Source: Actinomycetota bacterium (GTDB lineage: Bacteria; Actinomycetota; UBA4738). From it: a DNA stretch of 64,000 nt. Positions 1-64,000 of this stretch are shown here, piece after piece. Position 1 is the stretch's first letter, and each line of letters starts with the position of its first letter. Location: NCBI GenBank assembly GCA_035573915.1, contig DATLZQ010000002.1:2333-66332 (forward strand). Direction: 5' to 3'. Below the pieces are notes generated by a model, which saw nothing but the letters and a program-made list of their open reading frames with translations, had not been told where the DNA came from and did not search any database. The position numbers were made by a program, and so were the translations under genes.

Positions 1-738
1 GGCGGGGGCCTGAGCGGGGTCCTCCACCAGGGCCCCGCTCCGCTTCTCGGGGACGGGCTCCACGCCCACCACCTCCTGGGTGGGCCGCACGTCCTCGGGG
101 GAGAGGCCCAGGTCCCGGAGGAAGAGCTGCTCGAAGGGCTTCTGCTTGGCCTGCATGATGCCCTTGAGCGTGGGGTACCGGGGCTCGGCGGCCCCGGCCG
201 TCACCGTCACCAGGGCGGGGAGGGGGCACTCGACCACGTCGTAGCCGGCCTCGGTCTGGCGGTGGACCACGAGGAGCCCGTCCCGGAGCTCCACGTGGCG
301 GGCGAAGGTGAGGCTGGGCACCCCGAGGAACTCGGCCAGGGCGATGGGCATGGTCCCGGTGGACCCGTCGGTGGACTCCACCCCGGCCACCACGAGGTCG
401 AAGGGGCGGCGGCGGATGGCGGCGGCGAGGACCCTGGCCGTGGCCAGGACGTCCGCCCCCCGAAGCGCGTCGTCGGTTACGAGCACGCCGCGGTGCGCCC
501 CCATGGCCAGGGCCCGCCGGACGGCGGCCACGGCCGGCTCGGGCCCCATCGACACCGCGGTCACCTCGCCCCCCGCGTGCTCCACCAGGCGGAGGGCCAC
601 CTCCACCCCCGGTTCGTCGCCCGGGTCGAGGGCCCCCTCGACGCCCTCCCGGCGAAGGCGGAAGTCGGGGCCCAGCTCGGGGACCCCCGAGGGGTTCGGC
701 ACGTACTTGGCACAGACCACGACGTCCACGACCCGCTG
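1..738 (-). CDS. etfB: Electron transfer flavoprotein beta subunit (EtfB/FixA-like), C-terminus runs off window
   Basis: Minus-strand translation from GTG at 738 gives M/VDVVVCAKYVPNPSG..., matching the ETF-beta N-terminus (MKIVVCIKQVPD). GAAGGGGA RBS about 12 nt upstream. No stop before position 1. Not in the ORF track because it is incomplete. Confidence 0.65.
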
Positions 739-986
739 TCTCCCCTTCCGCTCGCCGCAGGGACTCCGAACGGAGCCCGCGGCCGCTCCCTGGCCATCCT
801 ACAGGTCGGGTCCGGGCGCTCTCCGTTCGGTGTCCCGGCGGCCCCGGGCGGCGCCGGCCGGCAGCCCCCTTCCCGGAGCACGACCCCACCCGAGCCGCGG
901 GCCTCGCACGAGCATCACCGGTTCGGATAACCTATGGCGCTGTACCACCGGAGGCGTCGAGGGGGACGGCTCGTGGGGGAGCGGTA

Positions 987-1871
987 GTGTCCACCGCCCA
1001 GGCGGAAGGCGCCCGTCGGGCTCCCCTGGGCTGGGTGGCCCGCCGGAGGGGGGCGGCCGCCCGGAAGGTCGCCGTCTTCATCCTGGTCCTGGGGGCCCTG
1101 TGGGGGCTCTGGGAGCTGGCCCGAGCGCTGGGGGAGGCCTCGGGGCTGAGGCTTGGGGCCTTCGAGGTGAACGACCGGACCATGCCTCACGTCCACGACA
1201 TGCTCCGCCAGTTCGTCCAGCCCTCCCGCCGGAACGGTCCCCTCCTCATTGCGGTCCTACTCCAGGCCGCGGCCTTCACCGCCAAGGAGGCCGTCGTGGG
1301 GTTCCTGATCGGGGCGACCGTGGGCTTCGTCATCGGGGTCCTGCTTTCGAACTTCCGTCTCCTGGAGCGGGGGCTCCTCCCCTACATCGTGGCCTCCCAG
1401 ACCGTCCCCATCCTGGCCATCGCCCCCATGGTCGTGGTCTGGATGGGGGCCGGCCTGTTCTCGGTGGCGGTCATCGCCGCCTACCTCACGTTCTTCCCGG
1501 TGGCCATCAACACCCTGCGGGGACTCCGGTCCGCCGACCCCCGGGCCCACGAGCTCATGGCCTCCTACGCCGCGGACCGGTGGCGGGTGCTCTGGAAGCT
1601 CGAGATCCCCGCCTCCCTCCCGTACCTGTTCACGGCCCTGCGGATCGCGGCGCCGGCCAGCGTGGTGGGGGCCATCATCGGCGAGCTCCCCTCCTCCATC
1701 CAGGGAGGGCTGGCCGGGGCCATCCTCAACTTCAACCAGTACTACGTCTCCAACCCCCCAGCCCTCTGGGCCACCAACATCGTGGCCGCCCTCCTGGGGA
1801 TGGCCTTCTTCGGAGCGGTGGTGCTCCTGGAACGGCTGGTCGTCCACCGGGCCCCGGAGCACGTGGCGTGA
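987..1871 (+). CDS. ABC transporter permease, NitT/TauT (SsuC/TauC-like) family
   Basis: 294 aa, multi-TM, BPD_transp_1-like core (LPYLFTALRIAAP, EIPASLPY). GTG start at 987. Paralogous to the next permease. Confidence 0.8.
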   Translation: MSTAQAEGARRAPLGWVARRRGAAARKVAVFILVLGALWGLWELARALGEASGLRLGAFEVNDRTMPHVHDMLRQFVQPSRRNGPLLIAVLLQAAAFTAKEAVVGFLIGATVGFVIGVLLSNFRLLERGLLPYIVASQTVPILAIAPMVVVWMGAGLFSVAVIAAYLTFFPVAINTLRGLRSADPRAHELMASYAADRWRVLWKLEIPASLPYLFTALRIAAPASVVGAIIGELPSSIQGGLAGAILNFNQYYVSNPPALWATNIVAALLGMAFFGAVVLLERLVVHRAPEHVA

Positions 1872-2728
1872 GCACCAGGACGACCTCCTTGGCCACTGCG
1901 GTCTCCCTTCGCGGGGTGACCAAGCGGTTCGCCGTGCGGGGGGGACCGGCCCTGACGGCGCTTGCCTCGGTCGATCTGGACGTCTACCCGGGGGAGTTCG
2001 TGTCGCTCATCGGGCCCTCGGGGTGCGGGAAGTCGACGCTCCTTCGAATCATTGGCGACCTGGTCCCGCCCACGGAAGGCGAGGTGACGGTGAACGGCAA
2101 GCCCGCCCACCAGGCCCGCCTGGACCGGGACTACGGCGTCGTGTTTCAGGACCCGGTCCTCTACGACTGGCGGACCGTGGCCAGGAACATCGCCCTGCCC
2201 CTGGAGATGATGGGGTGGGACCGGGAGCGGCGGGCCCGGCGGGTCCGGGAGATGCTCGAGCTGGTCGAGCTCAGGGGCTTCGAGCACCACTACCCGTGGC
2301 AGCTCTCCGGGGGCATGCAGCAGCGGGTGTCCATCGCCCGGGCCCTGTCCTTCTCCCCGGCCCTCCTCCTCATGGACGAGCCCTTCGGGGCCCTGGACGA
2401 GATGACGCGGGAGCGGCTGAACATGGAGCTGCTCCGGATCTGGGAGCGGAGCGGCAACACGGTGATCTTCGTGACCCACAGCATCCCGGAGGCGGTGTTC
2501 CTCTCCACCCGGGTCGTCGTGATGTCCGCCCGCCCCGGGCGGATCGCGGGGATCGTGGAGGTGGACCTCCCCCAGCCCCGGACCGCCGAGACCCGGGTCC
2601 AGCCCCGGTTCTTCGAGCTGGTCACCGAGGTCCGCCGCCGCCTGCGGGCGGGCGGGGCCGGGGCCGCGGCCGAGGAGGGGCCCTCCGAGCAGGACCTCCT
2701 GGTGGCCGGGGAGGGACAGGCGCCGTGA
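1868..2728 (+). CDS. ABC transporter ATP-binding protein (NitT/TauT family)
   Basis: GTG at 1868 overlaps the permease stop (GTGA). Walker A GPSGCGKST, signature LSGGMQQRVSIARAL, Walker B LLLMDEPFGALD. Confidence 0.85.
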   Translation: MSTRTTSLATAVSLRGVTKRFAVRGGPALTALASVDLDVYPGEFVSLIGPSGCGKSTLLRIIGDLVPPTEGEVTVNGKPAHQARLDRDYGVVFQDPVLYDWRTVARNIALPLEMMGWDRERRARRVREMLELVELRGFEHHYPWQLSGGMQQRVSIARALSFSPALLLMDEPFGALDEMTRERLNMELLRIWERSGNTVIFVTHSIPEAVFLSTRVVVMSARPGRIAGIVEVDLPQPRTAETRVQPRFFELVTEVRRRLRAGGAGAAAEEGPSEQDLLVAGEGQAP

Positions 2729-3551
2729 GCGCGGTCGTGGAGCCGGTCTCCCGCGGGATGCTGCGGCGGGCCGGCCGCCGGGCCCGGCACTGGGTCCCGG
2801 CCGGGGTGGTGCTGGTGGGGGGGATCGCCGCCTGGCAGGGGCTGGTCACGGCCCTGGATATCCAGAAGTTCCTCCTGCCCAAGCCCACGGAGATCGTGCA
2901 GGCCCTGCGCGAGAACTGGCGGTTCCTCTGGGGGGCGGGGATCGCCACGTTCCAGCAGGCCCTGGGGGGGTTCGCCATCGGCGCCGGGATGGGGGTCCTG
3001 GTGGCCCTGGTCCTCGCCCGCTGGCGGTTCCTGGGGAGCGCCCTCCTCCCCTACGCCATCGCCGCCAACGCCATCCCGATCATCGCCTTCGCCCCGATCT
3101 TCAACAACTGGTTCGGGCTCATCAACCCGGTGTCCAAGATGGCCATCGCCTCCGTCATCTGCTTCTTCCCGGTGATGATCAACGCCCTCCGGGGCCTCAC
3201 CTCGGTCCACCCCTCCTCCATCGAGCTCATGCGGTCCTACGCGGCCGGGGAGGGGCCATCTTCCGGCGGGTGCGGATTCCGAACGCCCTGCCCTACCTGT
3301 TCTCCGGGCTCAAGGTGGCCACGGTCCTCTCCATGATCGGGGCGGTGGTCTCCCAGTACTTCGGGGGGCTCCGGGCCACGTCGCTCGGGCTGTTCATCAA
3401 GGAGCGGGCGGCCCTGGCGTTCTTCGCCGACTCGTGGGCGGCCATCGTCGTGGCCAGCGTCCTGGGCGTGGCCTTCTACCTGGCCGTGGCGGCCGTGGAG
3501 CGGGCCGCGCTCCACTGGCACCCGTCGGTGCGGGGCCGACGGCCGGAGTGA
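2725..3551 (+). pseudogene. Second NitT/TauT-family ABC permease, frameshifted (single-base loss in a G-run near 3252-3255)
   Basis: N-terminal 176 aa in frame 1 (to ...ELMRSYAAGEG) continue as AIFRRVRIPNALPYLFSGLKVA... in another frame (ORF 3270..3551). The junction aligns with the paralog's ELMASYAADRWRVLWKLEIPASLPYLF. GAGGGGCC should be GAGGGGGCC. Confidence 0.6.
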
Positions 3552-3668
3552 GGCCGGAGGGCGAAGGTGCAGGGGAGGCGAACGGTATGCGGAGCACAAG
3601 CGGTGGGGTGGTCGGAGCGGTCGCGGGAGGGGGCGGGAGGGTCTCGCGGACGGAGAAAGGAGGGCCGC

Positions 3669-4802
3669 ATGAGTGGGAAGAGATGGCCCAGGTGGCTCGG
3701 CCTGCTGGCCGTGCTCGGGCTGGTGGCCGCGGCCTGCGGCGGCGGAGCGGAGACGCCCGGGGGCGGCGGGGGGCTGACCCCGGTCCGCGTCCAGCTCAAG
3801 TGGGTGACCCAGGCCCAGTTCGCCGGCTACTACGCCGCCCTGGACCAGGGCTACTACCGTGACGAGGGCCTCGACGTGACCATCCTGCCCGGGGGCCCCG
3901 ACATCACCCCCGAACAGGTGGTGGCGGGGGGCGGGGCCGAGTTCGGCCTGGACTGGCTGCCGAGCCTCCTGGCCCAGCGGGACCAGGGCGTGGACCTGGT
4001 CAACGTCGCCCAGGTGTTCACGCGGGCCGGGATCACCGAGATCGCCTGGAAGGACTCGGGGATCGACTCCATCGACGACCTCGCCGGCAAGCGGGTGGGC
4101 GTGTGGTGCTGCGGGAACCAGTACCAGCTGTTCGCGGCGCTGGTGAAGTTCGGGGTGGACCCAGACCCCACGAACGCCACCAACGTCCAGATCGTGGACC
4201 AGCCCTTCGACATGAACCTGTTCCTCAACCGGGAGGTGGACGCCGCGGCGGCCATGACCTACAACGAGATCGCCCAGGTCCTGGAGCAGGTGGGACCCAA
4301 CGGGGAGTTCCCCCTCTACACGATGGACGACCTCAACGTGATCAAGCTGGCCGACGTGGGCACGGGGATGCTCGAGGACGGAATCTTCGTGCGGGGGGAC
4401 TGGATCCAGGACCCGGCCAACCAGGACATCGCCCGGCGGTTCCTCAAGGCCACGTTCAAGGGGTGGATCTACTGCCGGGACAACTTCGAGGCCTGCGTGG
4501 ACATCGTCCTCAAGAACGGGCCGGCCCTGGGGAAGGGGCACCAGACCTGGATGATGAACGAGATCAACAAGCTCATCTGGCCGGCCCCCCTGGGGATCGG
4601 GATCATGGACCCCGAGCTGTTCAAGGTCACCGCGGATATCGCGCTCCAGTTCGGCGTGATCAAGAACCCCGCGGACCCGTCCGCCTCCTACCGGGACGAC
4701 CTGGCCCGGGCAGCGGTGGACGAGCTCAAGGCGGAAGGGCTGGACGTGTTCGGCAACGACTGGCAGCCGGCCACCGTCCAGGTCACCCCCAACGGCGAGT
4801 AG
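3669..4802 (+). CDS. ABC transporter substrate-binding lipoprotein, NMT1/THI5-like (NitT/TauT family)
   Basis: ATG 3669 after GGAGAAAGGAGGG RBS. Signal peptide with lipobox LVAAAC. About 377 aa periplasmic binding fold. Confidence 0.8.
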   Translation: MSGKRWPRWLGLLAVLGLVAAACGGGAETPGGGGGLTPVRVQLKWVTQAQFAGYYAALDQGYYRDEGLDVTILPGGPDITPEQVVAGGGAEFGLDWLPSLLAQRDQGVDLVNVAQVFTRAGITEIAWKDSGIDSIDDLAGKRVGVWCCGNQYQLFAALVKFGVDPDPTNATNVQIVDQPFDMNLFLNREVDAAAAMTYNEIAQVLEQVGPNGEFPLYTMDDLNVIKLADVGTGMLEDGIFVRGDWIQDPANQDIARRFLKATFKGWIYCRDNFEACVDIVLKNGPALGKGHQTWMMNEINKLIWPAPLGIGIMDPELFKVTADIALQFGVIKNPADPSASYRDDLARAAVDELKAEGLDVFGNDWQPATVQVTPNGE

Positions 4803-4831
4803 ACGAGGACCGGAGGGAGAGGAGCGCACGC

Positions 4832-5827
4832 ATGCTGAGCTTCGGGGTCACCTTCCAGGCCGACCCGCCGGTGCGGCGGGTGGTGGAGACCACGCGGCTG
4901 GCCGAGGAGATGGGGTTCGACTACGCCTGGACCTGGGACTCCCACGTCCTGTGGCAGGAGGTGACCCCCATCTTCGCCCTCCAGGCGGTGAACACGGAGC
5001 GCATCCACATCGGCCCCTGCGTCACCAACCCCGCCACCCGGGACCCCACGGTGGTGGCCAGCTCGCTGGCCACCCTCAACGAGATCTCCGGGGGGCGGAT
5101 GGAGATGGGGATCGGCCGGGGGGACTCGGCCCGCCGGGTGATCGGCAAGCCTCCCGTCAGCATCGAGCGGCTGGAGTGGGCGGCCCGCCTCATCAAGGAC
5201 CTGGCCGAGGGGCGGGAGGTGGACTACGAGGGGACCCGGGTCCGGCTCAAGTGGGCCACGGGGACCCTCCCGGTGTGGGTCGCGGCCTACGGCCCCCGGG
5301 CCCTGCGGGTGGCGGGCCGGGTGGGGGACGGGGTCATCATCCAGCTGGCGGACCCCTATCTCATCGGCTGGTTCCTCCGGTACGTCCGGGAGGGGGCGGA
5401 GGAGGCCGGGCGACGGTTCGAGGACATCAAGGTGATGGCCGCCGCCCCGGCCTACGTGACCCAGCACCTTCCCCGGGCCCGGAAGCTCGTCCGGTGGTTC
5501 CCGGCCCTGGTCTCCAACCACGTGGTGGACCTGGTCAAGCGGTACAACCCCGCCGACCTTCCCCAGCAGCTCGTGGACTACATCCGGGCCCGGGACCACT
5601 ACGACTACCAGGAGCACGGGCGGGTGGGGGCCGAACACGCCGGGTTCGTGACCGACGAGGTGGTGGACCGGTTCTGCGTGATCGGGACGGTGGAGGACGT
5701 CACGGCCAAGCTGAAGGAGCTCGAGTCCGTGGGCGTCCATCAGTTCAACATCTACCTATCCTGGGAGGCGGACGCGGAAGGGGTGATCAGGAGCTTCGGG
5801 GAGCACGTGATCCCGGCCCTCCAGTAG
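4832..5827 (+). CDS. Luciferase-like monooxygenase (LLM) class oxidoreductase, probably F420-dependent
   Basis: ATG 4832 after GGAGGGAGAGGAG. 331 aa TIM-barrel LLM pattern (MLSFGVTFQ..., GFDYAWTWDSH, GRMEMGIGRG). Confidence 0.75.
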   Translation: MLSFGVTFQADPPVRRVVETTRLAEEMGFDYAWTWDSHVLWQEVTPIFALQAVNTERIHIGPCVTNPATRDPTVVASSLATLNEISGGRMEMGIGRGDSARRVIGKPPVSIERLEWAARLIKDLAEGREVDYEGTRVRLKWATGTLPVWVAAYGPRALRVAGRVGDGVIIQLADPYLIGWFLRYVREGAEEAGRRFEDIKVMAAAPAYVTQHLPRARKLVRWFPALVSNHVVDLVKRYNPADLPQQLVDYIRARDHYDYQEHGRVGAEHAGFVTDEVVDRFCVIGTVEDVTAKLKELESVGVHQFNIYLSWEADAEGVIRSFGEHVIPALQ

Positions 5828-5875
5828 GGCCGGGGGCCGGCGCCCCGACGTCGCGGAAAGGAGGTCGAGGCCGCC

Positions 5876-6721
5876 ATGGCCACGGTGCGAGCGGCCGTGA
5901 TCCAGGCCCACGCCAACCTGCCCAAGGAGGAGGCCGTCGAGAAGCACATCGAGCTCATCGGCAAAGCCGCCGCCGAGGGGGCCCAGGTCACGTGCCTGCA
6001 GGAGATCTTCCACGGGCCGTACTTCCCCGCCGAGCAGGATCCCAAGTGGTACGCGACGGCCGAGCCGGACGACGGGCCCATGGTGACCCGGATGCGGGAG
6101 GTGGCCCGCCAGCACCGCATGGTCCTCGTGGTGCCCTTCTTCGAGGAGGCCCAGACCGGCGTGTACTACAACTCGGTGGTGGTCATCGAAGCTGACGGGA
6201 CCGTGGTGGGCAAGTACCGCAAGACCCACATCCCCCACGTGGGACCCTGCTTCTGGGAGAAGTTCTACTTCAAGCCGGGCAACCTGGGCTATCCGGTGTG
6301 GCAGACCTCGGTGGGCCGGATCGGGGTCCTCATCTGCTACGACCGCCACTTCCCGGAGCCCGCTCGGGCCCTGGGGCTCAAGGGGGCTGAGCTCGTGTTC
6401 AACCCCAGCGCCACCGTGGAGTCGCTCTCCAAGTACCTCTGGGAGCTCGAGCAGCCCGCCCACGCCGTGGCCAACGGCTACTGGATCGCGGCCATCAACC
6501 GGGTGGGGACGGAGCCCCCCCTCACCGACCACCGGTTCTACGGCTCCTCCTACTTCTGCAGCCCCCGGGGGAAGATCGTGGCCCAGGCCTCCGACTCCGA
6601 GGACGAGGTCCTCGTCCACGACGTGGACCTGGACATGATCCGGGACGTCCGAAACACCTGGCAGTTCCTGCGGGACCGCCGCCCCGAGACCTACGGCGAG
6701 CTCACGGAGCTGCTGCCGTGA
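5876..6721 (+). CDS. Nitrilase-superfamily C-N hydrolase, beta-ureidopropionase / N-carbamoyl-amino-acid amidohydrolase-like
   Basis: 281 aa carbon-nitrogen hydrolase fold (EIFHGPYF..., VLICYDRHFPE, Cys in LICYD). Context with dihydropyrimidinase and aminotransferase. Confidence 0.8.
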   Translation: MATVRAAVIQAHANLPKEEAVEKHIELIGKAAAEGAQVTCLQEIFHGPYFPAEQDPKWYATAEPDDGPMVTRMREVARQHRMVLVVPFFEEAQTGVYYNSVVVIEADGTVVGKYRKTHIPHVGPCFWEKFYFKPGNLGYPVWQTSVGRIGVLICYDRHFPEPARALGLKGAELVFNPSATVESLSKYLWELEQPAHAVANGYWIAAINRVGTEPPLTDHRFYGSSYFCSPRGKIVAQASDSEDEVLVHDVDLDMIRDVRNTWQFLRDRRPETYGELTELLP

Positions 6722-8094
6722 GCGAGGGGCGGGAGGCTCGCCGGATGGGGCCCGGGGGACACCGGGAGGGCCGGCCCCCCCAGGCGGAGTTCCCGGGCGA
6801 CGCCGCGGAGCTCCTGGAGCGGCACCGCCGGGTGCTGCCCAACTGGCTCCTCCTCTACTACCGGGATCCCATCGAGCTGGTGCGAGGGGAGGGGGCCCGG
6901 GTGTGGGACAGCTCGGGCAAGGAGTACCTGGACTTCTTCGGCGGGATCGTCACCACCATCTCCGGGCACGTGGTCCCCAAGCTCGTCCAGGCCCTCACCG
7001 AGCAGGCCCACCGCATCGCCCACAGCTCCACCGTCTACCTCATCCGGCCCATGGTGGAGCTGGCCGAGCGGCTCACGGACCTGGCCCCGGTGGACCCCCC
7101 CTGCAAGGCCTTCTTCGTGGGCTCGGGGACGGAGGCGGTGGAAGCGGCCCTGCTGTTCGCCACCAACTGGCGGCGGTCCAACGAGGTCATCGCCCTGCGG
7201 AACTCCTACCACGGGCGGTCGTTCGGGGCCCTGGCAGTGACCGGCAACAAGGGGTGGGCGGCGAGCTCGTTCAGCCCCCTCAAGGTGTCCTTCGCCCTCT
7301 CCCCATACTGCTACCGCTGCCCGCTGGGTCTCTCCTACCCGGAGTGCGGGGTGGCCTGCGCGGAGGACCTCCGGGACGTGATCCGCACCACCACCACGGG
7401 GGAGCCGGCGGCCATGATCGCCGAGCCGATCCAGGGGGTAGGGGGCTTCGTCACCCCCCCGCCCGAGTACTTCGGGATCGTCAAGTCCATCCTGGACGAG
7501 TTCGGGATCCCCTTCATCGCCGACGAGGTCCAGACGGGCTTCGGCCGGACCGGGGAGACCTTCTGGGGGATCGAGTCCTACGGGGTCCGCCCCGACGCCA
7601 TCGTCTGCGCCAAGGGCCTGGGGAACGGCATGGCCATCGGGGCGGTGGTGGGGCGGGCGGACATGGTGGACTCCCTCCGGGCCAACTCCATCTCCACCTT
7701 CGGAGGCAACCCCCTGGCCACCACCTACGCCCTCAACAACCTCGATTACATCGAGCAGGAGCGGCTCCAGGAGCGCGCCTACAAGCTGGGCCACGCCCTG
7801 TACCGGGGGCTCAAGGACCTGGAGGACCGGTTCCGGGTGGTGGGGGAGGTCCGGGGCAAGGGGCTCATGGTGGGGGTGGAGCTGGTACGGGACCCCCAAG
7901 ACAAGACCCCCCACCCAGAGGGGGCAGCCCTGGCCATGGAGGTGTGCAAGGAGCGGGGGCTCCTGGTTGGCCGGGGGGGTCTGTACGGAAACGTCCTGCG
8001 GCTGTCGCCCCCGCTCGTGATCACCGAGGAGGACGTGGCCCGGGCGGTGGAGACGCTCAGCGTGGCCTTCGAGGAGGTGGAGCGGCAGACCTGA
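6718..8094 (+). CDS. Class-III (omega) aminotransferase, beta-alanine/4-aminobutyrate:2-oxoacid type
   Basis: GTG 6718 overlaps the upstream stop (GTGA). PLP fold type I motifs (FFVGSGTEAVEAAL, IADEVQTGFGRTG, CAKGLGNG). Confidence 0.85.
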   Translation: MSEGREARRMGPGGHREGRPPQAEFPGDAAELLERHRRVLPNWLLLYYRDPIELVRGEGARVWDSSGKEYLDFFGGIVTTISGHVVPKLVQALTEQAHRIAHSSTVYLIRPMVELAERLTDLAPVDPPCKAFFVGSGTEAVEAALLFATNWRRSNEVIALRNSYHGRSFGALAVTGNKGWAASSFSPLKVSFALSPYCYRCPLGLSYPECGVACAEDLRDVIRTTTTGEPAAMIAEPIQGVGGFVTPPPEYFGIVKSILDEFGIPFIADEVQTGFGRTGETFWGIESYGVRPDAIVCAKGLGNGMAIGAVVGRADMVDSLRANSISTFGGNPLATTYALNNLDYIEQERLQERAYKLGHALYRGLKDLEDRFRVVGEVRGKGLMVGVELVRDPQDKTPHPEGAALAMEVCKERGLLVGRGGLYGNVLRLSPPLVITEEDVARAVETLSVAFEEVERQT

Positions 8095-8157
8095 CGGCCC
8101 CGAGCCACCCGCCTCGGGCGGTCAAGGGTCGGACCGAAGGGACGAGGGGGTGCGAGC

Positions 8158-9534
8158 ATGCGGATCCTCATCAAGAACGGCACGGTGGTGACGGCCGACG
8201 AGGCCACCCGGGCCGACGTCCTGGTCGAGGACGAGAAGGTCAAGCTCATCGGGGTGGACATCGAGGCCACCGTGGACCGGGTGATCGACGCCACCGACCG
8301 CTATGTGATCCCGGGGGGCGTGGACGTCCACACCCACTTCGACCTGCCGTTCGGGGGGAGCTTCTGCTCAGACGACTTCGCCACCGGGACCCGGGCCGCG
8401 GCCTTCGGGGGTACCACCACCTGCGTGGACTTCGCGGTCCAGGACTATGGGGAGCCCCTGCGGGCGGGCCTCGAGCGGTGGTTCGAGAGGGGCCAGAAGG
8501 CCCAGACCGACTACGGGCTCCACATGATCGTCCGGGAGGTGAACGACTCGGTCCTCGAGGAGATGGACCGACTGGTGGAGGAGGGGATCACCTCCTTCAA
8601 GCTGTTCATGGCCTACCCGAACGTGTTCATGCTGGACGACGCCTCGATCTTCCGGGCCATGCAGCGGGCGGCCGACTCCGGGGCCCTCATCATGCTCCAC
8701 GCGGAGAACGGGGGGCCCATCGACGTCCTCGTCCAGCAGTACCTGGCGGAGGGCAAGACCGACCCCGTCTACCACGGCCTGAGCCGGCCGGCAGCCCTGG
8801 AGGGGGAGGCCGTGCACCGGGCCTTCAAGATGGCGGAGCTGGCGGGCTGCCCCGCCTACATCGTCCACCTCTCCTCCCGAGACGCCCTCCTCGCGGTCCA
8901 GGAGGCCCGGGACCGAGGCGTCCCCGCCTACGCCGAGACCTGCCCGCAGTACCTCTACCTCTCCCTGGACGACCTGGCCCGCCCGGGGTTCGAGGGGGCC
9001 AAGTTCGTCTGCTCCCCGCCCCTGCGGCCCAAGGACCACCAGGAGGACCTGTGGAAGGGGCTGGCCCAGGGCGACCTCCAGGTGGTGGCCACGGACCACG
9101 CCCCCTTCAACTACAAGGGCCAGAAGGAGCTGGGCAAGGGGAACTTCGCCAAGATCCCCAACGGGCTTCCCACGGTGGAGGACCGGATGACCCTCATCTT
9201 CCAGCGGGTCCGGGAGGGGAGCCTGAGCCTCACCCGATGGGTCGAGCTGTGCTGCACGAACCCGGCCAAGATGTTCGGCCTCTACCCGCGGAAGGGCACC
9301 ATCGCCCCGGGCTTCGACGCCGACCTCGTGGTGTTCGACCCCAAGGTGGAGCGGGTCATCTCCGCCCAGACCCACCACATGAACGTGGACTACTCCTGCT
9401 ACGAGGGCATGAAGGTCTGGGGCAAGCCCGAGGTGGTCATGCAGCGGGGGGCCATCCTGGTCGAGGGCGACCGGTGGTTCGGGAAGGAGGGGCAGGGCCG
9501 GTTCATCCCCCGCAGCCGCTTCCAGGAGCCCTGA
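8158..9534 (+). CDS. Dihydropyrimidinase / D-hydantoinase (cyclic amidohydrolase)
   Basis: 458 aa. MRILIKNGTVVTAD..., metal ligands GGVDVHTHFDLPF, carboxylated-Lys region KLFMAY. Confidence 0.85.
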   Translation: MRILIKNGTVVTADEATRADVLVEDEKVKLIGVDIEATVDRVIDATDRYVIPGGVDVHTHFDLPFGGSFCSDDFATGTRAAAFGGTTTCVDFAVQDYGEPLRAGLERWFERGQKAQTDYGLHMIVREVNDSVLEEMDRLVEEGITSFKLFMAYPNVFMLDDASIFRAMQRAADSGALIMLHAENGGPIDVLVQQYLAEGKTDPVYHGLSRPAALEGEAVHRAFKMAELAGCPAYIVHLSSRDALLAVQEARDRGVPAYAETCPQYLYLSLDDLARPGFEGAKFVCSPPLRPKDHQEDLWKGLAQGDLQVVATDHAPFNYKGQKELGKGNFAKIPNGLPTVEDRMTLIFQRVREGSLSLTRWVELCCTNPAKMFGLYPRKGTIAPGFDADLVVFDPKVERVISAQTHHMNVDYSCYEGMKVWGKPEVVMQRGAILVEGDRWFGKEGQGRFIPRSRFQEP

Positions 9535-9629
9535 GCGGCGGGCGCCGGGCGGGGCCTCTGACGGGCTCCCGGCTTGACGGGCCCGGGGAGGCGTATGCTT
9601 CCGGGGAGCGTGGAACGAGGAGGGACCCG

Positions 9630-11126
9630 ATGAGCGTCCAGACCGTCCGGAGCTTCGTCGCCGGGAGGTTCCGGGAGTCGAGGTCCGAGGAGGTCCAGGT
9701 CGACCCCATCCCTGATCCCGCCACCGGGGAGACCATCGCCCTGCTTCCCTACTCCACCCGGGAGGAGATCGACGAGGCCGTGCGGGCCGCCCGCGCCGCC
9801 TTCCCCGAGTGGTCGAACACGCCGGTCCCGGACCGGGCCCAGGTGATGTTCCGGTTCAAGCAGCTCCTCGAGGACCACTTCGAGGAGCTGGCCCTCCTGG
9901 TCACCCGGGAGAACGGCAAGACCCTCCCCGAGTCCCGGGGGGAGGTCCGCCGGGCCATCGAGGTGGTGGACTTCAGCTGCGGGGCCCCCACCCTCCTCAT
10001 GGGCACCGCCCTCGATCAGATCGCCGACGGGATCGACGAGGAGCTGGTCCGGTTCCCGGTGGGGGTGGTGGCGGGGATCACGCCCTTCAACTTCCCCAAC
10101 ATGGTCCCCCTGTGGATGATCCCGCTGGCCCTGGTGTGCGGGAACACCTTCGTCCTCAAGCCCTCCCAGCGCACCCCGCTCTCCGCCGTCCGCATCGCCG
10201 AGCTGCTGGTCCGGGCGGGGCTCCCCGACGGGGTGTTCAACGTGGTCCACGGGGCCAAGGACGCGGTGGACGCGCTCCTCACCCACCCAGAGGTGGACGC
10301 CGTCTCCTTCGTGGGCTCGGCCACGGTGGCCCGCTACATCTACGCCACCGGGGCGGCCCACGGGAAGCGCGTGCAGGCCCTGGGCGGGGCCAAGAACCAC
10401 ATGATCGTGATGGAGGACGCCGACCTCGAGCGGACGGTCACGGCCATGGTCTCCTCGGCCTTCGGCAACGCCGGGCAACGGTGCCTGGCGGGCAGCGTGG
10501 CCGTGGGGGTGGGCAAGGTGGGCGATGCCCTGGTCCGGGAGCTGGCCGAGCAGGCCGGCCGGCTGAAGGTGGGCCCGGGGGTGGAGCCCGACACCGACAT
10601 GGGCCCGGTCATCCGCGAGGAGCGGAAGAAGGAGCTCATCTCCTACATCGAGGAGGGCGAGGAAGTGGGGGCGGCCCTGGTGGCCGACGGCCGGGGGATC
10701 GAACGGGCCGACGGCTTCTTCCTGGGCCCCACCATCTTCGACCGGGTGACCCCCGACATGCGGCTGTGGCGGGAGGAGCTGTTCGGCCCCATCCTCTCGG
10801 TGGTGCGGGCCTCCGACGTCGACGAGGCCATCCGGATCATGAACGCCAGCCCCTACGGCAACGCCGCCTCCATCTTCACCACCTCCGGGGCCCACGCCCG
10901 GGAGTTCAAGCGTCGGGCCGAGGCCGGGATGCTGGGCATCAACATCGGGATCCCCGCCCCCATGGCCTTCTTCCCGTTCACCGGGTGGAAGCACTCGTTC
11001 TTCGGGGACCTTCACGCCACAGGGATGGACGGGGTGCGCTTCTACACCCGGCACAAGGTCGTGACCTCCCGCTGGTGGCTGGCCCCCCGACTCGACCACA
11101 CCCAGCCGGAGGGGCGGGGCCACTGA
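9630..11126 (+). CDS. mmsA: CoA-acylating methylmalonate-/malonate-semialdehyde dehydrogenase
   Basis: ATG 9630 after GGAACGAGGAGGGA. ALDH motifs (FPVGVVAGITPFNFP, Cys in GQRCLA, ELFGPI). Confidence 0.85.
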   Translation: MSVQTVRSFVAGRFRESRSEEVQVDPIPDPATGETIALLPYSTREEIDEAVRAARAAFPEWSNTPVPDRAQVMFRFKQLLEDHFEELALLVTRENGKTLPESRGEVRRAIEVVDFSCGAPTLLMGTALDQIADGIDEELVRFPVGVVAGITPFNFPNMVPLWMIPLALVCGNTFVLKPSQRTPLSAVRIAELLVRAGLPDGVFNVVHGAKDAVDALLTHPEVDAVSFVGSATVARYIYATGAAHGKRVQALGGAKNHMIVMEDADLERTVTAMVSSAFGNAGQRCLAGSVAVGVGKVGDALVRELAEQAGRLKVGPGVEPDTDMGPVIREERKKELISYIEEGEEVGAALVADGRGIERADGFFLGPTIFDRVTPDMRLWREELFGPILSVVRASDVDEAIRIMNASPYGNAASIFTTSGAHAREFKRRAEAGMLGINIGIPAPMAFFPFTGWKHSFFGDLHATGMDGVRFYTRHKVVTSRWWLAPRLDHTQPEGRGH

Positions 11127-11143
11127 GCGGTCCGGACCGGGAG

Positions 11144-12229
11144 GTGCCCGGCCGGCGAGCGGTGGGGTCCTCCGGGCGCGGCGCGGGCCCCGGCGACGCT
11201 CCTGACCTGCGGACGCTGGACCTGCGGGCCCTCCCCAAGGTCGAGCTGCACCGCCACCTGGAGGGCTCCCTCCGGCTGGGCACGGTGATCGAGCTCTCCC
11301 GGGCAGCTGGCCTCCAGCTCCCCGCCTGGACCGAGGAGGCGCTGGCTCCCCTGGCTCTGGTCCGGGAGCCCGTCGGGAGTCTTGAGGAGGCCCTTTCGAG
11401 GTTCGCCCTCTTCCAGGGGGCGGTCCGGAGCCTGGAGGCCGTGCGGCGGGTGACCCGAGAGGCCGTCGAGGACCTGGCGGCGGACGGGGTCCGTCTCGCC
11501 GAGCTCCGGTTCTCGCCCCAGTTCCTGTGCGAGCCCGGAGGGCTCGACTGGGACGCCGCGCTGGAGGCCATCCTGCAGGGCCTGGAGGACACCAGGGGCC
11601 AGGACGTGGCCGTGGGGCTGGTGGCCATCGCCAGCCGGGACTACGGGCTGGAGTCGGCCCGGGCCACGGCAGGCTTCGCCCTCCGCCACCGGGAGCACCT
11701 GGTGGGCTTCGACCTGGCCGGCCCGGAGCTCGGCTTCCCTCCGCGCCGGTACCGGGACGTGGTGAACCCCGTCAAGGAGGCGGGGCTGGGCCTCACCGCC
11801 CACTACGGGGAGTCGGGCCCGCCCTCGTACGCGCTGGAGGCGTTGGAGGCGCTGGGCGCGGACCGGCTGGGCCACGGGCTGTCCGTGGCCCGGGACCCCG
11901 AGGCCGTTCGCCGGGTGGCGGAGGCCGGGGTGACGTTGGAGATGTGTCCCACCTCCAACTGGCTCACCGGCGGGGTGGCCCGCCTCGGCGACCACCCAGC
12001 CCGCCGCCTGCTGGGCCAGGGCGTCCGGGTCACGCTGAACTCGGACGACCCAGGGCTCTTCGGGACCGACCTCACCCACGAGTTTGAGGTGGCCCGGGAC
12101 GAGCTGGGGTTCAGCTGGGGCGACGTCCGCGCGGTGACGGCCAACGCCCTGGCCGCCAGCTTCCTGCCGCCGCCGGTGAAGGAGGCGGTGCGGGCCCGGC
12201 ACTTCGGGTGGCTCGGCCCCGCGGACTGA
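11144..12229 (+). CDS. add: Adenosine deaminase (exact start uncertain: GTG 11144 or 11162)
   Basis: ADA signature LPKVELHRHLEGS near the N-terminus, plus HAGE (TAHYGE) and LNSDDP motifs. Start codon not resolved. Confidence 0.7.
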   Translation: MPGRRAVGSSGRGAGPGDAPDLRTLDLRALPKVELHRHLEGSLRLGTVIELSRAAGLQLPAWTEEALAPLALVREPVGSLEEALSRFALFQGAVRSLEAVRRVTREAVEDLAADGVRLAELRFSPQFLCEPGGLDWDAALEAILQGLEDTRGQDVAVGLVAIASRDYGLESARATAGFALRHREHLVGFDLAGPELGFPPRRYRDVVNPVKEAGLGLTAHYGESGPPSYALEALEALGADRLGHGLSVARDPEAVRRVAEAGVTLEMCPTSNWLTGGVARLGDHPARRLLGQGVRVTLNSDDPGLFGTDLTHEFEVARDELGFSWGDVRAVTANALAASFLPPPVKEAVRARHFGWLGPAD

Positions 12230-12230
12230 G

Positions 12231-12807
12231 GTCGAGCCGGGAAGGCGGAGACCGGTGGGAGCGGGGCCCGCCCACGGCCCCGCCGGAGCGAGGGGAGGCG
12301 CCGTGGACCGCGCCGAGTACCGGCAGCGGAGCCTGGAAAGGCGGGAGGGGGCGCCCGGGGCTGGGAGGCCAGGCACGACTTCCTGTGGGAATGCACGCGC
12401 CACGTGGGGGCGTGGCTCGTCGGCCGCCTGGAGTCGAGCGGAACGCCTGGTCGGAGGCCCCGGCCGGCTCCTCGTGCAGCTGGTCCTGGTCCCCGCCCCG
12501 GAGCCGGAGGCGCCCGGACCCTTCGCCCTGGGCGGACCCCGAGCGGGTCCGGGGCCTGGTCCTGGGGGCGGGCTTCGGCGAGCCCCTCGTCGAGGAGCTC
12601 GAGCTGACCTGGCGGTACCCGGACTCCGACCGGTACTGGGAGACGCTGGTGGACCTCTCGCCGGCCCTGGCCGACCTGCCCTCGGCGGCGGAGCGACGGT
12701 CGGTCCGGGAGGCCCTGCGGGAGCGGGTGGCGCCCTTCCGGGTCGGAGCGGAGTACGAGCTCCCCGGGGTCACGTTCTGCGTGTCCACCGACGCGTCCGC
12801 CTCCTGA
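12231..12807 (+). pseudogene. Unresolved or degraded region: no clean ORF; readable C-terminal fragment in one frame (about 12530-12807)
   Basis: Three frames each carry short protein-like stretches (e.g. ...DPERVRGLVLGAGFGEPLVEELELTWRYPDSDRYWETLVDL...VTFCVSTDASAS). No single frame spans the roughly 600 bp gap between add and the FAH gene. Confidence 0.2.
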
Positions 12808-12843
12808 GGGGACCCTGGGCCCCGTGGTGCTAGCGTTCCCCCG

Positions 12844-13809
12844 ATGCGGTGGGCCACCTTCCGGGTCGGGGGCGGCGGGGAGCGGGTGGGGCTCCTCCAG
12901 GGGGACCGGGTCCACGCCCTGGAGCCAGGGGTCCGGCTGGTCGACCTCCTGGGGGACGGCGGCGACCGGCTTCGGGCGGCCGGGGAGCGGGCCCTGCTGG
13001 AGCCCTTCGAGGTCCTGGGGCTGGAGGAAGTGAGGCTCCTGCCCCCGGTCCCCCGCCCCCCCTCCATCCGGGACTTCTACGCCTTCGAGCAGCACGTCCG
13101 CACGGCCCGCCAGCGCCGGGGGCTCGAGATGGACCCCGGCTGGTACGAGCTGCCGGTCTTCTACTTCAGCAACCCCGCCGCTGTGATGGGCCCGGGGGAC
13201 GACGTCCCCATGGCCCCCGGCTCCACCGAGGTGGACTACGAGCTGGAGGTGGCCGCGGTGGTGGGACGGGAGGGGTCCAACCTGGACCCGGCCGAGGCCG
13301 AATCGTACATCGCGGGCTTCTGCGTGATGAACGACTGGAGCGCCCGGGACCTCCAGCGTCGGGAGATGAAGCTCTCGCTCGGGCCCGCCAAGGGAAAGGA
13401 CTTCGCCACGAGCCTCGGGCCCGTGCTCGTCACCCCGGACGAGCTCGAGCCCTACCGGCGGGGACGGGCCTACGACCTCGAGATGACGGCCTCCGTGAAC
13501 GGACGGGAGTACAGCCGGGGCAACCTGGCCGACATCTACTGGAGCTTCGGGGAGATGCTGGCCTACGCTTCCCGGGGGACGCGGGTGGTGCCCGGCGACG
13601 TGATCGGGTCGGGGACCTGCGGGACAGGCTGCATCCTGGAGCTCTCCCTGGTCCACGGGGAGGAGCGCTACCCCTGGCTGAAGCCGGGGGACGAGGTGGT
13701 ACTCGAGGTGGAGCAGCTGGGACGGCTGGCCAACCGGGTGGTGGCGGGGCCCCCGGTCAAGCCGCTGCGCCCGGGCCCGGGCGGCCCTCCGGGGAGGGGG
13801 CGTCCCTGA
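12844..13809 (+). CDS. Fumarylacetoacetate hydrolase (FAH) family protein
   Basis: 321 aa. FAH-fold signatures (GFCVMNDWSARDLQ, GKDFATSLGP, PGDVIGSGT). Confidence 0.8.
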   Translation: MRWATFRVGGGGERVGLLQGDRVHALEPGVRLVDLLGDGGDRLRAAGERALLEPFEVLGLEEVRLLPPVPRPPSIRDFYAFEQHVRTARQRRGLEMDPGWYELPVFYFSNPAAVMGPGDDVPMAPGSTEVDYELEVAAVVGREGSNLDPAEAESYIAGFCVMNDWSARDLQRREMKLSLGPAKGKDFATSLGPVLVTPDELEPYRRGRAYDLEMTASVNGREYSRGNLADIYWSFGEMLAYASRGTRVVPGDVIGSGTCGTGCILELSLVHGEERYPWLKPGDEVVLEVEQLGRLANRVVAGPPVKPLRPGPGGPPGRGRP

Positions 13810-14360
13810 TGGAGCTCGACCCCGCCGCCCGGTTCGCCTCCCGCCTGGCTCGCCTCGCGCCTCGCCTCTCTCGTCACGCCCGGGCCTCGCCCCCGGTGGG
13901 CCTCACCGACCCCGACCCGGACACGGGGGAACGGTGGGACTGGGGCCAGGTGTGGGCCCACCTGGCCGAGTTCGTGCCGTACTGGCTGCGCCAGGCCCGC
14001 TCGGTCCTGGCGGCGGGGGCCGAGGAGCCCGTGCCCTTCGGCCGGACCAAGGCCGACCCGGACCGGGTGGCCGCCATCGAACGGGACCGGCGCACCCCTC
14101 CCCTCGAGCTGTGGGAACGGCTCGAGGGCCACCTGGCCGACCTCCGGGTGTTCCTCGAGCACGTCCCCCCGGAGGGCTGGGCGTGCCGGGGCCTCCACCC
14201 CACGCTGGGGGTCATGGAGCTGGCGGAGGTCGTGGAGCGGTTCCTCGTGGGCCACCTCGAGGAGCACCTGGTCCAGCTGGACCGGCTGGCCGCTGAGGGC
14301 GGGGCTTCCCCTGGGGTCAGTCCACCAGGATCCGGTTCGAGGCGAGGAAGTCCTCGGTGA
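13809..14360 (+). CDS. DinB_2/mycothiol-maleylpyruvate-isomerase-N-like (TIGR03083-type) hypothetical protein
   Basis: ATG overlaps the FAH stop (TGATG). About 180 aa with HLAEF...HL pattern. C-terminal low-complexity tail overlaps the convergent gene by about 44 nt. Confidence 0.5.
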   Translation: MELDPAARFASRLARLAPRLSRHARASPPVGLTDPDPDTGERWDWGQVWAHLAEFVPYWLRQARSVLAAGAEEPVPFGRTKADPDRVAAIERDRRTPPLELWERLEGHLADLRVFLEHVPPEGWACRGLHPTLGVMELAEVVERFLVGHLEEHLVQLDRLAAEGGASPGVSPPGSGSRRGSPR

Positions 14361-15168
14361 GGTAGAAGACCTCCCGGGTGAGGGCCCGGGTCTTGCGGCT
14401 GAAGATGACGGCCAGCTCCCGGCGGCCGTCCCAGTAGTGGAGGTAGACCTTCATGGTGGAGGCGTCCACCTGGATCTCGTTCCAGGAGGGCGGGGTGAGG
14501 CCCCGGATCCGGCGGGTGGCCGCGGTCCCCGAGTTGCACACCAGGATCCCGTTGAGCCCCCAGAAGTAGGGGACGTGCTTGTGGCCGGAGAGGACCAGGT
14601 CCACGTCCAGGCGGGTGAGCTCGGCCAGGAGGTCGCCGGCGTCGGTGATGATGTTGCGCTCCCTGCCGGTGCCGGGGATCGACACCAGGTGGTGGTGGAT
14701 GGCGAACACCTTGACGTCGTCGGGCTCATCGAACTGCTCGCGGATCCAGGGGTAGCGCTCCCGTCCCACGTGCCCCTCGTCCAGGTCGGGCTGGGAAGAG
14801 TCCACCCCCACCACCGTGAAGCCCGTGGCCTGGAGCCGCTCGGCCCGGACCGGGTCGAAGGCCTGCCGGTAGCGGGAGAACCGGTCCCCGAAGAACCGCC
14901 GGAAGTGGATGTAGCCCACGTTGCGGGAGTCGTGGTTGCCGGGGATGACGACCTTGGGGGCCTCGACCTTCTCCAGCCACCGGGCGGCCTGCTCGAACTC
15001 CCACTCGTAGCCGGCGGCGGTGAGGTCCCCGCACACCACCACGACGTCGGGCCGGATCCGGTTGACCCGCTCGACGATGGCGCCCATGACGTCGGGCTGG
15101 AAGGTGGGCTCGCCGCAGTGCAGGTCGGAGATCTGGACGATGCGGAGCGGCAGGCTGGCGATGGTCAC
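14317..15168 (-). CDS. Metallophosphoesterase (calcineurin-like)
   Basis: GTG at 15168 preceded by GAAGGAGGA. IVQISDLHCGE, GDLT, GNHD, HHH motifs. The longer ORF (to 15393) would overlap the divergent gene. Confidence 0.7.
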   Translation of the reverse strand: MTIASLPLRIVQISDLHCGEPTFQPDVMGAIVERVNRIRPDVVVVCGDLTAAGYEWEFEQAARWLEKVEAPKVVIPGNHDSRNVGYIHFRRFFGDRFSRYRQAFDPVRAERLQATGFTVVGVDSSQPDLDEGHVGRERYPWIREQFDEPDDVKVFAIHHHLVSIPGTGRERNIITDAGDLLAELTRLDVDLVLSGHKHVPYFWGLNGILVCNSGTAATRRIRGLTPPSWNEIQVDASTMKVYLHYWDGRRELAVIFSRKTRALTREVFYLTEDFLASNRILVD

Positions 15169-15220
15169 GCGGTCCTCCTTCGGGTGACCGAACGGTGAGG
15201 CGGCCTGTCCCCTACGATAC

Positions 15221-15688
15221 TTGGGGATGGAGGACGTGAGGGCCAGCTCGCCGGTCACGCACAGCCTGGTCAAGGCCCTCCGGTCCGTGCCCGACTTCGC
15301 CGCGCTGGACGACCGGACCCTGCTCCGGATCGTGGGGGCCTCGACCAACCTGGTGTGGAAGGCGGGCAGCACGATCTTCGAGAAGGGAAGCACCTCCGAC
15401 GCCCTCTACGTGGTCCTCTCTGGGCTGGTCCGGGTGTTCGACCTCGACGACGGACGCGAGGTGGACGTGGCCCGCCTGGGCCCGGGGGAGTCGTTCGGGG
15501 AGCTCTCCCTGCTCCTGCACACCGTGCACTCCAAGAGCGCCCAGGCTGTCGAGGACAGCGAGCTCCTGGTGGTCCCCAGGGAGTCCTTCGAGGAGGTCCT
15601 GGCGAGCAGCCCCGAGCTGGCCGCCCACTTCCGGCGCCGGCTCCAGGAGCGGCTGGCGGTCAGGGGCCAGGTCAGCGAGTCGGCCTGA
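15221..15688 (+). CDS. Cyclic-nucleotide-binding (cNMP/Crp-like effector) domain protein
   Basis: 155 aa single cNMP-binding domain (GESFGELSLL). No HTH. Confidence 0.7.
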   Translation: MGMEDVRASSPVTHSLVKALRSVPDFAALDDRTLLRIVGASTNLVWKAGSTIFEKGSTSDALYVVLSGLVRVFDLDDGREVDVARLGPGESFGELSLLLHTVHSKSAQAVEDSELLVVPRESFEEVLASSPELAAHFRRRLQERLAVRGQVSESA

Positions 15689-15694
15689 GCAGCG

Positions 15695-16437
15695 GTGGGG
15701 CCAGTCGGGCGGGGGGTCACGGAGGAGGTCTGCGCGGTCGCCGCCTACGCCCGGAGCGTGTCGGCCCGGGTGCTGGAGGCTGGCCCCGAGGGCGTGGTCC
15801 TGGACCGCACGGTGTTTTACGCCCGGGGCGGCGGCCAGCCCGGCGACACGGGCTGGCTGCGGTGAGACGACGGCCGGGTCCGGGTGGCGGACACCGTCCG
15901 GCGCCACGGAGTCCCGCTCCACGTCGTTGAGGGCCTCCCACCGCCCGTGGGGGCCGAGGTCACGGCGGAGCTCGACTGGGACCGGCGGTACCTCCTGATG
16001 CGGACCCACACCGCCCTTCACCTGCTGTCCGGGATCGTCTGGCGGGACTGCGGGGCGAAGGTAACCGGGGGGAACATGGAGCGGGGCAGGCCCGGATGGA
16101 CTTCGAGCTCGAGCGAATGTCGGCCGAGTTCGGCCGGGAGGTCGAGGCCGAGCTGCGGGAGGCGGTGGCCGCCGATCGGCCGGTGCGGGTCCTGTTCCTG
16201 CCCCGGGCCCAGGGCCTGACCGACCCCTACCTCATCCGGACCAAGGTGAGCCTCCTCCCTCCGGAAGTCGACCCCATCCGGGTCATCGACATCGAGGGGG
16301 TCGACCGGCAGGCCGATGGAGGGACCCACGTGCGCTCCACGGTGGAGGTGGGGGAGGTGCGGGTGGTGAGGACCGAGAGCAAGGGGCGGGCTTTCAAGCG
16401 GATGCGCATCGCCGTCGGGGATCTGGCTGGACCGTGA
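15695..16437 (+). pseudogene. AlaX-like Ala-tRNA(Ala) editing/deacylase domain protein, disrupted by an in-frame TGA (15863-15865) and a frameshift (about 16083-16086)
   Basis: Pieces read ...VLDRTVFYARGGGQPGDTGWLR*DDGRVRVADTV...IDWDRRYLLMRTHTALHLLSGIV...GGNMERG | ARMDFELERMSAEF...GGTHVRSTVEVGEVRVV... HxxxH and GGTH zinc motifs of the AlaX/AlaRS editing domain. Frameshift sits in a GCGGGG run. Confidence 0.55.
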
Positions 16438-16512
16438 CCAGGGCCTCGGGTCGGGACGGCGCTCGGGTCTCGGGCGGACGGAGCGGACGGGCCGATCGGG
16501 TAGACTGGGCCC

Positions 16513-16602
16513 GGAGAGGTCGCCTAGCCTGGTCTATGGCGCCGGTTTGCTAAACCGGTTGGGGCGGTAAGCCCCTCGCGGGTTCGAATCCCGCCCTCTC
16601 CG
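16513..16602 (+). tRNA. tRNA-Ser (anticodon GCT)
   Basis: Acceptor GGAGAGG/CCTCTCC. Anticodon loop TTGCTAA. Long variable arm. T-loop GTTCGAATC. 90 nt. Confidence 0.85.
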
Positions 16603-16606
16603 CCGC

Positions 16607-16683
16607 GCGCCCGTAGCTCAACTGGACAGAGCGTCTGACTACGGATCAGAAGGTTGGGGGTTCGAGTCCCTCCGGGCGCACCA
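16607..16683 (+). tRNA. tRNA-Arg (anticodon ACG), CCA encoded
   Basis: Acceptor GCGCCCG/CGGGCGC. Anticodon loop CTACGGA. T-arm GGGGGTTCGAGTCCCTC. 4 nt after tRNA-Ser. Confidence 0.85.
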
Positions 16684-16750
16684 CCCGCGAACCGCCTCCC
16701 CGGCCTGGGTCGAGTCGAGGTCTCGACCACTAGACCGCCCGTCGGCTCTG

Positions 16751-17197
16751 GTGGCGACCTCTTCGCCAGGCAGTGTCGGCCCCCTGCGACGCTTCGATCC
16801 GTGGCCGAAGAGATCGAGGCCACCGAGGTGCCGCTCGAGTTCCTGCAGGGCAGGGCCTACGTTCTCCTGGCGGAGCCGGGCCTGGTGGCCCTGGACGGGG
16901 AGGTGGACGTGGCGGTGCCGGTCCGGACCGGAGAGGAGGAGCCTCACCGAGAGGCTCACCGTCCTCGTGGGGACCAAGAACCGCCTGTACCCGAAGGACG
17001 TGGCGGCCTGGGCCAGCTGCGCGGGGTCCGAGGGGTTCCGGGAACGCCTGGCCGCGGCGGGCCTGTCCGGACCGTACCTCGTCTACGCCTTCGGCCGTCG
17101 GGTGTACCCAGGCGTCCGGGAGGCGGCCGAGACGGCCGGGGTGGGGGTGCTCAACCCACGAGGGGAGCAGGTGGCGCCCCGTCCGGTGGAGGCCTGA
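16751..17197 (+). CDS. Hypothetical protein, possibly frameshift-disrupted, adjacent to the tRNA pair
   Basis: Protein-like ...LTVLVGTKNRLYPKDVAAWASCAGSEGFRERLAAAGLSGPYLVYAFGRRVYPGVREAAETAGVGVL. An upstream frame reads ...VPLEFLQGRAYVLLAEPGLVALDGEVDVAVPV..., suggesting one broken ORF. No family recognised. The 3' end overlaps the GGDEF-EAL tail. Confidence 0.25.
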   Translation: MATSSPGSVGPLRRFDPWPKRSRPPRCRSSSCRAGPTFSWRSRAWWPWTGRWTWRCRSGPERRSLTERLTVLVGTKNRLYPKDVAAWASCAGSEGFRERLAAAGLSGPYLVYAFGRRVYPGVREAAETAGVGVLNPRGEQVAPRPVEA

Positions 17198-19676
17198 AGG
17201 CCCCCTGGGGAAAGGGCCAAGGCGGAGCCGGCCGCCGGTCCGAGCAGATCCTCCACCTGGTCCGCCTCCAAGGGGAGCCCGAACAGGAACCCCTGGGCGA
17301 GTTCGCACCCCAGCTGCCTGAGCTCAATGTGCTGCAAGGGTGACTCCACGCCCTCCGCCACGGGGGTCTTGCGGAGGGTGTGGGCCAGCTCGACGAGGGC
17401 CCGGGCGAAGCGCGAGTCTCGCTCGGTCTCGGCCACCCCCTCCACAAACGAGCGGTCGATCTTGAGGATGTCCGCTGGGAAGTGCTTGAGGTAGCGGAGC
17501 GAGGAATACCCCGAACCGAAGTCGTCGATGGCGATCTGGACCCCGAGGAGCTTGATCTCCTGGATCCACCGAAGGGCCGCCTCCACGTTGTCGATGAGCA
17601 CCCCTTCGGTGATCTCGATGATCAGCCGCTCGGAGGGCAGGCCGGAGGCCCGGAGGGCGTCGGCCACCGCTCGCACGGACTCCGGTCTCTCGAGCTCCCA
17701 GCCGGAGAAGTTCACGCTCACGGACAGGTCCGGGGCCCGCTCCTGCCACTCACGCACCTGGCGGCAGGCCCGGTGCAGCACCCACCGGTCGATGGCCATG
17801 ATGAGGCCGGTCTCCTCGGCCAGGGGGAGGAAGTCCGCCGGGGAGAGGACGCCCCTCGTGGGGTGGCGCCAGCGGACCAGGGCCTCGAACCCGGAGACCG
17901 TCCCGGTTTCGAGGTCCACGATGGGCTGGTACCGGACGGCGAGTTCGCCTCGCTCCACCGCCCGCTCGAGGTCGGACCGGAGGCTGGGTCGGTCCACCGC
18001 TCCGGTCCCCGCGGGGACCGAGGTCGGGACCGGGCCCCCGGGTCCCGTACCGGGCTGTGGCTCGTCGCCCCAGAGGTCGCCCGCGAGGGAGACCCGGTTG
18101 CGCCCGGCGGCTTTGGACCGGTAGAGGGCTTCGTCGGCCGCGCGGACCAGGGAGTCGGCGTCGGCCCCGTGCGTGGGGTAGATGGCCACCCCCACGCTCA
18201 CCGTGAGGCCCCCTGGGACGTCCAGGCCGGCCACGGCTGCCCGGACGCGCTCCGCGGCGGCGAGCGACTCGGACCAGGGGCACATGGGCAGGATGACGGC
18301 CAGCTCCTCGCCCCCGTAGCGGGCCACGGTGTCGAAGGCCCGACACGCGGAGACCAAGGCCTGGGCCACCGCCCGCACGGCCTCGTCCCCGGCCTGGTGC
18401 CCGTGGCGGTCGTTGAAGGCCTTGAAGTGGTCGATGTCCACGAGCAGCAACGTGAGCTCGGTCCCGGTCCGCTGGGCTCGGGACAGCTCCCGCTCCAGGG
18501 CGTGCTCGAAGGCCCGGCGGTTGGCCACGCCCGTGAGGGGGTCGGTCTCGGAGATCCTGGTGATCGTCTCGAGGAGCCAGGCGTTGCGCAGGGCCATGGC
18601 CGCGTAGGAGGCGAACTGCCCCACGACCGAGAGCACCCGGCGTTCCACCCGGGACCGTAGGCGGCTCGCGTGTTCGAGGACCAAGGCCCCGAGCGGGTAG
18701 TCGTCGGCAACCAGGGGGACGACCACCACGTTGCGAGCCCCGCGGAGGAGGCCGGCCAGCTGGGGGCTGGTCTCGAGGTTCACCGTGGGCACCAGGAGAG
18801 GGCGGCGCTCCTCCCAGGCCCGGCGGACCAGGGCGTCCACGCCTCCCGGCAGCTCGGTGAGGGCCGGGACCCCCCGCGCCCCGGCCACGGCGAACCGCCC
18901 CTCCGAGGCCGCGATGACCAGGGCCCGTCTGAACCCGAGCGCGTCCCGCACCGCGTCGAGGAGGGTGTCCGCCACCGTCCGGGCGTCCTTGGCCCGGTCG
19001 AGCTCGGAGGCCAACCGGGCCAGGGCCTCGACGTGGCGCTTGCGGCGGTGGAGCTCCCGCTCGTTGGCGGCGGAGAACGTAGCCGTCCCTCCCGCCACCG
19101 CCCAGATGGTGACCACCGTGAGCAGGAACGGTCGCCCCTGCAGGGTGGCGCCGGTCGCCACGGGGGACAGGAGGCCGTTGGCCTGCCCCCACCCCGCCGC
19201 CACGAGCAGCAGGCAGTGCCACGCGGCCAGCTTGAGCCCGGTCCGCCAGGAGGTCAGGATCGTGACCGCCACCAGGTGGACGTAGACGAGGACCAGGAGG
19301 GTGCTCTCGGTCCACCCCGAGCGGTAGACGGCCCATTCCAGGTACAGGCCGTCGAGGAACACGAGGGCCAGGATGACCGGGAGCCCCCGCCGGCCCGACC
19401 CCGCGCGAACGGCCTCCAGGGCAAGGGCGACCCCGAGGTAGGTCACGGTGGGCAGGACCAGTCGGGACGAGGGGACCCGGACCAGCGTGGGGGCGAGCAG
19501 GCCCGAGCCCAGCACCGCCAGGGCGAACCCCACCCGGAGGACCTGGAGGTGCCCCATCCGGAGAGCCAGCGAGGCCAGCTCCTCCTGGCTCCAGAACGCG
19601 GCCTGTCGGCGGCTCGGGTTCGGGGCCTCTGCCTTGGCATTCGAGCCGTCCTCCCGGGACGGGCGTCGGTCGGTCA
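17083..19676 (-). CDS. Membrane-anchored GAF-GGDEF-EAL protein (c-di-GMP turnover)
   Basis: ATG 19676 after CAGGAGCGCGCG. About 6 TM helices, GAF-like region, GGDEF domain (RYGGEEL), EAL domain (GFEALVRWRHP, DDFGSGYSSL). Confidence 0.85.
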
Positions 19677-19869
19677 TCGCGCGCTCCTGGGGGCGGCCGC
19701 TACCGGGAACGGGGTAAGTCTGCGTGGCCAGGAGGGGGGACCGCATCGGCCGTTCGGGCATACCTCGATCGACCGACCGTCCCCTGGTCCGGCCCGTCCG
19801 GGTGACGACCTTGGTCGGAGTTTGGTGGGACCGGGGGGCGCGGGCGGGCCTGCCGTCCTGCGGCCCCGC

Positions 19870-20895
19870 CTACCGAGGGGCCAGCTCGGCGCGGACGCCC
19901 AGGAGCCGGACGGGACGGTCCAGCTGGAACCGGTCTAGGGCGGCGAGCGCCGCCGCCTCGATGGCTCCGGGGTCGAGGCTCGGCGTCAGGAGGGGCACGC
20001 CGTGGGTGTGGGTGTCGAAGGGGGCGAAGCGGACCTTGACCACCACGCGGAGGACCGGCCGGCCCTCCTCCCCGAGCTCCCGGGCGAGCTCCGTGGCCAT
20101 GGCGGCTACCTGCCGGCGGACCTCGACCGGGTCGGCGATGTCCTCCTGGTAGGTCCGCTCCCGCCCTCGGCCCTTGGGGACCGGGGGCTCGTCGGACACG
20201 GGGGAGGCGTCCTCGCCGGTGGCGAGCTGCCGCAGCCACGGCCCCACCATGGGCCCGAACCGCCGGGCCAGCCGCTCGGGGTCGGCCGCCGCCAGCTCTC
20301 CCACGGTCCGGATCCCGAGGCCGGCGAGCTTCCGGGCCGTCTTGGTGCCGATCCCCCACAGGGCGTCGGTGGGGAGGCCGTCCATGACCTCCGCCCAGTT
20401 CTCCCTGGTCAGCCGGAACACCCCGGCCGGCTTGGCGAAGCCGCTGGCCAGCTTGGCCCGGAGCTTGTTGTCCCCCACCCCCACGGAGCACCACAGCCGG
20501 GTCCGCTCCAGGACGGCCCGCTGCACCTGGCGGGCGAGCCCCTCCGGGTCGTCGGTCTCCACGGCCATGAAGGCCTCGTCCCACCCCGCCACCTCCACCA
20601 CCGCGGGGAACGACCGGAGGGTGGCCATGACCTCCCGGGACGCGGCCAGGTAGGTCTCGGCGTCCACCGGCAGGAACACGGCCTCCGGACACCGTCGGTA
20701 GGCGGTGCGCAGCGGCATCCCGGAGCGGATGCCGTACTTCCGGGCCTCGTAGTTGGCGGTGGACACCACGCCCCGCTTGGTGGGATCGCCGGTGCCTCCT
20801 ACCACCACGGGTCGGCCCCGCAGCTCGGGCCGGCGCAGGAGCTCCACCGCGGCGATGAACTCGTCGAGGTCCACGTGGAGGACGAACCGCCCCAC
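19870..20895 (-). CDS. dinB: DNA polymerase IV (Y-family, DinB)
   Basis: MGRFVLHVDLDEFIAAVE..., SIDEAF-like WDEAFMAV, helix-hairpin-helix and little-finger regions. 341 aa. Confidence 0.85.
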   Translation of the reverse strand: MGRFVLHVDLDEFIAAVELLRRPELRGRPVVVGGTGDPTKRGVVSTANYEARKYGIRSGMPLRTAYRRCPEAVFLPVDAETYLAASREVMATLRSFPAVVEVAGWDEAFMAVETDDPEGLARQVQRAVLERTRLWCSVGVGDNKLRAKLASGFAKPAGVFRLTRENWAEVMDGLPTDALWGIGTKTARKLAGLGIRTVGELAAADPERLARRFGPMVGPWLRQLATGEDASPVSDEPPVPKGRGRERTYQEDIADPVEVRRQVAAMATELARELGEEGRPVLRVVVKVRFAPFDTHTHGVPLLTPSLDPGAIEAAALAALDRFQLDRPVRLLGVRAELAPR

Positions 20896-20982
20896 GGGCC
20901 CAGCGTAGACCGGCCCTGGCCGGCGGTGGGAGCGGGGCGCCGCCTCCTCACCGGCGGTGGCGGGCCGGAGAGCGGGGGCCCC

Positions 20983-21726
20983 TCAGAGGGTCCCCGCCTC
21001 CCGCAGGAGGGCCCGGAACCGGCGGGCGTCCTCGAGCATGGCGAGGTTGTTGAACAGGACGTACACGGGAGCGCGGCCCGCCTCCAGCGCCTCGCGGCAC
21101 CGGCCCAGGAGGGCCCGGAGGTCGTCGTCGGTGTAGCGGTACCGGTAGCCGCCCACTCCGTGCAGCCGCCAGTAGGCGAAGCCCCCGTGGACCTCTCGCC
21201 CCGAGAACGGGTCCACGCAGTGGACCAGGTCCAGCTCGACGCAGAGCTCCCGGACCAGCTCCGGGGGCCAGCCACCCCTCGGTTCCCAGGCCAGGGCCAG
21301 GCCGTCGCGAGGGGCCCGCTCGAAGAACCCGCGGAGGTCGGCCACGTGCCGTTCAGTGGGTCGAAAGCTGGCGGGGCACTGGAAGACCACCACCCGAGCC
21401 TCGAGGGCCAGGGCGACCTCCAGGGTCCGCCGCCAGGCCTCCTGGACCTCGGGGGTGGGGCGGAACGAGCCGTAGGCGTCGGGGGACCCGCGCAGGGGCT
21501 CCCGGAGGCGGCGGTAGGTGGGGCTGGCGGGGCTGTGGGTGATGAGTTGCCAGGCCTTCATGGTGTGGACGAACCCGGGAGGTGCCTGGTCTCGCCAGCG
21601 CCGGGCCGTCGAGACGCTGGGGAGCTGGTAGAAGGTCTGCTGGACTTCCACCACCGGGAACTCCGCCACGTAGGCGTCCCGACGGACCGGGAACCCGCAG
21701 CAGCCCACCAGGACCAGCTCACGCAC
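20983..21726 (-). CDS. DUF72 (YecE-like) family protein
   Basis: GTG at 21726 (VRELVLVGCCGFP...). The longer ORF to 21945 has an Arg/Pro-rich non-protein-like lead. DUF72 pattern (GCCGF, FYQLP, VFQCP). Confidence 0.65.
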   Translation of the reverse strand: MRELVLVGCCGFPVRRDAYVAEFPVVEVQQTFYQLPSVSTARRWRDQAPPGFVHTMKAWQLITHSPASPTYRRLREPLRGSPDAYGSFRPTPEVQEAWRRTLEVALALEARVVVFQCPASFRPTERHVADLRGFFERAPRDGLALAWEPRGGWPPELVRELCVELDLVHCVDPFSGREVHGGFAYWRLHGVGGYRYRYTDDDLRALLGRCREALEAGRAPVYVLFNNLAMLEDARRFRALLREAGTL

Positions 21727-21800
21727 CGACCACCACCGCCCCGTCGTGCACGTTGCGCCGACAGGATGTATTCCTATGGAAGCGGAAAGGAGGTGAGGGC

Positions 21801-22184
21801 ATGGACGAAGGGCTGAGGGACCGGATGGAGGGGTTCGGCCCGGAGGAGCCCGTCGAGGCGAGTGGAGCGGGGCCCGAGACCGAGGTCCCCGCCCCCGGTC
21901 CGGAGATGCCGCCCGTCCCGGAGGCCGGGCCTGCCCCGGAGGCACCGCCGGAACGGCCGCCGGCCCCGAAGAAGCCGGCCGCGCCTAAGAAGCCCGCCGC
22001 GAAGAAGCCGGCGGCCAAGAAGAAGGCGGTGGCCAAGAAGAAGCCGGCAGCCAAGAAGAAGGCCGTGGCCAAGAAGCCCGCGGCCAGGAAGCCGGCGACG
22101 AAGAAGGCCGCCGCCAGGAAGACCGCCTCCAAGCCCGCGGTCTCCAAGCGGGCCGGGGCCGGGACCTCCACCCGGAGGCGCTGA
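21801..22184 (+). CDS. Lys/Ala/Pro-repeat histone-H1-like DNA-binding protein
   Basis: ATG 21801 after GGAAAGGAGGTGAGGGC. 127 aa. N-terminal acidic region, then (P)AAKKPAAKKKAVAKK repeats. Confidence 0.65.
   Translation: MDEGLRDRMEGFGPEEPVEASGAGPETEVPAPGPEMPPVPEAGPAPEAPPERPPAPKKPAAPKKPAAKKPAAKKKAVAKKKPAAKKKAVAKKPAARKPATKKAAARKTASKPAVSKRAGAGTSTRRR
21965..22130 (+). repeat. Imperfect tandem nucleotide repeats (about 30 nt units, GCCAAGAAGAAGGC(G/C)GTGGCCAAGAAG...) encoding the AKKP tail
   Basis: Direct inspection. Coding repeat, not CRISPR (no unique spacers, in-frame). Confidence 0.6.
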
Positions 22185-22227
22185 CCCCGAGGCCCGGCCG
22201 GGGGCCACCGGGACCAGGGCGAGGTCG

Positions 22228-22707
22228 CTACAGGTAGCGAAAGCTCTCGGGTTCCTGTTCCTTGCGCTCCTCTTTCTGGGGAGCGCGCTGGGGGAGAGCG
22301 CGTCGTCGCATGGCCTCGAACTGGGCCTGGGCCTGCATCTGCTGGGCCCACAGGGCGGCCTGGATGCCGTGGAAGAGGCCCTCCAGCCACCCCACCAGCT
22401 GCGCCTGGGCCACCCGGATCTCCGCGTCGGTGGGGGCCTCCTCCAGCCTGGGGACCAGAGCGTCCAGCTCCCGCTGGAGGTCGTCCGACAGCACCTCCTT
22501 GAGCTCCCGGAGGGACGCGTCGTAGATCTCCCGGAGCCGCTCCCGTCCCCGCTCGTCCAGGGGGGCCTGCCTGGCCTCCTCGAGGAGGTGGCGGGCCATG
22601 GAGGCGATGCGGAGGAGCTTGGCCGGCTGGTCGATGCGGTCGCCCCGCTCCTCGTCCGGCGTCTCCCGGACCACGATGAGCTTGCCTCGTTCCTCGATCT
22701 CGGCCAT
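22228..22707 (-). CDS. bpa: Bacterial proteasome activator Bpa (PafE)
   Basis: Strong similarity to Mtb Rv3780 core (QPAKLLRIASMARHLLEEARQAPLDE...AEIRVAQAQLVGWLEGLFHGIQAALWAQQM). Ends ...ESFRYL; Rv3780 ends GQYL. Confidence 0.8.
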   Translation of the reverse strand: MAEIEERGKLIVVRETPDEERGDRIDQPAKLLRIASMARHLLEEARQAPLDERGRERLREIYDASLRELKEVLSDDLQRELDALVPRLEEAPTDAEIRVAQAQLVGWLEGLFHGIQAALWAQQMQAQAQFEAMRRRALPQRAPQKEERKEQEPESFRYL

Positions 22708-22853
22708 GGGTCCTCCTCGTCACGTCGTCGGGTGGGCGGTCCCTCCTTGGGCTCCGGCTCACCCTGAGGGCGCCCTGGCCCGGGGGGCCGCCCGGGCGTC
22801 CGCGGCCATCCCTCTTACCCTACTCCGGCCCGGCGCCACCGGCCCAGGTCAGA

Positions 22854-23321
22854 ATGCTGGGTGTGAACCTCCCCGAGGCGGACGAGCGGTTCATGGGGCT
22901 GGCCCTGGAGGAGGCCCGCCGGTGCCTGGAGTGGGGGGACGTCCCGATCGGGGCCGTCGTGGTCCGGGCCGGGCAGGTGGTGGCCCGGGCCGGCAACCAG
23001 CGAGAGCTCCGGGCCGACCCCACGGGCCACGCGGAGGTCCTGGCCCTCCGGGAGGCCGGGGCCAGGCTGGGCACCTGGAGGCTGGACGGCTGCACGGTCT
23101 ACGTCACGCTCGAGCCCTGCGCCATGTGCGCCGGGGCCCTGGTCCTGGCCCGCGTGGACCGGCTGGTGTTCGGGACCCGGGACCCGAAGGCCGGCTTCGC
23201 GGGCTCCCTCGGGAACCTGGTCCAGGATCCCCGTCTCAACCACCGGCTGAAGGTCAGGGAGGGCGTGCGGGCGGAGGAGGCCTCTCAGCTCCTGCGGTCG
23301 TTCTTCGCCGGCCACCGGTGA
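22854..23321 (+). CDS. tadA: tRNA adenosine(34) deaminase
   Basis: CDA fold HAEVLALREAG...TLEPCAMCAGAL. 155 aa. Confidence 0.85.
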   Translation: MLGVNLPEADERFMGLALEEARRCLEWGDVPIGAVVVRAGQVVARAGNQRELRADPTGHAEVLALREAGARLGTWRLDGCTVYVTLEPCAMCAGALVLARVDRLVFGTRDPKAGFAGSLGNLVQDPRLNHRLKVREGVRAEEASQLLRSFFAGHR

Positions 23322-23343
23322 GGGCGGGGGAGGGCGGAGGCCC

Positions 23344-23370
23344 GACCCCGGGGTTTTCCCCTTGCGGGTC
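23344..23370 (+). terminator. Possible hairpin after tadA (GACCCCGGGGTTTTCCCCTTGCGGGTC)
   Basis: Nested inverted repeats (GACCC/GGGTC outer, GGGG/CCCC inner). No clear U-tract. Confidence 0.25.
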
Positions 23371-23446
23371 CTCATCCCTCTGCCCTAGGCTGGCCCCTGG
23401 CCCCGGAGCTGGACCGGGGGAGGCTCGACCCAGGAGAGGGGGGCGG

Positions 23447-23761
23447 ATGGCACACGTGGGGAACGTCTACACGTCGGCCGCCTGGCTGGTGAAGGCCGGC
23501 AACGAGGAGGACTTCGTCCTGGCCTGGGAGAGCTTCGCCCAGTGGTGCATGAAGCACGGCTGGGGCGCCGAGCCTCCCCTGCTCCTCCGCAACCTCGCCG
23601 ACCGGCGCTACTTCGTCTCGTTCGGCCAGTGGGAGGACCGGGAGCGGGTGGAGGAGTGGCGGCGGCTGCCGGAGTTCCAGGACTTCCTGGCCCGGGCCCG
23701 GGAGCTCTGCGAGGAGATCCGCCCGGGCACGTTCGAGGTGGCCGCCCACCCCACCCCCTAG
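23447..23761 (+). CDS. Small ABM/Dabb-like (antibiotic biosynthesis monooxygenase fold) protein
   Basis: ATG 23447 after GGAGAGGGGGG. 104 aa (...FVLAWESFAQW...YFVSFGQWEDRERVEEW). Confidence 0.55.
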   Translation: MAHVGNVYTSAAWLVKAGNEEDFVLAWESFAQWCMKHGWGAEPPLLLRNLADRRYFVSFGQWEDRERVEEWRRLPEFQDFLARARELCEEIRPGTFEVAAHPTP

Positions 23762-23812
23762 GGCCGGGAGCCGCGCCGGGCCCGCCGGTACAATGGGTCT
23801 TCGGTAGGGTCG

Positions 23813-23901
23813 CCTAGTCTGGCCGAGGGCGGCGGTCTCGAAAACCGCTAGGGGAGCAATCCCCTCGTGGGTTCGAATCCCACCCCTACCGCTCGTTTGG
23901 G
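23813..23901 (+). tRNA. tRNA-Ser (anticodon CGA)
   Basis: Acceptor GGTAGGG/CCCTACC. Anticodon loop CTCGAAA. Long variable arm. T-loop GTTCGAATC. Confidence 0.85.
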
Positions 23902-24208
23902 GCGAGGGGTACCCGCTCAGCCATCCGTTCCGAAGATTGCCGTCTCGGGGAAGAAGCTCGCCCAGTCGAACCAGAAGCTCTTCACGGAGACGATGACGCC
24001 GTCGTCGCGCTCGACGCTCTCGGCGGGAAGGAGGCGCAGGCACCGAGGACAGAGGGAGCTCATCTGGCCGAGCCTGCGGGCCGAGAGGTCGTCGCGGTCG
24101 ACAGCCTCACCTTTCACCATCGTGAGGTGGGACGCCGGACCGGGACCTCCGATTCCCCGACCGCCTTGGGCCCGGGTGCGCCGCCTACAATCGAGGCCGG
24201 AGGGATGC

Positions 24209-24294
24209 CCGAGCGGACGAAGGGGCACGCCTGGAGAGCGTGTAGGCGGGTAACCGTCTCCGGGGTTCAAATCCCCGTCCCTCCGCTCCCCTGA
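24209..24294 (+). tRNA. tRNA-Ser (anticodon GGA)
   Basis: Acceptor GGAGGGA/TCCCTCC. Anticodon loop CTGGAGA. Long variable arm. T-loop GGGGTTCAAATCCCC. Confidence 0.85.
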
Positions 24295-24431
24295 AGGCCG
24301 GCGTGTCGAGTCCCGGCCGTCATCGTGCGTTGGGCCGTCCCCGCTCCCCGCGTATGATCGGGAGGCCGCCGGCCGTCCCCCGGGCCTCCCCGGCCGTCCG
24401 AACAGGTCCTCGTCCCTGAGGAGCGCCACCC

Positions 24432-26189
24432 GTGACCGAGCAGGAAAGCATCGCCAGACGCGGCCTGCGCGTCCTGGCCTCCTACGTGGCCACCCACCCC
24501 GTGCCCTTCGCGGTGGCCGTCACCGGGGCCACTGTCTACGCGGCCATGACCGTGGCCGGCTCGTTCGTCCTGGGCCGGATCACCGACCGGGTGCTGGTCC
24601 CCGCCTTCGGGCGGGACGTGGGCCCGGGGGCCATCCTCTGGGCCGTCGGGGTCCTCCTGACGGTGGGCGTGGTGCGGGCGGGGGGCGTGGTCACCCGCCG
24701 GTACTTCGCCGCGATGACCGGCGGGCGCCTGCGGGCCACCCTCACCGCCCACGTGGTGGACCGGTACCAGCGGCTGCCCCTCGCCTACCACCGGGCCCGG
24801 CCCACGGGCGAGCTCATCGCCCACGCGGAGGCCGACGTCCAGGCCGCCATCGACGTCGTCCACCCGCTGCCCTGGTCGCTGGCCGTGGTCCTCCTGGTGG
24901 CCTTCGCCACGGTGGCGTTGTTCCTCACCGACCTCTTCCTGGCCGTCGTCGGGTTGGTGGTCCTGCCGGGGCTGGCCCTGCTCAACCGGGCCTACAGCCG
25001 GAGGATCGAGGAGCCCGCGGCCCGGGCCCAGGAGCACATCGCGGAGGTCTCGGCGGTGGCCCACGAGAGCATCGACGGGGCCCTCATGGTCAAGACCCTG
25101 GGTCGGGAGGAGGCGGAGGTGGCCAGGCTCCGGGACCGGGTCCTGGCCCTGCGGGACGCCCGGGTCCGCCTGGGGGCCTTGCGGGCGAGCTTCGAGCCGG
25201 CCTTCGAGGCCCTGCCGGCCCTGGGGATCGTCGTGCTCATCGCCGTGGGCGCCTGGCGGGCGTCCACGGGGGCCATCACCGTGGGAACCCTGGTCCAGTT
25301 CGTGAGCCTCTTCGAGCTGCTGGCCTCCCCCATCCGGCTCATCGGCTACGTCCTCTCCGACCTCCCCCGCTCCGTGGTGGGCCGGGAGCGGCTGGAGCGC
25401 GTGTTCACGGAGCCCATCGCGCTCCGCACCCCGCCCCCCGGCGACGGCCTCCCGCTCCCCCCAGGGTCCCTGGGGCTGTCCGTCCGCTCCGTGGCCTTCT
25501 CCTACGAGGGCACCCGGGTCCTCGACGAGGTCACGTTCGACGTCGGACCCGAGGAGTCGGTGGCCCTGGCCGGCCCCACGGGGTCGGGGAAGAGCACCCT
25601 GGCCCACCTCCTGGTGCGCCTGGCCGACCCCGAGGCCGGGTCGGTCCTCCTGGGAGGGGTGGACCTCCGCCAGGTGGACCCGGGGGAGCTCCGCCGGGCT
25701 GCGGCCATCGCCTTCCAGGAGAGCTTCCTCTTCGCCTCCTCGGTCCGGGACAACATCCTCCTGGGCTGGGAGGAGAGCGAGGAGGACGTGGTGTGGGCGG
25801 CCCGGCTGGCCCAGGCGGACCGCTTCGTCCGAGCCCTCCCGCAGGGCTACGACACGCCCCTGGGCGAGCGGGGAGTGAACCTCTCCGGAGGCCAGCGACA
25901 GCGCCTGGCCCTGGCCAGGGCCCTCGTCCGCCGGCCCCGCCTGCTCGTGCTGGACGACGCTCTCTCGGCGGTGGACCCCAGGGTCGAGGCAGCCATCCTT
26001 GAGGGGCTGCGGCGGGAGGTCCGCGCCACGCTCGTGGTGGTGGCCTACCGGGTCTCCACGATCGCTCTGGCCGACCGGGTCCTCTACCTCGACGGAGGGC
26101 GGATCGTGGCGGAGGGGACCCACGACGCGCTCATGGCCCACCCGGGATACCGGGCCATGATCACCGCCTACCGACGGGGGGCGGCGTGA
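24432..26189 (+). CDS. ABC exporter, fused permease-ATPase (half-transporter 1 of a heterodimer)
   Basis: 585 aa. 6-TM ABC_membrane domain plus NBD (GPTGSGKSTL, LSGGQRQRLALARAL, LVLDDALSAVD). Confidence 0.8.
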   Translation: MTEQESIARRGLRVLASYVATHPVPFAVAVTGATVYAAMTVAGSFVLGRITDRVLVPAFGRDVGPGAILWAVGVLLTVGVVRAGGVVTRRYFAAMTGGRLRATLTAHVVDRYQRLPLAYHRARPTGELIAHAEADVQAAIDVVHPLPWSLAVVLLVAFATVALFLTDLFLAVVGLVVLPGLALLNRAYSRRIEEPAARAQEHIAEVSAVAHESIDGALMVKTLGREEAEVARLRDRVLALRDARVRLGALRASFEPAFEALPALGIVVLIAVGAWRASTGAITVGTLVQFVSLFELLASPIRLIGYVLSDLPRSVVGRERLERVFTEPIALRTPPPGDGLPLPPGSLGLSVRSVAFSYEGTRVLDEVTFDVGPEESVALAGPTGSGKSTLAHLLVRLADPEAGSVLLGGVDLRQVDPGELRRAAAIAFQESFLFASSVRDNILLGWEESEEDVVWAARLAQADRFVRALPQGYDTPLGERGVNLSGGQRQRLALARALVRRPRLLVLDDALSAVDPRVEAAILEGLRREVRATLVVVAYRVSTIALADRVLYLDGGRIVAEGTHDALMAHPGYRAMITAYRRGAA

Positions 26190-28234
26190 GCGCGCGGGAG
26201 CGGGCCCGGCTGGTCGGGCGTCGCCTGGGGCGGGCCCTGGACCGGGCCAGCCCGCGCCGGGCCCGCGAGCCAGAGGACGCGGTCCGAAAGGAGCTGGTCC
26301 CGCCGGGGGCCGTGGAGGGGCCCGTCCCCAGCGAGCCGGCCGAACCGTCCGAGGCCGAGCTCGGCGGGGGCGCCCTCCGCCTCCTGCGGCGGGGGCTGCG
26401 GGAGACCCCCGAGCTGCGGGCGGGCCTCGGCTTCACGGTGGTCATGGCCCTGGCCCTCACGGCGGGCCGGGTCCTCGTCCCGGTCCTCGTCCAGCAGACC
26501 CTGGACCGGGGGCTGGCCGGTCCGGGCGGCTTCCGTCCCCGCCTGGTGTATACGGCCGCCGCCGGGGCGGCCGTCCTGGTGGGCCTCCTCTACCTCGTGG
26601 GGCGGGCCACCTACCTCCGGCTGGTGCAGCGGGCCGAGGCGGCCTTGGCCGCGCTGCGGGTCCGGGCCTTCGAGCACATCCACCGGCTCTCCATCGCCGA
26701 GCAGACCGCCGAACGCCGGGGGACCTTCGTGGCGCGGGTCACGGCCGACGTGGACGCCCTGGTCCAGTTCCTGGACTGGGGCGGGATCCAGTGGATCACG
26801 GCCTCCGCCCTCATGCTGGGAGCGGCCGGGGCCATGGTGGCGTACTCCTGGCGGTTGGCCCTGGTGGTGTTGCCCGTGGTGGTGCCGCTGTTCTTGCTCA
26901 TGCGGCGGATGCAGCGGGGGATGCTCGCGGCGTACGACCGGGTGCGGACCCGAGTGGGGGAGACCCTCGCCCAGGTCTCCGAGAGCCTCATGGGGGCGGC
27001 CGTGGTCCGGGCCTACGGCCTGGAGGAGCGGGTGAACCGCCGGCTCCGGGAGGCCATCGGGCGACGGTACCGGGCGGAGATGCGGGCCGCCAGGTACATG
27101 GCCACCATCTTCCCCATGGCCGACCTGTTCGGCACCCTGACCGTGGCCGCCGCGGTGGGCGTGGGGGCCTGGTTCGGCCCGGGGTGGGGGCTGTCCGTGG
27201 GTCGGCTGGTGGCGTTCGCCTTCCTGGTGAACATGTTCGTCCAGCCCCTCTCGGAGCTCTCGGAGACTTTCGACCAGACCCAGCAGGCCATCGCGGGGTG
27301 GCGGAAGGTCCTGGGGGTCCTGGACCTCCCGGTGGACCTCCCCGAGCCCTCCTCTGGGGTGGACCTCCCCGCGGGGGCCCTCTCCGTCCGGGTGGAGGGG
27401 GTGACCTTCGCCTACCGCGACGGAGGAGGCCTCGTGCTCGGGGGGATCGACCTCGAGGTCCCGGCCGGGGCCCACGTGGCGGTGGTGGGCGAGACCGGCT
27501 GCGGGAAGACCACCTTCGCCAAGCTCCTGGGCCGCCTGGCCGACCCCGTCTCCGGCCGGATCCTCGTGGGCGGGGTCGACCTCCGGGAGGTCTCTCCGGC
27601 TTCCAGGCGCCGGGCCATCCGGATGGTCCCCCAGGACGGGTTCCTGTGGGACACGACGGTCCGAGAGAACGTCCGGTTCGGGCGGGCGGGGGCCACCGAC
27701 GAGGAGGTCGAGGCGACCTTCCGGTCCCTGGGGCTGGAGGCGTGGGTGCGGAGCCTGCCCCTCGGGCTGGACACCCCCGTCGGCGAGCGGGGCGAGAGCC
27801 TGTCCGTGGGCGAGCGGCAGCTCGTGGCGCTGGCCCGGGCCCAGCTCGCCGACCCCGGGCTGCTCATCCTAGACGAGGCCACGAGCGCGGTGGACCCCGA
27901 GACCGAGAGGGCCCTGTCCCGGGCCCTGGCCCGGCTGTCGGAGGGCCGGACCACGGTCACCATCGCCCACCGGCTGTCCACCGCCGAGGCGGCCGACGAG
28001 GTCCTGGTCTTCGACCGGGGCAGGGTCGTGGAGCGGGGGACCCACGCCGAGCTCGTGGCCCGGGGCGGGGTGTACGCCTCCCTTTACCGGAGCTGGCTCG
28101 GCAACGTCGAGGCGGGGGAGGCCGGGCCCGGCTCGGTCCACCCCGGGCACCTCGACGGGCGGGTCCGCCTGGGCGGCTCCCCCACGGCCTCCAACCCCCG
28201 GCGGACGTCCTCGAACGTCTCCCAGGGGCGGTAG
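26186..28234 (+). CDS. ABC exporter, fused permease-ATPase (half-transporter 2); C-terminal 45 aa tail doubtful
   Basis: GTG overlaps the upstream stop. NBD motifs GETGCGKTT, LSVGERQLVALARA, LILDEATSAVD. Low-complexity tail after ...LYRSWLGN overlaps the convergent HAD gene by about 150 nt. Confidence 0.75.
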   Translation: MSARERARLVGRRLGRALDRASPRRAREPEDAVRKELVPPGAVEGPVPSEPAEPSEAELGGGALRLLRRGLRETPELRAGLGFTVVMALALTAGRVLVPVLVQQTLDRGLAGPGGFRPRLVYTAAAGAAVLVGLLYLVGRATYLRLVQRAEAALAALRVRAFEHIHRLSIAEQTAERRGTFVARVTADVDALVQFLDWGGIQWITASALMLGAAGAMVAYSWRLALVVLPVVVPLFLLMRRMQRGMLAAYDRVRTRVGETLAQVSESLMGAAVVRAYGLEERVNRRLREAIGRRYRAEMRAARYMATIFPMADLFGTLTVAAAVGVGAWFGPGWGLSVGRLVAFAFLVNMFVQPLSELSETFDQTQQAIAGWRKVLGVLDLPVDLPEPSSGVDLPAGALSVRVEGVTFAYRDGGGLVLGGIDLEVPAGAHVAVVGETGCGKTTFAKLLGRLADPVSGRILVGGVDLREVSPASRRRAIRMVPQDGFLWDTTVRENVRFGRAGATDEEVEATFRSLGLEAWVRSLPLGLDTPVGERGESLSVGERQLVALARAQLADPGLLILDEATSAVDPETERALSRALARLSEGRTTVTIAHRLSTAEAADEVLVFDRGRVVERGTHAELVARGGVYASLYRSWLGNVEAGEAGPGSVHPGHLDGRVRLGGSPTASNPRRTSSNVSQGR

Positions 28235-28866
28235 GGCACCCCTTCCGCCCAGCACAGCTCCGCCAGCTGGTCCTTGGCGAACACGAGGTCGGCGTAGAGG
28301 GCGCCGTAGCGGTCGGAGTGGCCCTCGCCCACGAAGGCCACCGGGCCCAGCCGCTCCCGGCGGTCGAGGACGGCCCGCATCTTGCAGGTCCCGCACCCCA
28401 CGCACGCCTCGTGGGCGTGAGGGAAGGCGAACCGCGGGCCTTCGGGCTCGAACCGCACCTCGTTGGTGAGGACCGGGACCCAGGCCAGGCCGGCACGCCG
28501 CAGCATGGGCTCGACGTAGAACCCCATCCCGTCGCTGGCCACGACCAGCTCCAGCCCGCGCCCCCGGGCCCACTCGGCGAAGGGCCGGAAGGTCGGGTCC
28601 AGAGGGAAGCGCTCCAGGGCGAAGGCCAGCATCTCCTCCTGCGTGGCCCGCACCATCCGGGCCTGGCGGACCAGGCACTCCCGGGACCCCACCTCGCCCC
28701 GCTGGAAGGCGAGGTCCACCTCCCACCAGCCGGGCTCGGCGAAGGCCCCCAGGAGCTCCTCCGAGACGTCCTTGGGGCAGACGGTCCCGTCGAAGTCCAC
28801 GACGACGGCGGCCACGGGCAGCGGCGTCACGGGAGCAGCGTGGCGGAACGGGGCCCGGGGTGGCAA
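28084..28866 (-). CDS. HAD-superfamily phosphatase, subfamily IB (MtnX-like)
   Basis: VVVDFDGTVC motif I, CVGCGTCK pair, EGHSDRY region. TTG/GTG start uncertain. Confidence 0.6.
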   Translation of the reverse strand: MPPRAPFRHAAPVTPLPVAAVVVDFDGTVCPKDVSEELLGAFAEPGWWEVDLAFQRGEVGSRECLVRQARMVRATQEEMLAFALERFPLDPTFRPFAEWARGRGLELVVASDGMGFYVEPMLRRAGLAWVPVLTNEVRFEPEGPRFAFPHAHEACVGCGTCKMRAVLDRRERLGPVAFVGEGHSDRYGALYADLVFAKDQLAELCWAEGVPYRPWETFEDVRRGLEAVGEPPRRTRPSRCPGWTEPGPASPASTLPSQLR

Positions 28867-28877
28867 CCTCTTGCCTC

Positions 28878-29618
28878 ATGGACGTGCGGGGGAGGACGGC
28901 CCTGGTCACCGGGGCCTCCGGGGGCATCGGGCGGGCCACGGCCCTCGAGCTGGCCCGGCTGGGGGCCTTCGTCAAGCTGACCGGCCGGGCCGAGGCCGCC
29001 CTGCGGGAGGCGGCCCGGGCCACGGGGGGCACCTACCTCGTGGCCGACCTGGCCCGTCCCGAGGAGGTGGACCGCCTGGCGGCCTGGGCCGGGGACGTGG
29101 ACGTCCTCGTCAACAACGCGGGGGTGGGGTGGGCCGGGCGGTTCGCGGAGATGCCCCCGGAGCGGGCCGAGGAGGTCGTGGCCGTGAACCTCCTGGCCCC
29201 CCTCCGGCTCACCCGGGCCCTGCTCCCCGGCATGCTGGCCCGGGGCCGAGGCCACGTGGTGAACGTGGCCTCTATCGCCGGCCACGTGGGCCCCGGGGAG
29301 GAGGCGGTGTACGCGGCCACCAAGGCCGCCCTCATCGCGTTCAGCGAGAGCCTCCGCTACGAGCTGGCCGGGACGGGGGTGGGGGTGAGCGTGGTCTCGC
29401 CCGGGGTGGTCCGGACGGCCTTCTTCGACCGGGAGGGAAGTCCCTACGCCCGCCGCTTCCCGCGCATGGTCGGCCCTGAGGTGGTGGCCCGGGCGGTGGT
29501 CCGGGCCGTTCGGGAGGAGCGGGCGGAGGTCTTCGCCCCTCGCTGGTTCGCCCTCCCCGCCTGGCTGCGGGGGGCGTTCCCGGGCCTCTACCGGCGGCTG
29601 CAGGGGCGATTCGGCTGA
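28878..29618 (+). CDS. Short-chain dehydrogenase/reductase (SDR) family oxidoreductase
   Basis: TGASGGIG Rossmann motif, NNAG, catalytic YAATK. Confidence 0.8.
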   Translation: MDVRGRTALVTGASGGIGRATALELARLGAFVKLTGRAEAALREAARATGGTYLVADLARPEEVDRLAAWAGDVDVLVNNAGVGWAGRFAEMPPERAEEVVAVNLLAPLRLTRALLPGMLARGRGHVVNVASIAGHVGPGEEAVYAATKAALIAFSESLRYELAGTGVGVSVVSPGVVRTAFFDREGSPYARRFPRMVGPEVVARAVVRAVREERAEVFAPRWFALPAWLRGAFPGLYRRLQGRFG

Positions 29619-29727
29619 CGGGCGGGCTCGCCCCGGCTGCCGGCCGCCGCCGGCTCAGGCTCCCTGCCGGCCGGAAGGTCAGGCCCCGGGCTGCCGGCCG
29701 GAGGGTCAGGCCCCTCTCCGGCGGTGG

Positions 29728-30498
29728 TCAGGCCCCCGGGGCGCCCGCTCCCTCCGCCCAGCGGCGGAGGACGGCCGCCACCTCCGCCGGGCCCGCGGCC
29801 AGGGCGTCCGCCGCCGTCCCTTCGGGCGGTGGGCCGTCCCGGACCACCCGCACCGTCCGCATGCCGAGGGCCCGCGCGGGGGCGATGTCGTCCCGCTCCG
29901 AGTTGCCCACCATGACGCAGGCTTCTGGGGGAGCGCCGGCCACCCGGAGGGCCGACTCGAACACGGCCCGGTGGGGCTTGCGGAGCCCCACGTCCACCGA
30001 GGTGACGGCCCCGTCCAGCAGGGCCCGCAGCCCGAACCGCTCGAAGTCCTCCAGGTACTCGGCCCCGGTCCGCAGGTAGGTGTTCGACACGAGGACGGCC
30101 CGGAGGCCCAGCCGGCGGACCTCCCGCAGGAGCTCCGGGACCCCGGGGAACAGGTAGTCGGGGGAGGCGGGGACGATCAGGGCCCGGCGGAGGGCGTCCA
30201 GCCCCGCGGGGGGCGGCTCCAGGCCGAGGGCCCGGAGGGCCGCCGCCAGCTCGCCCTGGGTGTCCTGGGCGAGGTCCTCCGGGGCGCCGGGCCCCTCGTA
30301 GCGGCGCTGGAAGCGGGCGTGGACCTCGCGGATGAGGGCCCGGGCGAGGTCGGCGGACAGGCCCGGCAGGGCCCGGCGGACCGCCTCCACCTGGTGGTCG
30401 CCCTCGGCCCCCGGCAGGGGGAACCCGTCGGGCCACAGCGTCCCCCCGACGTCGAGCAGGACGGCCCGCGGGGGGGAGGCCGGCGGACGGTTCGACAC
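29728..30498 (-). CDS. HAD-family hydrolase
   Basis: LLDVGGTLW motif I, VSNT motif II, K...GNSERDD motif III/IV. GTG start at 30498 assumed. Confidence 0.65.
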   Translation of the reverse strand: MSNRPPASPPRAVLLDVGGTLWPDGFPLPGAEGDHQVEAVRRALPGLSADLARALIREVHARFQRRYEGPGAPEDLAQDTQGELAAALRALGLEPPPAGLDALRRALIVPASPDYLFPGVPELLREVRRLGLRAVLVSNTYLRTGAEYLEDFERFGLRALLDGAVTSVDVGLRKPHRAVFESALRVAGAPPEACVMVGNSERDDIAPARALGMRTVRVVRDGPPPEGTAADALAAGPAEVAAVLRRWAEGAGAPGA

Positions 30499-30514
30499 GG
30501 CCGGGGGTGTGGCC

Positions 30515-32071
30515 TCAGGCCCCGGCCGGGAGCGCCGCCAGGCCACCGGCCAGGCTGTAGGCCTGGTACCCTCGGGCCCGGAGCTCCCTGGCCAGGACCT
30601 CCGAGCGCACCCCTGCCGTGCAGACCAGGACGTAGGTGCGGTCGCGGTCCAGCGTCTCCAGGGAGTCCAGGGCCGTGCTGAACGGAAGCCGCAGGTCCCC
30701 CACCGGCGGCCCCTCGTGAGGCTCCCGCACGTCCACCACCACCGCGTCCCGCGGCACCCGGTCCACCACGTGCTCGGGGAGGCCCGACCGCTCCCACCGC
30801 CGGAGCGAGACCACCCACCGCCGGTCCACGGCCCCCCGAATCCAGGCCTCGGACAGGGGGTGGGAGGCGTCCCCGGCCTCGGCCTCCGCGAGGGGCCGCC
30901 CCTCCGGGCCCAGGTCAGGCTGGGGCAGGCGCTCCGCCGCCCGGACCTCCTCCAGCGCCGCCCAGGTCTCCACGGGCCCCGTGGCGATCGAGCAGTGCTC
31001 CTGGACGGCGGCGGAGGCGGCGAACGTCCCGATGGCCCGGGCCGTGGCCATGATCTCCTCCTTGTCCATCCCCACCAGCGGGCGGAGGACAGGCACCGTG
31101 GCGGCCTCCTCGCACACGGCCAGGTTGCGCAGGGTCTGGGTGGAGACCTGGCCCAGCGACTCCCCGGTGACCACGGCCTCCGCCCCCAGGAGCTCGGCCA
31201 GGCGGCTGGCCGCGCGGTACATGGCCCGCTTGAGCAGGACCTGCCGCAGCCTGGGCGGGACCCGCCGGATGAGCTCGAGGACCACCGGGGTGAGGTCCAC
31301 CACGTGGGCCCGGACCTCGACCCCGGGGGCCCACCGGAGGGCCAGCTCCCGCGCCACGGTCAGGGCCTGGTCCAGCTCGCCGCAGCCCCCCAGGTCGCAG
31401 TGGAGAAGGTCCACCCGCACCCCGCGCCGCATGACCCGCCAGGCGGCCACGGGAGAGTCGAAGCCCCCGGAGAAGAGCACCACGGCCCGCCCGCCGGAGC
31501 CCAGGGGCAGCCCGCCCGGGCCAGGCACGGAGTCGAGGACGGCGAAGGCCCGGTCGTCCACGACCTCCACCGCCACCGTGACCTCGGGCTGCTCGAGGTC
31601 CACCCGGGAGGCGAACGGGAGCAGGGCCGCCCCCAGCTCCACCGCCACATCTTGGGAGGTGAAGTCGTGCCGCCCCTGGCGGCGGGCCCGGACGGCGAAC
31701 GACCGCCCGGCCACCCGGTCCCGGTACAGGGGGGTCAGGGCCTCCACCAGGGAGGCCAGGGAGTCGAACCGGACCTCCAGGACCTCGTCCACCGAATGCA
31801 CCCCGAACACCCGGGAGAGGACGTCGCGGGCCGCTGGGAGGTGGGCGGCGTTCACGAGGAGGCGGCTCCACTCGGGACGGACGGACCCCCTCACCCCCGC
31901 CGCCTCCAGGGCCAGCCGGGCGTTGCGGGCGAGGACCCGCAGGAACCGGCGGCGGGTCCGGGTCGACTTCGTGCCGATCTCGCCGGCCAGCCGGACGAAC
32001 AGCCGCCGTCCGACCACGTGGGCCGGCCGCGAGCCAAGAACTTCCGTTCGGGCCTCTTCGCGCGCTTCCAT
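30515..32071 (-). CDS. thiI: tRNA 4-thiouridine synthase ThiI with C-terminal rhodanese domain
   Basis: THUMP region, PP-loop LFSGGFDSPVAA, C-terminal rhodanese with CTAGVRS active-site Cys loop. Confidence 0.8.
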   Translation of the reverse strand: MEAREEARTEVLGSRPAHVVGRRLFVRLAGEIGTKSTRTRRRFLRVLARNARLALEAAGVRGSVRPEWSRLLVNAAHLPAARDVLSRVFGVHSVDEVLEVRFDSLASLVEALTPLYRDRVAGRSFAVRARRQGRHDFTSQDVAVELGAALLPFASRVDLEQPEVTVAVEVVDDRAFAVLDSVPGPGGLPLGSGGRAVVLFSGGFDSPVAAWRVMRRGVRVDLLHCDLGGCGELDQALTVARELALRWAPGVEVRAHVVDLTPVVLELIRRVPPRLRQVLLKRAMYRAASRLAELLGAEAVVTGESLGQVSTQTLRNLAVCEEAATVPVLRPLVGMDKEEIMATARAIGTFAASAAVQEHCSIATGPVETWAALEEVRAAERLPQPDLGPEGRPLAEAEAGDASHPLSEAWIRGAVDRRWVVSLRRWERSGLPEHVVDRVPRDAVVVDVREPHEGPPVGDLRLPFSTALDSLETLDRDRTYVLVCTAGVRSEVLARELRARGYQAYSLAGGLAALPAGA

Positions 32072-32166
32072 GGGGAGGAACCGTGGGCCGGTCGGGCTTC
32101 GTTCGGGCCCTGAACGACCCTAGCACACCGGCCCCGGTCCTCCCGGGCCTCGCCCTGGCGCCGGGC

Positions 32167-33546
32167 TCAGCGGGCGGGCGTGCCGCTCGGCTCCAGCTCG
32201 GCCCACGGGCCGGCCTCCTGGTCAGGCTCGGGCGGTGCGCCGCGGTCCGGCTCCGAGGGAGCCGCCCGCTCCGGCCCCGGGGCCCCGACCAGGCCCTCGC
32301 CCCCGTGCACCCCGGCCACGGCCGCCGGGGCGAGGTGGTAGCCGACCTCCCGATGCTGCGAGACGTCGAGGCCCGCCGTCTCCTCCTCCTCGCTCACCCG
32401 CAGGCCGAGGAGGGCGTCGCAGGCCCGGGCCAGGAGCAGCGTGACCAAGAACGAGTAGGCCCCGGTGGCGGCCACGGCCCCCGCCTGCCGTCCCACCTGG
32501 GCCACGCTCCCGTCGGCCCCGGTCGGGTTGACGGCGAGGCTCGCGAAGGCGCCCGTGAGGAGGGCCCCCACCAGGCCGCCCACCAGGTGGACCCCCACCA
32601 CGTCCAGGGAGTCGTCGTAGCCCAGGCGGCCCTTGACGTCGACCGCGGCGAAGCAGACCACCCCGGCGGTGAACCCGATGGCCAGGGCCCCCCAGGGGCC
32701 CACGAAGCCCGAGGCCGGGGTGATGGCCACGAGCCCTGCCACGGCCCCGGTGGCCGCGCCCACCGTGGTGGGCCGACCATGGCGGAGCCACTCGGGCAGC
32801 AGCCATCCGAGCATGGCGGCGGCCGCCCCGAGGTGCGTCACGCTGAAGGCGGTGGCGGCCAGGCCGCTCGCCGTGAGGGCGCTCCCGGCGTTGAACCCGA
32901 ACCATCCGAACCAGAGGATGCCGGCCCCCAGCACCACCAGGGGCACGTTGTGAGGGACGAAGGCCTCCTGACCGTACCCCCGGCGCCGGCCCAGGTACAG
33001 GGCCATGGCCAGGGCGGCCGCCCCCGCGTTCACGTGGACGACAGTCCCCCCGGCGAAGTCGAGGGCCCCCAGCCCGGCCGGGCCCAGGAACCCTCCGCCC
33101 CACACCCAGTGGGCCACGGGGGCGTACACGAAGAGGGACCACAGGGCGAGGAACAGGAGGTAGCCCGAGAACCTCATCCGCTCGGCGAAGGCCCCGGTGA
33201 TGAGGGCCGGGGTGATGACGGCGAACATGAGCTGGAAAGCCATGAAGGCCTGGGCGGGCACGGTGGGGGCGAGGGGGCTCGGTTCGGCCCCCACCCCGGA
33301 CAGCCCGACGAAGTCCAGCCTCCCGATCACCCGGCCCAGGTCCGGCCCGAAGGCCAGCGTGTAGCCGAGGAGCATCCAGAGGACGCTCACCACGGCCAGG
33401 GCCACGAAGGACTGCATGATGGTGGCCAGGACGTTCTTGGCCCGGACCAGCCCCCCGTAGAAGAGCGCCAGGCCGGGCGTCATGAACATGACCAGCGCGG
33501 CCGCGGCCAGAAGCCACGCCGTGTCGCCCGTGTCGACCGCAGGCAT
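32167..33546 (-). CDS. amt: Ammonium transporter (Amt family)
   Basis: 459 aa, 11 TM. Signature DFAGGTVVHVNAGAAALA, twin-His region. Confidence 0.85.
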   Translation of the reverse strand: MPAVDTGDTAWLLAAAALVMFMTPGLALFYGGLVRAKNVLATIMQSFVALAVVSVLWMLLGYTLAFGPDLGRVIGRLDFVGLSGVGAEPSPLAPTVPAQAFMAFQLMFAVITPALITGAFAERMRFSGYLLFLALWSLFVYAPVAHWVWGGGFLGPAGLGALDFAGGTVVHVNAGAAALAMALYLGRRRGYGQEAFVPHNVPLVVLGAGILWFGWFGFNAGSALTASGLAATAFSVTHLGAAAAMLGWLLPEWLRHGRPTTVGAATGAVAGLVAITPASGFVGPWGALAIGFTAGVVCFAAVDVKGRLGYDDSLDVVGVHLVGGLVGALLTGAFASLAVNPTGADGSVAQVGRQAGAVAATGAYSFLVTLLLARACDALLGLRVSEEEETAGLDVSQHREVGYHLAPAAVAGVHGGEGLVGAPGPERAAPSEPDRGAPPEPDQEAGPWAELEPSGTPAR

Positions 33547-33651
33547 CCCGCACCTCCCGTCGTCGGCTCGTCGTTGCGGCAGGTTGTAGCCGACGGAGGT
33601 TTCGGGCCGATTTCGGGGGTGTTTCCGACCGGTTAATTCCCGGACGGGTGG

Positions 33652-34080
33652 TCAGGCCGGGGGGGAGGCGGCTCGCTGCTCCAGGCCGCTCTTGAGCAGC
33701 CAGGCCTGGACGATCACGTCGTGGATGAGCTTCGCCGGGGACCCCTTGAGCAGGTAGGCGTAGGCCTCGACCTCGGCGGCGCTGCGCTCGGGGAGGGGCC
33801 CCTCGTAGGCGGTGAGGATGACCACCTGGGTGAAGGGGAGGGAGGCCCGGATGGCCCGCGTGGCCTCGAACCCGCCCATCCCGGGAAGCCGGAGGTCCAT
33901 GAGGACCACGTCCGGACGACGCTCCAGGGCCAGCCGCACTCCCTCCTCGCCGTCGGCGGCCTCCCCCACCACCGCCATCCCCTCCGCCTCCAGGAGCTCG
34001 CGCAACAGCGCGCGCTCGGTGGGGTCGTCCTCCACGAGCAGCAGGCGGGGAGATCGGTGGGTGTGCACTGGAGGGCTCAT
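33652..34080 (-). CDS. Single-domain response regulator (CheY-like receiver)
   Basis: ATG 34080 after GAGGGA. LLLVEDDP, D in VVLMDLRLPGMGG, T/K region ILTAY...K. Confidence 0.7.
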   Translation of the reverse strand: MSPPVHTHRSPRLLLVEDDPTERALLRELLEAEGMAVVGEAADGEEGVRLALERRPDVVLMDLRLPGMGGFEATRAIRASLPFTQVVILTAYEGPLPERSAAEVEAYAYLLKGSPAKLIHDVIVQAWLLKSGLEQRAASPPA

Positions 34081-34306
34081 CCGATCGGTCCCTCGTATCT
34101 TCCGACCCCCGACCGGCGCCCGCATCGGACCTTCGACCTAACTTGGCGGTGACGGCCACGAGGCCGGCTCCCGGGGCCGCCCGGGGTGGCCCGCTCCTTG
34201 AATTCGCTGGCAGCGGCCCCTATCCTTGCGGTGGCTTCCCCTGAGGTCGGCTTCGGAGCCGCCTTGCCCGGGGCGCGCTCCAGGCCCCGAGCGGAAAGGA
34301 GCGTGC

Positions 34307-35800
34307 ATGGCCACCTGGGCACCGCCGCGCCCTGCCACGGCCGGCGAGAACTTCCTCGACCGCTACTTCCGGATCTCGGAGCGGGGGTCGACGGTCCGCA
34401 CGGAGCTCATCGCCGGTGCGGCCACGTGGCTCACCATGGCCTACATCATCTTCGTCAACCCCTCCATCCTGGGCACCATCCCGGACCGGCTGGGGAACTT
34501 CGTCTCCGGCGGGCCCCAGTTCGAGGCGGGGAAGGTGGCCGCGGCCACCGCCCTGGTGGCCGGGGTCCTGACCCTGCTCATGGGGGTCTACGCCAATTAC
34601 CCCTTCGCCATGGCCGCCGGCCTGGGCCTCAACGCCTTCGTCACCTTCACCCTGGTGGGGACGTTCCAGCTGACCTGGCCCCAGGCCATGGGGGTCATCG
34701 TGTGGGAGGGGCTCATGATCACCCTCCTCGTCCTCACCCGGTTCCGCGAGTACGTGATGGACGCCATCCCCATGGACCTCAAACGGGCCATCGGCGTGGG
34801 GATCGGGGCGTTCATCGCCTTCATCGGGCTGGTCAACGCCGGGATCGTCGTCCACCCGGAAGCCGGGCCCATCGTCACCCTCAACCCCGACCTCCGAAGC
34901 CTCAAGATCCTGGTCTTCGTCATTGGCCTGGCCATCACGATGATCCTGGTGGCCCGCCGGGTGAAGGGGGCCCTGCTCGGGGGCATCGTCCTCACCACCG
35001 TCGTGGCGGCCATCATCAACGTGGGCTTCACCGGCTCCACTCTGTACCCGCCCGGGGTGGCCGAGCTCCCGGAGCGGATCGTCTCCGTCCCCGACCTGTC
35101 CATCGTCGGGAACTTCTCCCTGAACCTTCAGGGCATCGCCATCGGGACGGCCATGGCCCTGGTCATCTCGGTCATGCTGTCCGACTTCTTCGACACGATG
35201 GGGACCGTGGTGGGGATTGCGGGGGAGGCCGGGCTCCTGGACCGGGAGGGCAAGCTCCCGGGGATCCAGCGGGTCCTGCTGGTGGACTCGCTGGGAGCGG
35301 CCGCGGGCGGCGCCGCCTCGGTCTCCTCCAACACCACCTACATCGAGAGCGCGGCCGGCGTCTCCGAGGGCGGCCGGACCGGCCTGACCTCCGTGGTGAC
35401 GGCGGTCCTGTTCTTCGCCGCCCTGTTCCTGGCCTCCCTGGCCGGTACCATTCCCTCGGAAGCCACGGCCCCAGTCCTCATCATGGTGGGCTACTTCATG
35501 ATGACCATCGTGAAGGACATCAACTGGTCCGACGCCGCCCTGGGGATCCCGGCCCTCGTCACCATCCTCATGCAGCCCCTCACGTTCAGCATCACCAACG
35601 GGGTGGGAGCGGGGTTCATCGCCTACACTGTGATCCGGCTCCTCCAGGGGGACGGGGTCCGGGATACGGCCTTCTTCCTCGGGGCCCTGGCCCGTGGGCG
35701 GTGGGCCGAGCTGCGGGACCGGCAGTGGCGCCTCCACCCGATCATGCTGCTCGTGTCGGGTATCTTCGGCTGGTACTTCTGGAAGGGACTGCTGGCCTGA
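34307..35800 (+). CDS. NCS2-family purine permease (AzgA-like adenine/guanine/hypoxanthine permease)
   Basis: ATG 34307 after GAAAGGAGCG. 497 aa, about 13 TM, AzgA-type N-terminus [18 protein letters not shown]. Confidence 0.8.
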
Positions 35801-35816
35801 GGCGCCGAGACCCGGG

Positions 35817-35851
35817 GACGGAAGGGGGCGCCTCCGGGCGCCCCTTCCGTC
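35817..35851 (+). terminator. Strong stem-loop (16/15-nt arms, loop TCCG) between permease and next gene
   Basis: GACGGAAGGGGGCGCC tccg GGCGCCCCTTCCGTC. Near-perfect inverted repeat immediately after the permease stop. No U-tract. Confidence 0.45.
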
Positions 35852-35876
35852 TGAACCGAACGAAACGGAGGACCGG

Positions 35877-37385
<1,509 letters not shown>

Positions 37386-37674
37386 GCCGGTCCCCGGCCC
37401 GCGCTACGCCCGGCCCCCGGGGCCGTCCTCCAGCTCGACCCTGGTGACGACCTTGGTGGCCCCTCGGGCGAAGGCCACCCGGTGCACCCGGTCCAGCAGG
37501 GCCAGGACGTCCTCGAGGGGCCCCCGCACGGTGGTCCCCAGGGGCCCCACGTCCGCTTCCAGACCCGAACGCCGGGTCTCTTCCAGGGCCGCCTGCACGT
37601 AGGGCTCCAGCCGCTCGGTGACGAAGGGGTAGATCGTGAACTCCCCCACGGCCACCGGGTCCCGCCGGCCCATC

Positions 37675-40036
37675 TCAGTCCGCCTCCTCCGTCGGTTCGC
37701 GATGCGGCCTGGCCGGCCCGCCCAGCCAGGAGACCAACTCGTCGACGGTGAGCGCCGGGGAGACATCTGGCCACAGGGCCATGGAGAGCGACACGACTGC
37801 GGGGGGCTCGAGGCTCGCCCGCTTCAAGAGTTCGCAGTCGGCGAGAACCACGCGGGGGTCGCCGTCCGCTTCGAGCGTTCCATCCCGCATCACCAGGACC
37901 CGTGTCGCGAACTCCGCCGCCAGCTCCAGGTCGTGGCTCACCACGAGCAGGGCCAGCCCCAGCCGCTCTCGGAGCTCCTCGAGCTCCTCGAACAGGTGTC
38001 TGGTCTCCCGTTCGTCGAGACCGGCGGTGGGCTCGTCCAGGATGAGGACCGTGGGATCCATGGTAAGGAGGGCGGCGATCGCCAGCCGACGGGCCTCAGA
38101 CCGGGTCATCGCCAATGGGTTCGCCTCGAGGCTGAGACGGAAGCGCGACGCCTCGCGTTCCACAGCCTCCTCGACGCGGTCCTCCTGCCAGCCAAGGTTC
38201 CGCGGCCCGAAGGCCAGTTCCTCCCGGACGGTAGGGGCGATTACCTGGAGCGTCGGTTCCTGAAACACGTACCCGACCCTCACCCCGTCCCCACGCCACA
38301 CCGAGCCACTTTCTGGGTCCAAGGCGTCGGCGAGGAGCAGGCTCAATGTCGTCTTCCCAGACCCGTTGGCTCCGAGGAGGAAGCAGAACTCGTGTGAGCG
38401 GAGGTCCAGGGTGACCCCACGGACCGCGGGCGGGCCACCGGGGTAGCGAAAGGTGAGCCGTTCGCAACGAAGCAGGAGGGTACCGTCCCGACGGTTGCGG
38501 AGTTCGGGGACGGGCCGGGTGCCAGCCCTCGATGCGAGGACCCGAGCGGCCTCGGCAGGCGTGAGCGGGAGGTCGAGGTGCAGAGCGGCTCCAATCCTCT
38601 TGAGCTGAGGGATGCGGGCGCGGGCGATGTCCATCCAGTGAGTCTCACGGAGCCCCTCTCCGTCCAGGGACGCGACCAGGCGTCCGCGGTCGAGCAGGAT
38701 GGCCTCGTCCAGGGCCTGCTGGAACTCAGCGACGCTCGGGTCGGTGAGCAGGACCGTGCGCTGCTCACGGGCGCCCAGTCGGCTGTGGACCATCTCGAGC
38801 GCCTGCGTCACTTCTCGGCGGCCCTGGGGATCCAGGTGAGCTGTGGGCTCGTCCAGCAGGAGGAGAGCCGGGCGGCTGGCGAGGGCAGAGGCGAGCTGGA
38901 CCCGTTGCATTTCCCCTCCAGACAGTTTGAGGGTCGACCGCCCGAGGAATGTCGCGTCCAGGCCGACCAGCTCCAGCGCCTCGGCGGCGCCGGTCCGGTC
39001 GCTCATGGCGAAGGGGTTGACGGCGTGTTCGAGCTCGTCCCGGACGGTCAGCCCGACCAAGCCGTGTACGGGATCCGGGAAGACGTACCTGGCCACCTGA
39101 GCGAGCTCGGCCATCGTCCGCCGTCGGGTATCGTGGCCACCAACGAGCACACGCCCGCGCATTCGACCGAGGCCGTGAGGAACGAGCCCGCTGGCGGCCA
39201 GGAGGAGCGTGGTCTTACCGGCATCGGTGGGCCCGGCCACCAACACGGTCCGGCCCCACGGAATGCTCAGGGAGAGACTGTCGATGGCCAGCCGCTCCGG
39301 GGGGTCTTCCTCGCTGTACGTGACCGACAGATCCTCGACGCGGAGCGCCTCGAGGCCCGACACGGAGATCCTTGAGCCTCGGCCCAGGATGCCTCTGCTG
39401 TCGACTGCCAGCGCCTGGGTGTGGACACGGTTGATGAGGCGAGCCATGAGCGGCATGGCCAGGGTTCCGTAGCCACGGATCCGACGGAGCACCGGCCCCC
39501 GGTCCAGTGCCAACCCTCTGACCCGCAGCGCCCGGACGGCCGTCTCGAATTCGAAAGCGAAGATATCGATGTAGCGCAGGACCACCATGACGTAGAGGAC
39601 GACCTTCCGCGGGGCGCCCAGTCCGCGGACGCCGGCCAGGATGTCCTCCTTCGTGGTTACCGCGATATAGGCGATCGACACGAGCATCATCGCGGCGATG
39701 CGGGCGGCGAGCAGGCCTCCCCGTTCGAAGCTGGTGGCGGAGACACGGAAGATGCCGTACGGGCGGGCCTCCGGGCCGGCAGCGGTGAGAGCGTTGCTTG
39801 CAAGGGTCAGGAGCGCGGTGACCAAGCATCCGACCAGGAGGACCCGGGGGTATCGGCGGCCGGTGAGCAGCAAGAGTGCGCCGATCCCCAAGGCGGTCAG
39901 GACCCAAGGCCAGTTGAAGGCCAACGCGGCAAAGATGCTCAGGACGACGTAGACGAGAAGGCGGGGAGCTGGAGGAAGCCTCCCGAGCCCCCCGGCCCTG
40001 AGTCGCGCGGAGTTCAGCTCGCTGTCGGGCCTCAAT
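37675..40036 (-). CDS. ECF transporter energizing module: fused T (EcfT/CbiQ-like) + two ATPase (EcfA-like) domains
   Basis: TTG start at 40036 overlaps the S-component stop (TTGA). About 230-aa multi-TM T domain, then NBD1 (GPTDAGKTTL, LSGGEMQRV, LLLDEPTAHLD) and NBD2 (GANGSGKTTL, ...LILDEPTAGLD). Confidence 0.7.
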
Positions 40037-40817
40037 CCACCGGCCTCCAGACCAGCCGGAGGCGCTTCATCTCGCGGTGGAATGCCCACAGGACCGCAAT
40101 CCCGAGGCTCCCTGCCACCGTGTCCCCCAGGAACCAACCGGGGAAGACGAGGGAGAAGGCCGCCCGGTACCCCATCCCTCCAACCGTGGCCCAGGCCACC
40201 GCGCCGAGGATCGCGCTGGCCAGGCTGGAGAGCACCACCGCGAGGACCGCCAGGACGATGTCCCGGTTCACGGTGAGGTTGCGGGCGCCGAGGAGGTAGA
40301 GGAGCCCCCAGCCGACCAAGGTGAGGCCGAAGGCGACCGCGTAGCCCCAGCGTCCCAACACCGGACCGACCAGGTAGCCGCCAACCATGGTGATGACGAT
40401 GCTGGCGACGACGGCGAGGATCCCGAGGAGCACCTTGGCGCTTGGAACGCCGGAGGCACCGCCGCCCACGCGCACTCGGAAGAGCCTGAACAGCGCCCAG
40501 GCGAGGAGGGTATTGCCGAAGAAGGCCGGAATGGGGTTTTGCGCGAAGTTGATAGCCAGGGCGCTCCCGGCGAGCGCTCCCCCGAGGAACGTCCCGACGG
40601 CTGCTGCCAGCCACCCGTACGGGCCGAGCCAGATGGCGCCCGTGACCATGAAGATCTGGGGAAGCCAGAAGAAGCTTGCCCCGAAGGCCCCCGGGATGGA
40701 GAGGAACTGGCTGGAGAGCCAGGCGGCGGGGACGATGGCCGCCGCCCAGAGGGCCGAGGCCACGAACAGCCTGGTTTGGTTCGTGGGGCCACTGTAGTCG
40801 TACTGGGCCGTTGCCAT
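40032..40817 (-). CDS. ECF transporter S (substrate-capture) component, substrate unknown
   Basis: ATG 40817 after GAAGGGAGG. 261 aa, about 6 TM, small hydrophobic integral membrane protein directly upstream of the T-A-A gene. Confidence 0.6.
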   Translation of the reverse strand: MATAQYDYSGPTNQTRLFVASALWAAAIVPAAWLSSQFLSIPGAFGASFFWLPQIFMVTGAIWLGPYGWLAAAVGTFLGGALAGSALAINFAQNPIPAFFGNTLLAWALFRLFRVRVGGGASGVPSAKVLLGILAVVASIVITMVGGYLVGPVLGRWGYAVAFGLTLVGWGLLYLLGARNLTVNRDIVLAVLAVVLSSLASAILGAVAWATVGGMGYRAAFSLVFPGWFLGDTVAGSLGIAVLWAFHREMKRLRLVWRPVD

Positions 40818-40877
40818 TGCCTGCCTCCCTTCACTTGCCGACCACTCCACCGCGCCTGCAGCGGGACTGTGATCCGA

Positions 40878-41684
40878 TCATCTCTTTGGCGCCCGCAGTT
40901 CGGTCAGCTCTCTGAGTGGAGGGATCCGCTCCACCATGCCGGGTTCCAGCAGCTCCCAGTTGATTCCGCTGGGCTTCTCATGCGTGAGCGGGGGCCGGAG
41001 GACCCGCGTGGGGGTAACGATCACGTCCACGACCGTGTCGAAGGGCCGGGGTTGAACGTCGACGTCGACCACTTGACAGTCGTGCACAATGGCGACGACG
41101 GGTGTGTCGTCGGCAACCAGCCCCACCTCGCGGAACATGCCCCACTCGAGGTCGAAGTATCCGTGGCCCTTTCCGAAGCGGAGCCCGCCGGTGCTGATCG
41201 CCGCAGCGCCCGTGAGGAGCAAATCCAGCCGTGGGCCCGAGGCGAGCTCGCGCAGGCTGACGGGGTGGCCCACGTAGTCGAGCCCGTCCAGGGTGGCGGC
41301 ATACGGAACGCGCGACGGCTCCACGCTCCCGGTCGGTACGAAGAGGAACCCGCGTTCGATCCCGTAGGTAGAGACCAGGAGGTCCTTCCCGTCCTCCATG
41401 CACAACTGACGGATCAGGGTGAGACCGTTGTCCGGGGTGACGAAGACGACCCGGGCGCGCCGGTACTCGGGTAGGTCTCTCACGGCCTGCGCGCACCGGT
41501 CACTGCCCTCGAAGTCGGGGATGAACTCGCTAAAATTCCAGTGGAAGCGGGAGTCGGGACGGGCCACCCGCATGAGTTCCGACCAGACTCGCTGACGCAC
41601 GAGTTCCTTCTCCTCCCGGTCCCTGATGTCCGGGGGACTCGGAGTCCGGTCAGTCCCAGTCATCGTCTTTCCACCTCGCTTCAT
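40878..41684 (-). CDS. 5-formyltetrahydrofolate cyclo-ligase (5-FCL/MTHFS)-like family protein, stand-alone
   Basis: GKGHGYFDLEW, VTPDNGL, paralogous (about 50% identity) to the C-terminal domain of the upstream GntR fusion. ATG overlaps the upstream stop (ATGA). Confidence 0.7.
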   Translation of the reverse strand: MKRGGKTMTGTDRTPSPPDIRDREEKELVRQRVWSELMRVARPDSRFHWNFSEFIPDFEGSDRCAQAVRDLPEYRRARVVFVTPDNGLTLIRQLCMEDGKDLLVSTYGIERGFLFVPTGSVEPSRVPYAATLDGLDYVGHPVSLRELASGPRLDLLLTGAAAISTGGLRFGKGHGYFDLEWGMFREVGLVADDTPVVAIVHDCQVVDVDVQPRPFDTVVDVIVTPTRVLRPPLTHEKPSGINWELLEPGMVERIPPLRELTELRAPKR

Positions 41685-42691
41685 CCGGACAGGGCCCGGG
41701 CCCAGGAGGACCCGAGCAGGGCGAAGTACGTCCCAGGCTTGACGAGGTCCGGGGGGATCCGGTCCCAGAAGATGCCGTCGGGCTTGGGGAGCGGCGGCTC
41801 GCAGCGGAGTACTCGGGTCGGGGTGACGATGACGTCAACCGTCACGTCGTAGGGAGCGTGCGCCACGGCCTGGTCGATGACCTGGCAGTCGTGGACGGAC
41901 ACGATGACGGGTGTGCGCTGACTCACGAGGTCGAGTTCGCGGAGCAGCGCCCACTCGAGGTCCAGGAAGCCGTGGCCCTTTCCGAAGTGGACACCCTCCC
42001 TCGTCACGGCGGCCGCCCCGCTCACCACCGCGTCGACTCTCCCCAGTCGGACCAGCCGCTCGAGGGAGAGGTACGTTCCGAACCGCTCCATGGCGTCCAG
42101 CGTCGCGGCGAGCTCAAGGGCGCTCGGACGCAGGCGACGAGGGTCGAGGAGGACGAACCCACGGCGCATGGCGTAGGTAGCGACCACGAGGCGCTTTCCG
42201 TCAGCCAGCGCCTGGTGTCGGAACTGCTCCAGGTTGTTGTCGGGGGCCACGAACAGAAGGGACGCGGAGCGGTACTCCGGCAGTCGCCTGAGGGTTCGGG
42301 TGCACCGGTCGCTGCCCTCGAAGTCGGGGATGAATTCCCGGAAGTCGAAGTCGAAGCGGGAGTCGGGACGGGCAACCGCTCTGAGCTTGCTCCACACCGC
42401 CCTGCGCAGCTTCGCGGCCGGGTTGACGAACGTCCCGCGCCCCGGCTCTCGCCACAGGAGGCCTTCGCGTTCGAGTTCTGCCAGAGCTCGCCGCACCGTC
42501 CCCCGGCTCACCCGGAAGCGCTGGACCAGACTCCACTCGGCCGGGAGGGGGCGGTCGTCCTCCAGGGGGGACTCCAGGATTGCACGCTCGAGCTCGCGGG
42601 CCACGCGCACGTAGAGCGGGAGCCGTCGGGTGTCGGCACCAGGGTCGCTCCCGGTCAGGGGCACCGCTCTCCACCGCCGAGGGAGAGGCAT
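41681..42691 (-). CDS. GntR-family transcriptional regulator with C-terminal 5-FCL-like effector domain
   Basis: N-terminal wHTH (LPLYVRVARELERAILESPLEDDRPLPAEWSLVQRFRVSRGTVRRALAELEREGLL). C-terminal 5-FCL fold (FGKGHGFLDLEW). ATG at 42691 has no SD and sits in an AT-rich patch (possibly leaderless). Confidence 0.7.
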   Translation of the reverse strand: MPLPRRWRAVPLTGSDPGADTRRLPLYVRVARELERAILESPLEDDRPLPAEWSLVQRFRVSRGTVRRALAELEREGLLWREPGRGTFVNPAAKLRRAVWSKLRAVARPDSRFDFDFREFIPDFEGSDRCTRTLRRLPEYRSASLLFVAPDNNLEQFRHQALADGKRLVVATYAMRRGFVLLDPRRLRPSALELAATLDAMERFGTYLSLERLVRLGRVDAVVSGAAAVTREGVHFGKGHGFLDLEWALLRELDLVSQRTPVIVSVHDCQVIDQAVAHAPYDVTVDVIVTPTRVLRCEPPLPKPDGIFWDRIPPDLVKPGTYFALLGSSWARALSG

Positions 42692-42713
42692 GTTTAGACA
42701 TTCATACACATGT
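42690..42713 (-). promoter_or_regulatory. Candidate GntR operator overlapping the gntR-like start: ATGT-N4-ACAT (42690-42701) plus ACATGT palindrome (42708-42713); TATGAAT -10-like element
   Basis: Matches the GntR GT-N-AC inverted-repeat pattern. Lies in the only AT-rich stretch of an 80-bp intergenic region directly at the regulator's start codon. Confidence 0.35.
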
Positions 42714-42771
42714 ACCCGGTCCCGCGCAAGCGGCAAGGAACGATACGCCGTGAGCCCCGGTACGGTGACCT

Positions 42772-44535
42772 TCAGGCCTCGAGGGGGACGAGCTCGAAGC
42801 GGACCGTGTCCACCAGGCCCCGGTCCGTGATCTTGAGCTCGGGGATCACCGACAGGGCCAGGAACGACATGGCCATGAACGGGGAGGGCAGGGTGACGCC
42901 GAGGCCCCGGGCGGCCTCCTCCAGGTGCTCCACCGCCGCGGCCACCTCCTCGGCGGGCCGGTCCGAGAGGAGCCCCCCGATGGGGCAGCGCACCTCTCCT
43001 ACGACCTGCCCCCCGGCCACCGCCACCTGCCCCCCGCCCACCCGGGCCAGGTGGTTGACGGCGGCCGCCATGTCGGCCTCGTCCACCCCTACCACCACCA
43101 CGTTGTGGGCGTCGTGGGCGTGCGTGGAGGCCAGGGCGCCCCGGCGGAGCCCGAACCCCGTGACGAATCCCAAGCCCACCCGCCCCGTCCCCCGGTGGCG
43201 TTCGACCACCGCGATCTTGGCCAGGTCGCGGCCGGGGTCGGCCACGGCCTGCCCGTCCCGCCGGGCCGGCTCGGCCACCAGGGCCCGGGTCACGATCTGC
43301 CCCGGCTCCACCCCGATCACCCGGACCCGGCCGTCGGCCCGGACGGAGAAGGCCTCCGCCATGAGCTCGGGCACCCGGACGCTCCCCCGCATCCAGGCTG
43401 GCGCCTCCACCCTGGGCACGCCCAGGGCCACCCCGTCCCGCGCCACCAGCCGCCCTCGCTTCCAGACGAACCGTGGCCGGAAGGACGAGAGGTCCGGGAC
43501 CGCCACGATGTCTGCCAGGTACCCGGGGGCCACGGCCCCGTGTCGCCACAGGCGGTGGTAGCGGGCCGCGTTCAGGGTCCCCAGGGCCACGGCCACCTCG
43601 GGCGGGCAGCCCAGGGCCACGGCCCTTCGGACCACGTCGTTGACGTGCCCCTCCCGCAGGAGCTGGTCGGGCTCGCGGTCGTCGGTGCAGAGGAGGCAGT
43701 TGGTGGACCCGTACCGGAGGACCAGGGGGAGGAGGGCCTCGAGGTTCCGGGCGGCGGAGCCCTCCCGGATCATGATCCACATCCCCAGCCGGCGCTTCTC
43801 CAGGGCCTCCTCGAACGTGGTGCACTCGTGGTCGCTGCTCACCCCCCCCGCGAGGTAGGCGTTGAGGGCCTTGCCGGACAGCCCCGGGGCGTGGCCGTCC
43901 ACGTGACGGTCCCCGGCCCGGCGGGCGGCCTCGATCTTGGCCAGGATGGCCTCCTCCCCGGCCACGGCGTTGGGGTAGTCCATGAGCTCGGCCAGGCCCA
44001 GGGCCCGCCGCTCCTCGGCCAGGAACCGCTCGATGTCCGGGGCCTCCACCGTGGCCCCGTTGGACTCGAAGGGGCTGGCCGGGACGCAGGAGGAGACCAT
44101 CACGTAGTAGTCGAGGGGGACCCCCTCGGCCAGGCGGAGCAGGGCCTGCACCCCCTCCAGCCCGAAGACGTTAGCCACCTCGTGGGGGTCCAGGACGACC
44201 GTGGTCGTCCCCCAGGGGAGGACGGCCCGGGCGAACTCGTCCACCATGAGCTTGGTGGACTCGAGGTGCATGTGGCCGTCGATGAACCCGGGCAACAGGA
44301 CCAGGCCGGAGGCGTCCACCGTCTCTCGCCCCTCGTAGCGGCCGAGCCCAGCCACGTACTCCCCGGCCACGGCCACGTCGGCCTCAAGGAGCTCGCCCGT
44401 GAAGACCGAGAGGACCCGGGCGCCTTTGATGACCAGGTCGGCCGGCTCGTCCCCCCGGGCCACGGCCAGCCGATGGGCGAGGTCCCTCGTCTCCTCCGCG
44501 CCGCTCACGTCCCCACCGTCCTGGTTGGCAGACAT
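42772..44535 (-). CDS. ade: Adenine deaminase (amidohydrolase superfamily)
   Basis: ATG 44535 after GGGAGGGGA. 587 aa. FIDGHMHLESTKL metal-binding motif typical of Ade. Confidence 0.8.
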   Translation of the reverse strand: MSANQDGGDVSGAEETRDLAHRLAVARGDEPADLVIKGARVLSVFTGELLEADVAVAGEYVAGLGRYEGRETVDASGLVLLPGFIDGHMHLESTKLMVDEFARAVLPWGTTTVVLDPHEVANVFGLEGVQALLRLAEGVPLDYYVMVSSCVPASPFESNGATVEAPDIERFLAEERRALGLAELMDYPNAVAGEEAILAKIEAARRAGDRHVDGHAPGLSGKALNAYLAGGVSSDHECTTFEEALEKRRLGMWIMIREGSAARNLEALLPLVLRYGSTNCLLCTDDREPDQLLREGHVNDVVRRAVALGCPPEVAVALGTLNAARYHRLWRHGAVAPGYLADIVAVPDLSSFRPRFVWKRGRLVARDGVALGVPRVEAPAWMRGSVRVPELMAEAFSVRADGRVRVIGVEPGQIVTRALVAEPARRDGQAVADPGRDLAKIAVVERHRGTGRVGLGFVTGFGLRRGALASTHAHDAHNVVVVGVDEADMAAAVNHLARVGGGQVAVAGGQVVGEVRCPIGGLLSDRPAEEVAAAVEHLEEAARGLGVTLPSPFMAMSFLALSVIPELKITDRGLVDTVRFELVPLEA

Positions 44536-44570
44536 TATGCGCGATCCCCTCCCGCTGGGTGACGGCCGGC

Positions 44571-45566
44571 TCAGGCGTACCCGCCCATGGTCAGGGCCAT
44601 GAGCGCCTTGCCCGTGTGCAGCCGGTTCTCGGCCTCGTCGTAGACGACGGACTGGGGCCCGTCGATGACCTCGTCGGTGACCTCGTGGCCCCGGTCCGCG
44701 GGCAGGCAGTGCATGTACAGGGCGTCCGGCCTGGCCAGGGCCATGCGCCGGGCGTCGCAGATCCAGTCCCGGTGGCGCTCCGAGGTGGCCAGGGCCGCCC
44801 GCTCGTCGGCGAAGAGGTCCAGCCGCCCCCAGGACTTGGGGTAGACGACGTCGGCCTCCCGGAAGGCCTCGTCCATGTCGTGGACGACCGTCACGCCCCC
44901 CCCTCCCTCCTCCGCTGCCCGCCGGGCCTTGTCCATGGCCTCCGGCATGAGGTCCCAGCCCTCCGGGTAGGCGAGGACCACGTCCACCCCGAACCGGGGG
45001 AGCAGCATGGCTAGGCCCTGGGGGACGGACAGGGGCTTGGCGTAGGAGGGGGCGTAGGCCCAGGAGACGGCCACCCGCAGTCCGCGCAGGTCCTGTCCCC
45101 GCTTCTCCCGGATCGTCATGAGGTCGGCCAGGGTCTGGGTGGGGTGGTCCACGTCGCACTGGAGGTTGATCACGGGGACCTCGGCCCACCGGGCCACCTC
45201 CCGCATGTAGGCGTTGCCCTCGTAGGGCACGAGGTCGTGGCGGATGGCGATCCCGTGGCCGTAGCGGGAGAGGATGATCCCCATGTCCTTCGGGCTCTCC
45301 CCGTGGGCCACCTGCGTCTTCTCGGCGTCCAGGTAGTGGGCGTGGCCCCCCAGCTGGGTCATGCCGGCCTCGAAGGCGTTGCGGGTGCGGGTGGACTTGT
45401 CGAGGAACAGCATGAACAGGGTCTTGTCCGGGAGGAGCCGGTGGGGCTCCCCCCGGCGGAACTTCTCCTTGAGCTCGACGGAGACCGCCAGGGCCTCCTC
45501 GATCTCCTCCACCGTCCAGTCGAAGGTCTCGATGTAGTCCCGCCCGGCCAGGGCCCTGCGGTCCAC
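44571..45566 (-). CDS. ygeW: YgeW-like knotted carbamoyltransferase (OTCase/ATCase superfamily), substrate unknown
   Basis: Collinear similarity to E. coli YgeW (FLDKSTRTR, GNAYMREV, VINLQCDVDHPTQ, WAYAPSYAKPLSVPQG, ALYMHCLPAD). Start assigned to the GTG at 45566 after a perfect AGGAGGTGA SD; N-terminus uncertain. Confidence 0.75.
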   Translation of the reverse strand: MDRRALAGRDYIETFDWTVEEIEEALAVSVELKEKFRRGEPHRLLPDKTLFMLFLDKSTRTRNAFEAGMTQLGGHAHYLDAEKTQVAHGESPKDMGIILSRYGHGIAIRHDLVPYEGNAYMREVARWAEVPVINLQCDVDHPTQTLADLMTIREKRGQDLRGLRVAVSWAYAPSYAKPLSVPQGLAMLLPRFGVDVVLAYPEGWDLMPEAMDKARRAAEEGGGGVTVVHDMDEAFREADVVYPKSWGRLDLFADERAALATSERHRDWICDARRMALARPDALYMHCLPADRGHEVTDEVIDGPQSVVYDEAENRLHTGKALMALTMGGYA

Positions 45567-45631
45567 TTCCGTCACCTCCTCCGGGTCGTTCGCGGGCTCG
45601 CTCTCCTCGGCAATCTGGGTCCGGACCGGGG

Positions 45632-48031
45632 TCAGCCGTGGCGGGCCACGGCGCCCAGGCCCACGTACTCGGGGACGGGCCGCTGGCCCGGGACCCGCGG
45701 CGACGGCGGCCACGGCTGGCGGGGCCGGACGGGGCCCGACAGCCCCACCAGGTCGTCGGGGCGGACCGGGATCCGGTTCAGCTCTCGCCCCGTGGCCGCC
45801 CGCAGGGCGGCCACGACGGCCGCAGGGGCCACGATGGTGGAGGGCTCGCCCACGCCCTTGGCCCCGAACGGCACCCCCGGCTCCGGCTCCTCCACGAGCG
45901 ACGAGCGCACCGGCGGCATGTCCAGGATGGTGGGGATGAGGTAGTCGGTGAAGGACGCGTTGCGGATCCTCCCCCCGTCGAGCTGGAGCTCCTCCATGAG
46001 CGCCAGGCCCAGGCCCATGGCCGAGCCCCCTTCCACCTGGCCCTCGACCATCTGCGGGTTGATGGCCCGGCCCACGTCCTGGGCCACCGCCAGCTCCACC
46101 ACCCGCACCAGCCCCAGCTCCTCGTCCACCTCGACCACGGCCCGGGCCGCGGCGAAGGTGAACGTCACGTGGATGTCCCCCTGGCCCTCCTCGTCGAAGG
46201 TCGTGGTGGGCCGGTGGTGGTACTCGCGGGTGGCCTCGATGGGCTCCCCCAGGAACTCGGCCACCGGGGCCACGGGCACCCCGTCCGCCATGAGCTCCCC
46301 GTCGGCCACCGTGAGCTCGGCCCCCTCCAGGTCGGGCCGGGCCTGGCGGGCCCTGGCCACGAGCTCCTCCAGGACCGCCCGACAGGCCGCCTCCACCGCG
46401 CCCCCCGTCATCATGGTCTGGCGGGAGGCGGAGCTCGACCCAGCCGAGCCCACCAGCGTGTCCGGCGGGTGGAGGACCACGTCCTCCACCCCCAGGACCG
46501 TGCGGGCCACCTGGACCACCACGGTGTGGACCCCCTGCCCGACCTCGGCGGCGGCGGTGTGGACCTCCGCCACCGGCCGGCCGTCGGACCCCAGGGAGAG
46601 CCGGACCCGGGCCGTGGAGTAGTCGTCGAACCCCTCGCTGTAGCCCACGTTCTTGTAGCCTGCGGCGTAGCCCACCCCACGGCGGAGCCCCTCCCCTCGG
46701 CCCACGTTGCCCGCCACCCCGCCGGGCAGCGTGATGGGGTCCCGGCGGCCCCGGGCGTCCACCGGTTCGGGCTGAGGGAGGGGGGCGGCCCGCACCCGCT
46801 CCAGGAGCTCCCGCACTGGGGCCGTGCCCCGGATCACCTGTCCGGTGGGGAGGACCGACCCCGTGCCCACGGCGTTGCGCAGCCTGAGCTCCACGGGGTC
46901 CAGCCCCAGTTCCCGGGCCAGCTTGTCCATCTGGGCCTCGTGGGCGAAGGCGGCCTGGACGGCCCCGAACCCTCGCATGGCGCCGCAGGGCGGGTTGTTC
47001 GTGTAGACGGCCGTCCCCTCGATGAAGGCGTTGGGGACCTCGTACGGCCCGCAGGCGAAGGTGGAGGCGTTGGCGATCACGAACGGCGAGGAGGACGTGT
47101 AGGCCCCACCGTCGATGAGGAACCGGCAGCGCACCGCCACCAGCCGCCCGTCCCGGGTGGCCCCCGTCCGCATCCAGATCCGGGCCGGGTGGCGGTGGAC
47201 GTGGCCGAAGAAGGACTCCTCCCGCCCGTAGGACATCTTGACCGGTTTCCCGGTGTGGAGGGCCAGGAGGCAGGCGTGGATCTGCATATGGACGTCCTCC
47301 CGGGACCCGAAGGCCCCGCCCACCCCGGCCAGGTGCAGGCGGACCTTCTCCTCGGGGAGGCCCAGCACGGGGGCGATCTGCTGGCGGTCCACGTGGAGCC
47401 ACTGGGTGGCCACGTACAGGTCGACCCCGCCGTCCTCCGCCGGGACCGCCAGCCCAGCCTCCGGCCCCAGGGGAGCCTGGTCCTGCATGCCGGTCTCGTA
47501 GTAGCCCTCCACCCAGACGTCGGCCCGGGCGTCGGGGTGCCCGTGCACGATGCGCACGTGGCGCACCACGTTGCCGAACTCGTGGACCTGGGGGGCGCCA
47601 GGTTCGAGGGCCTCCTCCATGTCGGTCACGGCCGGCAGGGGCTCGTAGACGACCCGGATGCGCTCCGCGGCCCGGCGGGCCTGTTCAGGGTGCTCGGCCG
47701 CCACCAGGGCCACGGGCTCCCCGGCGTAGCGGACCCGGTCCCAGGCCAGGACCGGCTGGTCGGGGTAGTCGAGGCCGAAGGTCTTCCGCCCCGGGATGTC
47801 CGAAGCGAGCAGGACGGCGTGGACCCCCGGGGCCGCCAGGGCCTCCGAGATGTCCACCGAGACGATGCGGGCGCTGGGGTGGGGGCTACGGAGCGTGTGG
47901 CCCCAGAGCATGCCCTCCGCCCACAGGTCGCTCCCGTAGGCGAAGGCCCCCTTGACCTTGGGGACCCCGTCCACCCGCCGGACGCTCTCCCCGACCCCCA
48001 GCCGCGCCCGTTCGGCGACCCGCTCGCTCAC
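45632..48031 (-). CDS. Xanthine-dehydrogenase-family molybdopterin-binding large subunit (XdhB/CoxL-like)
   Basis: GTG 48031 after GGAGGGAGG overlaps the upstream stop (GTGA). About 800 aa with Ald_Xan_dh_C/C2 signatures (GGAFGSRED, TNNPPCGAMRGFG). Confidence 0.85.
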   Translation of the reverse strand: MSERVAERARLGVGESVRRVDGVPKVKGAFAYGSDLWAEGMLWGHTLRSPHPSARIVSVDISEALAAPGVHAVLLASDIPGRKTFGLDYPDQPVLAWDRVRYAGEPVALVAAEHPEQARRAAERIRVVYEPLPAVTDMEEALEPGAPQVHEFGNVVRHVRIVHGHPDARADVWVEGYYETGMQDQAPLGPEAGLAVPAEDGGVDLYVATQWLHVDRQQIAPVLGLPEEKVRLHLAGVGGAFGSREDVHMQIHACLLALHTGKPVKMSYGREESFFGHVHRHPARIWMRTGATRDGRLVAVRCRFLIDGGAYTSSSPFVIANASTFACGPYEVPNAFIEGTAVYTNNPPCGAMRGFGAVQAAFAHEAQMDKLARELGLDPVELRLRNAVGTGSVLPTGQVIRGTAPVRELLERVRAAPLPQPEPVDARGRRDPITLPGGVAGNVGRGEGLRRGVGYAAGYKNVGYSEGFDDYSTARVRLSLGSDGRPVAEVHTAAAEVGQGVHTVVVQVARTVLGVEDVVLHPPDTLVGSAGSSSASRQTMMTGGAVEAACRAVLEELVARARQARPDLEGAELTVADGELMADGVPVAPVAEFLGEPIEATREYHHRPTTTFDEEGQGDIHVTFTFAAARAVVEVDEELGLVRVVELAVAQDVGRAINPQMVEGQVEGGSAMGLGLALMEELQLDGGRIRNASFTDYLIPTILDMPPVRSSLVEEPEPGVPFGAKGVGEPSTIVAPAAVVAALRAATGRELNRIPVRPDDLVGLSGPVRPRQPWPPSPRVPGQRPVPEYVGLGAVARHG

Positions 48032-49430
48032 CCCGACCTCCCTCCGCCCCTCGGCCGGATCTCCAGCCCGGCGATGCGGCGGGCCACCCTCCGGCCCTCC
48101 TGGGCGATGGTCTCCTCGTCGGCCGTGACGAGGTGGCCGTCCCGGACCACCGGGCATCCCTCCACGAACAGGTGGCGGACCCGCCGGGGCGCGCAGTGGA
48201 GGAGGGCCGCCACCGGGTCGGTCTCGGCGCCCGCGAACTCCAGCCCCTCCACGGAGAACAGGGCCACGTCGGCCCGCTTCCCCGGCTCCAGCGAGCCGAG
48301 GTCGTCCCGGCCCAGGCAGGCCGCCCCGCCCCGGGTGGCCACCCGGAGGGCGGCCCGGGCGTCCAGGGCCCCGGGGTCGCCCCCGGCCCGGGCCACGAGC
48401 ATGCCCACGCGGGCCTCAGCCAGCAGGTGGCCGGCGTCGTTGGAGGCGGAGCCGTCCACCCCCAGGCCCACGGTGGCCCCCGCGTCCAGCAGGTCCCGGG
48501 CCCGGGCCACGCCCGCCCCCAGCCGGAGGTTGGAGGTGGGGCACCACGCCACCCCGGCCCCGGCCTCCGCGACCCTTCGGACGTCCCGCTCGTCCAGGTG
48601 CACGCAGTGGGCCAGCCAGACGTCGGGGCCCAGGAACCCGAGGTCCTCGAGGAGCTCAAGGGGCCGGCGCCCGAACCGCTCCCGGCAGTAGGCCTCCTCG
48701 TCCCGGGTCTCGGCGACGTGGGTGTGGAGGCGGACCCCCAGCCGCCGGGCCAGCTCCGCCGACTCCTTCATGAGGCGCTCCGTGGCCGAGAACGGCGAGC
48801 AGGGGGCCACCGCCACCCGGAGCATGGCCCCCGGGGACGGGTCGTGGTAGCGGGCCACGGCGGTCTCGGTCTCGGCCAGGACCCGGTCGGTGTCCTCCAC
48901 CACGGAGTCCGGAGGGAGACCGCCCCGGGAGGCCCCCAGGTCCATCGAGCCCCGGCAGGGGTGGAACCGCAGCCCCACCTGCCGGGCCGCGTCCATCTCG
49001 GCCTCCAGCAGGCCCGACACGCCGGGGGGGAAGACGTAGTGGTGGTCGGCGGTGGTGGCGCACCCCGAGAGGGCCAGCTCGGCCAGGCCCACCGCGGCCG
49101 CGGCCCGCTCCCACTCCGGGTCCAGCCCGGCCCACACCGGGTACAGCTCGGTGAGCCACCCGAACAGCCCCTTGGTCTGGGCCCGGACCCGGGTGAGGCA
49201 CTGGTAGAGGTGGTGGTGGGCGTTGACCAGGCCCGGGAGGGCCACCGTCCCCCGGCCGTCCACGTGTTCGGCCTCCTCCGCGCCCGGCGGCTGGCCCGTC
49301 CCCACCCAGGCCACCTGCCCGTCCCGCAGGAGGAGCGACCCGCCGGGGAGCTCGGTACCCCGGTCGTCCATGGTCACGACCACCTCGCACCCCTCGATGA
49401 GGACGGGCCGGGCCCGCGGTTCGCCCACGC

Positions 49431-49434
<4 letters not shown>
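48028..49434 (-). CDS. Amidohydrolase, COG0402-type (guanine/8-oxoguanine/cytosine deaminase-like)
   Basis: GTG overlaps the FeS-subunit stop (GTGA). LVNAHHHLYQ metal site, HTHVAET, GVDGSASND. Confidence 0.75.
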
Positions 49435-49895
<461 letters not shown>

Positions 49896-49907
49896 CCCAC
49901 CCCTCCC

Positions 49908-50792
49908 TCAGGCCCCGGTGCCTTCCCCGGCCCACCGCCGGTCCTCCAGGGCCCAGCGCAGGGCCCTCCGGGCCAGGACGGCCACGGCGTGGCGCCGGTA
50001 GGCGGCCGTGCCCCGGACGTCGTCGATGGGCCGAGCAGCCTCCGCCGCCAGGCGTCCGAACTCCTCGAGGGCCTCCTCGGGGACGGGCGCCCACGGGTCG
50101 TCCCACGCCCCGGCCTCGGCCAGGGCCTCCCGGGCGAAGGCCTCGGCCTCCCGGGCCCGGACGATGGTGGGGGCCACCGAGCCCAGGGCCACCCGGACCT
50201 CCCGGGCTCCGTCGTCCAGCTGGAGGCAGAGCCCGGCCACGGAGATCACCATGGCGTTGCGGGTCCCTACCTTCGAGAACGACCCGGGCCCCCGGACCGC
50301 CCGCCACCGGGCCCCCAGGATGAGCTCGTCGGGCTCCAGGGCGTTGCGTTTGGGCCCCAAAAGGAAGCGGTCCCAGGGGAGGGTCCGCACCGCCCCCGCC
50401 CGGGCCAGGACCACCTCGGCGTCGTAGGCGGCCAGGACCGGCAGGGCGTCCCCGGCCGGGGAGGCCGTCCCCAGGTTCCCCCCCAGCGTGCCCCGGTTCC
50501 GGATCTGGGGGGAGCCCACGGTGCGGGAGGCCTGGACCAGGGCCGTGAACTCGGGGAGCTCGCGCATGATCCGGGTGTAGGTCACCCCAGCCCCGAGGAA
50601 GACCTGGCCGTCCTCCCGCCGCCACTCGGCCAGCTCGGGCAGGCGGGAGACGTCGAGGAGGGCGGGGGGGCGGCGTCGGTCGAAGTTGAGCTCCACCATG
50701 ACGTCCGTCCCCCCGGCGATGGGGAGGGCCTCGGGCCGACGGGCCTTGAGCTCCAGGGCCTCCTCGAGCGAGCGAGGCAGCAGGACGTCCAT
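49908..50792 (-). CDS. Xanthine-dehydrogenase-family FAD-binding medium subunit (CoxM/YgfM-like)
   Basis: ATG 50792 overlaps the upstream stop (TGATG). AGGTDVMVEL, NRGTLGGNL FAD-binding motifs. Confidence 0.8.
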   Translation of the reverse strand: MDVLLPRSLEEALELKARRPEALPIAGGTDVMVELNFDRRRPPALLDVSRLPELAEWRREDGQVFLGAGVTYTRIMRELPEFTALVQASRTVGSPQIRNRGTLGGNLGTASPAGDALPVLAAYDAEVVLARAGAVRTLPWDRFLLGPKRNALEPDELILGARWRAVRGPGSFSKVGTRNAMVISVAGLCLQLDDGAREVRVALGSVAPTIVRAREAEAFAREALAEAGAWDDPWAPVPEEALEEFGRLAAEAARPIDDVRGTAAYRRHAVAVLARRALRWALEDRRWAGEGTGA

Positions 50793-51817
50793 CAGAACTT
50801 CCCCCCGGCGAAGGCATCGATCATGGCCCGCACGTCGTCCCCCAGAGGGTAGAGGATGGGGCAGGTGCAGCCAGCCTCCACGTACTCCCGGACCTTGGCC
50901 CGGCACTCCTCCGCTGTTCCCGAGGCCGTGAGGAGCTGGACCACCTCGTCGGGGACCAGGCGCATGGCCCGCCGGATCTCCTCGGGGCCCGCAGGCCAGG
51001 TGAGGACCCTGCCGATCTCCTCGAGGAGGGAGGGGTCCACCCCGCTGGCCTTCATGATGTGGGGCTGCTGGCCCAGGTACTGGGTGACGAGCTCCCGGGC
51101 CCGGTCCAGGGCTACCTCCCGGTCCTCGTCCAGGGAGCACACCACGAGCTGGGGGCGGTCCAGGTCGTCCACGGTCCGGCCGGCGCGGGCCGCCCCCTCG
51201 GCCAGGGCGGCCAGGGCCTCCCGGTTGTAGGCCGGGCTCACCAGGTAATTGAGGACCACGCCGTCGGCCAGTTCCCCGGCCAGCTCCATCATCCGCATCC
51301 CCGTGGCCCCGATGTAGATGGGGACGTTGCGCGGCTCCCGCCGGCCGTGGACCACGTCGATCTCCACGTCCGTGAGGTGGACGAACTCCCCGTGGTACGT
51401 GACGCGCTCCATGGCCAGGAGGCGCCGGGTGGCCTCCACTGTCTCCCGCATGGCCTGGAGGGGGCGGCGACGGCGGATGCCCACCTTGGAGGCCAGGGGG
51501 TCCCACCAGGCCCCGATCCCCAGGATGACCCGGTCGGGGGCCAGGTCGTCCAGGGTGACGAAGGTGGCCGCCAGCAGGCCCACGTTGCGGGTCCAGCAGT
51601 TCACCACCCCCGAGCCCACCTTGAGCCGCTCGGTGACGGCGGCGTAGGCGGCCATGGGGACGGTGGCCTCCCGGACCAGGCGGCTCTCGGCCTGCCAGAC
51701 CGCCTCGAACCCCCGCTCCTCCGCGTAGCGGGCGTAGGCCATGCCGTCCCGGATGGGGTGCTTGTCCTGGAGGTACAGGGCCACCCGTCCCTGGCCGGTC
51801 ACCGCCACCTCAGCCAC
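50792..51817 (-). CDS. Luciferase-like monooxygenase (LLM) class oxidoreductase, probably F420-dependent, embedded in the hydroxylase operon
   Basis: 341 aa LLM TIM-barrel pattern (...GFEAVWQAE..., GIGAWWDP). GTG start at 51817 (an in-frame GTG 5 codons in is also possible). Confidence 0.7.
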
Positions 51818-51838
51818 CTCCCACGTGCCGCCTCCGTC

Positions 51839-53191
51839 TCACGCCGTGGCCGGGACCCCCGCCGGCACGAAGGGGTGCTCGTCGAGCTCGTCCAGCCTCC
51901 CCCAGAGCCGCTCGGCTGCCCGGCGAGCCCGCGCGGCCACCTCCGCCGGGTCCACCCGGGTGGGGCGGCGGTCCCGGACCACGAGCTCGCCCCCCACCAC
52001 GACGTCCCGGACGTGGCGGGCGGAGAGGCCGAAGACCCAGTGGGCGGCCAGGGTCTCGGGCTCGAGAGGGGTCGGCGGGTCGTACTCCAGCACCACCAGG
52101 TCGGCCGGAGCCCCCGGCTCCAGGGCGCCGAGGAGGGGCTCCCCGAAGGCCCGCCCGGCGAACCGGGCGGACTCCGCCAGCCGCTCCAGGACCCAGGGCG
52201 GGCCCACCCTGGGGTCCGCCTCCCGGGCCCGCCAGTAGGCGGCACGGGACTCGGCGAACAGGTCCCCGTCGATCCCGTCCGTGCCCAGGGCCAGCCGCCG
52301 GAAGGCTCCCACCGGGGCGTGCCCCACCCGGTTGTTCATGTTGGAGCGGGCGTTGTGGACGACCGTAGCCCCCCGTGCGTGGATGGCCTCCACCTCGCCC
52401 TGGTCCACGTGCACGCAGTGGGCGAGGAGGGCTCGCTCGTCCAGGGCCCCCGCCCGGTCCAGCCGGTGGATCACCCGGGTCCCGAAGCGGGCCAGGCAGT
52501 CGGCCTGGTCGGTCGCGTCCTCGGCCACGTGGACGTGGAGGCCGACCTGGAACTCCCTGGCCAGCTCCACGCAGGCGGCCAGGGTGTCCTCGGAGAGCGT
52601 GAAGCTCGCGTGGGCCCCCACCATGCCCCGGGTGCGCTCCCGGGGCCGCTCGAGGAAGGCCCGCTGGAGCTCGAGGCCGGCCCGGGCCACGTCCGGTCCG
52701 TCCCGGTCGCTCACCTCGTAGCACAGGACCGAGCGCAGCCCGAGCTCCTCCAGGGCCGAGGCCACGAGCTCCAGGCAGCCGGGCCCGGCGACGCTCGGCG
52801 AGGCGTGGTGGTCGACGACCGTGGTGGTCCCGGCCAGGAGGGCCTCCAGCCCTCCCAGGGCGGCCGAGGCCCGGACCGTGTCCTCGTCCAGGGCCCGGTC
52901 CAGCCGCCACCACACGCGGCGCAGGACCTCCACGAAGGTCCGGGGCGGCGGGAGGCGGTAGGGCATCCCCCGGGCCAGGGCCGAGTACAGGTGGTGGTGG
53001 GCGCAGACGTTGCCCGGGATGACCACGCAGCCCGAGCAGTCCAGACGGGGAGCCCCGGTGGGGAGCCCGGCGTCGCCAGGCTCGGCCACCCGGCCGTCCC
53101 TGACCAGCAGGTCGGCCCGGGCCAGGCGGGGCGGGGAGAGGGAGGTGACCACGGTCCCCCCGGTGAGGGCCAGGGCCCCTCCTCCCCTCAC
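51839..53191 (-). CDS. ssnA: SsnA-like amidohydrolase (chlorohydrolase-type)
   Basis: Collinear with E. coli SsnA (VCAHHHLYSALARGM, WWRLDRALDED, VHNARSNMNNRVGH, LALGTDGIDGD). GTG overlaps the upstream stop (GTGA). Confidence 0.75.
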   Translation of the reverse strand: MRGGGALALTGGTVVTSLSPPRLARADLLVRDGRVAEPGDAGLPTGAPRLDCSGCVVIPGNVCAHHHLYSALARGMPYRLPPPRTFVEVLRRVWWRLDRALDEDTVRASAALGGLEALLAGTTTVVDHHASPSVAGPGCLELVASALEELGLRSVLCYEVSDRDGPDVARAGLELQRAFLERPRERTRGMVGAHASFTLSEDTLAACVELAREFQVGLHVHVAEDATDQADCLARFGTRVIHRLDRAGALDERALLAHCVHVDQGEVEAIHARGATVVHNARSNMNNRVGHAPVGAFRRLALGTDGIDGDLFAESRAAYWRAREADPRVGPPWVLERLAESARFAGRAFGEPLLGALEPGAPADLVVLEYDPPTPLEPETLAAHWVFGLSARHVRDVVVGGELVVRDRRPTRVDPAEVAARARRAAERLWGRLDELDEHPFVPAGVPATA

Positions 53192-54435
53192 CCCTGGACG
53201 ACCTCCCGGACCGCGGCCAGGGCCGGCGCCACCCGATGGGGCTGGCGGCCGGCGGCCCGGGCGGCCTCGGTGGCCGCCCGGACGTCCTTGAGGCCGCTTC
53301 CCGTGACCACGCAGAGGACCCGGTCCCCCGGCCCGACCAGGCCCTCCTCCCGGGCCCGCCGGAGCCCGGCCAGGCTGGCCGCGGCGGCCGGCTCGGCGAA
53401 GACCCCGTGGGCCGCGAGCTCCCGCTCGGCGGCCAGGATCTCCTCGTCGCTCACGGCGAGGAGCGCCCCGCCCGACTCCCGGACGGCCCGCAGGGCCTTG
53501 ATGCCGTTGCGGGGCTCGGCCACGGAGATGGAGTCGGCCACGGTGTGCGCCTCCCGGACCTCCCAGGACTCCGTCCCCCGCTGGAAGGCGTCCACCAGAG
53601 GGGATGCCCCCTGGGCCTGGGTCCCCAGGAGCCTGGGGAGCCGGTCGATGACCCCGAACCGCCGCATCTCCTTGAGGCCCTTCCAGACCCCGGCCACGGT
53701 GCAGCCGTCCCCCACCGAGACGCTCACCCAGTCCGGGAGGGCGTCGCCGAACTGCTCGGCGATCTCCAGCCCCGCCGTCTTCTTCCCCTCCACCGGGACG
53801 GGGTTGATGGCGGCGCTGCGGTTGTACCAGCCGAAGGCCGCGGCGGCCCGGCTGCACAGCTCGTAGGCGTCCCGGTAGCTCCCCTCCACCACGAACACGG
53901 TGGCCCCGAAGATGAGGAGCTGGGCCACCTTGGCCTCCGGGGCCACCTCGGGCACGAAGATGAAGGCCCGCAGCCCGAGCTGGGCGGCGAAGCCGGCCAG
54001 GGAGGAGGCGGCGTTGCCCGTGGAGGCGCAGCAGACGGTGTCGAACCCGAGCTCCCGGGCCTTGACGGCGGCCACGGAGGAGGCCCGGTCCTTGAACGAG
54101 GCCGTGGGGTTGCGCCCCTCGTCCTTGACCCAGAGCTCGGCCACCCCGAGGGAGCGGGCCAGCCCTGGGAGGGGGAAGACCGGCGTCCAGCCGACCGGGA
54201 CCGGAGGGACCTCCGCCCCGTCGCCGATGGGGAGCAGGTCCCGGTACCGCCACTGGGTGCGCTCGGGGTCGGCGGCCAGGCGCTCCGGCCCGAAGCCCTC
54301 CCGGGCGAGGGCGTCGTAGTCGTAGCGGACGTCCAGGATGCCGGTGGGCCCGCAGTGGGGGCAGGTGTAGAGGACCTCCCCCTCCGCATAGGACCGGTCG
54401 CACTTCACGCAGACCAGGGCCTGGACCTTGCCCAC
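53188..54435 (-). CDS. Threonine-synthase-like PLP enzyme (fold type II) with N-terminal zinc ribbon
   Basis: CVKCD...CPHCG ribbon. PLP-Lys motif NPTASFKDR. CASTGNAASSLA glycine loop. 415 aa. Confidence 0.75.
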   Translation of the reverse strand: MGKVQALVCVKCDRSYAEGEVLYTCPHCGPTGILDVRYDYDALAREGFGPERLAADPERTQWRYRDLLPIGDGAEVPPVPVGWTPVFPLPGLARSLGVAELWVKDEGRNPTASFKDRASSVAAVKARELGFDTVCCASTGNAASSLAGFAAQLGLRAFIFVPEVAPEAKVAQLLIFGATVFVVEGSYRDAYELCSRAAAAFGWYNRSAAINPVPVEGKKTAGLEIAEQFGDALPDWVSVSVGDGCTVAGVWKGLKEMRRFGVIDRLPRLLGTQAQGASPLVDAFQRGTESWEVREAHTVADSISVAEPRNGIKALRAVRESGGALLAVSDEEILAAERELAAHGVFAEPAAAASLAGLRRAREEGLVGPGDRVLCVVTGSGLKDVRAATEAARAAGRQPHRVAPALAAVREVVQG

Positions 54436-54452
54436 GGTGCCGCTCCGGTGCC

Positions 54453-57083
54453 TCAGCCGCCGGGCTCGCGGCCCCGGGCGGCCCCGGCCAGCCTGGGGTG
54501 GGCGGCCCGGGCCGCCGGGGAGTCCCGCATGGGCAGCCGGGTCCGCCGGACCCCGTCGTAGGCGTACAGAGCCCCGGCCACGGCCGAGGCCGTTGGGACC
54601 AGGGCGATCTCCCCCACCCCCTTGGCCCCGTAGGGCCCCTCGGGCTGGGGCTCCTCCACGAAGATGCACTCCACTTTGGGCATGCCCGTGGGGGGGATGA
54701 TCCCGAGGGACTTGAGGGTGGTGGTCACGGGCACGGCCCCTTCCACCACGAACTCCTCGGTGAGCGCGTGGCCCAGGCCCATGTGGACAGCGCCTTCGAC
54801 CTGCCCCTCCAGGAGCGTGGGGTTGATGACCTTGCCCACGTCGTGGGCGGCCACCACCTTCTCGATCCTCCCCTCCTCGTCGAGGACGACCACCTGAGTG
54901 GCCCACCCGTAGGCGAAGTGGGTGGCCGCGCCGTCCGGGCCCTCGCCCGGCTTGTAGGTCCAGTCCACCTTGACCTCGCCGTAGAACTCCTGGCCCGCTA
55001 GGTCCTCGAGGCGCCTCCCGTCGAGGGCCGCCTTGAGCTTGCGGGCCGCCTCGATCACGGCCCGGCCCCCGAGGACCGTGGACCGTGAGGCCGTGGTCTG
55101 TCCCGTGTCGAGCTCTCGCGCCGTGTCCACCACCACCCGGACCCGGTCCGCAGTGAGGCCCAGCTCCTCGCAGGCGATCTGGAGGAGGGCCGTGTGCACC
55201 CCCTGGCCCATCTCGGTCCAGGAGTGCAGGAGGGTGACGGTCCCGTCCGCCTCGGGCCGAAGGATGGCCCGGCCGTACTCCACGATGCCGTTGCCCACGC
55301 CCGTGTTCTTGGCAGCGCAGGCGATCCCCACGGCCTTCCCTTCCGCCCGGGCCCGGTCGTAGGCCTCCTTCACGGCGAGGAGGGTCTTCTTGATCCCCAC
55401 CCCCGGGCCCAGCACCTGCCCGGTGCCGAACCGGTCCCCCACGTCCACGGCGTTGCGCCAGCGCATCTCCCAGGGGTCCAGCCCCACCTTCTCCGCGAGG
55501 ATGTCGATCATCCCCTCGATGGCGAAGTTGGCCTGGTTCGAGCCGAACCCCCGCATGGCCCCGGCCGGGGGGTTGTTCGTGTAGACGGCGTAGGCCTCCA
55601 CGTCCACGTTGGGCACCCGGTAGACGCTGCAGGCGTGTCCGGCGGCCCGCTCCAGGACCTTGTCGCCCACGCTGGCGTAGGCCCCGGTGTCCCCCACGAT
55701 CCGGGCCCGGACGGCCGCCAGACGCCCCTCCTCGTCGCAGCCCACCGTGTACTGGAGGGTCATGGGGTGGCGCTTGGTGTGGAAGCGGATGCTCTCCTCC
55801 CGGCTCAGCGTGATCCGGACCGGACGGCCGGTGCGGAGGGCCAGGAGGGAGGCGTGGCACTGGACGTTGAGGTCCTCCTTGGCCCCGAAGGCCCCCCCGT
55901 TCGACACCTGGGTGACCCGGACCTGCTGCGGGGGGACGCCGAGGAAGGAGGCGACCTGCCGACGGTCCTCCCACACCCCCTGGCCCTGGGAGTACACGTG
56001 GACCAGAACCCCCTCCTCGGGGTGGGGGACGGCCAGGGAGGACTCGGGCTCGAGGAAGGCGTGCTCGATGAACTGGGTCCGGAAGGTCTGGGTGGCCACG
56101 TGGGCGGCGGAGGCCAGGGCGGCGTCCACGTCGCCCCGCTTCACCTTGGACACCGAGAGGACGTTGCCGTTGGGGTGGAGCCTGGGGGCGTCGGGCCTCA
56201 TGGCCTCGAAGGGGTCGGTCACGGGCTCCAGGACCTCGTACTCCACCTCGACCAGGCGGGCGGCCTCCCGGGCCGCCTGACGGGTCTCGGCGGCCACCGC
56301 CGCCAGGACATCCCCCACGTAGGCCGTGACCTCCCCCTCCGCCACAAACTGCCGCCAGTCGCGGGTGATGAGCCCCTGGCTCCGCTCGCCCGGGACGTCC
56401 TTCCAGGTGACCACGGCCACCACCCCGGGGTAGGCCTCGGCCTTGGAGGTGTCGATCCGGAGGACTCGGGCCCGGGGGTGGTCGGAGAACCGGAGGGCCC
56501 CGTGGAGCATCCCCGGGACCTCCATGTCGTTGATGTAGGGCTTGTCGCCCAGGGCCAGCTCCTCCCCCTGGTACCGGGCGGTACGGGTCCCCACCCGGCC
56601 GCTCCGGTCGGGGGCCGGTAGGGGCTCGCCCCGCCGGGCCCGGGCGGCGAGCTCGATGGCGTCGATGATCTTCACGTAGCCCGTGCACCGGCAGAGGTTC
56701 CCGGCCAGCGCCCGGGCGATCTCCTCCCGGGAGGGCTCGGAGTTGCGGGCCAGGAGCGAGTGGGCCTTCATGACGATGCCCGGGGAGCAGAACCCGCACT
56801 GCGAGGCCCCGGCCACCACGAAACAGGTGGCCCACAGGGCCCGGTCCTCCGGGGAGAGGCCCTCCTGGGTGAGGACGCTCCGCCCGGCGGCGCGGGCCGC
56901 GGGCTGGGCGCAGGAGACCACGGCCTTCCCGTCCACGAGGACGGTGCAGGCCCCGCACGACCCCTCCGGCGCGCAGCCGTCCTTGACCGAGACCAGCCCG
57001 CAGGTCTCCCGGAGGAGCTCCAGGAGGGTCTGCCCCTCCCGGACCTCCACCGAGACGGGTCGTCCGTTCAGTGTGAACTCCAT
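54453..57083 (-). CDS. xdhD: Fused [2Fe-2S]-molybdopterin-binding molybdenum hydroxylase subunit (XdhD-like)
   Basis: ATG 57083 after GAGGAGGTGGG. N-terminal 2Fe-2S domain (CAPEGSCGACTV; QCGFCSPG...CRCTGY) fused to an about 720-aa Mo-cofactor domain (GGAFGAKED, TNNPPAGAMRGFG). Confidence 0.85.
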   Translation of the reverse strand: MEFTLNGRPVSVEVREGQTLLELLRETCGLVSVKDGCAPEGSCGACTVLVDGKAVVSCAQPAARAAGRSVLTQEGLSPEDRALWATCFVVAGASQCGFCSPGIVMKAHSLLARNSEPSREEIARALAGNLCRCTGYVKIIDAIELAARARRGEPLPAPDRSGRVGTRTARYQGEELALGDKPYINDMEVPGMLHGALRFSDHPRARVLRIDTSKAEAYPGVVAVVTWKDVPGERSQGLITRDWRQFVAEGEVTAYVGDVLAAVAAETRQAAREAARLVEVEYEVLEPVTDPFEAMRPDAPRLHPNGNVLSVSKVKRGDVDAALASAAHVATQTFRTQFIEHAFLEPESSLAVPHPEEGVLVHVYSQGQGVWEDRRQVASFLGVPPQQVRVTQVSNGGAFGAKEDLNVQCHASLLALRTGRPVRITLSREESIRFHTKRHPMTLQYTVGCDEEGRLAAVRARIVGDTGAYASVGDKVLERAAGHACSVYRVPNVDVEAYAVYTNNPPAGAMRGFGSNQANFAIEGMIDILAEKVGLDPWEMRWRNAVDVGDRFGTGQVLGPGVGIKKTLLAVKEAYDRARAEGKAVGIACAAKNTGVGNGIVEYGRAILRPEADGTVTLLHSWTEMGQGVHTALLQIACEELGLTADRVRVVVDTARELDTGQTTASRSTVLGGRAVIEAARKLKAALDGRRLEDLAGQEFYGEVKVDWTYKPGEGPDGAATHFAYGWATQVVVLDEEGRIEKVVAAHDVGKVINPTLLEGQVEGAVHMGLGHALTEEFVVEGAVPVTTTLKSLGIIPPTGMPKVECIFVEEPQPEGPYGAKGVGEIALVPTASAVAGALYAYDGVRRTRLPMRDSPAARAAHPRLAGAARGREPGG

Positions 57084-57096
57084 GGGGCCCACCTCC

Positions 57097-58317
57097 TCAT
57101 GGCCCTCGGTGGCCGGCGGCGGCCAGGTAGGCTTCGGGGAAGGCGGCGTACCAGGCGGCCGCCACCGGCAGGTGCTCGATTGGGCACTGGTCGTCCGGGC
57201 TGTGGGCGTAGACCTCGTTGGCCGGGCCGAACCCGATGGTCGGGATCCCCAGGCGCCCCGCGCTGGACACCCCGTTCGTGGAGAACACCCACCGGCCCAC
57301 CTGGGGCGTGCGGCCCAGGGCCCGGCGGGCCGTCTCCACCCCCGCCTGCACGGCCGGGTGGTCCTCGGGGAGGACCCAGGTGGGGAAGTACTTGTCGATG
57401 GAGAGGGTGAGGCCTGTGTAGGCCGTGCCCTCGTAGCGGAGGAGCTCCACGGTGGCCTCGCCCGACTGGACGGCGGGGAGGGCCTCCAGCTCGGCCCGGG
57501 CGGACTCCACGGTCTCCCCGATGGTGAGCCGCCGGTCAAGGTAGATCGTGCAGCCGTCGGGCACGGCGTTGAGGGAGGGGGTCTGGACCTCCACTTTGGA
57601 GACCACGACCGTCCCCTTGCCAAGGAAGGGGTCGGCCGCGAGGCGCTCGTTCAGGGCCTCCACCTGCTGGATGATGGGGGCCATCCGGTAGACGGCGTTC
57701 ACCCCCCGCTCCGGGGCGGAGGCGTGGGCCGCCCGGCCCCTTGTGTGGATGGCGAACTCCGCCCGCCCTCGGTGCCCGCGGTACACGTCCAGGTCCGTGG
57801 CCTCCCCCAACACCACCACGTCCGGGCGTGGGATCCCGTTGGTGAGGAGGTACTCGAGGGCCAGCCCGTCGCAGTCCTCCTCCTGGACCGTTCCCACCAC
57901 GTAGAGGGTGAACGCGGAGGCGTCCACACCCAGGCGCTTGAGCAGGGCTCCCCCGTAGACCATGGAGGCGGTGGCGGCCTTGTTGTCCGAGGCCCCCCGC
58001 CCGTAGAGGATCCCGCCCTTGACCTCCGGGGTGAAGGGGTGGGTCCTCCAGGAGGCGGGGTCCCCCACGTCCACCGTGTCGATGTGGCTGTCGAAGACGA
58101 TGCGGACGGGGCCGTCCCCGATCCGTCCCACCACGCTCCCGAAGGGGTCCACGGTGACCTCGTCGTAGCCCAGGGCGGTCATCTCGTCCCCGATCCGCTG
58201 CACCACCTCGCGCTCCCGCCTGGACAGGCTGGGGGTGGCGATGAGGTCCTCGAAGAAGCGGCCCATCCGCTCCTCGAGCCGGCGGGCCTCCTCCAGGAAC
58301 CGCTCGTCGGTCTTCAC
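57097..58317 (-). CDS. ygeY: YgeY-like M20/DapE-ArgE family metallohydrolase
   Basis: GTG 58317 after GGGAGGGAGG. Collinear with E. coli YgeY (HIDTV, GRGASDNK, VQEEDCDGL, GEATDLDVYRGHRGR, SAPERG). Confidence 0.85.
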   Translation of the reverse strand: MKTDERFLEEARRLEERMGRFFEDLIATPSLSRREREVVQRIGDEMTALGYDEVTVDPFGSVVGRIGDGPVRIVFDSHIDTVDVGDPASWRTHPFTPEVKGGILYGRGASDNKAATASMVYGGALLKRLGVDASAFTLYVVGTVQEEDCDGLALEYLLTNGIPRPDVVVLGEATDLDVYRGHRGRAEFAIHTRGRAAHASAPERGVNAVYRMAPIIQQVEALNERLAADPFLGKGTVVVSKVEVQTPSLNAVPDGCTIYLDRRLTIGETVESARAELEALPAVQSGEATVELLRYEGTAYTGLTLSIDKYFPTWVLPEDHPAVQAGVETARRALGRTPQVGRWVFSTNGVSSAGRLGIPTIGFGPANEVYAHSPDDQCPIEHLPVAAAWYAAFPEAYLAAAGHRGP

Positions 58318-58966
58318 GGTCCTCCCTCCCCGGGCCGGGGCTCGGCCCGATTCGACTCGTCCAGGTAGTTGTAGATCGTGAAGCGGCTCACCCCGAGCCG
58401 GGCCGCCACCCGCTCCACCGCCTTCTTGATGAGGAAGGCTCCCCGTTCGTCCAGGTATCGGACCACCTGCTGCTTCTGACGCCGCGACATCTCCTCGACG
58501 GGCACCCCCACGGCGTCGGCCGCCGCGTCCAGCATGCGGTCCAGGGCGTCCCCCAGGTGGTCGGTGGGGGGCTGGGGCTCGGCGCCGTCCGGCTCGGCCA
58601 GAGAGGCCAGGAGGCGGGCGGCCCGGGAGAGGGCCGCGGTGTCCACCTCGATGGCCACGGCCAGCCCGTCCCCGGGCTCCGGGCCGGGGAGGGGGAGCAC
58701 GCTGATCCTGGTCCCCCCGCCTACGGACCGGTTGACCACCGGCTCCCCAAAGGCGAGCAGAGGGAGGACCGGGTCGGCTCCACCGCGACCCCTGGCCCTG
58801 GCCGGCCGGCCCCACGAGTCCACTCGCCGCGGAGGGCGGAGCTCGTAGAGGCTGACCCGGAACGGAGGCCCCAGCGTGCGGGCCAGGGCTCGGCAGAAGT
58901 CCAGGGCCGGGGAAAGGTCGTCCTCGGGCCGGCTCGACGGTTCCACGCGTCCCTCCTCGACCATTG
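58314..58966 (-). CDS. Transcriptional regulator with C-terminal HTH (YheO/PucR-like)
   Basis: C-terminal ...VERVAARLGVSRFTIYNYL. ATG 58966 lacks SD and lies in an AT-rich patch. Stop overlaps ygeY start. The longer ORF (to 59120) has an implausible Pro/Cys-rich lead. Confidence 0.5.
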
Positions 58967-59075
58967 AACAACAAACTGTGGAACTCTTGCAACAGGACGG
59001 TGAGCCCCAGCACCCCGGCCGGGGCCGAGCCGGCGACCCGCCGGCCGGTCCGTCTGGGGTTTGGGCTAGGCTCGG

Positions 59076-60602
59076 GTGCAGGAAGTGTTCTCGCCGTCCG
59101 TGGCCCGCCCGGGTGCCCATCGCCGGCTGCTCACCCTCCTCGCCGCCGTCCTAGTCGGAGTGGGGGGGTCGGCCGTCGCTTTGCTCGCCTTCGGGCGCTG
59201 GTCGGTGTGGGTGGGTCCCTTCCAGGTCCAGCTGGCCTGCCGGTTCGGCAGGGGGGCCACGGACGTGGCCCTGCCTCCCCTGGGGCGGCTGACCGCCCGG
59301 ACGCACCTGGCGCCCCTGCGGTTCTCGGCCACCCTCCAGGACGTCCGGGTCCCCGAGCTCACCGAGATGGTGAGCACCCGTGGGCTGACCGGGCTCGTCT
59401 CGGTGGTGGAGCGGGAGGTGCTGGAGGACGTCCCGGCGTTCGCCATCCGGGTCCTCGGGATCGGGGTGGCCGGGGCCGCGGTCCTGGCCGGGCTGGTCTT
59501 CCGACGCCGGTGGCGGCCCGTGGTCGCCGCCGTCGTGGCTGCCCTCGTCGCGCTGGGGGGAAGCGGGGCGGCCGCGTGGCGCACCTACGACCCCGCCGCC
59601 CTCCTGACCCCCACCTACTCCGGCTCCCTCACGCTGGCGGCCCGGCTCATCGGACCGGCCCGCACGGCCCTGGACCGCATCGACCAGTTCCGGGCCCAGC
59701 TCTCGCGGATCGTGGCCGGGGCGGCCCGCGTGTACGGCGAGATCCAGGCCAGGCCCCTGGGGCCCGCCGACGAGGTCCGGGTCCTGCACATCTCGGACCT
59801 CCACCTCTCGCCCCTAGGGTTCAGCTTCGCCCGGGAGCTGGCGAGGTCGTTCGACGTGGAGCTCGTAATCGACACCGGCGACCTCACCTCGTTCGGGACC
59901 CCCGCCGAGGCCTTCGTGGTCCGGGAGGTGGCCTCCATGGGCGTCCCGTACGTCTTCGTGCGGGGTAACCACGACTCCTCGGGCCTGGAACGCAGGCTCC
60001 GCAGACGGGGGGTCATCGTGGCCAACGGCGGGGTGGTGGAGGTGGCTGGCCTGCGCATCCTGGGCTACCCTCACCCCGTCTTCACCCCCGACCGACGGGT
60101 GGTGCGCAGCGACGAGGCCATCAGGAGGCTGGTCCTGGACGCGGGGGAGCGCATCGCCGCGCAGATCCGGACCCAGCCCCGCCCCCCGGACGTCCTGGCG
60201 GTCCACGACGACCGGATGGCCGAGGCCTCGGCGGGACTGGTGCCCCTGGTGGTCTCGGGGCACTTCCACGAGTCGGGCGCCCGGGTGGTGAACGGGACCC
60301 TGTTCCTGCGGGTCGGGTCCACCGGGGGAGCCGGGGCGGAGGTGTTCAGCCGGGAGGGCGGGGTCCCCCTGGAGGCGGAGATCCTCTACTTCCAGCGGGG
60401 GGACCCTCCCACACTGGTCGCCTTCGACGTCGTTCAGCAGCTTCCCGAGACGGGGAGCCTCACGCTCACCAGGCATCTCGTGGAGGAGGAGTTCGGGACC
60501 CTGGTCCCCTCGCCCAGCTCCTCGCCCAGCCCCTCGCCTCCCAGCCCCTCGCCGGAGGCCGCCAGCCCCAGGCCCTCGCCATCGGGCGCCGACAGCGGGT
60601 GA
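59076..60602 (+). CDS. Membrane-anchored metallophosphoesterase (calcineurin-like) with Ser/Pro-rich C-terminal tail
   Basis: N-terminal TM helices, then VLHISDLHLSP, GDLTSFG, GNHD, GHFHE motifs. PSPSSSPSPSPPSPSP tail. Confidence 0.7.
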   Translation: MQEVFSPSVARPGAHRRLLTLLAAVLVGVGGSAVALLAFGRWSVWVGPFQVQLACRFGRGATDVALPPLGRLTARTHLAPLRFSATLQDVRVPELTEMVSTRGLTGLVSVVEREVLEDVPAFAIRVLGIGVAGAAVLAGLVFRRRWRPVVAAVVAALVALGGSGAAAWRTYDPAALLTPTYSGSLTLAARLIGPARTALDRIDQFRAQLSRIVAGAARVYGEIQARPLGPADEVRVLHISDLHLSPLGFSFARELARSFDVELVIDTGDLTSFGTPAEAFVVREVASMGVPYVFVRGNHDSSGLERRLRRRGVIVANGGVVEVAGLRILGYPHPVFTPDRRVVRSDEAIRRLVLDAGERIAAQIRTQPRPPDVLAVHDDRMAEASAGLVPLVVSGHFHESGARVVNGTLFLRVGSTGGAGAEVFSREGGVPLEAEILYFQRGDPPTLVAFDVVQQLPETGSLTLTRHLVEEEFGTLVPSPSSSPSPSPPSPSPEAASPRPSPSGADSG

Positions 60603-60649
60603 GGAGGCCGGGCCTCCCCGCCGTGGTGCACCATGTCCCGGGACCGACG

Positions 60650-62170
60650 ATGGAAGGCGGAGAGGGGGCTCGGCCCGGGGGGACAGCCCGGGCGTTCCAC
60701 GAGGGGACCAAGCACTCGTGGGAGAGCGTCCGACGCCGGGGGCACTTCCTCGACTGGGCCAACCGCCCTCACCCGTTCAAGCGCTATGAGGACCTCGAGC
60801 GGGTCCCCCTGCCCCACCCCGTGAGGTTCGGGCGGCCGGCTCTGGAAGCCCTCCTGGCCGAGGGAGGCGACGGGCGGGGCGTCCTGGACGCTTCCCTCCT
60901 GGCGGGGCTGCTCTTCGTCTCTGCCGGCGTGGCGAGGCGCCGCCGGCTGGACGGGGAGGAGTTCCACTTCCGCACCTACGCCTCGGCGGGCGCCCTGTAC
61001 CCGGTCGAGGTCTACGTGGCCTGCGGCGACCTCGGGGCGGTCCCGGCCGGCGTCTACCACTTCGACCCCTTGGGTTTCGAGTTGGTCAGGCTCCGGCCCG
61101 GGGACCACCGCCCGTCCCTCGTGCGGGCCGCAGCGGCCGAGACCTCGGTGGCCCAGGCCCCCGCGGTCCTCGTCTTCACCGGCGTCCCCTGGAAGACGGC
61201 CTGGAAGTACACCGAACGGGGCTACCGGCACCTCTTCTGGGACGCGGGGATGATGCTCGCCAACCTCCTGGCGGGGGCCAGGGCCGCCCACCTCCCCGTG
61301 CGGGTGGTGCTCGGGTTCGCCGACCGTGAGGTGGAGGACCTCCTGGGGCTGGACGGGGTCCGGGAGTTCCCCCTGTGCCTGGTGGCGGTGGGCCGGGGGG
61401 AGGCGGTGGCCCCGGCGTCCGCCCCACCCCACCCCGCCCGCTTCCCCGAGCGTCCGTTCTCGCGACGGGAATTCACCTTCCAGGCCATCCGGGAGGTCAA
61501 CGACGCCGGCCGGCTGGACGTGGAGGCCGTGCAGGCCTGGCGGGCTCGGGCCGGCGCCCTCGCCCCCGGCCCCTCCCGCCCGCCGGCCGAGCCCTTCCGC
61601 GAGGACCTGCCGCGGGACTCGGTGGACGACGTGGTCCGCCGGCGGGGGTCGGCCCGTTTCTTCGCCCCCGGGGCGCTCCCGCTGGAGGTCCTCCGGACGG
61701 TCCTCTCCGCGGCGACCCGGGGAGCCCCCACCGACTACGCCCTGGAAGGGTCGTCCCTCGTCCAGCCCTACCTGGTGGTCAACGCCGTCCGTGGGATGGT
61801 CCCTGGGGCCTACGTGTGGGAGCGGGGCCAGCTCCACCTGCTCCAGGAGGGGCGGTTCGCCGCGCAGGCGGGCTACCTCTGCCTGGAACAGCGCCTGGCC
61901 ATGGACGCCTCGGTCACGGCCTTCCTCATGGCCCCCCTGGACCGCGTCCTGGACGTGGCGGGGGACCGGGGGTACCGGCTGGCCCAGCTGGAGGGCGGCG
62001 TGGCCGGAGGGTTCATGTACCTCGGGGCCTACGCCCACCGGTTCGGGGCCACCGGGCTCACCTTCTACGACGACGACGTGACCGGGTTCTTCTCGCCCCA
62101 CGCCGCCGGGAAGGCCTGCCTGCTCGTGGTGGCGGTGGGCGAGAGCCCGAGGCTGCGCCGGGGGGCCTGA
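60650..62170 (+). CDS. SagB-type dehydrogenase / tandem nitroreductase-fold protein
   Basis: About 506 aa. FHEGTKHSW N-terminal motif and two nitroreductase-like halves typical of the SagB-type dehydrogenase domain family. Confidence 0.65.
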   Translation: MEGGEGARPGGTARAFHEGTKHSWESVRRRGHFLDWANRPHPFKRYEDLERVPLPHPVRFGRPALEALLAEGGDGRGVLDASLLAGLLFVSAGVARRRRLDGEEFHFRTYASAGALYPVEVYVACGDLGAVPAGVYHFDPLGFELVRLRPGDHRPSLVRAAAAETSVAQAPAVLVFTGVPWKTAWKYTERGYRHLFWDAGMMLANLLAGARAAHLPVRVVLGFADREVEDLLGLDGVREFPLCLVAVGRGEAVAPASAPPHPARFPERPFSRREFTFQAIREVNDAGRLDVEAVQAWRARAGALAPGPSRPPAEPFREDLPRDSVDDVVRRRGSARFFAPGALPLEVLRTVLSAATRGAPTDYALEGSSLVQPYLVVNAVRGMVPGAYVWERGQLHLLQEGRFAAQAGYLCLEQRLAMDASVTAFLMAPLDRVLDVAGDRGYRLAQLEGGVAGGFMYLGAYAHRFGATGLTFYDDDVTGFFSPHAAGKACLLVVAVGESPRLRRGA

Positions 62171-62247
62171 GCCTGGACGGCCGAGTTGGCGGCGGGGCCC
62201 GGGTCGCGGTAATACTCGACCCGAAGCCAGGACCGACGGGGGACGCG

Positions 62248-62454
62248 ATGGTTGGCAAGGTAGGAGACCGGATCATCGTTGAGTCCGAGAAGGTCAACAC
62301 CCCGAGCCGCGAGGGGGAGATCCTTGAGGTGATCTCGGGGGCCTCCGGGGTGAGCTACCGGGTCCGCTGGTCGGACGGACACGAGAGCGTGTTCCGGCCC
62401 GCCGTGGGCAGCGCCCGGATCGTCCCGGCCGAGGGCGAGCAGAAGTCAGCGTAG
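62248..62454 (+). CDS. DUF1918-domain small protein
   Basis: 68 aa (GDRIIVESEKVNTPSREGEILEV...YRVRWSDGHESVFRP...). Confidence 0.6.
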   Translation: MVGKVGDRIIVESEKVNTPSREGEILEVISGASGVSYRVRWSDGHESVFRPAVGSARIVPAEGEQKSA

Positions 62455-62517
62455 GCGGGTCCCGTCCTCCGTGGGCCCGGCCGTGGGGCCCGTGGTGGGC
62501 ATCCCTGGGGGAGGGCG

Positions 62518-62922
62518 GTGCGCCGTTCCGTCGACTACGTGATCCTCTACGTGAGCGACCTCGCCCGGTCCGTCGCCTTCTACCGTGACGTGGTGGGCCT
62601 CACCCTCAAGTTCCAGGAGTCGGGGTACGCGGAGTTCGCGTCGGGGCCCGTGAAGTTCGCCCTCTACGAGCGGGCCCGCCTGCCCCAGCTCATCGGCAGA
62701 GAGGCGGTGCCCGGAGGCCCCGCTGTCGAGGTGGTCTTCCTGGTGGAGGACGTGGACGCCGAGGCCGACCGGCTGCGGGGGGCGGGGGCCGAGGTGCTGG
62801 CGGGGCCCGTGGACCGCCCCTGGGGCCACCGGACCCTCCACGTCCTCGACCCCGACGGCCAGGTCGTCGAGTTCGCCCAGGAGATCCCCCGGGGCCGGGC
62901 CCGGCCGGCCGAGGCTCCCTGA
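62518..62922 (+). CDS. VOC-family (glyoxalase/bleomycin-resistance fold) protein
   Basis: 134 aa (VDYVILYVSDLARSVAFYRDVVGL...HVLDPDGQVVEF). Confidence 0.75.
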   Translation: MRRSVDYVILYVSDLARSVAFYRDVVGLTLKFQESGYAEFASGPVKFALYERARLPQLIGREAVPGGPAVEVVFLVEDVDAEADRLRGAGAEVLAGPVDRPWGHRTLHVLDPDGQVVEFAQEIPRGRARPAEAP

Positions 62923-62975
62923 CCCGGCCCGGCCTTCGGAAGTACATTTGGAGGAGAGCGCACGGAGGTGTTCCG

Positions 62976-63560
62976 ATGGCCACCTACGACCGCAAGACCG
63001 CGCTGGTCGTGGTCGACGTCCAGAACGACTTCGCCCACCCCAAGGGCAGCCTCTACGTGCGGGGGGGCGAGGAGGTGGTCCCGGTCGTCAATCGGGAGGT
63101 GGAACGGGCCCTCGAGGCCGGGGCCCTGGTCGTCTACACGCAGGACTGGCACCCCGAGACCACCCCCCACTTCGAGAAGGACGGGGGGATCTGGCCGGTC
63201 CACTGCGTGCAGAACACGTGGGGGGCCGAGTTCCACCCGGACCTCAAGGTGGTGGGAGAGGTCGTCCGCAAGGGCACCGGCGGCGAGGACGGGTACTCCG
63301 GCTTCACCATGCGCGACCCCCGCAGCGGGGAGACCGGGGGGACCGAGCTCGAGCCGCTCCTCCGAAGGCATGGGGTGGCGCGGCTGGTGGTGGCGGGGAT
63401 CGCCACGGACTACTGCGTGAAGGAGACCGTCTTGGACGGGCTCCGCAAGGGGTTCGACGTCACGGTCCTCACGGAGGGCATCCGGGCCGTGAACCTCCAG
63501 CCGGACGACGGCAGGCGGGCCCTGGAGGAGATGGAGCGGGCCGGGGCCCACCTGGAGTGA
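62976..63560 (+). CDS. Isochorismatase-family cysteine hydrolase (nicotinamidase/PncA-like)
   Basis: TALVVVDVQNDF, K in VVRKGTG, Cys in ATDYCVKET. Confidence 0.8.
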   Translation: MATYDRKTALVVVDVQNDFAHPKGSLYVRGGEEVVPVVNREVERALEAGALVVYTQDWHPETTPHFEKDGGIWPVHCVQNTWGAEFHPDLKVVGEVVRKGTGGEDGYSGFTMRDPRSGETGGTELEPLLRRHGVARLVVAGIATDYCVKETVLDGLRKGFDVTVLTEGIRAVNLQPDDGRRALEEMERAGAHLE

Positions 63561-63567
63561 GGCCGGC

Positions 63568-64000
63568 GTGCTCCGCCTGGCCCTGGCCGGAGACACCATG
63601 CTCGGGCGGGGCGTGGCCGAGCGGCTGGCCGTGGTCGAGCCCCACTGGCTCTTCGACCCCGCCCTCGTGGAGGCGTGCCGGGAGGCGGACCTCTTCGTCC
63701 TGAACCTGGAGTGCTGCATCTCCGAGCGGGGTTCCCCCTGGCCGCGGCCGGGGAAGCCCTTCTTCTTCCGGGCCCCTCCGGTGGCCGTGCGGGCCCTCGC
63801 CCACATCGGCGTGGACTGCGTCACCCTGGCCAACAACCACGCCCTGGACTTCGGGGAGGAGGCCCTCCTCGACACCCTGCGGCTCCTCGAGGAGGCGGGC
63901 ATCGCCGCCGTGGGGGCCGGCGCCGACGTGGAGGCCGCCCGCCGGCCGGCCGTGCTCGAGGCCCGGGGGTTCCGGCTGGCCGTGCTGGGGGTCACCGACC
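63568..64000 (+). CDS. CapA-family (PGA_cap) metallophosphatase-like protein, 3' end outside window
   Basis: GTG 63568. LALAGDTMLGRGV..., LECCIS..., ANNHALDFG motifs. No stop before 64000. Confidence 0.6.
   Translation, partial: MLRLALAGDTMLGRGVAERLAVVEPHWLFDPALVEACREADLFVLNLECCISERGSPWPRPGKPFFFRAPPVAVRALAHIGVDCVTLANNHALDFGEEALLDTLRLLEEAGIAAVGAGADVEAARRPAVLEARGFRLAVLGVTD

Follow-up and report, generated by a model that had tools for sequence, protein, structure and literature searches.

The luciferase-like (LLM) oxidoreductase gene here called LLM2 is predicted, from its sequence and gene context, to encode an F420H2-dependent 2,8-dioxopurine (isoxanthine) reductase of the reductive uric-acid pathway that replaces YgfK and UacX, a reading to which we assign a probability of roughly 0.65. 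The elucidation of this pathway, in gut bacteria, dates only from 2025, and its dearomatising reductase carries out the thermodynamically hard step. As described by Li et al. 2025 (Life Metab, PMC12507026), YgfK yields product only if coupled to SsnA; the same paper reported, from bioinformatics, that Chloroflexota PF00296 genes adjoin SsnA, and proposed that they encode an F420-dependent isoxanthine ('yanthine') reductase as a replacement. The view in the initial annotation that LLM or F420 enzymes are not known from such clusters is thus outdated. The window analysed here (the whole 64-kb stretch of DNA, 64,000 nucleotides) belongs to a MAG with an Actinomycetota label; that paper does not credit this phylum with the LLM variant, and the window can therefore be regarded as a new member from another phylum. 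For LLM2, F420 binding, substrate, reaction direction and coupling to SsnA are each predictions. The gene is one member of a tightly packed purine operon of 12 genes, given here from its first gene to its last catabolic gene:

58314..58964, (−) strand: HTH_22 regulator, at the head of the operon (PF13309, E = 3.5e-25)
57097..58317, (−) strand: YgeY-family M20 hydrolase (NF009555, 496 bits, cut-off 321; 47% identity to E. coli YgeY)
54453..57083, (−) strand: XdhD-type hydroxylase, fused 2Fe-2S and molybdopterin domains (TIGR03311, 1007 bits, cut-off 830)
53188..54435, (−) strand: PLP enzyme, threonine synthase-like (PF00291; NF006050, 317.7 bits, cut-off 303)
51839..53191, (−) strand: SsnA-like amidohydrolase (NF005540 SsnA, 400 bits, cut-off 444; TIGR03314, 385 bits)
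50792..51808 (longest open reading frame to 51817), (−) strand: LLM2, Mer-like F420-class luciferase-like oxidoreductase, 338 aa
50790..50794, (−) strand: TGATG, in which the LLM2 stop and the FAD-subunit start overlap, as seen in the sequence itself
49908..50792, (−) strand: FAD-binding subunit of a molybdenum hydroxylase, XdhB/YgfM-like (PF00941 and PF03450)
49431..49895, (−) strand: 2Fe-2S subunit (PF01799 and PF00111)
48028..49428, (−) strand: 8-oxoguanine-deaminase-like amidohydrolase (NF006055, 628 bits, cut-off 532)
45632..48031, (−) strand: PucD-type xanthine dehydrogenase Mo subunit (TIGR03196, 862 bits, cut-off 784)
44571..45566, (−) strand: carbamoyltransferase, YgeW/OTC-like (PF02729 and PF00185; 39% identity to E. 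coli YgeW)
42772..44535, (−) strand: adenine deaminase, closing the catabolic part of the operon (TIGR01178, 590 bits, cut-off 472)

The reading frame of LLM2 (50792-51817, minus strand) has a GC3 of 0.96 and agrees with the codon-position GC pattern. Its product belongs to the PF00296 superfamily: the Bac_luciferase profile matches the full TIM-barrel domain (E = 4.7e-71; 240 bits against a cut-off of 27.9), with residues 16-318 covering profile positions 15-313 of 314. A deposited protein, HXF56037.1, is 100% identical and carries the PGAP name 'LLM class flavin-dependent oxidoreductase [Actinomycetota bacterium]'. Translation more likely starts at the GTG at 51808 (338 aa) than at the GTG at 51817, because GGGAGG lies ~8 nt upstream of the former and nearly all homologues are 336-338 aa long; at 51817 the Shine-Dalgarno sequence directly abuts the start codon. 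At the other end of the gene the letters read ...AAG TTC TGA TGG ACG..., such that the A of the LLM2 stop codon TGA (50794-50792) is shared with the ATG of the FAD-subunit gene. The placement of the LLM between ssnA and the hydroxylase subunits, with this overlap, is as initially described. A 4-nt overlap joins the stop of the HTH_22 regulator to the start of YgeY.

By its gene content, with an XdhD-type hydroxylase, SsnA and hydrolases encoded together, the cluster classifies as a predicted reductive uric-acid (2,8-dioxopurine) type. Similarity to the E. coli proteins is uneven: the SsnA-like enzyme is 35% identical to SsnA (E = 2e-75), the XdhD-type hydroxylase 27% identical to XdhD over 948 aa, and the FAD subunit 29% identical to XdhB and likewise to YgfM, while the carbamoyltransferase scores 250 bits, under the cut-off, against the YgeW family NF005538. 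Comparison with the E. coli proteins found no YqeA or YgeX orthologue in the window; the PLP enzyme, which has only 28% identity to YgeX over 140 aa but is kept in related loci, is a possible YgeX substitute, and the sole HyuA homologue lies 45 kb away, inside the pyrimidine cluster described below. The XdhD-type enzyme is the second molybdenum hydroxylase of the operon and is encoded upstream of ssnA. Screening the full window with Rfam for purine- or xanthine-sensing riboswitches gave three tRNAs only.

The pathway step that is left without a canonical enzyme is the ring reduction. Neither the window nor 86 related loci gave a tblastn match to YgfK, YgfT, PreA or PreT, a UacX/PydA-type reductase was likewise not seen in any of them, and a Pfam census of the window contained no DHO_dh or GltD-type open reading frame. 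The E. coli gene order is ygfK-ssnA-ygfM-xdhD, and the reductase gene ygfK therefore adjoins ssnA there just as LLM2 does here. In the proposed flow, adenine deaminase, the 8-oxoguanine-deaminase-like enzyme and the PucD/FeS/FAD xanthine dehydrogenase would convert purines to urate, from which the XdhD-type hydroxylase would remove the C6 oxygen to give 2,8-dioxopurine. With F420H2 as donor, LLM2 would then place a hydride on the pyrimidine ring of isoxanthine (reductive dearomatisation), and SsnA would immediately hydrolyse the unstable dihydro product, opening the ring; we propose that this removal draws the unfavourable reduction forward. The last steps would fall to a hydantoinase, the YgeW-like carbamoyltransferase, YgeY and the PLP enzyme. 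With this role, LLM2 would stand in, without homology, for YgfK of E. coli and UacX of C. difficile, both flavin/Fe-S reductases.

These characterised 2,8-dioxopurine reductases share with LLM2 the gene position next to ssnA and, by prediction, the reaction, a 2-electron dearomatising reduction that needs SsnA hydrolysis. In contrast, LLM2 has no homology to them (no tblastn match), consists of a single 338-aa TIM barrel without Fe-S, FAD or FMN domains, and would take its hydride from F420H2 rather than from NAD(P)H or ferredoxin. The closest counterpart is the putative 'luciferase-family' reductase of Chloroflexota SsnA clusters proposed by Li et al. 2025 (PMC12507026), which belongs to the same family (orthologues 72-78% identical to LLM2) and has in common with it a role predicted from bioinformatics and the absence of YgfK/UacX. 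Unlike Chloroflexota loci that carry F420 genes, the cluster in the window is cof-free and has LLM2 wedged between ssnA and the xanthine dehydrogenase (XDH) FAD subunit. The initial annotation had predicted F420H2-dependent ring reduction in place of NAD(P)H or selenium chemistry. The first part agrees with the absence of the NAD(P)H- or ferredoxin-dependent YgfK/UacX; selenium chemistry is not replaced, because an XdhD-type hydroxylase whose family (TIGR03311) is named 'selenium-dependent xanthine dehydrogenase' is still present in the operon. As to the substrate, the likely compound is 2,8-dioxopurine, before ring opening, and not the hydantoin-like intermediate that the initial annotation had also named.

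The same clustering evidence also applies to an F420-dependent enzyme acting elsewhere in the purine pathway, whether by reducing urate, xanthine or a ring-opened ureido compound or as an oxidative dehydrogenase, and, with clear YgeX and HyuA orthologues lacking in the operon, further steps also depart from those of E. coli. We nevertheless consider such an assignment unlikely: the YgfK/UacX reduction is the only step without a candidate enzyme, LLM2 adjoins SsnA specifically, as ygfK does in E. coli, and Mer-type LLMs form a reductase clade.

Several comparisons place LLM2 in the F420 class. Its best NCBIfam matches are all F420 LLM families (134-171 bits), headed by the Mer family NF002619 (170.6 bits, cut-off 276) and including TIGR03841 (133.5 bits, cut-off 213.65), whereas FMN families reach at most 41 bits; against every named F420 LLM family in NCBIfam/TIGRFAM it remains under the curated cut-off. 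Among PDB sequences, Mer (E = 1e-39), Fgd1, fHMAD and Adf come nearest, with SsuD at just 4.5e-6. A ligand-free AF2 model of LLM2 is a (beta/alpha)8 barrel (pLDDT 90), for which Foldseek returned Mer at ranks 1-8 (TM 0.82-0.87), other F420 dehydrogenases at ranks 9-30, and FMN enzymes from rank 31 on with rmsd values of 5-10 Å. In published phylogenies of this fold class, cofactor use tracks clade, and the Mer-type enzymes constitute a 'reductase' clade (PMC8518648, PMC6279831). By sequence and predicted fold, LLM2 is thus an F420-class LLM, closer to Mer, Fgd and Adf than to FMN monooxygenases, and its cofactor is probably F420.

An FMN-dependent two-component monooxygenase (SsuD/RutA-like) that oxygenates a purine intermediate is accordingly very improbable. 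Its appeal lies in the PGAP name, which says only 'flavin-dependent', and in the precedent of RutA, an LLM-fold enzyme of nucleobase catabolism, as is proposed for LLM2. RutA uses FMN and O2 to cleave the pyrimidine ring oxidatively. As a structural match to the LLM2 model it is weak (TM 0.68, rmsd 6.4-6.5 Å, Foldseek rank 43-45), FMN structures generally fit far worse than those of F420 enzymes, and the RutA family is absent both from the 25 NCBIfam matches listed for LLM2 and from the matches of LLM1, the paralogue in the pyrimidine cluster, at E <= 1e-15. In addition, the Pfam census of the operon found no flavin-reductase gene, and orthologues of LLM2 are embedded in F420 biosynthesis operons. 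Clustering with FMN monooxygenases, named at the outset as an observation that would count against a role in F420 chemistry, was not seen: both LLMs group with F420 enzymes and not with the SsuD type.

Mer, the F420-dependent methylene-tetrahydromethanopterin reductase (5,10-methylene-H4MPT reductase; PDB 8QPL, 1Z69), is the best match to LLM2 in both sequence and fold (TM 0.86-0.87, 28% identity), and the Gly-Val pair at the position of the Mer non-prolyl cis-peptide after beta-3 is present as G67-V68. Mer transfers hydride from F420H2 to a heterocycle, as is predicted for LLM2. Along with the equivalog score, the catalytic Glu6 and the Asp96 of the GxGD motif serve as Mer criteria (jMer numbering, PMC11094777). 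In LLM2, Glu6 is replaced by an invariant Tyr12, with no Glu among the first 29 of its 338 residues, and the GxGD(96) motif, GIGPGD, is replaced by an invariant GIGAWWDP, in which the Asp could therefore still be aligned with a one-residue shift. The proposal that LLM2 is a true Mer, or methylene-pterin reductase, was rejected on these grounds: family scores are under the cut-offs (171 against 276; 160 against 349), the protein lacks Glu6, and it is encoded among purine-catabolic genes of non-methanogenic bacteria. We speculate that Tyr12 might act as proton donor and that the WW motif might stack on the purine. The jMer residue given as 'Gln178' in PMC11094777 is Asn178 by count in the aligned PDB sequence, and this position was left out of the comparison.

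Orthologues of LLM2 with 70-85% identity occur in at least 571 species genomes, and the 80 closest genome loci are labelled mainly Actinomycetota (38) and Chloroflexota (30). We surveyed the neighbourhoods of 86 related loci, with adjacency counted over 78 upstream and 81 downstream flanks. SsnA lies directly upstream in 42/78 and the FAD subunit directly downstream in 23/81; of the 53 loci flanked by 5 kb or more on each side, 43 (81%) contain SsnA, 46 (87%) an XDH-family gene, and 51 at least one of SsnA, XDH or cof. Near and remote relatives alike keep the gene in the cluster, and its loss from close relatives, which the initial annotation had listed as a possible counterargument, is not what we find. 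Genes for F420 biosynthesis are frequent companions: cof or fno genes occur in 28/86 loci, and cofC is directly upstream in 21/78. Thirteen Chloroflexota loci have the arrangement SsnA-fno-cofE-(FbiB C-terminal domain)-cofD-cofC-LLM with XDH genes after it, so only F420 genes separate SsnA from the LLM; these loci are additional to the 42 with direct adjacency. The CofD, CofC, CofE and NpdG proteins of the Chloroflexota loci each exceed their NCBIfam cut-offs. Two actinobacterial loci (L001 and L003) encode CofC ~10 kb from the orthologue, and tblastn found no cofC, cofD, cofE or fno in the 64-kb window, so F420 synthesis by this genome is suggested by its relatives and by the presence of two F420-class LLMs.

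Across the family, the association with SsnA is not absolute. In 10/86 loci a 72-78% identical orthologue stands alone in an unrelated context, and some Ardenticatenia loci place it behind a cof operon and have no SsnA inside 6 kb. LLM2 is also the more conserved protein in all 60 loci where it could be paired with SsnA (median identity 77% versus 60%), which is unusual for a catabolic enzyme. Such observations, namely conservation across phyla above that of all its neighbours, isolated orthologues, and linkage to fno-cofE-cofD-cofC without SsnA, would suit a general F420 enzyme that regenerates F420H2, acts on another central metabolite or matures F420, with its place in the purine operon secondary. 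The frequency of SsnA and XDH-family genes in the well-flanked loci argues against this, as do the actinobacterial loci, in which LLM2 sits tightly between ssnA and purine genes (intergenic gaps of at most 30 nt) and no cof gene lies nearby, and we regard a general role as distinctly unlikely. Maturation, suggested by the adjacency to cofC, was rejected as the main reading in view of these cof-free operons and of the Chloroflexota clusters, where reduction of F420 and dehydro-F420 is already provided for by Fno and the FbiB C-terminal domain.

Translational coupling to the FAD subunit invites another interpretation, in which LLM2 would be a redox adaptor for electron transfer between F420 and this subunit of the molybdenum hydroxylase. 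To our knowledge, no F420 LLM acts as a protein-to-protein electron carrier. The TGATG overlap and the 23/81 loci with the FAD subunit directly downstream would fit such a function, but in related loci the overlap gives way to gaps of 0-21 nt or to other genes, the conserved neighbour is SsnA rather than the FAD subunit, and the characterised F420 LLMs in a published review table pass hydride straight to small-molecule substrates; we therefore consider the adaptor highly improbable.

If LLM2 is the predicted isoxanthine reductase, nucleobase catabolism would gain its first assigned F420 enzyme; a 2021 review of F420 nowhere mentions purine, xanthine or uracil. The assignment would also provide a concrete physiological role for F420 in groups for which little of its function is known, the Chloroflexota and many soil Actinomycetota, and the location of fno-cofE-cofD-cofC inside the purine cluster of many Chloroflexota would imply that purine catabolism is a main reason to make the cofactor. 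Exchange of an Fe-S flavoenzyme for an Fe-S-free LLM might allow an 'anaerobic' pathway to run in aerobic soil bacteria, and a single-subunit reductase of this kind could serve the engineering of urate-degrading probiotics. Thousands of database entries now called 'methylenetetrahydromethanopterin reductase' or generic 'flavin-dependent oxidoreductase' would need renaming.

The second LLM of the window, in a Pyd-like pyrimidine cluster, is as real as initially claimed, so that LLM paralogues do occur in two nucleobase-catabolic clusters:

4832..5827, (+) strand: LLM1, F420-class LLM (TIGR03842, 430 bits, cut-off 295)
5876-6721, (+) strand: CN-hydrolase, first gene of the remaining Pyd-like cluster (5876..11126)
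6718-8094, (+) strand: class-III aminotransferase
8158-9534, (+) strand: dihydropyrimidinase/hydantoinase (43% identity to E. coli HyuA)
9630-11126, (+) strand: methylmalonate-semialdehyde dehydrogenase

No PydA, PreA or PreT homologue for this cluster was found in the window, and the TIGR03842 (F420_CPS_4043) family, Mer-like and F420-class as LLM2 is, likewise sits where a nucleobase-ring reductase is missing. A CN_hydrolase gene is directly downstream in 64/67 loci of the family and dihydropyrimidinase is present in 34/36, while no cof genes were found near it. We propose LLM1 as a predicted replacement of PydA, an arrangement (a TIGR03842 LLM in a PydA-less pyrimidine cluster) for which we found no description in the literature consulted. 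Tentatively, and at odds somewhat short of even, both reductive nucleobase pathways of this lineage would draw on F420H2, each by way of its own Mer-like LLM family, LLM2 in the place of YgfK/UacX and the LLM1 family, as F420-dependent dihydropyrimidine dehydrogenase, in the place of PydA; pyrimidine degradation would then gain the same benefit from the paired TIGR03842 finding. The original interpretation is partly supported: its core, recruitment of an F420-type LLM for nucleobase ring reduction with a paralogue doing likewise in the pyrimidine cluster, agrees with every check run, and three of its details are corrected above. The two proteins are 27% identical, and differ in that LLM1 has CN-hydrolase and dihydropyrimidinase as neighbours and retains the Mer-like GxGD motif.

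Judged by codon-position GC, a single long run of minus-strand genes extends from ~59.0 kb down to 42.7 kb, and within it lies the luciferase-like gene LLM2. The open reading frame 50792–51817 (−) matches PF00296 (E = 4.7e-71), has a GC3 of 0.96 in a window of ~73% G+C, and is identical to HXF56037.1 from a metagenome-assembled genome labelled Actinomycetota; the window also encodes a Bpa proteasome activator, consistent with that phylum. Translation likely starts at GTG 51808, giving 338 aa, because GGGAGG lies ~8 nt upstream and homologues span 336–338 aa. The A of the LLM2 TGA is also the A of the next ATG. The gene is real, and the initial annotation described its TGATG overlap with the FAD subunit correctly. 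The purine operon reads:

58314–58964 (−): HTH_22 regulator (PF13309)
57097–58317 (−): YgeY hydrolase (496 bits)
54453–57083 (−): XdhD-type fused FeS/Mo hydroxylase (TIGR03311, 1007 bits)
53188–54435 (−): threonine-synthase-like PLP enzyme (NF006050)
51839–53191 (−): SsnA-like amidohydrolase (NF005540)
50792–51808 (−): LLM2 (PF00296)
49908–50792 (−): FAD subunit (PF00941)
49431–49895 (−): 2Fe-2S subunit (PF01799)
48028–49428 (−): 8-oxoguanine-deaminase-like protein (NF006055)
45632–48031 (−): PucD Mo subunit (TIGR03196)
44571–45566 (−): YgeW/OTC-like carbamoyltransferase (PF02729 and PF00185)
42772–44535 (−): adenine deaminase (TIGR01178)

From YgeY to PucD, the genes are separated by at most 30 nt or overlap by 1–4 nt. 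Searches with E. coli queries (tblastn) recovered homologues of SsnA (35% identity), YgeY (47%), YgeW (39%), XdhD (27% over 948 aa), and YgfM (29%) in the window, with only a fragmentary match to YgeX and no match to YgfK, YqeA, YqeB, or YqeC. With these E. coli-type homologues and no YgfK, the operon is, on gene content, a version of the reductive uric-acid/2,8-dioxopurine cluster characterised in 2025 (10.1101/2025.05.19.654654, also PMC12507026; 10.1101/2025.04.24.650524), joined to purine-funnelling genes and without the known ring reductase. The E. coli pathway uses the diaminopropionate ammonia-lyase YgeX, whereas related purine clusters (e.g. L008, L051, and L058) keep an NF006050-type PLP gene, which may be a non-orthologous replacement; the enzyme at 53188–54435 (−) scores above the NF006050 'threonine synthase' cut-off. 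The window has a single HyuA-like hydantoinase, the dihydropyrimidinase at 8158–9534 (+) in the pyrimidine cluster, 45 kb from the purine operon; E. coli HyuA matches it at 43% identity, and both pathways may share it. Among related LLM2 loci, many have a hydantoinase of their own.

E. coli arranges these genes as ygfK-ssnA-ygfM-xdhD, and the reductase gene adjoins ssnA there, as LLM2 does in the window. This adjacency matches the finding that isoxanthine reduction is detectable only when coupled to SsnA (PMC12507026). We predict a role for LLM2 in purine catabolism (probability roughly 0.85), with 2,8-dioxopurine reduction as its probable, if less secure, specificity.

Sequence and structure both place LLM2 among F420 enzymes. 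All strong NCBIfam matches are to F420 families (Mer, the methylene-tetrahydromethanopterin reductase, 171 bits; TIGR03841, 133; TIGR04024, 122), each below the family's cut-off, as is every NCBIfam match of LLM2, while FMN families reach at most 41 bits. The closest solved-structure sequences are Mer (1e-39), Fgd1, fHMAD, and Adf, with the FMN monooxygenase SsuD at 4.5e-6. An AF2 model (pLDDT 90, pTM 0.89) superposes on Mer with a TM of 0.82–0.87 and an rmsd of 2.5–3.4 Å; its first 30 Foldseek matches are F420 enzymes throughout, and FMN luciferases and monooxygenases follow only at rmsd 5–10 Å. Published phylogenies show that cofactor choice tracks clade in this fold, with Mer-type enzymes forming the reductase branch (PMC8518648, PMC6279831). 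The F420-type assignment made initially is thus supported, the grouping with FMN monooxygenases that would have contradicted it is not seen, and F420 use by LLM2 is very highly probable.

Most LLM2 orthologues (database entries P0003–P0120) are nevertheless called '5,10-methylenetetrahydromethanopterin reductase' by JGI, and identity with Mer was considered and rejected: LLM2 falls under both Mer cut-offs and lacks the catalytic Glu6 (jMer numbering), where Tyr12, invariant in 83 orthologues, is aligned. The Mer GxGD(96) motif is likewise replaced by an invariant GIGAWWDP, kept in relatives down to ~37–40% identity. With the catalytic residues of Mer absent and purine genes around LLM2, the JGI name is probably wrong; the NCBI name, 'flavin-dependent oxidoreductase', is generic and uninformative.

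The initial annotation held that such enzymes lie outside known clusters of this kind. This does not stand, since Li et al. (2025; PMC12507026), using an SsnA similarity network, had already noted Chloroflexota clusters in which a PF00296 gene replaces YgfK/UacX and proposed an F420-dependent isoxanthine reductase. LLM2 belongs to the same family and is therefore a further member of a kind whose role was predicted there. Added here are how abundant the family is in Actinomycetota and in other groups, the presence of F420 biosynthesis and Fno genes inside Chloroflexota purine clusters, the evidence against Mer identity together with unusual LLM2 conservation, and a parallel case, TIGR03842 in pyrimidine clusters.

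LLM2 has a very large and strongly conserved family, with relatives in at least 571 species genomes, and the best 80 loci (38 labelled Actinomycetota, 30 Chloroflexota, 12 other) are 70–85% identical to the window protein. Among 86 loci surveyed, the gene directly upstream is SsnA in 42/78 and cofC in 21/78. Where at least 5 kb flanked LLM2 on both sides (n = 53), SsnA was present in 43, an XDH-family gene in 46, and SsnA, XDH, or F420 genes in 51. No YgfK, YgfT, PreA, or PreT homologue was found in the window or the 86 loci. The overlap with the FAD subunit, although real in the window, is lineage-specific, relatives having a 0–21 nt gap or a different next gene; the conserved unit is SsnA then LLM, rather than LLM then FAD subunit. 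In every one of the 60 paired loci, conservation was higher for LLM2 than for SsnA (medians 77% versus 60%), and orthologues 72–78% identical stand in unrelated contexts in 10/86 loci. In Acidobacteriota-type loci (L040, L042, L047; ~7200–9800, −) the LLM2 orthologue has no SsnA, XDH, or cof neighbours and adjoins a divergent gene for a D-aminoacylase-like amidohydrolase (NF006560, scoring under the cut-off), of the same fold as UacY of the C. difficile pathway.

In 13 Chloroflexota loci (L051, L058, L059, L061, L064, L066, L071, L073, L074, L076, L081, L083, L086) the order is (PLP)...SsnA-fno-cofE-(FbiB C-terminal domain)-cofD-cofC-LLM...XdhD/FAD/FeS/PucD, with the fno-to-cofC block at ~6200–10000 in each and the F420 genes identified above their NCBIfam cut-offs. 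NADPH:F420 oxidoreductase (fno) and F420 tail-biosynthesis genes thus sit between SsnA and LLM, and provide independent evidence for both F420 use and the pathway role. The arrangement suggests that electrons would pass from NADPH through Fno to F420H2, LLM, and substrate, and that F420 in these Chloroflexota is made largely to supply the purine pathway. Some Ardenticatenia loci carry fno-cofE-cofD-cofC-LLM and lack any SsnA gene within 6 kb. In L058, an Anaerolineales purine cluster, an 876-aa open reading frame without Pfam match (11545–14175, +) separates LLM from the XdhD-type gene.

The second luciferase-like gene, LLM1, had been placed in a pyrimidine cluster, and this holds:

4832–5827 (+): LLM1, above the TIGR03842 cut-off
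987–12229 (+): whole cluster, comprising an NMT1-type ABC transporter, the TIGR03842 LLM, CN-hydrolase, class-III aminotransferase, dihydropyrimidinase, methylmalonate-semialdehyde dehydrogenase (MMSDH), and adenosine deaminase

No PydA/PreAT homologue was found in it, and its genes mark it as a Pyd-type (reductive pyrimidine) cluster that lacks PydA. Across 83 metagenome loci with LLM1 relatives (L087–L169), CN-hydrolase lies directly downstream of the TIGR03842 LLM in 64/67, and dihydropyrimidinase is present in 34 of the 36 TIGR03842 loci whose downstream flank reaches 5 kb or more. TIGR03842 may be a putative F420-dependent dihydropyrimidine dehydrogenase; our literature search found no paper linking F420 or TIGR03842 to uracil reduction.

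Several flanking genes were also recorded:

37675–42691 (−): immediately after the purine operon, a GntR regulator carrying a fused 5-FTHF-cyclo-ligase-like domain, another 5-FTHF-cyclo-ligase-like gene, an open reading frame of 261 aa that matched no family, and an ECF transporter in which CbiQ is fused with two ATPase domains
34226–37385 (+): xanthine/uracil permease, then a protein of 563 aa that matches PALP weakly, both convergent with the preceding group
59076–62170 (+): metallophosphoesterase, then a SagB-type dehydrogenase of nitroreductase fold, the pair diverging from the purine operon

A PF01812 gene also lies near the LLM1 relative in L088, and the 59076–62170 pair is possibly a peptide-modification locus.
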